Made by a program: the position numbers and the translations under genes
Shown: piece by piece, positions 1 to 26,233 of the stretch
How positions within the stretch are numbered: position 1 is the first letter of the stretch
Layout of the letters: the number at the start of each line of letters is the position of its first letter
Notes under the pieces: generated by a model
The model's database searches: none
Told to the model about the DNA's origin: nothing
The model's input: the letters and a program-made list of their open reading frames with translations, nothing else
Source of the DNA: Macrostomum lignano
Taxonomy: Eukaryota
Length of the DNA: 26,233 nt
Direction of reading: 5' to 3'
Assembly (NCBI GenBank): GCA_002269645.1
Contig: NIVC01005104.1
Span: 1 to 26,233 of the forward strand

Positions 1-52
1 TTTTTTTCCTGCTCAGGTGTAGCCAGGCTCTCCACACTCCCGAATCCTTAAC

Positions 53-668
53 TTATGATGTGCAGGGGTGGCCTCTGGGAAAAACAGCCGGTTTAGAAAT
101 TAGCTGCCTTACTGACTTTCCTATAGCCGAAGCTGGGATGTTAAGCTTTTTGTCTTGAAGCAATGAGACAAACTCACTCCAGCCTACCGGCTCGTTGGCA
201 CATTTCGAATCCCTCACCGCACTGTGAAACAAATCCAGAATGTTTGAGGAGGGTATTGTCTTCCCAGAAATTTGCGCCTCGCCATTTTCGGACACCCGAA
301 TCAGAGAGGGATTGCCAGATAGGATGGCCCATAGACTGCGGCTCTCGCTTTAAACTTCTGCGCACGGATTGGGTGATCTTTTCCCCCCAGCTGCTTGGCA
401 ATATCTGTTTTCAGCATCTTTGCATCACTCGCAGGTACCGCACCATCCTTTCCAGTCCGCTTGCGCTTGACCAGCAAACTCTTCATCGCATCATGGTACA
501 TGGCAGCTTTCACATCGTCTGGGCAATCCTCGGCAAGCAAAATATCATTGCATTTCCTCTGCGCATATCTCACAGCAGTGTCCATTTCAGACTCGACTGG
601 CTTCAAATTCTGTGTGAGCATGTCGTATTCTGACTTGGGATCAGAACCATCTCTGAGAACTTATTCAT
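53..668 (-). CDS. Conserved Polinton hypothetical protein (~200 aa), split by two 1-nt frameshifts
   Basis: Restoring one base in the run at 637-639 and one in the run at 349-351 joins MNKFSEMVLIPKSEYDMLTQ...DCPDDVKAAMY... (ORF 301-621) to SRSLWAILSGNPSLIRVSENGEAQISGKTIPSSNILDLF...EPVGWSEFV (ORF 53-295). The I.GKTIP.SNI.DL...P.GW.EF pattern is one I recognise from Polinton ORFs. The ATG at 668 overlaps the upstream stop. Confidence 0.7.
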
Positions 669-977
669 TTTGCTTCTTTTTCTTCACTAGCTTTATTAGA
701 ATGTAGAGAATTTTGATAAAACCCGTATTTAGCAGATCCGCAGCTCTTCTATGTGTAGAAATTTTGCGGATTATTTGCTTTTGCTTCACCAGCGCTGCCT
801 TTTGAGTGAGTGAGAACGACAGAGTGTTTTGCAATAGGTTATAGCAGGCCTCAATGAGAAATTCACGTACGGCTTTTGGACCCGCTCTGATCAACAGACG
901 TTTAAAGCTGATGGAATATTTCGGTGACGCGAGAACATCAAACAAACTTTCATGTGAGTCAAAGTTTCCATTATCAT
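661..977 (-). CDS. Small basic Polinton protein (~105 aa) downstream of the ATPase; one 1-nt frameshift
   Basis: The C-terminal part of track ORF 661-1416 (RLLIRAGPKAVREFLIEACYNLLQNTLSFSLTQKAALVKQKQIIRKIS) resembles the small K/R-rich ORF that follows Polinton ATPases. ATG at 977/971 (METLTHMKVCLMFSRHRNIPSAL) joins it if one base is restored at the run 901-903. Confidence 0.6.
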
Positions 978-1024
978 TAGTGTTGCAGAATATAGAACAA
1001 ATGGCAAAATCTCGGCTGTTATTC

Positions 1025-1678
1025 TTAAGTGTAAACCAGGTGGGGTCGCTGATTGGGCAGGATTCGAGCCCGGACCGCAGCTCATCAGGGGTGGAAGGGT
1101 GAAAATCCAGGAGCAGGTAGGCTCCCCTGCCGTGCGATGTCACGTGCTTGAACACTGACAGCAGAAATCCGGGCTTCCCAGCAAAGCACTGCCTGCCCAG
1201 CGCTGCAATCTGCAGCTGGTCTCTGGGGTTCTTCATGATCACAAAGTACATCGCATTCAGACTCATTGTTCGCAACTCCTTCCCTTTAAAAAATACATTT
1301 TGGGTGAGCATAACCAGAAAGCAGGGCAAATGATGGGCAATTCCAGTGAAAACATTTCGCATTGCAGCAGAATTGGAAGTTTCTTCAATCAGGTCATCAT
1401 AATACAACCAGGTCATTGGGTCTCAGTGCGGTCTCGATACTGCTGGGAAATCCCTGCTGCAGGTGCACGCCGAGACTGCTGAGCTCAGAGTGTGCTGCTT
1501 GTGAAATCCCGTAGTACCACAGAACTCTCCCAGGCTTCACATCAAACAGGACATCCTTGTATTGTATCAGATGTTTCACGAAGGTTGTCTTTCCTGCATT
1601 TGTAGGCCCGCTGACAATCATGCAGCTTCCCTGTCGCAGGCGCACATCATAACAGTTTATCCGCTCACGTGTTTCCAT
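1025..1678 (-). CDS. ATP: FtsK/HerA (A32-like) DNA packaging ATPase, with two opposing frameshifts
   Basis: Walker A SGPTNAGKT. Walker B LVVL|DDL is split by one extra base near 1399-1401. It continues through HHLPCFLVMLTQNVF, SLNAMYFVIMKNPRD and YLLLDFHP. Restoring one base at 1075-1076 gives the typical C-terminus ELRVRARILPNQRPHLVYT with stop at 1025-1027. Confidence 0.92.
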
Positions 1679-1689
1679 TGCCTGTTGAG

Positions 1690-2229
1690 CTAAATCCCTA
1701 ATTTTGAAAGTCTAATTAAATTTCTTTTTCTTAAGCAACTCTCAAACCTTTGCAGCATTCTCTCATTCAAGTGGCTCTGCTGATTTGCATGGAGGTGCCG
1801 CAGAACCCACTCAAACGAGCGCTTGAAACGAAACTTTTGATAGGCAAACAAGAGACAGAACAAACCGCATTTAGCAGAGTTGCAGCTCTGAATTCGATTC
1901 ACATTGCTACGTAAGTAGAATGGAGAATACCAAAAGGATTTCAGTGCTCTGTGAATGATCTCTAAAGTGCTGGAGTCCCAGCCCAGAGAGTTAAAGAGTT
2001 CTATGGAATTCTCCTTATCAGCATAACAAACCACCCAGTGACCGAAGGATGAGCTGTACTGAAGCAGAAAGAAAATAAACTTACATCGAGATAAATTTCT
2101 TTTGAGAGTTGCTCGCTGAATAATGTTTAAAGCATAAGATGTTTTATTTATTGAATTCAAGACAATAATTAAACTGTTATTTTGTGGCAAAAAGCTTTTA
2201 GCCAGTTTAAGCAGTTGAAAAGCATCCAT
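1690..2229 (-). CDS. PRO: Adenain-like (clan CE) maturation cysteine protease
   Basis: Motifs GHWV (H64), ELFNSLG (N80, at the usual acidic position), RIQ (Q114) and CGLFC (C121). It lies between the capsid and ATPase genes. Confidence 0.88.
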   Translation of the reverse strand: MDAFQLLKLAKSFLPQNNSLIIVLNSINKTSYALNIIQRATLKRNLSRCKFIFFLLQYSSSFGHWVVCYADKENSIELFNSLGWDSSTLEIIHRALKSFWYSPFYLRSNVNRIQSCNSAKCGLFCLLFAYQKFRFKRSFEWVLRHLHANQQSHLNERMLQRFESCLRKRNLIRLSKLGI

Positions 2230-2252
2230 ATTAGCGTTGCGCCAGCGTACTC

Positions 2253-3535
2253 CTAGGATGGAAAATCTAGCAGAATCTCCCTGTGCTTGGTGACCTCAAT
2301 CAGTGAGTCATACAGGCACATAACAATCAGAGATACAGGCTCCTCCAGGGCCTGTCGGAAGCGAATCTCCAGCCGCAAATTGCCCTCCTTCTGTCCGTAC
2401 CACAGGGCCGCTCCCTCAGGCGTGAGATCGAATGCGAAAGCTGTGTTGCCGTTGGAGAACAACTGGTAGGGGACCCACGGAACCGAGTTGGTAGGGCTGG
2501 CTGACTGACAGCTTTTCAGGTAGTGCAAGTACTCTCTCACGAATGAATTATTCTCAGGTGCAAATGCAGCGTGGCACATGGCTTCACCACCTTTCTTTAG
2601 TGCTAGCTGACTGAGGTCGAAGCTCTGGAACTCGAAGGGGCTGGAATGGTGATGGCCATTGAAGGCTCGGTGGTTCACGAAGACCAGCATAACGAACTTA
2701 GGCAGTTTGCCATGGGTGAATCCTTCAATGTTTTTTGACTGAATTCCCTGTGGTAGAATGAAGTTTTGCATTTCGGTTCGCTCGATGGGGTAGAGTGCGT
2801 TCTGATTGGTAAGTCCCTGTTCATGCGCCAGGCTGATGTGAGGCGCCACTTTGACTCGGCGCAGGTTCAGAATGCAGTGGGAGATTTCCATTCGGTAGGC
2901 TGTGTTGTTCTCATCTGGGGTTCGGATGGCGAATGCAGTATCGCTGGGCATCAGCTTGATGTGCAGGTGTAAATTGTTCAGCAGCAGAACAGGACACTGG
3001 AAAATGTCGCAGAGCAGTGGTCCCGCATACTCCACCCAGCGGGACTCCCTGTGTCTCTCGGCATGCCCCTCAGCAGCAGTTTCGGGTTCCAGGAATCCGG
3101 CGGGTAGAACTTTAACTGCTGAGCATCGGATGAGCTCATGAGAGCTTTTAGGTAGGCATGGTAGGGGTAGAGCTGGTCTCCACCTGATACAATGCGCTGG
3201 TTGATGCTCACGATTACATCTGAGAATGCCGTAGACAGGACAAAGTTTTCTGGGTGCACCCCACTGTCTCTGCGCTCAGTGACAACTCCATCGGCATTTC
3301 GAACCTCCTCCCTCATCAAAGCCCCGCCAAGCCGGACTAGGCGACAGCGAATATACAGGAATGAGCTCAGCAGATCAGTGTACTCATCAGCCGATGGATG
3401 ACAGTCGAATTCAATAGGTGAGTTAGTAGCAATAGAGTTCACGGGGTGAATATCAACATATGTGGATTTTTCAATGGCAGTCTGCAGCACGGGGGACTTG
3501 AATAAATCGAGTCTCGGGTTGAATCCGTAAGCCAT
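2253..3535 (-). CDS. PY: Polinton double jelly-roll major capsid protein (~427 aa), one 1-nt frameshift
   Basis: N-half LDLFKSPVLQTAIEKSTYVDIHPVNS...IEF...EYTDLLSSFLY...YPYHAYL (ORF 2978-3535). C-half LLLNNLHLHIKL...LRRVKVAP...YPIERTE...GKLPKFVMLVFV...SPFEFQ...FAFDLTP...GNLRLEIRF (ORF 2253-3035). The halves join in frame (FYP-AGFLEPE) if one base is restored at the run 3102-3104. Confidence 0.92.
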
Positions 3536-3578
3536 TGCTATGAGAGCGAGTCCAGAACACGTTTAACAGTCTTTTTGC

Positions 3579-3947
3579 TCACTTTTTGCTTTCCTTTGCC
3601 TGTTTTCTTGCTTTGAGTTTTAGACCTCCCTTTCTTAGGTTTATTTCGCCCTGACTGGCTTCTTTTCGGTGATTTCTCCGTCTTACTCTTTTTCTTCTTT
3701 TTGTCTGCTTCTTACTGCCCTGTTTGACTAGTCGCTGCTTTGGTCTGTTTCTATTGCTTCTGCTGTTGCTGCTGCTACCGCTGGCGGTGGTATGCCCTGG
3801 CTTTGATAGCGATGTTGACTTTGTGGAAGCTTCTGGAGGAGGCTGGTAAGTCATAATTCCTGGAAAACTCCCACAGCCATAGAGCGCCGGCTTTTGGCTT
3901 CCTGCCAGAGTCCCTGAATACTGACGAATCAGCTGTTGGTAGTTCAT
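3579..3947 (-). CDS. Basic (K/R-rich) putative virion core/DNA-condensing protein
   Basis: 122 aa with a C-terminal half very rich in Arg/Lys (KKQTKRRKRVRRRNHRK). It sits between the minor and major capsid genes. The function is inferred from composition and position. Confidence 0.6.
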   Translation of the reverse strand: MNYQQLIRQYSGTLAGSQKPALYGCGSFPGIMTYQPPPEASTKSTSLSKPGHTTASGSSSNSRSNRNRPKQRLVKQGSKKQTKRRKRVRRRNHRKEASQGEINLRKGGLKLKARKQAKESKK

Positions 3948-4735
3948 TGTATTAGCCTTTCCCGAATATAAACTGTGAGCAGAACAGTCAGTGAGTAGCC
4001 AAAGATGTCACGCAGTTGAAATCTAATGCCATGTAGAAAATTAGCTTTCTGAATCGGGAAGAATATTGCTTTCTTAAACACTTTGCTCATGTAGCTGCCC
4101 CATTCGACATCGGATGACATGCTCACAGTTCGCAGCACGGAGTTCCAGTTACAGTTTGTTCGCTCCACAATGCTGCAGTGCAAGTTGATCAGGTTGGTGG
4201 GCGGACAACCGATGCAGCAGAGTGACACTTGCCGTCCGGGTGGGATCTTCACAGGCTGGTTTCCGAATCCCAGCCACTGCAGAATTTTACTTGATGGAAG
4301 GAACAATTCTGCTCGAGCCGTGTTGTTGAGCACTACCGTTCTCAACTCTTGGATTTCAAACTTTATGCCAATATCTATAGCGCTGCTTCGCCCCATTAAA
4401 CCGGACTCATCAGCTTCCATTTCAGACTCCCTTTCGCTCATTGCATCGAAGAACAGTGACTCAGAGTTGGCCAGCAGCTCATTCATGCGCTCAACCAGTT
4501 CCTCCACTCTAGCAAAGCGTCCGGGTTGAAGAACCAGGGCCTCATGCTCTCTTCCATCTGAGACAGTGAAGCAGTAAGGCTCGTCAACATTGAACCATGC
4601 AGCAGGCAGATGGATTTCAGCCAGACCTGCCTCATAGTCCACATTTCGATCCAAGTAAATAGGTGAAGGCAGGTGAAAATGAAAGTCACTAGGAGTACCT
4701 TCAGCATTTTCGCTACAAATGATGATGCTTCTCAT
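3944..4735 (-). CDS. PX: Polinton minor capsid (penton, single jelly-roll) protein
   Basis: N-terminal PSDFHFHLPSPIYLD..YEAGLAEIHLP and C-terminal FFPI...IRFQLRD...VYIR fit the Polinton penton pattern. The likely ATG is at 4735 (the track start at 4753 is GTG). Confidence 0.8.
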   Translation of the reverse strand: MRSIIICSENAEGTPSDFHFHLPSPIYLDRNVDYEAGLAEIHLPAAWFNVDEPYCFTVSDGREHEALVLQPGRFARVEELVERMNELLANSESLFFDAMSERESEMEADESGLMGRSSAIDIGIKFEIQELRTVVLNNTARAELFLPSSKILQWLGFGNQPVKIPPGRQVSLCCIGCPPTNLINLHCSIVERTNCNWNSVLRTVSMSSDVEWGSYMSKVFKKAIFFPIQKANFLHGIRFQLRDIFGYSLTVLLTVYIRERLIQ

Positions 4736-4765
4736 AGTTGGGAATGGCTGCACAATGTCGGTATC

Positions 4766-5833
4766 TTACACTTTTCTTAAGTCCTTCTCATCCACCCAGT
4801 CAGTGGACTTGTAGCCGGCCCACTTGACGAGATATCGGATCTTTCCCTTCCGCTTCTCAGTCTTCAGAACCTTCTCGATTACATACAGCCGCTGCGAGTC
4901 CGGAACAGCTTGCAGCTCATGCTCGTGGAAGAGGCCTCTAATGTCTTCCCCCTTCATGTCTCGAATCCTGTACATGTAGGGATAATGCTTTGGTGCCCTA
5001 AACACTATGGTGTACACCTCCTCGCTCCAGTTCGCCTTGTATCCCTTCCTGAAGAGTCTGGGTGCATTGGAAATCCGCACTGATTGGTTTTCACAGAACT
5101 TCGGTTTTCTCAGTTTCTCAACTGTCTCAATCGCTTTCCCATCATAAAGGTTCATCCACACTTCAGTCTCGTTTGCTTTGCTGACATTCATTGGTGTAGT
5201 CTTGATGCTTCTGTGGAAAGTATTGTTATAGGACTTGACCAGTTTAGGCAGCACATCAAGCCATTGTAGAGTGCTGTTGTGAGTAAAGTAACGCCACATC
5301 TTGCTTTTTAAAGTTCGATTCCATCTTTCAATTATGGCTGCTTTGTGCTCACTGCTAGTTGGAAACGCCAGAATCCCCCGGTCTATGCAGAACTGGCGAA
5401 AAATTGCGTTGACAAACTCCTTTCCCTGATCTGTGCGGACAGTCCGCGGCTGCCGCTTTGAGCTCTTCAGCATGCTCTCAAACGCAGATTTCACTTCTGC
5501 CGCGCTCTTAGACTTCAGTGCTCGGGCCATTGCAAATTTAGATAAAACATCAATGCAGGTGAGAATGTATTTATGCCCGCGATTATACTTTGCAAACGGA
5601 ATCATTTCCACCAGATCCATCTCCCACTGATCATCAATGGCCCTCACTATTATTGGCGCCCTTGGAAATCGTACTCTAGCTGGCTTATGCAGAGTGTGTA
5701 CTGGCTGCTGACTTAGCCACTGCTCAATGCTCTTGACTCCAATATGCTCGCCTCTTTTTCGCAGTTCATGTTGCAGTTTTGAAGAACTGCAATAGCTCGC
5801 AGGCTGATTTGGATTGAAATAAATTTTTTCCAT
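4766..5833 (-). CDS. INT: Polinton rve (DDE) integrase with C-terminal chromodomain, intact
   Basis: N-terminal IYFNPNQPASY. Catalytic WEMDL, RTDQGKEF and AAIIERWNRTLK. Chromodomain YVIEKVL...YLVKWAGY...WV. ATG at 5833. Confidence 0.95.
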   Translation of the reverse strand: MEKIYFNPNQPASYCSSSKLQHELRKRGEHIGVKSIEQWLSQQPVHTLHKPARVRFPRAPIIVRAIDDQWEMDLVEMIPFAKYNRGHKYILTCIDVLSKFAMARALKSKSAAEVKSAFESMLKSSKRQPRTVRTDQGKEFVNAIFRQFCIDRGILAFPTSSEHKAAIIERWNRTLKSKMWRYFTHNSTLQWLDVLPKLVKSYNNTFHRSIKTTPMNVSKANETEVWMNLYDGKAIETVEKLRKPKFCENQSVRISNAPRLFRKGYKANWSEEVYTIVFRAPKHYPYMYRIRDMKGEDIRGLFHEHELQAVPDSQRLYVIEKVLKTEKRKGKIRYLVKWAGYKSTDWVDEKDLRKV

Positions 5834-6001
5834 TTTCAGAAACAAAGAAACATTTTTTTTTAGGTTTTCTTAAGACATTGAAAATGTATAGCGCATGTGA
5901 AAGCAAGCATATATTTTTTATTTTCAAACAAAGAGATGGAAAGCAGGTCTGGATAAAAAGCTCGTAGCACAGAGTTTGTCTCAATGTCAGAGGGTCTGCA
6001 A

Positions 6002-6769
6002 TCAGTCGAAGCACGGCCTGGGCAGCTTCATGGCGTCCAATCTGCGCAGAGCGAACGGCGGCTGCTTGCGTTTCCTGGCGTTCTCAGCGGCGGCTGCTTG
6101 AGCTCGGAACTGGTACCAGACTGGGTCCTCTTGCAGATCAGTGTCCTGCCGAGGAATCGCTCCAGCTGCAGGCTTGGTCAGTTGCAGAGGCGTTGAAGTG
6201 GCAAACGCTGTGTCGATTTGCAGATTGGATGGCATGCCAGCCACATCGCCAGCAGCAGCAGGAGCATCGTCCTCCGCCTTCACTACCGGCTTGGTCTCTT
6301 CCGCGTTTTCGCCAGCACCGTCTTCATTTTCGATGCTGTTGGAGGAAGATCCAGACTCCAGCTCGTATACATCGGAAATCTCACGTGGAGCCGATAGCTG
6401 CTCGTCGATCCAATCCGCGTACTGCCACAGCTTTCGCCACAGCGGCGGTGTCAGCGGCACGGTGTTCCGCTTAAGAAACTCGTCGCAGCAGTCCTCCGGC
6501 AATCGCTTTAACCAGATAATGCCGTTTTTCACTTCGATGAACTTATCGAAGCCGAGTTTGACAACCTTTGGCTGTTTGTCCAAGGCCGCCTTGACAAGCG
6601 ATCGCTTCAACTCCTTGAGCTTCTCCCACTGACGGATGTTCAAATTGAAGCCGGGGACTCCAGGTTTCAAACTCGCAGTGCTGCCATGTCGGTAAAATTT
6701 TCTGATAGCAATGAACATAACTCCTTCATACTCCTGTATTTGGAGTTTATATCCTTCGCCGATGTCCAT
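6002..6769 (-). CDS. Tandem PC4/Sub1-like ssDNA-binding protein with an acidic low-complexity C-terminal tail
   Basis: First domain DIGEGYKLQIQEYEGVMFIAIRKFY...KPGVPGFNLNIRQWEKL matches the PC4 pattern (idIRefy...kPgkkGisL..eqw..L). A second, degenerate copy ends in TVPLTPPLWRKLWQYADWIDEQL. Confidence 0.75.
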   Translation of the reverse strand: MDIGEGYKLQIQEYEGVMFIAIRKFYRHGSTASLKPGVPGFNLNIRQWEKLKELKRSLVKAALDKQPKVVKLGFDKFIEVKNGIIWLKRLPEDCCDEFLKRNTVPLTPPLWRKLWQYADWIDEQLSAPREISDVYELESGSSSNSIENEDGAGENAEETKPVVKAEDDAPAAAGDVAGMPSNLQIDTAFATSTPLQLTKPAAGAIPRQDTDLQEDPVWYQFRAQAAAAENARKRKQPPFALRRLDAMKLPRPCFD

Positions 6770-6845
6770 GACTTAAAATCTAACAGAATAAACTATCTCG
6801 TCGAAAAAAATCGTTTTTTCATGAATCAAAGAGATTTTTTGGTCC

Positions 6846-6852
6846 TTATATA
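6846..6852 (-). promoter_or_regulatory. TATA box (TATATAA) for the PC4-like gene
   Basis: About 80 nt upstream of the ATG at 6769, next to the terminal repeats. A minus-strand AATAAA (5917-5922) follows the stop codon. Confidence 0.55.
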
Positions 6853-6888
6853 GACTAAACCACTGCAGCAGACATACAGCAATAGAAA

Positions 6889-7050
6889 AACATAGGCCTA
6901 TGTTGTCTCACTAAGGCCCCATGGAATTTCCATGGCTTTCCCTGCGGCAGAGTCCACCAATGCATTTACATAGGCGCTATGTTTACACACATAGGCCCGT
7001 GGTTTTCCCACGGATATTCCTGCGGCAGAGTCCACATTTCCCCTACTACT
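6889..7050. repeat. Polinton terminal region (probable TIR) with two ~78-bp palindrome-rich subrepeats
   Basis: CCTGCGGCAGAGTCCAC occurs at 6941-6957 and 7019-7035. There is a 16-bp perfect palindrome at 6889-6904, and the region ends in CTACTACT. The matching left TIR cannot be seen in this window. Confidence 0.8.
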
Positions 7051-10000
7051 AAATAGGTTGATTCGGCATCCGTGCCAGCAATTTGACAGCGCTGGATTCG
7101 CCAGTGAGATTGAGCTGAGAGATGACGAATCCCGGAGAAAGCCGAATATGGCATGGTAGCTGGGTCTGATCAGGGGTCAGAGACGTCAAAGAACACAGAG
7201 TGTCGACAGTTTCTTTAACGAAGTCATCTGTCATCGCCCTAGCGGCTGCCAGAGAAGAAGCTGGCTCGCATACAATGTCAACAAAGTGAAGTTCAAAGTT
7301 GCAGTGAACTTCAAACAACTTTGGTTTAAGCTTCTCTTTCACATTTTCTGTTAGTTTATTTAAAGCGACGCGGCCACGGCCGACAAGCCGCTTCATGACT
7401 TCCGTGCTGACTGGCATGATGCGCGTGACTGTTCTGAAGATGGCCTCGCTAGTCAAATTTCGATCGGAGAGCCACTCAGGAGACACCGGTGTAATATTTA
7501 GTAAATAAGTTTGCTCTGTCTCAAGCAATTTGGTGTACACAGCGAACGGGAAGTTGACGGCGTTGCTAAACACTGAGGATGGATGAATTTTCAATAGCTG
7601 GCCAGTGCTCACTTCAACAAAGCCAATTCGAGGATTGCCCGAGTAGGCGCACAGCTTATCTGAGAAAACTCGATAGATGCACTCCTGGACAGCGGAAGCA
7701 AAATTTCCATTATCCGAAAAAGTTTCAGACACTTGCATCTTGAGGTCGTACTTTATTGCACGCTGCAAGTCGGCGACCTTCTCATTAACTGAGCGCATCG
7801 ACTTGTTGTTAACGCAGTTTTTCACTGACCATTTCGTTCTCAAGTTATCCGGGCGAGATCGCCAATCTTTGAAAACTTGCATGCTAGTGAGAAGATCGCC
7901 GTCATCAGAGGCATAAAACTCTTTGGTCTTTGTAGCATCTTGACGCTCAGCATCTGTCTTGCCTCTAAAGAATACTTGTCCCGATAAGGTGATGAGCGAA
8001 GCCAGAACCATTCCTTCCATTGCCAGGTTATTTTCGCAGAGAAGCAAAATCATTTTAGCAAGGCGCGGCTCAGCCGGTATTTTCGCAATCTTTTTGCCCA
8101 ATTCTGTCAGCTGACCTTCGCTGAATGCGCCAATGAATTCCAGCGCGCTCATTGCACTGTTCAGGCCCTGGCGCGACGGCGGCGTCAAATAGTCAAACTC
8201 AAGCGGATTCAATCCAAGCTCCAGAATTCGGATGGCGACTCCAGATAAATCGATGCGCTGTATCTCTGGCACAGTTGACTCGCTCATTGCCTCGTACTCC
8301 GCCTGAGTGTAAAGTCGATAGCAGCAACCGTTTTGAGTTCTACCAGCCCGGCCTTTTCTTTGATCGGCGCTGTTGCGCGAGATCTCGCCTACAACGAGAG
8401 CGTCCATGTTCCTGACAGGGTCGAATGCGTTTTGCTTGGAGAGCCCGGAGTCAACGACAACAACAACGCCCGGAATTGTTAGAGAAGTTTCGGCGCAATT
8501 TGTCGCAAAAATTACTTTTCTGGAGTTTTTGTCTTTTACCTCCTCCATTGCCAGCTGTTGATCCTCTGGCTGCAGCTGCCCGTGCAGAGGATAAGAGGGT
8601 ATTTTGCTCTGCGTGCCAATTTTTCTCTGAAACAACGCACTAGCATTCTCTGTGTCTTTTGGGGTCGTCAGAAAAACCAGCATGTTTCCATGCGGAACAT
8701 TGCGATCCAAACACAGTTCTACCACTTTGTCAACTGCTGTTTCAAAGTATTTTTCACTCTTGTCCATCTTTTTGTCGCTATATTGAACGTCAACTCGATA
8801 CACTCGTCCAGGAATTTTGGCATGAGCTTTTGAGAAATCATCGAAAAAGCTCAGAAACAGGTGGGGATTGATGGTGGCAGAAGTTATGAGCACCTTTAGT
8901 TCCGGTCGCAGTTTCAGGGCCTGCTTCAACAGACCAATGATAAGATCGGTGTGCAGGTTCCGCTCATGCGCCTCGTCCACTACAATGCAGTTGTATTCAG
9001 AGAGTCTCGGGTCGCTAACACACAATTTCAACAGTTGAAAGTCCGTCATAAAGACAATTTTAGTTTCTTCTTTAACTGGCTTGCCGCCAACCATTGAAGC
9101 CACTAAGCTGCCGTTTTTGCAGTTCATCTGCTTGGCCACGTACTCGGAGAGGCTTCTGGCAGCAAGGCGTCTAGGCTGCGTGCAGGCGATCTTGCCCGGA
9201 AATAACCCGGAAGTCTGCAAATACTGCACGATCTGCGTGCTCTTGCCAGAGCCAGTCTCGGCCACGAACACGCTTACTTGGTTGTCGAGAACCAAGTTCA
9301 CAATCTCCTCCTTATATGGGTAGATAGGTAAGCCAAGCAGGGACTGCCTCTCGCTCTGTTGCAGACTTCCGACGATTTGGTGAATATTTTCCACAGTGCC
9401 TTCATCGCCAGAGTCCAAGTACTTCAGCTTTACCTTGCACTCGTGACAGTCGCGCTCAAACACCTTGGTGGCTCTAGTGATTTCTTCCACTTTGTCGCCA
9501 GCAAATTCATCGTTATCCAGGATTTGGCGGAGCTTAGTAGCAAGCTGTCGTGTTACACGCTTTTCAGCAGCATCGATTTTTTGTACAGCCTGCTTATTAG
9601 CATCAGCAATCAGACGGGCAAGAGTGGCTGCATCCACGCTCACATTGAGTGCCATTGTGATTGCAGCATCCATGCTGGGCCAATTGCATTTAGTTTTCAG
9701 AAAACATTTCAGTGAGCCTTCAATACATCTAGCCATGTCAATATTAGATGCATAGATGCGGCCAACAGTTGTACTCTGGCTATACTCAAAGAATTCGATG
9801 CTACTAGCAGTGCAGCCTTCAATCATGCTAACTTTAGTGCAAACTGCTTCGCGTGATTTGCACAGATGTTCGCTAGCATTGCTAGCTAGGCAGAGAGCAA
9901 TCACGTGAAATTTACCTCGTTGACACTTTTGATTTTCCATAAACATATCCAATGTGCCTTTGGCGCTTATATTATTAGACAAATTTCCAAAAAGCAGATC

Positions 10001-10059
10001 AGGACTTCGAGCTTTTTGTACAGGCCTTGGAACTGGCTGACTAGCATTTGAAGATGGAC
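7049..10059 (-). CDS. DEAH/RHA-family RNA helicase (DEAH11/12-like architecture), large internal exon truncated by the Polinton insertion
   Basis: Motifs ETGSGKST, TQPRRLAA, DEAH, SAT, TNCAETSLTIPGV and QRKGRAGR, an HA2 region LTELGKKIAKIPAEPRLAKMIL, and an OB-fold region. The ORF has no ATG start and begins just after a splice acceptor. Its stop codon is made by the junction with the element. Confidence 0.9.
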
Positions 10060-10105
10060 CTAAAATTATCAAAAGAAATGGTTTTGTCAGAAAGTTTTAG
10101 TAATA
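10060..10105 (-). other. 3' splice acceptor (phase 1) for the helicase exon
   Basis: Minus strand reads ...tactaaaac...tttcttttgataattttAG|GTCC: a branch-like motif, a pyrimidine tract and AG at 10061-10060. Composition switches sharply from coding-like to AT-rich here. Confidence 0.7.
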
Positions 10106-12379
10106 TAAAGTTAAAAACTTAAATTTAGTACTGAAATACTGATAATACATAAAACATGTGTACTAATAAATATACTTCTATTCACTTTCAACCAAAACTA
10201 AATGGCAAATGTATTATAAAAAATACAACAATGGTTTTAGTACATACAAAGTAATTTAGAAATTTTTAAGCCTATTATTATTAATAAAAAAAAAATTTCA
10301 ATTTTATCATATAAGAAACATGAATTATTAGATGAAATTCTGATAAAGTTAAAAAGCTTTATAAACTAAGACTTAAAAATAATATATATATTAAGGAATA
10401 GATCATAAATACAAGCGTAATACTAAAAATCTTTCTATAATCTGCATAAATCATGAATAGTGCTATTGAACCCAGATATGCAGTTTAAAAATAATGATGG
10501 ATACTATGATTAGACATTTAGTATAGGTGGATTTTAGCAAGAATTTGAGTTTTGAGTATCCTATTCCTAGTCCTAGATACAAAAAGGAATTATTAGTAGA
10601 CTGCTTGGATTAAATAAAATTATGTTCACTTACTTGGATTATCCCACTTCCACCCACTTTTACTTCTGATCATTTTATCAAATGTTAAGATCCAGCTGAG
10701 AGGTTATAATTAACCGCTAGCTCGGGCCAGTGGTCTGGACGCGGACAGCAAAATCCTTTAGTATGATTGTCTAGTCTGTGACTTGTATCATGTGGAATTA
10801 GTAAATAAGGACAAATAAAACTAACAGCAACTGACATGAAATAGCAGAACACCGTATAACGTTCAGTTACTTAAGTGTACGTCTGTCTGTCTGTACACTG
10901 TACTAAACAACAACTGAAGGGTAAATCTCAGATTGAAATGTACGTAAGTTATAAACAAATTTTTTCTTACATCAGGAATTTCATTGTTAAATTAGAAGCA
11001 ATTGTACATGAATTTAACTTTAGTTCATAAAAAACTGATTAAAAAATATTTTTTTAAACTTTTAGTCAAAGTTTATGTTTTTTTGTGGCGATAGCGACCA
11101 AAAACGTATTTTTCTGACTTGTATCTTAAGTACGTTTTTTTGTTTCATAATGTTTTTTTGTGCACGTGTAATATATTTGTCTATGGGAAAATGACTGAAA
11201 ATATTGGGGAAAACCTTCATCTGTGAGCTTGTGGATGTTTTACCGCTGTGTTTTCAATATTTATGAACTTATTTGGCCCTGTCTCGATTGCATGATATTT
11301 GTCTACTGTTAAAAAGTTCCTGTAAGGTGTAAGTTTTCTGATAAACAATGCCAACCATTATGATCTTCAGTGATTCATTCTTTCAGATACATTTTAAATA
11401 TTGTTATTCCATTTTATCTGCGACTGTCAATGCACTGTTACTTACTTATGCCTATTGATGTTACATTTAGACTTTTTTCATAAGCACAAAATTTCCTGTA
11501 AGGTGTAAGTTTACTCAGCTCATAAGCATGTAAATGTTCCCAAATCTTCTAATTATGTAGAAAAATACTAAACAAAGAGTAGTTTTTCATTGCATGTTCT
11601 TGTGATTTTACTAAAGAAGTATAGACTTTATTAAGTTCATTATATTGGGTTTTAACCATTTATAGCCAAGTAGCATACTTAAGTAAGCAGTTTTGTTTAT
11701 GTTTGTGTGAAAATCTGTGATGATTCACTTCTAATGATATTCACTTTTGATCTTATGAGTATATCTTGAGCTCTAACGCTCAGTAATCCACAGAAAAATT
11801 CTAATTTATTCCTGCCAATCTATTTAGTATGTTCCTCTAATATCACCATATTTGAATGCTGTTTTGGCTAGCATAAGCAAAGGACAATAGGTACGGCAGG
11901 AACCCTTAGAAATAGATCATATGCTTAGGTCAAAGTAAAAAGAATGCTGGTATTGTATATTTTAATTGTATTTAATGACCCCTTAGAAAGCCTTTTTAAT
12001 TAAGAAGCATATCTAATGCTAGATCCGAAGGAGCAGCGTAATTCATTGTACGAGTATGTTAAGTTCATTACAAGTAACACTAGCATAGTCTATCTACTTC
12101 TATTTGTATTTATTTCTATATGTAGCAGTATATGTTTACCTTGCAATCTGAATGCCATATATATTATTCTATTTAGTCATTTTCAATTAAACTCTGCTAT
12201 CTCGGTGTTTACATGCAAAAATAGAAAGTGAGAGTCTATATGCCTTTTTGTAAATTTTGGCAATTTTTAATGTTGACATTCTTAAAATTACTACACTTAT
12301 TTTCTTTAAATTGATACCAGATACCATGAAGATGATTACAACTCATTCTCATATGGTTTCTGAGATACACAAATTGACT

Positions 12380-12925
12380 TCAAAATTCAGCTACTGCAGC
12401 ACCTGCTCTTTGAGCTGAGCTGTAAATGTCATTCAACATACACAACCAATTTTGACAACTCGTTGCTTTCTCGTCGATAGCGTCGAGAAAGTTGTTGGGC
12501 AACGATGACTTGTTGCCAGCTTCCTGACTCTCATCGAGATGATGCAGCACCCATCGAACAGTGACGTACTGCAGCCACAGGTCCTCTATGCATTTGAGAG
12601 TTTGGTGGATGGTGGATGAAGGAACTTTACTGAGTTCCGCCATTTCTTTGCATGTCCATCGCAGATCGATTTCCAGCAGACCACGGATGAGTTTGATGCT
12701 GCTCTCGGTCCGCACTTTCCGGGGTCTCCCAGATCTTGGCTCATTCAGAGTCGATCGAAGTGCAGCCACTCTTGAAGCGATCATACCTCTTGTACACATC
12801 GCGCTGGCAAAGTTCATCCTTGCTGTACGCGTCTACAAGCTGTAGGTGACTTGTGCAGCTGGCATTCCTCGCAGCCATTCAGATTTAATTTACCACCGCT
12901 GCTCTTCCTGTGGTTCATCTCCCAT
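12380..12925 (-). pseudogene. Decayed mariner (Tc1/mariner) transposase, N-terminal HTH region
   Basis: MGDEPQEEQRW*IKSEWLRG..., then DAYSKDELCQRDVYKRYDRFKSG (alternate frame), then EPRSGRP...RWTCKEMAE...STIHQTL...RWVLHHL (WVPHEL-like). It has in-frame stops and frameshifts and no DDD domain. Confidence 0.8.
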
Positions 12926-13284
12926 AACCGCGACGTCGACCGAAGAGGGAAAGCAATGGTGATGACAATCGCGGTGGGGTTATAATAATACGAGCTAAGA
13001 AAGGAGAAAGGTGCAAATACGAGCTAGATAGCTCAAGTGCGCAGGAAACGACTGCTGCTGGTCGCAGGACAGCTGTGGTAACAGCTGCAGCCACTAGAGC
13101 GATGTCTGTGGTAGAAATGGATCGATTGCACGAACTTTTGAGACGCCCCTTGTAATTTTTTGTACCCAGCTGATACTTCAGGTTCTGGGTTTTCCCACGG
13201 GGATAGAGTAGTCAAGTGGTTACTTTACTTTATACTACTGATGGGAGGCACGTACAGGAGCCGCGAAAAGGGACAGGACAAAAC

Positions 13285-13300
13285 ATATATATATATATAT
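13285..13300. repeat. (AT)8 microsatellite
   Basis: Read directly from the sequence. Confidence 0.85.
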
Positions 13301-15590
13301 GTTTTAGTTCCCAGTTTTGCTTAAGTATTGCTTTGCCATTTCCATTTTTCCTATAGTTTTCAGTGCCATATCTGCTTTGCATAGTATTTTCCAATCTGCA
13401 AGTTTTTCCGTTTTTCTTTTTTTGCCAGCATCATTTTGGCTCGTTTTTTACTGTTTTACATTTTCCCAGTGCCAGTAGCTGTACGCTTTTCATTGATTTT
13501 TTATGGTCTGCACTTCCTAAGTCCAGTGCAGTTCAAGTATCTGTTTCGGTCTGTTTTTGCTTGCGTATTTAAAAGTAGAAATTAAATGGGGAATATACAA
13601 TAATTCTACAGACAATATATTTGATCGGTGATGGGAACCTTAATCAAAAGTTCAAAAGGAAAATTTATAAGAATTTTCAAGTTCTAGCTTTTTAGAAACA
13701 TACTAGAATGAGAGACTGAGAGAATACTTCGAGTTCTTTACTTCTTTGGCAAGAAATTAAAGGAAAGTATAGTTAATTTTGTGGTATGGTTTGGAATTTG
13801 ATAATTGAAAAAGATGATTCAGTTGAAGTAAAGAGGCAAACGTGTAATTTGAAAAAACTCAATGCCTTTACCTAATTAAAATATGTTCTGAATGAACACT
13901 CTAGATACATATATCGATGTCAAATATTACAATTTCAATTTGCAGGTTTCGATCACCATATTAAATTTCAGTAAAGATAAATAACCCAGTTGAAATCGTT
14001 TCTTTGTCATCAATAATAAATTCCGTCCGTTATCAGTCCGTCAACGGTATGTGTTTTCGATATATATTAAAAAATGGTTTAAGTACCGTGCATTCCGTTT
14101 ATATTATAAATCAGGCAGATTCATAGCACGTTAAATTTAGTAACTATAAACAGTTTCAATTATAACAAAATGTTAATCAAAAACAAAAAAGATTTTAATG
14201 AATACTACTAACCAGTAAAAAGATAACTCTAACAAAACAAAAATTACAATTTTGTGAGTTAAATAAACAAACTGTTTGTCTTCGGTATTAATCGTTGTCA
14301 AAATACTCTTCGAAAAAACAAACAGCATACTTTCGTGAAATTCAGGGTTACTTGTGGTTTTAAGTAGAAAAATTATTATATTATTCTTTTATCTTTAGAT
14401 GTAAAGCATTATTTTCCATGCCACTGAACTTTTATTTTTTGTCAATTTTTTTACTTCTGTGTTTGAGATTTACCCTGAACTGTTAGAAAGCGAAAACTAC
14501 TTAAAATAAAGTACTTTCTCTATCAACGTGAAATATCCAGACAGTTTTGCTTAATTTAAAAAAAATTGGCTTTGTTTTCTTAAAGTCTGTTGAAGCATTT
14601 TTGCGTTTTGTATTGTTGAAAACTTCTCCGAATATATTTGCACAATGAACTTTGTTTCAACGTTCTGATATTCTTACGGTATAGTATGAGTCCTATGTAA
14701 ATGGACCCATAAATTGCATGCTGGATTACGGGACTAACAACAACCGCGACCGCGACAAACTGCAGCAGCCATGTACAAGATAAGCTGCACTGCCGTAAAA
14801 AAGCGTGCACAAGCGCAGAGTTGCGCAAAACCTGGGACAAAATTAAATTACCTATTTTCGTACAAATTAGAAGCACGGACGATTGAATTCGTCATTGTTT
14901 TGAAATTACAATTGAACCGTAACATCTAGTTTTATTTTCTAACTTCTTGGAACCTTATTAAATTAACTTTTATTCACTTTTATTCCTAGCGGATTCTGTT
15001 GTAGAACCAAGCTAGGACAACTAATTAAAGCAACGTATGTACAGGACGCGATACTCACGTTTCGTGGTAAAAGTTTTGAAGGCCACTTTTCGCCGAAAAT
15101 TACACTACGGAGATAGAGAGTTTTCATCTTTTCAGCAAAAAAATTGTTATTGCTTTCGATTGAGGCAGACCCAGTGTTCATATTTTGATATTTTTCCTTT
15201 CTTATAGCTCTATTTGTTAATACATGGTATACCTTTGTCGATAGCTTACAATCAATATTTAGCTGTCTGCTGGCGCGATCTTTGTAGTTGTTCGAGTGGG
15301 TTCTCTAAAGCTTCGGTTGGTCACTCTGGAGCCCGACGGGCGTACGGGCTGCCTGGGGGCGAGTGTGGTTGGAGGGGCGTGCCGGGGTCTTTTTCCTACT
15401 GATCCATCTTTTCTGATTCGTGGCATTCACCACCACTGTCAAGTCTGTTGGTTCCGGGCGGTAATCAGCTCAAGGACCAGCTGTTAGAATGTTTGTTGTG
15501 ACTTGCTTGTGAAAGCGAAGCCGCCACATGCAGCTTCCTCTATGCGATTCACCGACTCTTTAGCAGCTGGCCCGTCCCTTTACTATCGGA

Positions 15591-15630
15591 GCGTGGTTTA
15601 GCGTGGTTTAGCGTTTTTTAGCGTGGTTTA
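15591..15630. repeat. Four copies of the 10-bp unit GCGTGGTTTA
   Basis: Copies start at 15591, 15601, 15611 (variant GCGTTTTTTA) and 15621. Confidence 0.9.
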
Positions 15631-17285
15631 GCTGCTTGTTCCCCATGCTCTCTTTTTTAGCGTTCGCTTTTCTCACTAGTAAAAGCCCCTTTCTCGTCGT
15701 CAATGAAGCTCTGGGGCCTGACGCTAGCAAGCAGTGTTGCAGCAATGCTTACCGGTAAATGATTAGTCAATTTTTTGCTCTTTTCCACGTGGTAAGCACT
15801 ATGAGAGCAGCCAGTGTGAGGTGTGACAACCTAATTGCTGGCAGTTCTAAACAACATTTGTGTAGGAATCATGACCAGGCTGCTGTACATAGTCATCTAA
15901 TCGTAGCAGCGCCTACTGAGAAAGTCATGGTAGCTAGGTCGCCCCGAGCTTTCGGCGGCGGGCTCAGCCGGAAGGCGATTAAAGCCGCTGCTGGTCTCTT
16001 TGCGCCCACTCGCACATCTGTGCGATGCTGCATGGGAAGGCTTTGAGGGCACATTTGAACGGGTTTTGACTGACTTAACATACGTGCGGAGACGGTGCAA
16101 TGCAATAATGCCTAGGGGTTTTCGGGGCTTTGCACAATTATCACATTTAAATTTAGTTTTTAGCCATTTTTGACCCTTTCCATTTAATTTTAATTCAATA
16201 TGAGATACGGAAAGGAATTACCTGAGGCCAACATTTTTTTCCAGGAATCTGTGGCGTCAGCGTTTTTTCATTATAGGGAGTCTTACAATCGAAATTAAAA
16301 TTTCCTGAAGGCCGGGTTGGAATTCTGTTATTACGAGCGTATTTGCGCACTTTTTAAGACTAATAAAGCTGCTAATTTTTCATTTGTTTTTGAACTTACG
16401 TCGTCACCCAAAAGTGTTTCCAGTCAGATTGAAATACAAAAAGTTTGATAAGGTTTTGAAGAAAATTTTCGAACCCAGGGTACCAGACCCAGAAAAAGTT
16501 GCCGGCCCAAACATTCCTAGCAATGCCTTTCAGATGCAGGATCTCACCTGAAGAGCCTCGAATAGGGAAACTATGTTCACCCTCAGTCATGCGCTGACGT
16601 GAAGGATCGAGCAGTCTTCGACAGGAGCCTCTGAGCACAGGATCGCTTTCACCTCTTGAAGCCGGTGGGGGCATGGCAGGAACCCTAGTTCACTCAAAGT
16701 AGCCAAAGATTGTCGCCCACTCAGAGCGCTCTCTGGCTTGACCCTCGGGTGGACGTTTAGACTGAATTGAAACTGAAAACTTGGCTGGAAATTTCCTACC
16801 GCCTCATTAAACGACTGCTTTTGTGTAAACTCTACCCGATGGAAATCTGTTTAAAAAATCTGCTTCTTCTGCAACAAACTGAGGGGAGGTGTGACTGAGT
16901 GATGGAACAGAACTTTAAAGAGCAAAATGTAGCGCTAATTCACCACAGAAGCATAGTAATATCTGCAAGGAGAACGAGCTTGAGGAATTGTCTCGTTGTC
17001 TCGGCCTTCGGTACGAGCAGGGAGACTCAGCACCCAGTCCCGCTGCTTGCGAACCAACTGCCGCACTAGCGCCCAAGCATAGGGCAGTAGTGCGACCAGG
17101 GTTGCAGCAAACGCACAGGCCCTGGTGACAATGCCCTAACTGAATCAAAAAGAACAGAGTCAGGATGACACTTACGGTTGCCGGCGGCACTTCGTCGCTC
17201 GTAGAGGGGCTCAAAATTACAAACCACAGTATATATTTTATATTTTATACTTTATATTTTATATTTTTATATATTTTACCACAGT

Positions 17286-17417
17286 AAAAAATCATAGAAG
17301 CGTCATGTAAATATCATAGAAGCGTCATGTAAAAAATCATAGAAGCGTCATGTAAAAATCATAGAAGCGTCATGTAAAAATCATAGAAGCGTCATACAAA
17401 AATCATAGAAGCGTCAT
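17286..17417. repeat. Minisatellite, six copies of ~22-23 bp (AAAAAATCATAGAAGCGTCATGT)
   Basis: Units start at 17286, 17309, 17331, 17354, 17376 and 17398. The last unit is cut at GCGTCAT by the LTR start. Confidence 0.95.
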
Positions 17418-19631
17418 TGATGTAACCACGCTCTGGTCGCGGGATAGGGCATGGGAACTTTTTCGAAAGTGCCTCCTATCCCGTGCACCCTCTGCACAGA
17501 GCTGTCGAGACTCGGCCAGGTCTCCGACCGGGCCTGGAGACTCCCGCTCTGCTGCACCTCTCCTGCTGCCTTGGTCCCGTCTCTCCTGCCGCCACACCTG
17601 CCTTTCCGGAGCCCCTACCCCTTTCTGTACCTCCCCCTCTACCCTATCTCTTCTGTTCCCGCCCTATTCTTACTGTACTTTCTCTACCTCCTCCTTTTTT
17701 TTGTCTCCCTCTGCACTCTTTTCCTGCGCTGTCCCCTCTTTCCCTGTGTCTACTTACAGTACTTTGTGTGCTCACCGTCTCCCCATCCCCTCTCAAACTC
17801 CCAAACGGTGACGCAAGTCGTGTGACCCCTTCTCCCCCTCGGTGACTCATCGATGACTCATCCCCCTCTCTTGCGCAACCTTTTCTCACGCTATTGTTCT
17901 CCTTCCCAAATTTCTCATGTGACACCCACCCCACCTCCGCTTCTATTGTTCTCGTTTTTGCTTCTTTTGTTCTCTCGACCCCCACCAATTATCACATTTT
18001 CTCCGATTTTCTCTTTCTTTTGTTCTCGTTTTCGCACCTAATTATCACCTTTTCTCCAATGTTTACTTTTCCATTGTTCTCAGTTTTCCCCAATTATCCC
18101 CGATTTCCAATTCCTTTGTTCTCGACCCCAGCCCTATTGTTCTCAATGTTTGCTTGCGCAACACTTTCGCGACCACCCGCTGCGCCAATTATCCCCCACC
18201 CCACCTCCGGATTGCGCAATTTCCCGATTTCTCATGTTGCTATGCCGGTCTCATGCTTCTCATCATGACTCATTCTGACGTCATTCTGCCGGCAGCCAAT
18301 CAGAGAGAGGGAGCCATGGTAACGACCTTGAGGAGGCGGCTGTGAGGTCTATAAAAGGAAGCGATTTCGGCATGAGAATACTCAACTGAGTTTAACTCTG
18401 TTCCTCTCCTCGTCCTTCTTTGGACTTGCTGTCAGATTGAGTTCTGACCCATTCGTCTATAAGACGAATCCCTGCCGGCCCGCGGTCTGTTACCGCCAAG
18501 TTATCCTTAGCTCCCCAAGTGAGCTCGCCTATCGGCCAGCGGTCTGATACCGCCCGCATCATCAGCATCGCCTGATCTACATCAGCGCCTCGTCGCTCCA
18601 GCGCATCGCCGCTTCACCGTCTGCCTGACTGCAGCCTACAGCCGCCCTCGGTCACTCCGCCTCTCTCTCTCTCTGTGCAGCTGCCGGTAAGTTCCTACTA
18701 CTAATTTGTGCTCTAATTGCCTTTGCTTATCCGGGGTTTGCCTATTTTCCATTGTCTGATTAGAGAGCTGAGCCAATTGTGATACCGTATCTTTTGCTGT
18801 ATTTTACTCAATAGTGAAGCCGCCTAATTGCCTGCTTATTTGCCTAAGGGCCTAATTATTAACTATTAACTAACTTCATCATTATTCAATCTTTCACCAT
18901 CATTTCACTCATGGCTTGCTAAGCCTTTCTCCCGGGGTGGCAAAGCATAAGGAAGTTTGGGTAAGCTAATGGCCTCTCCCCGTGCAAAGCCCGCCTGTGA
19001 GGGCGTGCTGCGGGGCCGCGTGTGCGTGCAGTAGAGGGATTAGCGAGTCTTGGCACAGAATGGCAGTAGGAAGGTTGCACCCCATGCTAACGCGTCCCTT
19101 CGCCCTGAGCAATCTAAACTGTAGACAGTACATGTTCGCCTCATACTACTCTTAGTAATCAAAGTCGCAAGTTAGCCTCGCTCACAGCCACAAAGGATCC
19201 CCTGCTGAGAAATCCTCCAGGATTGAGCCCAGAGTTCCCGATCATGCCCCAAGCAGAGTCCCTGTACTCGGCTGCATGCGTCTCCCCTGTTAGCCTAAAT
19301 CCCCTGGTAACCAATCCAGGCGGGGCTCTAGCCTCGAGAGGTCTGGTAGAAAGATCCAGGTGCGCCAGGTCACATAGAGTGGTGGCAGCCACTCGGTCAT
19401 ACTATGACCGAGTGACCAACTATTGCACCTTGGCTACAGGTGGGGTCCATGTGGGTCCTTGGCCCTCTGGTCACGAAGCGCTACCAAAGCTACTAATCAT
19501 GTGGGCGGGACAGTCTGGTGCTGGAGGTCCGTCAGGTCATTGCCCGGTCATAGGCAGCCTACGGTCATTGCCCCTCTAGTCATGCGTTCGTCTCTCTACG
19601 GAGCGGACAGGCGACAAGGGCGGTTACATCA
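17418..19631 (+). repeat. 5' LTR, 2214 bp
   Basis: Starts TGATGTAACC (17418-17427) and ends GGTTACATCA (19622-19631), a perfect 10-bp inverted repeat with TG...CA ends. It is followed 3 nt later by a PBS and contains a TATA promoter. Confidence 0.88.
18265..18356 (+). promoter_or_regulatory. LTR core promoter: AP-1, CRE, CCAAT and TATA
   Basis: ATGACTCAT (18265-18273), TGACGTCA (18276-18283), AGCCAATCAG (CCAAT at 18296-18300) and TATAAAA (18350-18356), in canonical order. Confidence 0.8.
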
Positions 19632-19634
19632 AAA

Positions 19635-19652
19635 TGGTGGCAGCGGTGGGAT
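19635..19652 (+). other. Primer binding site complementary to the 3' end of tRNA-Leu
   Basis: TGGTGGCAGCGGTGGGAT is the reverse complement of ATCCCACCGCTGCCA-CCA, the 3' end of animal tRNA-Leu(AAG/UAG-type) as I recall it. It lies 3 nt after the LTR end. Confidence 0.9.
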
Positions 19653-22000
19653 CTGGTGCAAACAGCGCTGAGTTTCGGACTGGTGGTTTAGATGTGACAA
19701 GCGCACCTGTGGCATCCCTCAGAATGGTGGCCGAAGCGCAAAGAGTGCCATGTCTAAATCTACCAATCGTAAAAATCGCCAATCGTCATTCTCTTCTCCC
19801 ATGGCGTGAGGCAACAAAATCCAAAAATATTAATGTAACTTTTCAAATTTTTCGGGCTGCGAATTCGTTCAATTCATTCGAAATTTCCAAATTCATTCAT
19901 TCGCCAAAAGCCCCTGATTCAATTTAAAATTAATTTAGCCGATCAGTTTCAGCGCTAGAAAGTGTGAAGTGGTAGACGAGCGGATTTGATTACAATCAGA
20001 ATAGCTACCTGGTAACGGAGTGTGTGAAGAACTGCGAAAGTGAATTTTCCGGACTCACTTTCTATTTCATGGTAATATGCTTTATTTCCCCTCCCTTTCT
20101 TTCTCTCGCCTAGCCTACAGCAGAACTGTGTGAGTGTTGAGGTGGACAGCCAGCCAGGTACGGAAGCCTCATCACGCAAGCACAGGGAAGCTGGAAGCGA
20201 AGCATTTCTTTCCTTTGTCCTACCTCTTTCTTTTACTCGGGGAGTGTAACAGTCGCTCTCCCTGATCGCTCAGTTAATCCTAGAAATGCGTAGAGACCGG
20301 AGCGTGTTTTGTTTGTCCATTAGAATGAACAGCTATCAAGGGCTATGGGGAACTCGCTATATATGCATAGTAAGGGAAGCAGTAGTCATGGCCTTGGAAA
20401 CATTGGGGGATACCAAAGTCTTGCAGGAATGGGAATAGCGGTGTGATTGTATCTCTGTAGGGTATCAGTGTGACTCAAAAATCTCGGGCTAAAAAAAGTG
20501 TCACCTCCTATGGAATACCTGCGATCAGCCCGGACCTGAATTCTGCGGTAACCCCTGGTGCCTTCATGGCTGGGATTCGATCCCAACGTGTCTGCTGACT
20601 CTCCCCACTGTATTGCAGACCCGGTAGTAACTGCTTTGGTTGCATTTGGGCTGGTGCAGTGGCTGGAAATAGTAGATCCCATAGTATCCTATTGATAGTG
20701 GAGTTCAGTGAGTATTGGAATGGTGTACTGGAAGTCTGGTGGCCCCCAGTGATCTCGTAATGTTTCCTGCTGCATTCTCCTCCTTTAGTAATTCCTCCCC
20801 CTGCTGTCAGTCTGATAGGGGAGGTGGGTGTGCCAATCAGCCCGACCCGGTAGAACGGCGCTCCTGCCCGACTTGTCAGCTTGGCCCAGGAAGGCGCTAT
20901 TGCGCAACTCTTTTCCCCTCTGGCCACTGCAGCCCACTAAGCGCTTAGACGCAGGGTTGCATGCAGTCCCCTAATGTAAAGCCCCGGTACATAGAGTGCC
21001 ACCCCAGTGCCCCGCAAGGTCAATAAGACGGGTTGACGTCTCTGGCAACTTGGAATAACCTAGATGGAGGTACCGCTGTCTCCTGGTAGAACCGGGCGTT
21101 CAAGTACAGTAAAGTGGAGAGGCTGACAACTGTAGGACTTTTCTCCGCCATCAGATAAAGGTCCCAAGTATGCTATTTCGAGCTGCAGCAAAGGTGGAGT
21201 ATCGGAGGGGCAAGCATTTCAGGAAGATACTCACTTAGGTCTGTTTATCCTAGGAAAGCGGGCGAGAGTTTCAGGCTTGTAATCCGCCTATCCTGAAAAC
21301 TTCGGGGACAGTTTAGTCTGGACTCCCGCTGCGCGCCTTCGCTCTGAACAGAAGGGGGAGGTCTTGGTTTTTGTGGATTCTGCTAGACGTAGGGGAGCTG
21401 GATTCCCGCCTTTTGTGAAGCTGCGTGTACAAGATTGGTAGTCCTGAGGTGGAAGCCCCACTGGACTCCGACGGTTTTCCGGCTGTGCAAGGGCAGTAAA
21501 GTGGGAGGACCTCCATGGGGATTGCTCCCGCCACTTGGGTTTTTGGGTCCAGGCGCCAACGCTTCTTCGTAGTAGCTTTCTTAAGGAAATGGGGCCGGCG
21601 CGCAACCCTAGGGGAGAATTTGTACAGGTGCCGTAAGTCCGTTTACGGTCGGCATTTGGGTTCCCTAGCATGGCCGCAAAATGAAGGTCAAGTCTCTCTG
21701 AATAGCCAATTTTTCCCTGTCAGGATGTGCCATAGACAACTGGTAGTGGTAGCCGCAGTTTGAGTCAGTGTGCTTTGCCGAGTGAAGCCGTTAGGACTGC
21801 CTAAATGGAATTATGTGGAGCCACCCGTTTTTCAATTTGTTTTCTTCGACGCCGCAAGTGTGTGGTTTTGTCTGTGTTTGTGTGTGTGTGAGTGTGTTTG
21901 TGTGTTTCGGATCAACTTTTCGGTCTTTACCTGTAGTTGCCCCGGTTTTCTTTTCTTTTCCTTCCCGGTGTGGGTACTCCCCCAGCTATCCGGCATTCAC

Positions 22001-23478
22001 ATGTCACGGGCGCGTGGAGATAGGGTCGTAGAAGCTGTGTGCGCAGACGCCCCTGGTCAACCACCCTCGGCCGCTGACACCCCAGCAGTTGCCGCCCCGC
22101 AGCCGCAATGGCCGCAGCCGCTGGTAACCAGGTCCCTCAGCCTCCAGAAGCAGTAGTAGTTGAGGAACCAGATGAAGGAGTAGCAGCTCCCGCTCCCAAT
22201 CAGGGTGGCGCAGCAGCCGCCGCTGCTCCCCGGACGCAGCCAGAATCCTCCTCAGGCAGTCCCGCAGCTAGGAGACTTAGTTGCCGCTATAGCCAATGCG
22301 TTTAACCAGCTAAACATGGGCCAAGACGCCCAGAGGCCGAAAATCTACGTAGAAAAGTTCTCTCCCGGCGAACACTGTTTTGTGCAATGGGTAGAGAGAA
22401 TGATCTACAAGCTGGACGCGGAGAGAACTGTAGGAGATCAGGCTAGGAAGCAGGTGCTCATCTCGCACCTCCCAGGTGAATTTCAGAACTTAGCCTTAGG
22501 ATTGGACGGGCAATTGCCCTTTGAGCAGTTCGTATCTAGATTAGGAGAGCAGTTGGGCGAGGCCAACACTGATCTGGCTAAGAGAAATAAGCTGAAGAAT
22601 CTGAGCCAGAAACCCGGCCAATCACATAGTGCTTTTGCTGCTATGATAAGATCTCAGATAACGGCCATGTTTCCTCAGATTCAGGGTGAGCAGAGAGAAC
22701 AAGAAATCGTGTACACCTACTTGGAACACGCTAAGCTCCCCGCCAGGTCAGACAAGATCTGTTGAGCCGTCGCTGGCAGACAATTGAGCAGGTGTTAGAA
22801 CAGCAGCAAGCCCTGTTAGAAGCCGCAGACTTAGCCGGGAAATGGGACAGTAGTGGCCCGCCCAGGTCTGAGTCCCGCACCGAAGTCCGTCTGCAACCTC
22901 AGCAGCCACCCAGGCCCCCTCGCAAGTGGGTCAGGATGGTGAACCAGGAAGCTGACGAGACGGAGGAGGACGGTGACGGCCTATCAGAGATGCAAGAGAG
23001 GTTGGGCGCGCTAGAGCAAACGCAAAAGGATCTGCGCAACCAGCTGGTGCAGCTCAATGAAACTATGAAGGCGACAGCAGAGTCTGTTGCCCAGCTGCCC
23101 CAGCAGATGAGGCCCCCTCGCCCCGCCACTCCCAACAGGAACTGGAGGCAGGGGCAGGGCGGCTCTAATAGCAGTAGGAACTGGCGCCAACCCCAGCCCC
23201 CGCCGCTTGCAATTCAGGAGGCGCCCACGCCGCCGGCGCCGGGTGTGCAGCAGCAGCAATTGCAGCTTCGTGCGCCACCTGATCGCCATAGGCAAGATTT
23301 AGAGGAGTGGGGCAGAGATATGTTAGACGAGGCTACCAGGGAGAGGCAGGAGAGGCTCGCCCAGCTGCGCGCGCAAGCTCTGATGCCTCCTCCTTCCACG
23401 CCTGAAGAGCCCCCGGGTTCGGGAAACCGTGGGAGGGCTGAATGGCCCGGCCCGAACTCAGCCCCGTTCCCTCTCTAG
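22001..23478 (+). CDS. gag: Retrotransposon Gag (capsid domain, coiled coil, Q/P/R-rich tail, no CCHC knuckle), split by frameshifts
   Basis: Capsid-like KIYVEKFSPG...FVQWVERM...RKQVLISHLPG...KLKNLSQKPGQSHSAFAAMIR. Restoring one C at 22738-22741 gives KLPRQVRQDLLSRRWQTIEQVL. The ATG at 22001 lies 15 nt after a splice acceptor. Further shifts fall near 22100 and 22190-22300. Confidence 0.8.
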
Positions 23479-23482
23479 GGCC
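23421..23482 (+). other. Candidate -1 programmed ribosomal frameshift signal (G GGA AAC plus stem-loop/pseudoknot)
   Basis: The heptamer is in the gag frame at 23421-23427, followed by a 7-nt spacer and a stem GGGCTGA (23435-23441)/TCAGCCC (23458-23464). Loop GGCCC can pair with GGGCC (23478-23482). Confidence 0.65.
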
Positions 23483-23943
23483 CAGCTTAACCTGCCACGT
23501 CCGCCCAGCAAGAAGTTTAGATTTGAGAAGGTACCCGATTTCTATCAGCCAAGACCAGCTAGAGGACAACGCGGGAGAGATATTGTTGTAGAGTTGCCAA
23601 TTGAGAATGTTCCCACCCGCCTCCTGGTAGATGGGGCAGTGCGCTGTCTTTGCTAACAGTCAAAGACTTTACTAAAATTACCGGACAGAGTGTGGAGGCC
23701 CTGGAGCCCCCATGTGTGAAGGCCGTGTCCTACACGGGCAATGAATTAGAGATGCTAGGCCAGGCCACCCTCACAGCAGTTATTGGGCTAGAAGAGGTGA
23801 GAATCCTCTTTCTGGTCGTTGGCAATTCAGCAGCAGTTTCCCTCCTGGGTAGTGCTTTTCTAGCCAGTACGCATGCTATCATAGACTATCGAACAGAAAA
23901 GGTTTACTTGCTAGGTGTGAGTCTCCCATTCGACCCCCGCTGA
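23429..23943 (+). CDS. Retropepsin-like aspartic protease, frameshifted at the active site
   Basis: DIVVELPIENVPTRLLVD (ORF 23429) joins GSALSLLTVKDF...VKAVSYTGNELEMLG...SLLGSAFL...IIDY (frame of ORF 23650) with one base missing at 23633-23636. The flap and LLG.dFL motifs are typical. Confidence 0.8.
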
Positions 23944-24531
23944 GTAACAGATCGGTAGCTAGCCAGTGATTGCTTAATTCCCCCCCCCCGATTCGCGTGT
24001 CGAAATTTTGCTCGTGTTGCCCCGTTGGAGACCGCTTTTCGCGTATTTACGTATGCCCTCTATTACTCGAATTTATGTTGTGACCTCGTGCTCGTTGGTG
24101 TTGTTTAAATATCTAAGATTTTAGCTCGAAAATTAGGCCCGTACAGTATGCGTTAATTCCCTATCAGTAAATATTAACTTGGAAACTAGTAAAATTTCTA
24201 TGGGTCTGCTCCACAGGAGGTCCTGCCCCGCTGTTAAGATTTTCTGGGAACAATGGAAGTCTGGGACCGTAGGAAATTAGCACCTTTAGGTCTGATTTCG
24301 TGTGTTTGTTCACACTTTGTGAAAGTCCGATTTTGGGAAACTTTTAATTGGTTTCGATGAGGCAATAGGGGGGGGGCATTCAATGTAATTAAGTTTATCA
24401 GGCAAATGGGGCAGCAATTAGTTTAGAGTAGGCCAGTGGTTTAGTCAATGTAAAGTCAGGTAAGTAATTAAAGTCAAGTTATGGGGACAGATAGTTCAGA
24501 ATTAGTAAGTAAGCATTAAGAACCACCAGCA

Positions 24532-24937
24532 TCAGCAGTTGGGAAGCCGCAGAAATAGCTCCAAGAGCAGTAGCCAGTGCATTGTGAGACCGGCTATTAG
24601 GGCCGTCGACAGCACGACCAAATGCCAGGAGCCGTCGGTCTCCACCACAGGGGTTGGCAAGGGCTGTGGAGCGGCAGCCACGGGCGTCACCGCGGCGACC
24701 GGCGGCGGAGCGTGCGCTCGGGCTGACAACGGCGGTGGTACCGGATGCCAACCGGCCCCGGACGCTGGTTCGCTGGCGGCCGGCGGTCGCATGGCCCGGG
24801 AGCCGCGGCGCCTATGTCACCAGATGGCGCAGCCGGCCCAGAATCAGAGGGGGCGTCCGGCTCTGAATGGCTGTCTTCGGGCGCTTCGTAGTCGGACTCC
24901 TCTTCAAGGATGGGCTCGGCTACTAGCGGCCGGAATC
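24532..24937 (-). CDS. Last coding exon of a spliced antisense gene: acidic, Pro/Ala-rich region with a C-terminal hydrophobic (TM-like) segment
   Basis: Acceptor tctcattttcAG at 24939-24938. The exon reads (G)FRPLVAEPILEEESDYEAPEDSHSEPDAPSDSGPAAPSGDIGAAAPG, then, with one G restored near 24796, AMRPPAAS...WHLVVLSTALIAGLTMHWLLLLELFLRLPNC*. Without the repair the frame stops at 24689-24687. Confidence 0.5.
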
Positions 24938-25026
24938 CTGAAAATGAGATTTAAGGGATGAAATAGAAGTAGGGAACTAGCCGGGTATTAGGATGTAGAT
25001 AGATGGGGATTTTAACTTTATGGCGT

Positions 25027-25390
25027 GTGGTAGTGGCCTTCCTGGGGGTTTCTTCCTTTCTTCATTCCCTTCCTTCCCTTGAGCTCTAGGTGATCAAGTA
25101 GTGGTAGCCTTCTTCCGCCTTCTTTTAATGATACACCTCTAAGGATGGCAGTTTTTCGTCTTCCTCTCCTCTGGTAGAAGGGCAAATGGTGGCAGTTTCC
25201 CCGGCAATCCACTCTAATGGTGACGGGTTCCCTCTTCTCTTCCTGTTAATGTACAATTGGTGGCAGTTTTCCCTAGCAACCTCTCTCAAAATGGTGGCTG
25301 ATCCTCCTTTTCTTTTCTTTGGTAATGCGCCAAGATGGTGGTAGGTTCCCCTTTCTCTTTTATAATAGTACATCAAACTGGTGGCAGTCA
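25027..25390. repeat. Degenerate array of ~9 units (~30-70 bp): (A)TGGTGGCAG-like core followed by a pyrimidine tract
   Basis: Exact TGGTGGCAG at 25187, 25258 and 25379. Variants ATGGTGAC, ATGGTGGCTG, ATGGTGGTAG, GATGGCAG and GTGGTAG lie between and upstream. Confidence 0.7.
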
Positions 25391-25721
25391 AATTAATGAT
25401 TAATTCCTCTTTCGAATTCTTTCGGCTGTTAAGTTTATGAGGGTCTCGGAGGCATGGATGAGAACTGCGTGCGCGTGGCGTTGAAGGAAGAAATCGAAGG
25501 GAGTTGGGCCGCATCATCATTTATCCTCCGGAGTCTAATCTCCCAAATCCCTCTTCTATTCATATTAACCAAATTAATTTGTGTGCCTGATCTGAATGTG
25601 TGCATGTGAGGTGGGAGTGCGATCTCTGTCGGCTGGAGTACGGATCTGCCGCGGGCGCGACCGGAGGTGGTCTCGGGTCTGCCCCCTGCTCACAGGTGAG
25701 GAAACAGGAAGCGGCGGAACC

Positions 25722-25839
25722 AGCCAATCAGAGCGCACGGAGACTAGAGCGAGCGGTCCCAAGCCAACGGCGACCCCGGCCGCAGCAGGTGTGCTCCCAA
25801 TGTGCTCAACCAATGGGAAGCCAGCCCGGCACTATAAGA
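25722..25839 (+). promoter_or_regulatory. Candidate internal Pol II promoter (two CCAAT boxes and a TATA-like box)
   Basis: AGCCAATCAG (CCAAT at 25724-25728, the same decamer as in the LTR), AACCAATGG (CCAAT at 25810-25814) and TATAAGA (25833-25839). Confidence 0.45.
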
Positions 25840-25980
25840 AGACCCACGCCTGCCAGAGCTGGAAATCATCAATCAGAGAAATCATTCTGTCCTTCAATCG
25901 CTGAAGCATTCTATGAACTATCCAGCTTGACATGGACACGAAGCCTACCATCAATCGAATTCAGCTATGCTCCAGCTTAC

Positions 25981-26221
25981 CGTCTGAGCGTCCTGCAGCC
26001 CAGTTAGCCGAAAGCGGCCCCGTGACGCCATCCAAGAGGCGGAGGACGGCCCCGAGCCGCCAGCGGCGGCCTCCGCCAGGGTCGAAGAAGGTGACGAGAC
26101 AATCGACCGGCCAATGCTGGGGGCGACACCGGACATTTCGGACATGGCGGCCGAATTCGGCGAGGCGGCCCGCCGCCTGCGTGATGTTCTGCCCAACAGC
26201 CGCCGAAGTGTGGACATCGCC
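25981..26221 (-). CDS. Internal coding exon (241 nt) of the spliced antisense gene
   Basis: Flanked by acceptor ttctctttgcAG (26223-26222) and donor G|GTAAGC (25981|25980). The frame is open: GDVHTSAAVG...CLVTFFDPGGGRRWRLGAVLRLLDG...RSDG. The phase-1 exit matches the phase-1 acceptor at 24937. Confidence 0.6.
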
Positions 26222-26233
26222 CTGCAAAGAGAA

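Follow-up and report, generated by a model that had tools for sequence, protein, structure and literature searches.

RESULTS

A helicase reading frame ends in three stops at the edge of a Maverick/Polinton

On the minus strand of the 26,233-nucleotide stretch of DNA analyzed here (the window), a helicase open reading frame (ORF) runs into three consecutive TAG codons at the point where a Maverick/Polinton begins. This arrangement raises the question of whether the ORF is a complete gene, cargo of the element, or a host gene that the element has cut. The junction and the helicase side of the window contain the following features:

7051-7049, 7048-7046, and 7045-7043, minus strand: three in-frame TAG codons, the first made of host T 7051 and element AG, the other two entirely of element sequence
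7051..7056, no strand assigned: host hexamer adjoining the element (plus strand, AAATAG; gene strand, CTATTT), expected to be one copy of a 6-bp target-site duplication
7052..10059, minus strand: remaining part of exon 2 of a helicase-RBR gene, codons 14/15-1016, supported by Pfam and 100% identity to P0001 (see below)
10060..10633, minus strand: intron 1, GT...AG, by comparison with P0001
10634..10673, minus strand: exon 1 with the start codon (MIRSKSGWKWDNP...), by comparison with P0001

The minus strand reads ...CCG AAT CAA CCT ATT TAG TAG TAG GGG AAA TGT GGA CTC TGC CGC AGG, with the codons from CAA to GGG at 7040-7060, and the three TAG codons are in frame with an ORF of 1007 aa counted from a TTG (7049-10072, minus strand). 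The true product would be 1016 aa long, starting not from this TTG but from an ATG at 10673 in the small upstream exon. Pfam matches in the window ORF comprise a DEAD/DEAH core, Helicase_C, a weak HA2_N, and OB_NTP_bind. A Macrostomum lignano protein (BOX15_Mlig002714g2, 1755 aa; here P0001) is 100% identical to the ORF over 1002 aa and extends 739 residues past ...MPNQPI, continuing with SIPLLNAV.... Its domains are DEAD (261-411), Helicase_C (457-588), OB (815-877), KH_DEAH11 (1461-1529), RING (1554-1590), and IBR (1636-1690). The frame in the window, stopped at codon 1017, is missing the KH_DEAH11 domain and the RING-IBR module (P0001 residues 1461-1690). The interruption comes one base into that codon, within a 4.3-kb exon 2 that spans codons 15-1449 of the intact allele. 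The initial annotation had taken the ORF for a truncation product, neither a complete gene nor Polinton cargo, and the longer identical protein upholds that reading; uninterrupted homologues run on past ...MPNQPI.

Members of this protein family are mostly about 1400-1760 aa long, with C-terminal KH_DEAH11/IBR domains. The closest relatives are proteins of 1400-1760 aa in molluscs, brachiopods, crustaceans, and amphioxus, some of them named DEAH11/12-like by their sources, and orthologues from other phyla are uninterrupted proteins of the same architecture. Intact P0001 shares the DEAH core, HA2/OB, KH_DEAH11, and RING-IBR with the "Helicase" (Plant I) subfamily of RBR E3 ligases, which is Arabidopsis DEAH11/DEAH12-like (PMC2904391), whereas the window copy ends ahead of the KH and RBR regions and could encode the helicase half only. 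Judged by its domains, the gene is a member of the helicase-RBR family, and the product of the window copy would miss the ligase module that defines it. The suggestion that the helicase belongs to a possibly defensive family found no support: the subfamily is described only as an ancient one that animals have often lost (PMC2904391), and a literature search on DEAH11/12 with RBR returned nothing relevant and no link of the helicase family to defense.

Two loci carry the same exon without the element

The locus of P0001 (L001) is a 6.7-kb gene without the element. By BLASTN, window positions 7051-10918 align with L001 13624-9756 at 99.9% nucleotide identity, and the similarity ends at base 7051. 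A paralogous locus (L008; 97.9% nucleotide identity) is also without the element and has the same BLASTN endpoint, 7051. The empty site reads CAACCTATTT/CAATCCCG in L001, where it lies mid-exon, and CAAGCCATTT/CAATCCCG in L008; the frames are open at both loci (1755 and 1765 aa, respectively), and neither site bears a footprint. In L001, the hexamer CTATTT is present once beside the break. Immediately 3' of the junction T, the empty sites have C where the window has A, so the breakpoint carries no microhomology ambiguity. The initial annotation had placed a Polinton/Maverick end against the helicase at 7050/7051, inside an exon, and had named an empty-site allele or a paralogue as the thing to look for; homology to both loci stops at 7051, and both the allele (L001) and the paralogue (L008) exist. 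As neither the near-identical allele nor the paralogue, which is 2% diverged, carries the element, intact versions of the gene persist in the organism; M. lignano has several copies of it. The host genome is M. lignano, or at least a genome with that species' gene at 99.9 to 100% identity.

These sequences also account for the stops. The Maverick end reads AGTAGTAG inward and the junction codon already holds one host base, T, so the frame continues as TAG TAG TAG; the earlier reading of the triple stop as host T 7051 plus the element's AGTAGTAG is borne out by the minus-strand sequence and the two empty sites. The triple stop is a direct outcome of the end motif and the codon phase and is no statistical pattern. 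The broader proposal that an AGT terminus acts as a clean terminator is true, but the effect is smaller than presented, being trivial from the sequence and confined to one of three phases, the other two giving tails of 50 and 28 codons. With ordinary exonic transposon insertions, this one shares the interruption of a coding exon, a frame that ends at or near the junction, and a retained empty allele; it differs in its immediate triple stop, produced by end motif and codon phase, with no foreign tail.

Gene content of the element

The features on the other side of the junction are as follows:

1..7050, minus strand: about 7 kb from the right-hand side of a Maverick/Polinton, truncated where the window starts and delimited by the homology break at 7051 and by gene content
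2..636, minus strand: homologue of a 221-aa protein of the relative L002 (tblastn, 45% identity, low certainty), cut by the window start
706..1071, minus strand: homologue of a 138-aa L002 protein (tblastn of L002 proteins)
1042..1657, minus strand: A32/FtsK-type packaging ATPase gene, 74% identical to the L002 ATPase; broken by 1 frameshift
1690..2229, minus strand: adenovirus-type cysteine protease, intact 179-aa ORF (Pfam Peptidase_C5)
2253..3535, minus strand: double-jelly-roll major capsid protein gene, matching a 427-aa L002 protein end to end at 75% identity, in two frames
3579..3947, minus strand: very basic 122-aa ORF with no Pfam match and no counterpart called in L002
3944..4753, minus strand: 269-aa protein, candidate minor capsid (penton) protein; L002 homologue 56% identical over its full length
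4766..5833, minus strand: rve integrase with a C-terminal chromodomain, intact, 355 aa from ATG, 77% identical to the L002 integrase
6002..6769, minus strand: PC4-like accessory gene (single-stranded-DNA-binding coactivator fold), intact, 255 aa; same gene in L002
6770..7050, minus strand: noncoding terminal region with two 40-nt direct repeats and the end motif

Window positions 1-7050 are colinear with positions 1-7641 of L002, a 14.4-kb relative with about 73% nucleotide identity; further contigs of the L002 family are shorter. All of the element genes in the window lie on the minus strand, as does the helicase gene. The protease match to Peptidase_C5 has an E value of 3.4e-5 (24 bits, cutoff 21.3), the PC4 match in Pfam an E value of 3.6e-6 (26.8 bits, cutoff 25), and the integrase E values of 2.5e-16 for rve and 1e-4 for Chromo. 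In the ATPase family alignment (A2), Pox_A32 was matched by 5 of 11 members (best E value, 9e-9) and FtsK_SpoIIIE by 3 of 11, and a comparison of the ATPase with PDB sequences gave generic P-loop matches only. A structural model of the capsid family, made from the L002 protein (pLDDT 81.6, pTM 0.84), matched double-jelly-roll capsids of virophages, giant viruses, an adintovirus, and adomaviruses in BFVD with E values of 1e-22 to 1e-12, as well as an unnamed bracovirus-borne protein. The 269-aa protein had no Pfam match, and its single-sequence model (pLDDT 32) was unusable; its position is the usual Maverick slot for the minor capsid (penton) protein.

Three element genes are broken within the window: the homologue of the 221-aa protein by 1 frameshift and 2 in-frame stops, the ATPase gene, and the capsid gene, which 1 frameshift splits into two ORFs. 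None of the breaks lies beside a homopolymer run. Three broken genes fit awkwardly with a very recent autonomous insertion. L002 also encodes a protein-primed family B DNA polymerase (pPolB; 1281 aa, DNA_pol_B_2 E value of 2e-17). Judging from L002, whose nucleotide identity to it is no more than about 73%, the element probably carries a pPolB as well, in the half that lies beyond the window start.

This gene set resembles that of the vertebrate Mavericks described by Barreat and Katzourakis in 2021 (PMC8097293), which have the same rve integrase, adenovirus-type protease, A32-type ATPase, and double-jelly-roll capsid; a pPolB is present in the close relative L002, from which a total size of about 14-15 kb is judged. 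The mutational decay seen here is typical of most Maverick copies (PMC8097293). Differences from the vertebrate elements (PMC8097293) are the flatworm host, the PC4-like gene adjoining the terminus, and an endonuclease VII-like stretch contained in the L002 pPolB.

The element terminus

Within the terminal region, the 40-nt direct repeats lie at 6918-6957 and 6996-7035, and each consists of a short palindrome plus GTGGACTCTGCCGCAGG. The plus strand of the element ends ...CTACTACT at 7050, which read inward matches, at this one end, the 5'-(AGT)2//(ACT)2-3' ends of vertebrate Mavericks (PMC8097293). No inverted copy of the terminus occurs within the window, which covers one element end only. 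L002 stops short of its own termini and has no terminal sequence in common with the window, and the terminal 22- to 25-mers had 0 exact matches in viral and metagenome collections. Look-ups of exact products (the integrase from TTG and from ATG, the PC4-like protein, and the helicase from Met43) gave no match. Homologue searches with the ATPase and capsid proteins returned only proteins of 69 to 89% identity on short Logan/ENA/JGI contigs, with no locatable M. lignano protein among them, and a literature search on Mavericks/Polintons in Macrostomum yielded nothing relevant.

DISCUSSION

A probable recent insertion into one gene copy

Window positions 1-7050 are very probably one end of an integrated Maverick/Polinton that truncates one copy of a DEAH-helicase/RBR-E3-ligase gene, as a young and copy-specific event. 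In the course of events that we propose, the integrase of the element would have placed it in exon 2 after the first base of codon 1017. Its 6-bp staggered cut, in keeping with the 6-bp target-site duplication that is the rule for Mavericks (PMC8097293), would have duplicated CTATTT at the left end. On the plus strand, the predicted left end is the reverse complement of CAATCCCGTTGCTC... with AAATAG, placed before the inverted terminus AGTAGTAGGGGAAATG...; read along the gene strand, CTATTT and CAATCCCGTTGCTC... should come in that order after the inverted terminus, and past the junction the helicase codons should resume from 1017. The filled copy, which is presumably transcribed, would encode only a 1016-residue protein with the whole helicase module (RecA domains, HA2, and the OB fold) but not the final 739 residues, among them the KH_DEAH11 domain and the RING-IBR ligase module. 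The insertion is derived and young, given that the near-identical allele and the paralogue are both empty at the site. This element copy was probably defective already at the time of insertion, as three of its genes carry breaks and the host flanks have hardly changed.

Alternative explanations

An alternative history, in which the insertion is real but old and has become fixed in a pseudogene copy that is decaying, and is no young polymorphism, is unlikely. The several gene copies in M. lignano and the three broken element genes, with breaks away from homopolymer runs, would suit such a history, but no stop interrupts the helicase ORF ahead of the break, and the window and L001 show zero nucleotide differences over ~3 kb of coding sequence and about 0.1% in the noncoding flanks, their 4 substitutions and few indels all lying outside the coding part.

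It is very unlikely that the junction is an assembly artefact in which a helicase read was fused to a Maverick read with no real insertion behind it. The window starts inside the element and contains only one junction, so that a mis-join would be conceivable if the contig starts there too, and repeats of about 15 kb are typical spots for assembly breaks and mis-joins. A random mis-join, however, would not sit base for base on the canonical Maverick end motif, as this one does. SNPs also set the haplotype apart from L001, and a second, clean insertion on it has an inverted repeat and a duplication of its own, as expected of a real, distinct haplotype.

Even less probable is an ancestral filled site from which L001 and L008 arose by precise loss of the element, for example through recombination between the duplicated hexamers: these two loci, 2% apart, would both have had to lose the element exactly and without a scar, restoring the 1755- or 1765-aa frame, yet neither has a footprint, and the orthologues in other phyla are uninterrupted. 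The idea of the helicase ORF as a complete gene or as element cargo, with its natural end at ...MPNQPI and the terminus as an intergenic spacer, can be virtually dismissed. In its favor are the few family members of only 900-1040 aa in other species, the strand common to helicase and element genes, and the helicase GC content of 0.47-0.49, equal to that of the element and followed beyond 10,000 by AT-rich DNA of GC 0.29-0.33. Against it are the identical allele that runs on for 739 aa, two loci with the helicase and no adjoining element, homology that stops exactly at 7051, the lack of a helicase in L002, and the identity of the AT-rich DNA past 10,059 as intron 1 and upstream DNA common to L001. 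Cargo status, a candidate raised by the equal GC content, is ruled out by the empty sites.

Implications

The recent insertion favored here is otherwise a clean but ordinary insertional truncation by a known kind of transposon, and since intact copies remain, a strong phenotype is not expected. A more far-reaching reading, in which a very recent insertion is still segregating and the truncated allele is expressed as a stable helicase-only protein that acts differently from the full-length one, is unlikely. If it were true, Mavericks of this element's family would have been mobile in the recent past of the M. lignano line, perhaps as defective copies served in trans. The helicase-only protein would be uncoupled from the E3-ligase half, for example as a competitor of the full-length protein, and the filled copy would be a natural separation-of-function allele of an uncharacterized helicase-RBR family.

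The locus provides a base-pair-resolved comparison of filled and empty Maverick integration sites in a flatworm, and it shows that a flatworm element, too, uses the (AGT)2 end motif known from vertebrates. It also provides a natural allele without the ubiquitin-ligase half of a helicase-RBR protein. The nearly identical host flanks of the filled and empty sites suggest that these large virus-like elements have recently been mobile in a model organism for regeneration and the germline.

A Maverick end interrupts an exon of a helicase gene

On the minus strand of the window, the codons CCG AAT CAA CCT ATT run directly into TAG TAG TAG, followed by GGG AAA TGT GGA CTC TGC CGC AGG; upon re-reading of this strand, the junction sequence described in the initial annotation proved exact. 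The three stops, at 7051-7043, close a 1007-aa ORF (7049-10072, minus strand, counted from TTG). Host DNA meets the Maverick end at 7050/7051, in phase 1 of codon 1017, and the stops consist of the host T plus AG-TAG-TAG, leaving no foreign tail. The broader proposal that an AGT-repeat terminus gives clean termination is a direct consequence of the known end motif and holds in one phase of three; in the other two, reading inward from the element end meets a stop only after 50 or 28 added codons.

Pfam assigns the window ORF a DEAD/DEAH core, Helicase_C, a weak HA2, and an OB-fold. A protein search found 100% identity over 1002 residues to the Macrostomum lignano protein BOX15_Mlig002714g2 (P0001; 1755 aa), which continues past ...ARMPNQPI with SIPLLNAVATKYG... 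for 739 further residues. The part missing from the window copy carries KH_DEAH11 (residues 1461-1529), a RING finger (1554-1590), and IBR (1636-1690). Most other relatives found in this search, from molluscs, brachiopods, crustaceans, amphioxus, and others, are 1400-1760 aa long with the same domains, and several carry source names of the DEAH11/DEAH12-like type. The family is the "Helicase" subfamily of RBR E3 ligases, which is ancient and has been repeatedly lost in animal lineages (PMC2904391); no tie of this subfamily to defence was found in the literature searched. The window retains exon 1 (10673-10634) and a GT...AG intron, and the predicted product of its copy is 1016 aa. P0001 as annotated has RING and IBR but no recognizable second RING, and its C terminus (residues c. 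1700-1755) is hydrophobic and odd in character, so the public gene model may be inaccurate in its last exons.

Two empty sites define the insertion

At the locus of P0001 (L001; NIVC01000957.1 of GCA_002269645.1), the gene spans 6.7 kb, with no room for an element. P0001 is encoded by five exons, and the break falls well inside exon 2 (codons 15-1449), between the first and second bases of codon 1017. Window 7051-10918 matches L001 13624-9756 at 99.9%, ending exactly at 7051, and the L001 site reads CAACCTATTT up to the break and CAATCCCGTTG beyond it (Q P I S I P L). The paralogue Mlig007882g1 (locus L008, product P0133), at 97.9% nucleotide identity, is also uninterrupted; its homology to the window ends at the same base, where the site reads CAAGCCATTT followed by CAATCCCG. 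Its product additionally matches IBR_1/IBR_2. The central reading of the initial annotation, an element insertion truncating the helicase, is right and rests on these two empty sites.

The window and L001 show zero differences across the 3-kb coding part and, outside it, four substitutions and a few indels; they are therefore separate haplotypes of very close relationship, or else recent duplicates. The filled state is derived and young; an old insertion fixed in a pseudogene copy is disfavoured by the zero coding differences from L001. An assembly mis-join is an unlikely source of the junction, which falls exactly on the canonical Maverick end motif, and precise element loss as the origin of the empty sites is implausible, being needed in two diverged copies. 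Two further readings, the helicase as cargo and the ORF as a complete gene, are refuted: the sites are empty elsewhere and the allele continues.

The inserted element is a Maverick/Polinton

All genes left of 7051 lie on the minus strand.

Genes of the element in the window, with the basis of each assignment
6002-6769, minus: PC4-like gene (Pfam)
4766-5833, minus: rve integrase with chromodomain (Pfam)
3944-4753, minus: conserved 269-aa protein (conserved in L002)
3579-3947, minus: basic 122-aa ORF (ORF call)
2253-3535, minus: capsid gene (L002 homology and family model)
1690-2229, minus: adenovirus-type protease (Pfam)
1042-1657, minus: ATPase (L002 homology and family profile matches)
2-1071, minus: two genes of unknown function (L002 homology)

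L002, a 14.4-kb Logan contig of about 73% nucleotide identity, shares the element's genes and their order; the part in the window is equivalent to only half of it (positions 1-7641). Its extra genes encode a 278-aa ORF, a 1281-aa pPolB (DNA_pol_B_2, E 2e-17), and a 92-aa ORF. In this pPolB (9698-13543, minus), a stretch resembling endonuclease VII (residues 504-543, E 6e-6) immediately precedes the polymerase domain. When the 427-aa protein family was modelled with AlphaFold (pLDDT 81.6, pTM 0.84), the structure matched double-jelly-roll capsid proteins, among them those of virophages, giant viruses, an adintovirus, and adomaviruses, as well as an unnamed protein carried by a bracovirus. Of 11 members of the ATPase family, 5 match Pox_A32 and 3 match FtsK_SpoIIIE. 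The element's final bases, read inward, are AGTAGTAG, the 5'-(AGT)2//(ACT)2-3' end motif shared with vertebrate Mavericks, where it is accompanied by 6-bp target duplications (PMC8097293). Just inside the end are two 40-nt direct repeats, each containing the 17-mer GTGGACTCTGCCGCAGG and a short palindrome. Its gene content, its end motif, and the way it inserted identify the element as a Maverick/Polinton, the polymerase, inverted repeat, and duplication not being visible in the window. Searches for a second copy of this exact family retrieved none.

The PC4-like gene (transcriptional coactivator p15, single-stranded-DNA-binding fold) is the first inside the terminus both here and in the 73%-identical L002 (218-1066), and is thus an accessory gene conserved in this lineage. 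The 122-aa ORF, very basic and K/R/S-rich, lies between the capsid and 269-aa genes; it has no family match and no counterpart called in L002, and could be a DNA-condensing core protein or a chance ORF. The M. lignano gene model P0148 (UniRef A0A1I8HSG7; 586 aa), labelled "Parvo_NS1 domain-containing protein", shows 85% identity to 9% of the capsid protein and is probably a chimera spanning element sequence.

Measured against L002 proteins, the capsid and ATPase genes each carry one frameshift, and the 221-aa protein homologue, a weak call at 45% identity, carries one frameshift and two stops; the integrase, PC4-like, 269-aa, and protease genes are open. The frame changes do not adjoin homopolymer runs, which makes simple long-read errors a less likely cause. 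Because the host flanks are almost unchanged, we infer that this copy was already defective at integration.

Other features of the window

A second insertion, absent from both L001 and L008, occupies 10919-14475 (3.56 kb, AT-rich) and lies ~245 bp upstream of the helicase start codon. Its inverted repeat is perfect over 12 bp (GGGTAAATCTCA...TGAGATTTACCC), TGAA stands on each flank where the empty sites have a single TGAA, and an ORF within it (12380-12817, minus) matches HTH_32 weakly. The insertion resembles a DNA transposon, its superfamily unassigned, so that the same haplotype has two element insertions in or next to the helicase gene. A third structural difference from L001 and L008 involves a 22-bp satellite (unit about AAAAATCATAGAAGCGTCATGT), of which about 7 units occupy 17265-17424 of the window; arrays of about 6 kb occur in L001 (c. 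680-6950) and L008 (c. 1-6950), and all window homology to both loci is gone after 17417. The region from 17.4 to 19 kb is GC-rich and strongly C-skewed (GC skew down to -0.37). At 22205-23478 (plus), in a 56-59% GC block, two overlapping ORFs of 186 and 238 aa may be what is left of a retroelement gag, the first having a faint PNMA/Gag-like match below the cut-off (E 0.013).

Proposed mechanism and meaning

Integrase-mediated insertion at a 6-bp staggered cut would have duplicated CTATTT, and the left junction, on the gene strand, would be expected to read ...ACTACT, CTATTT, CAATCCCG... in succession. Transcription from the helicase promoter could read through into the co-oriented element. 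The product would be helicase-only, without the ligase half, and the intact allele and the paralogue would act as a buffer. Mavericks are reported to be abundant in other flatworms (planarians; bioRxiv 10.64898/2025.12.11.693146). The Maverick insertion in M. lignano is young and copy-specific, and the gene it truncates is redundant.
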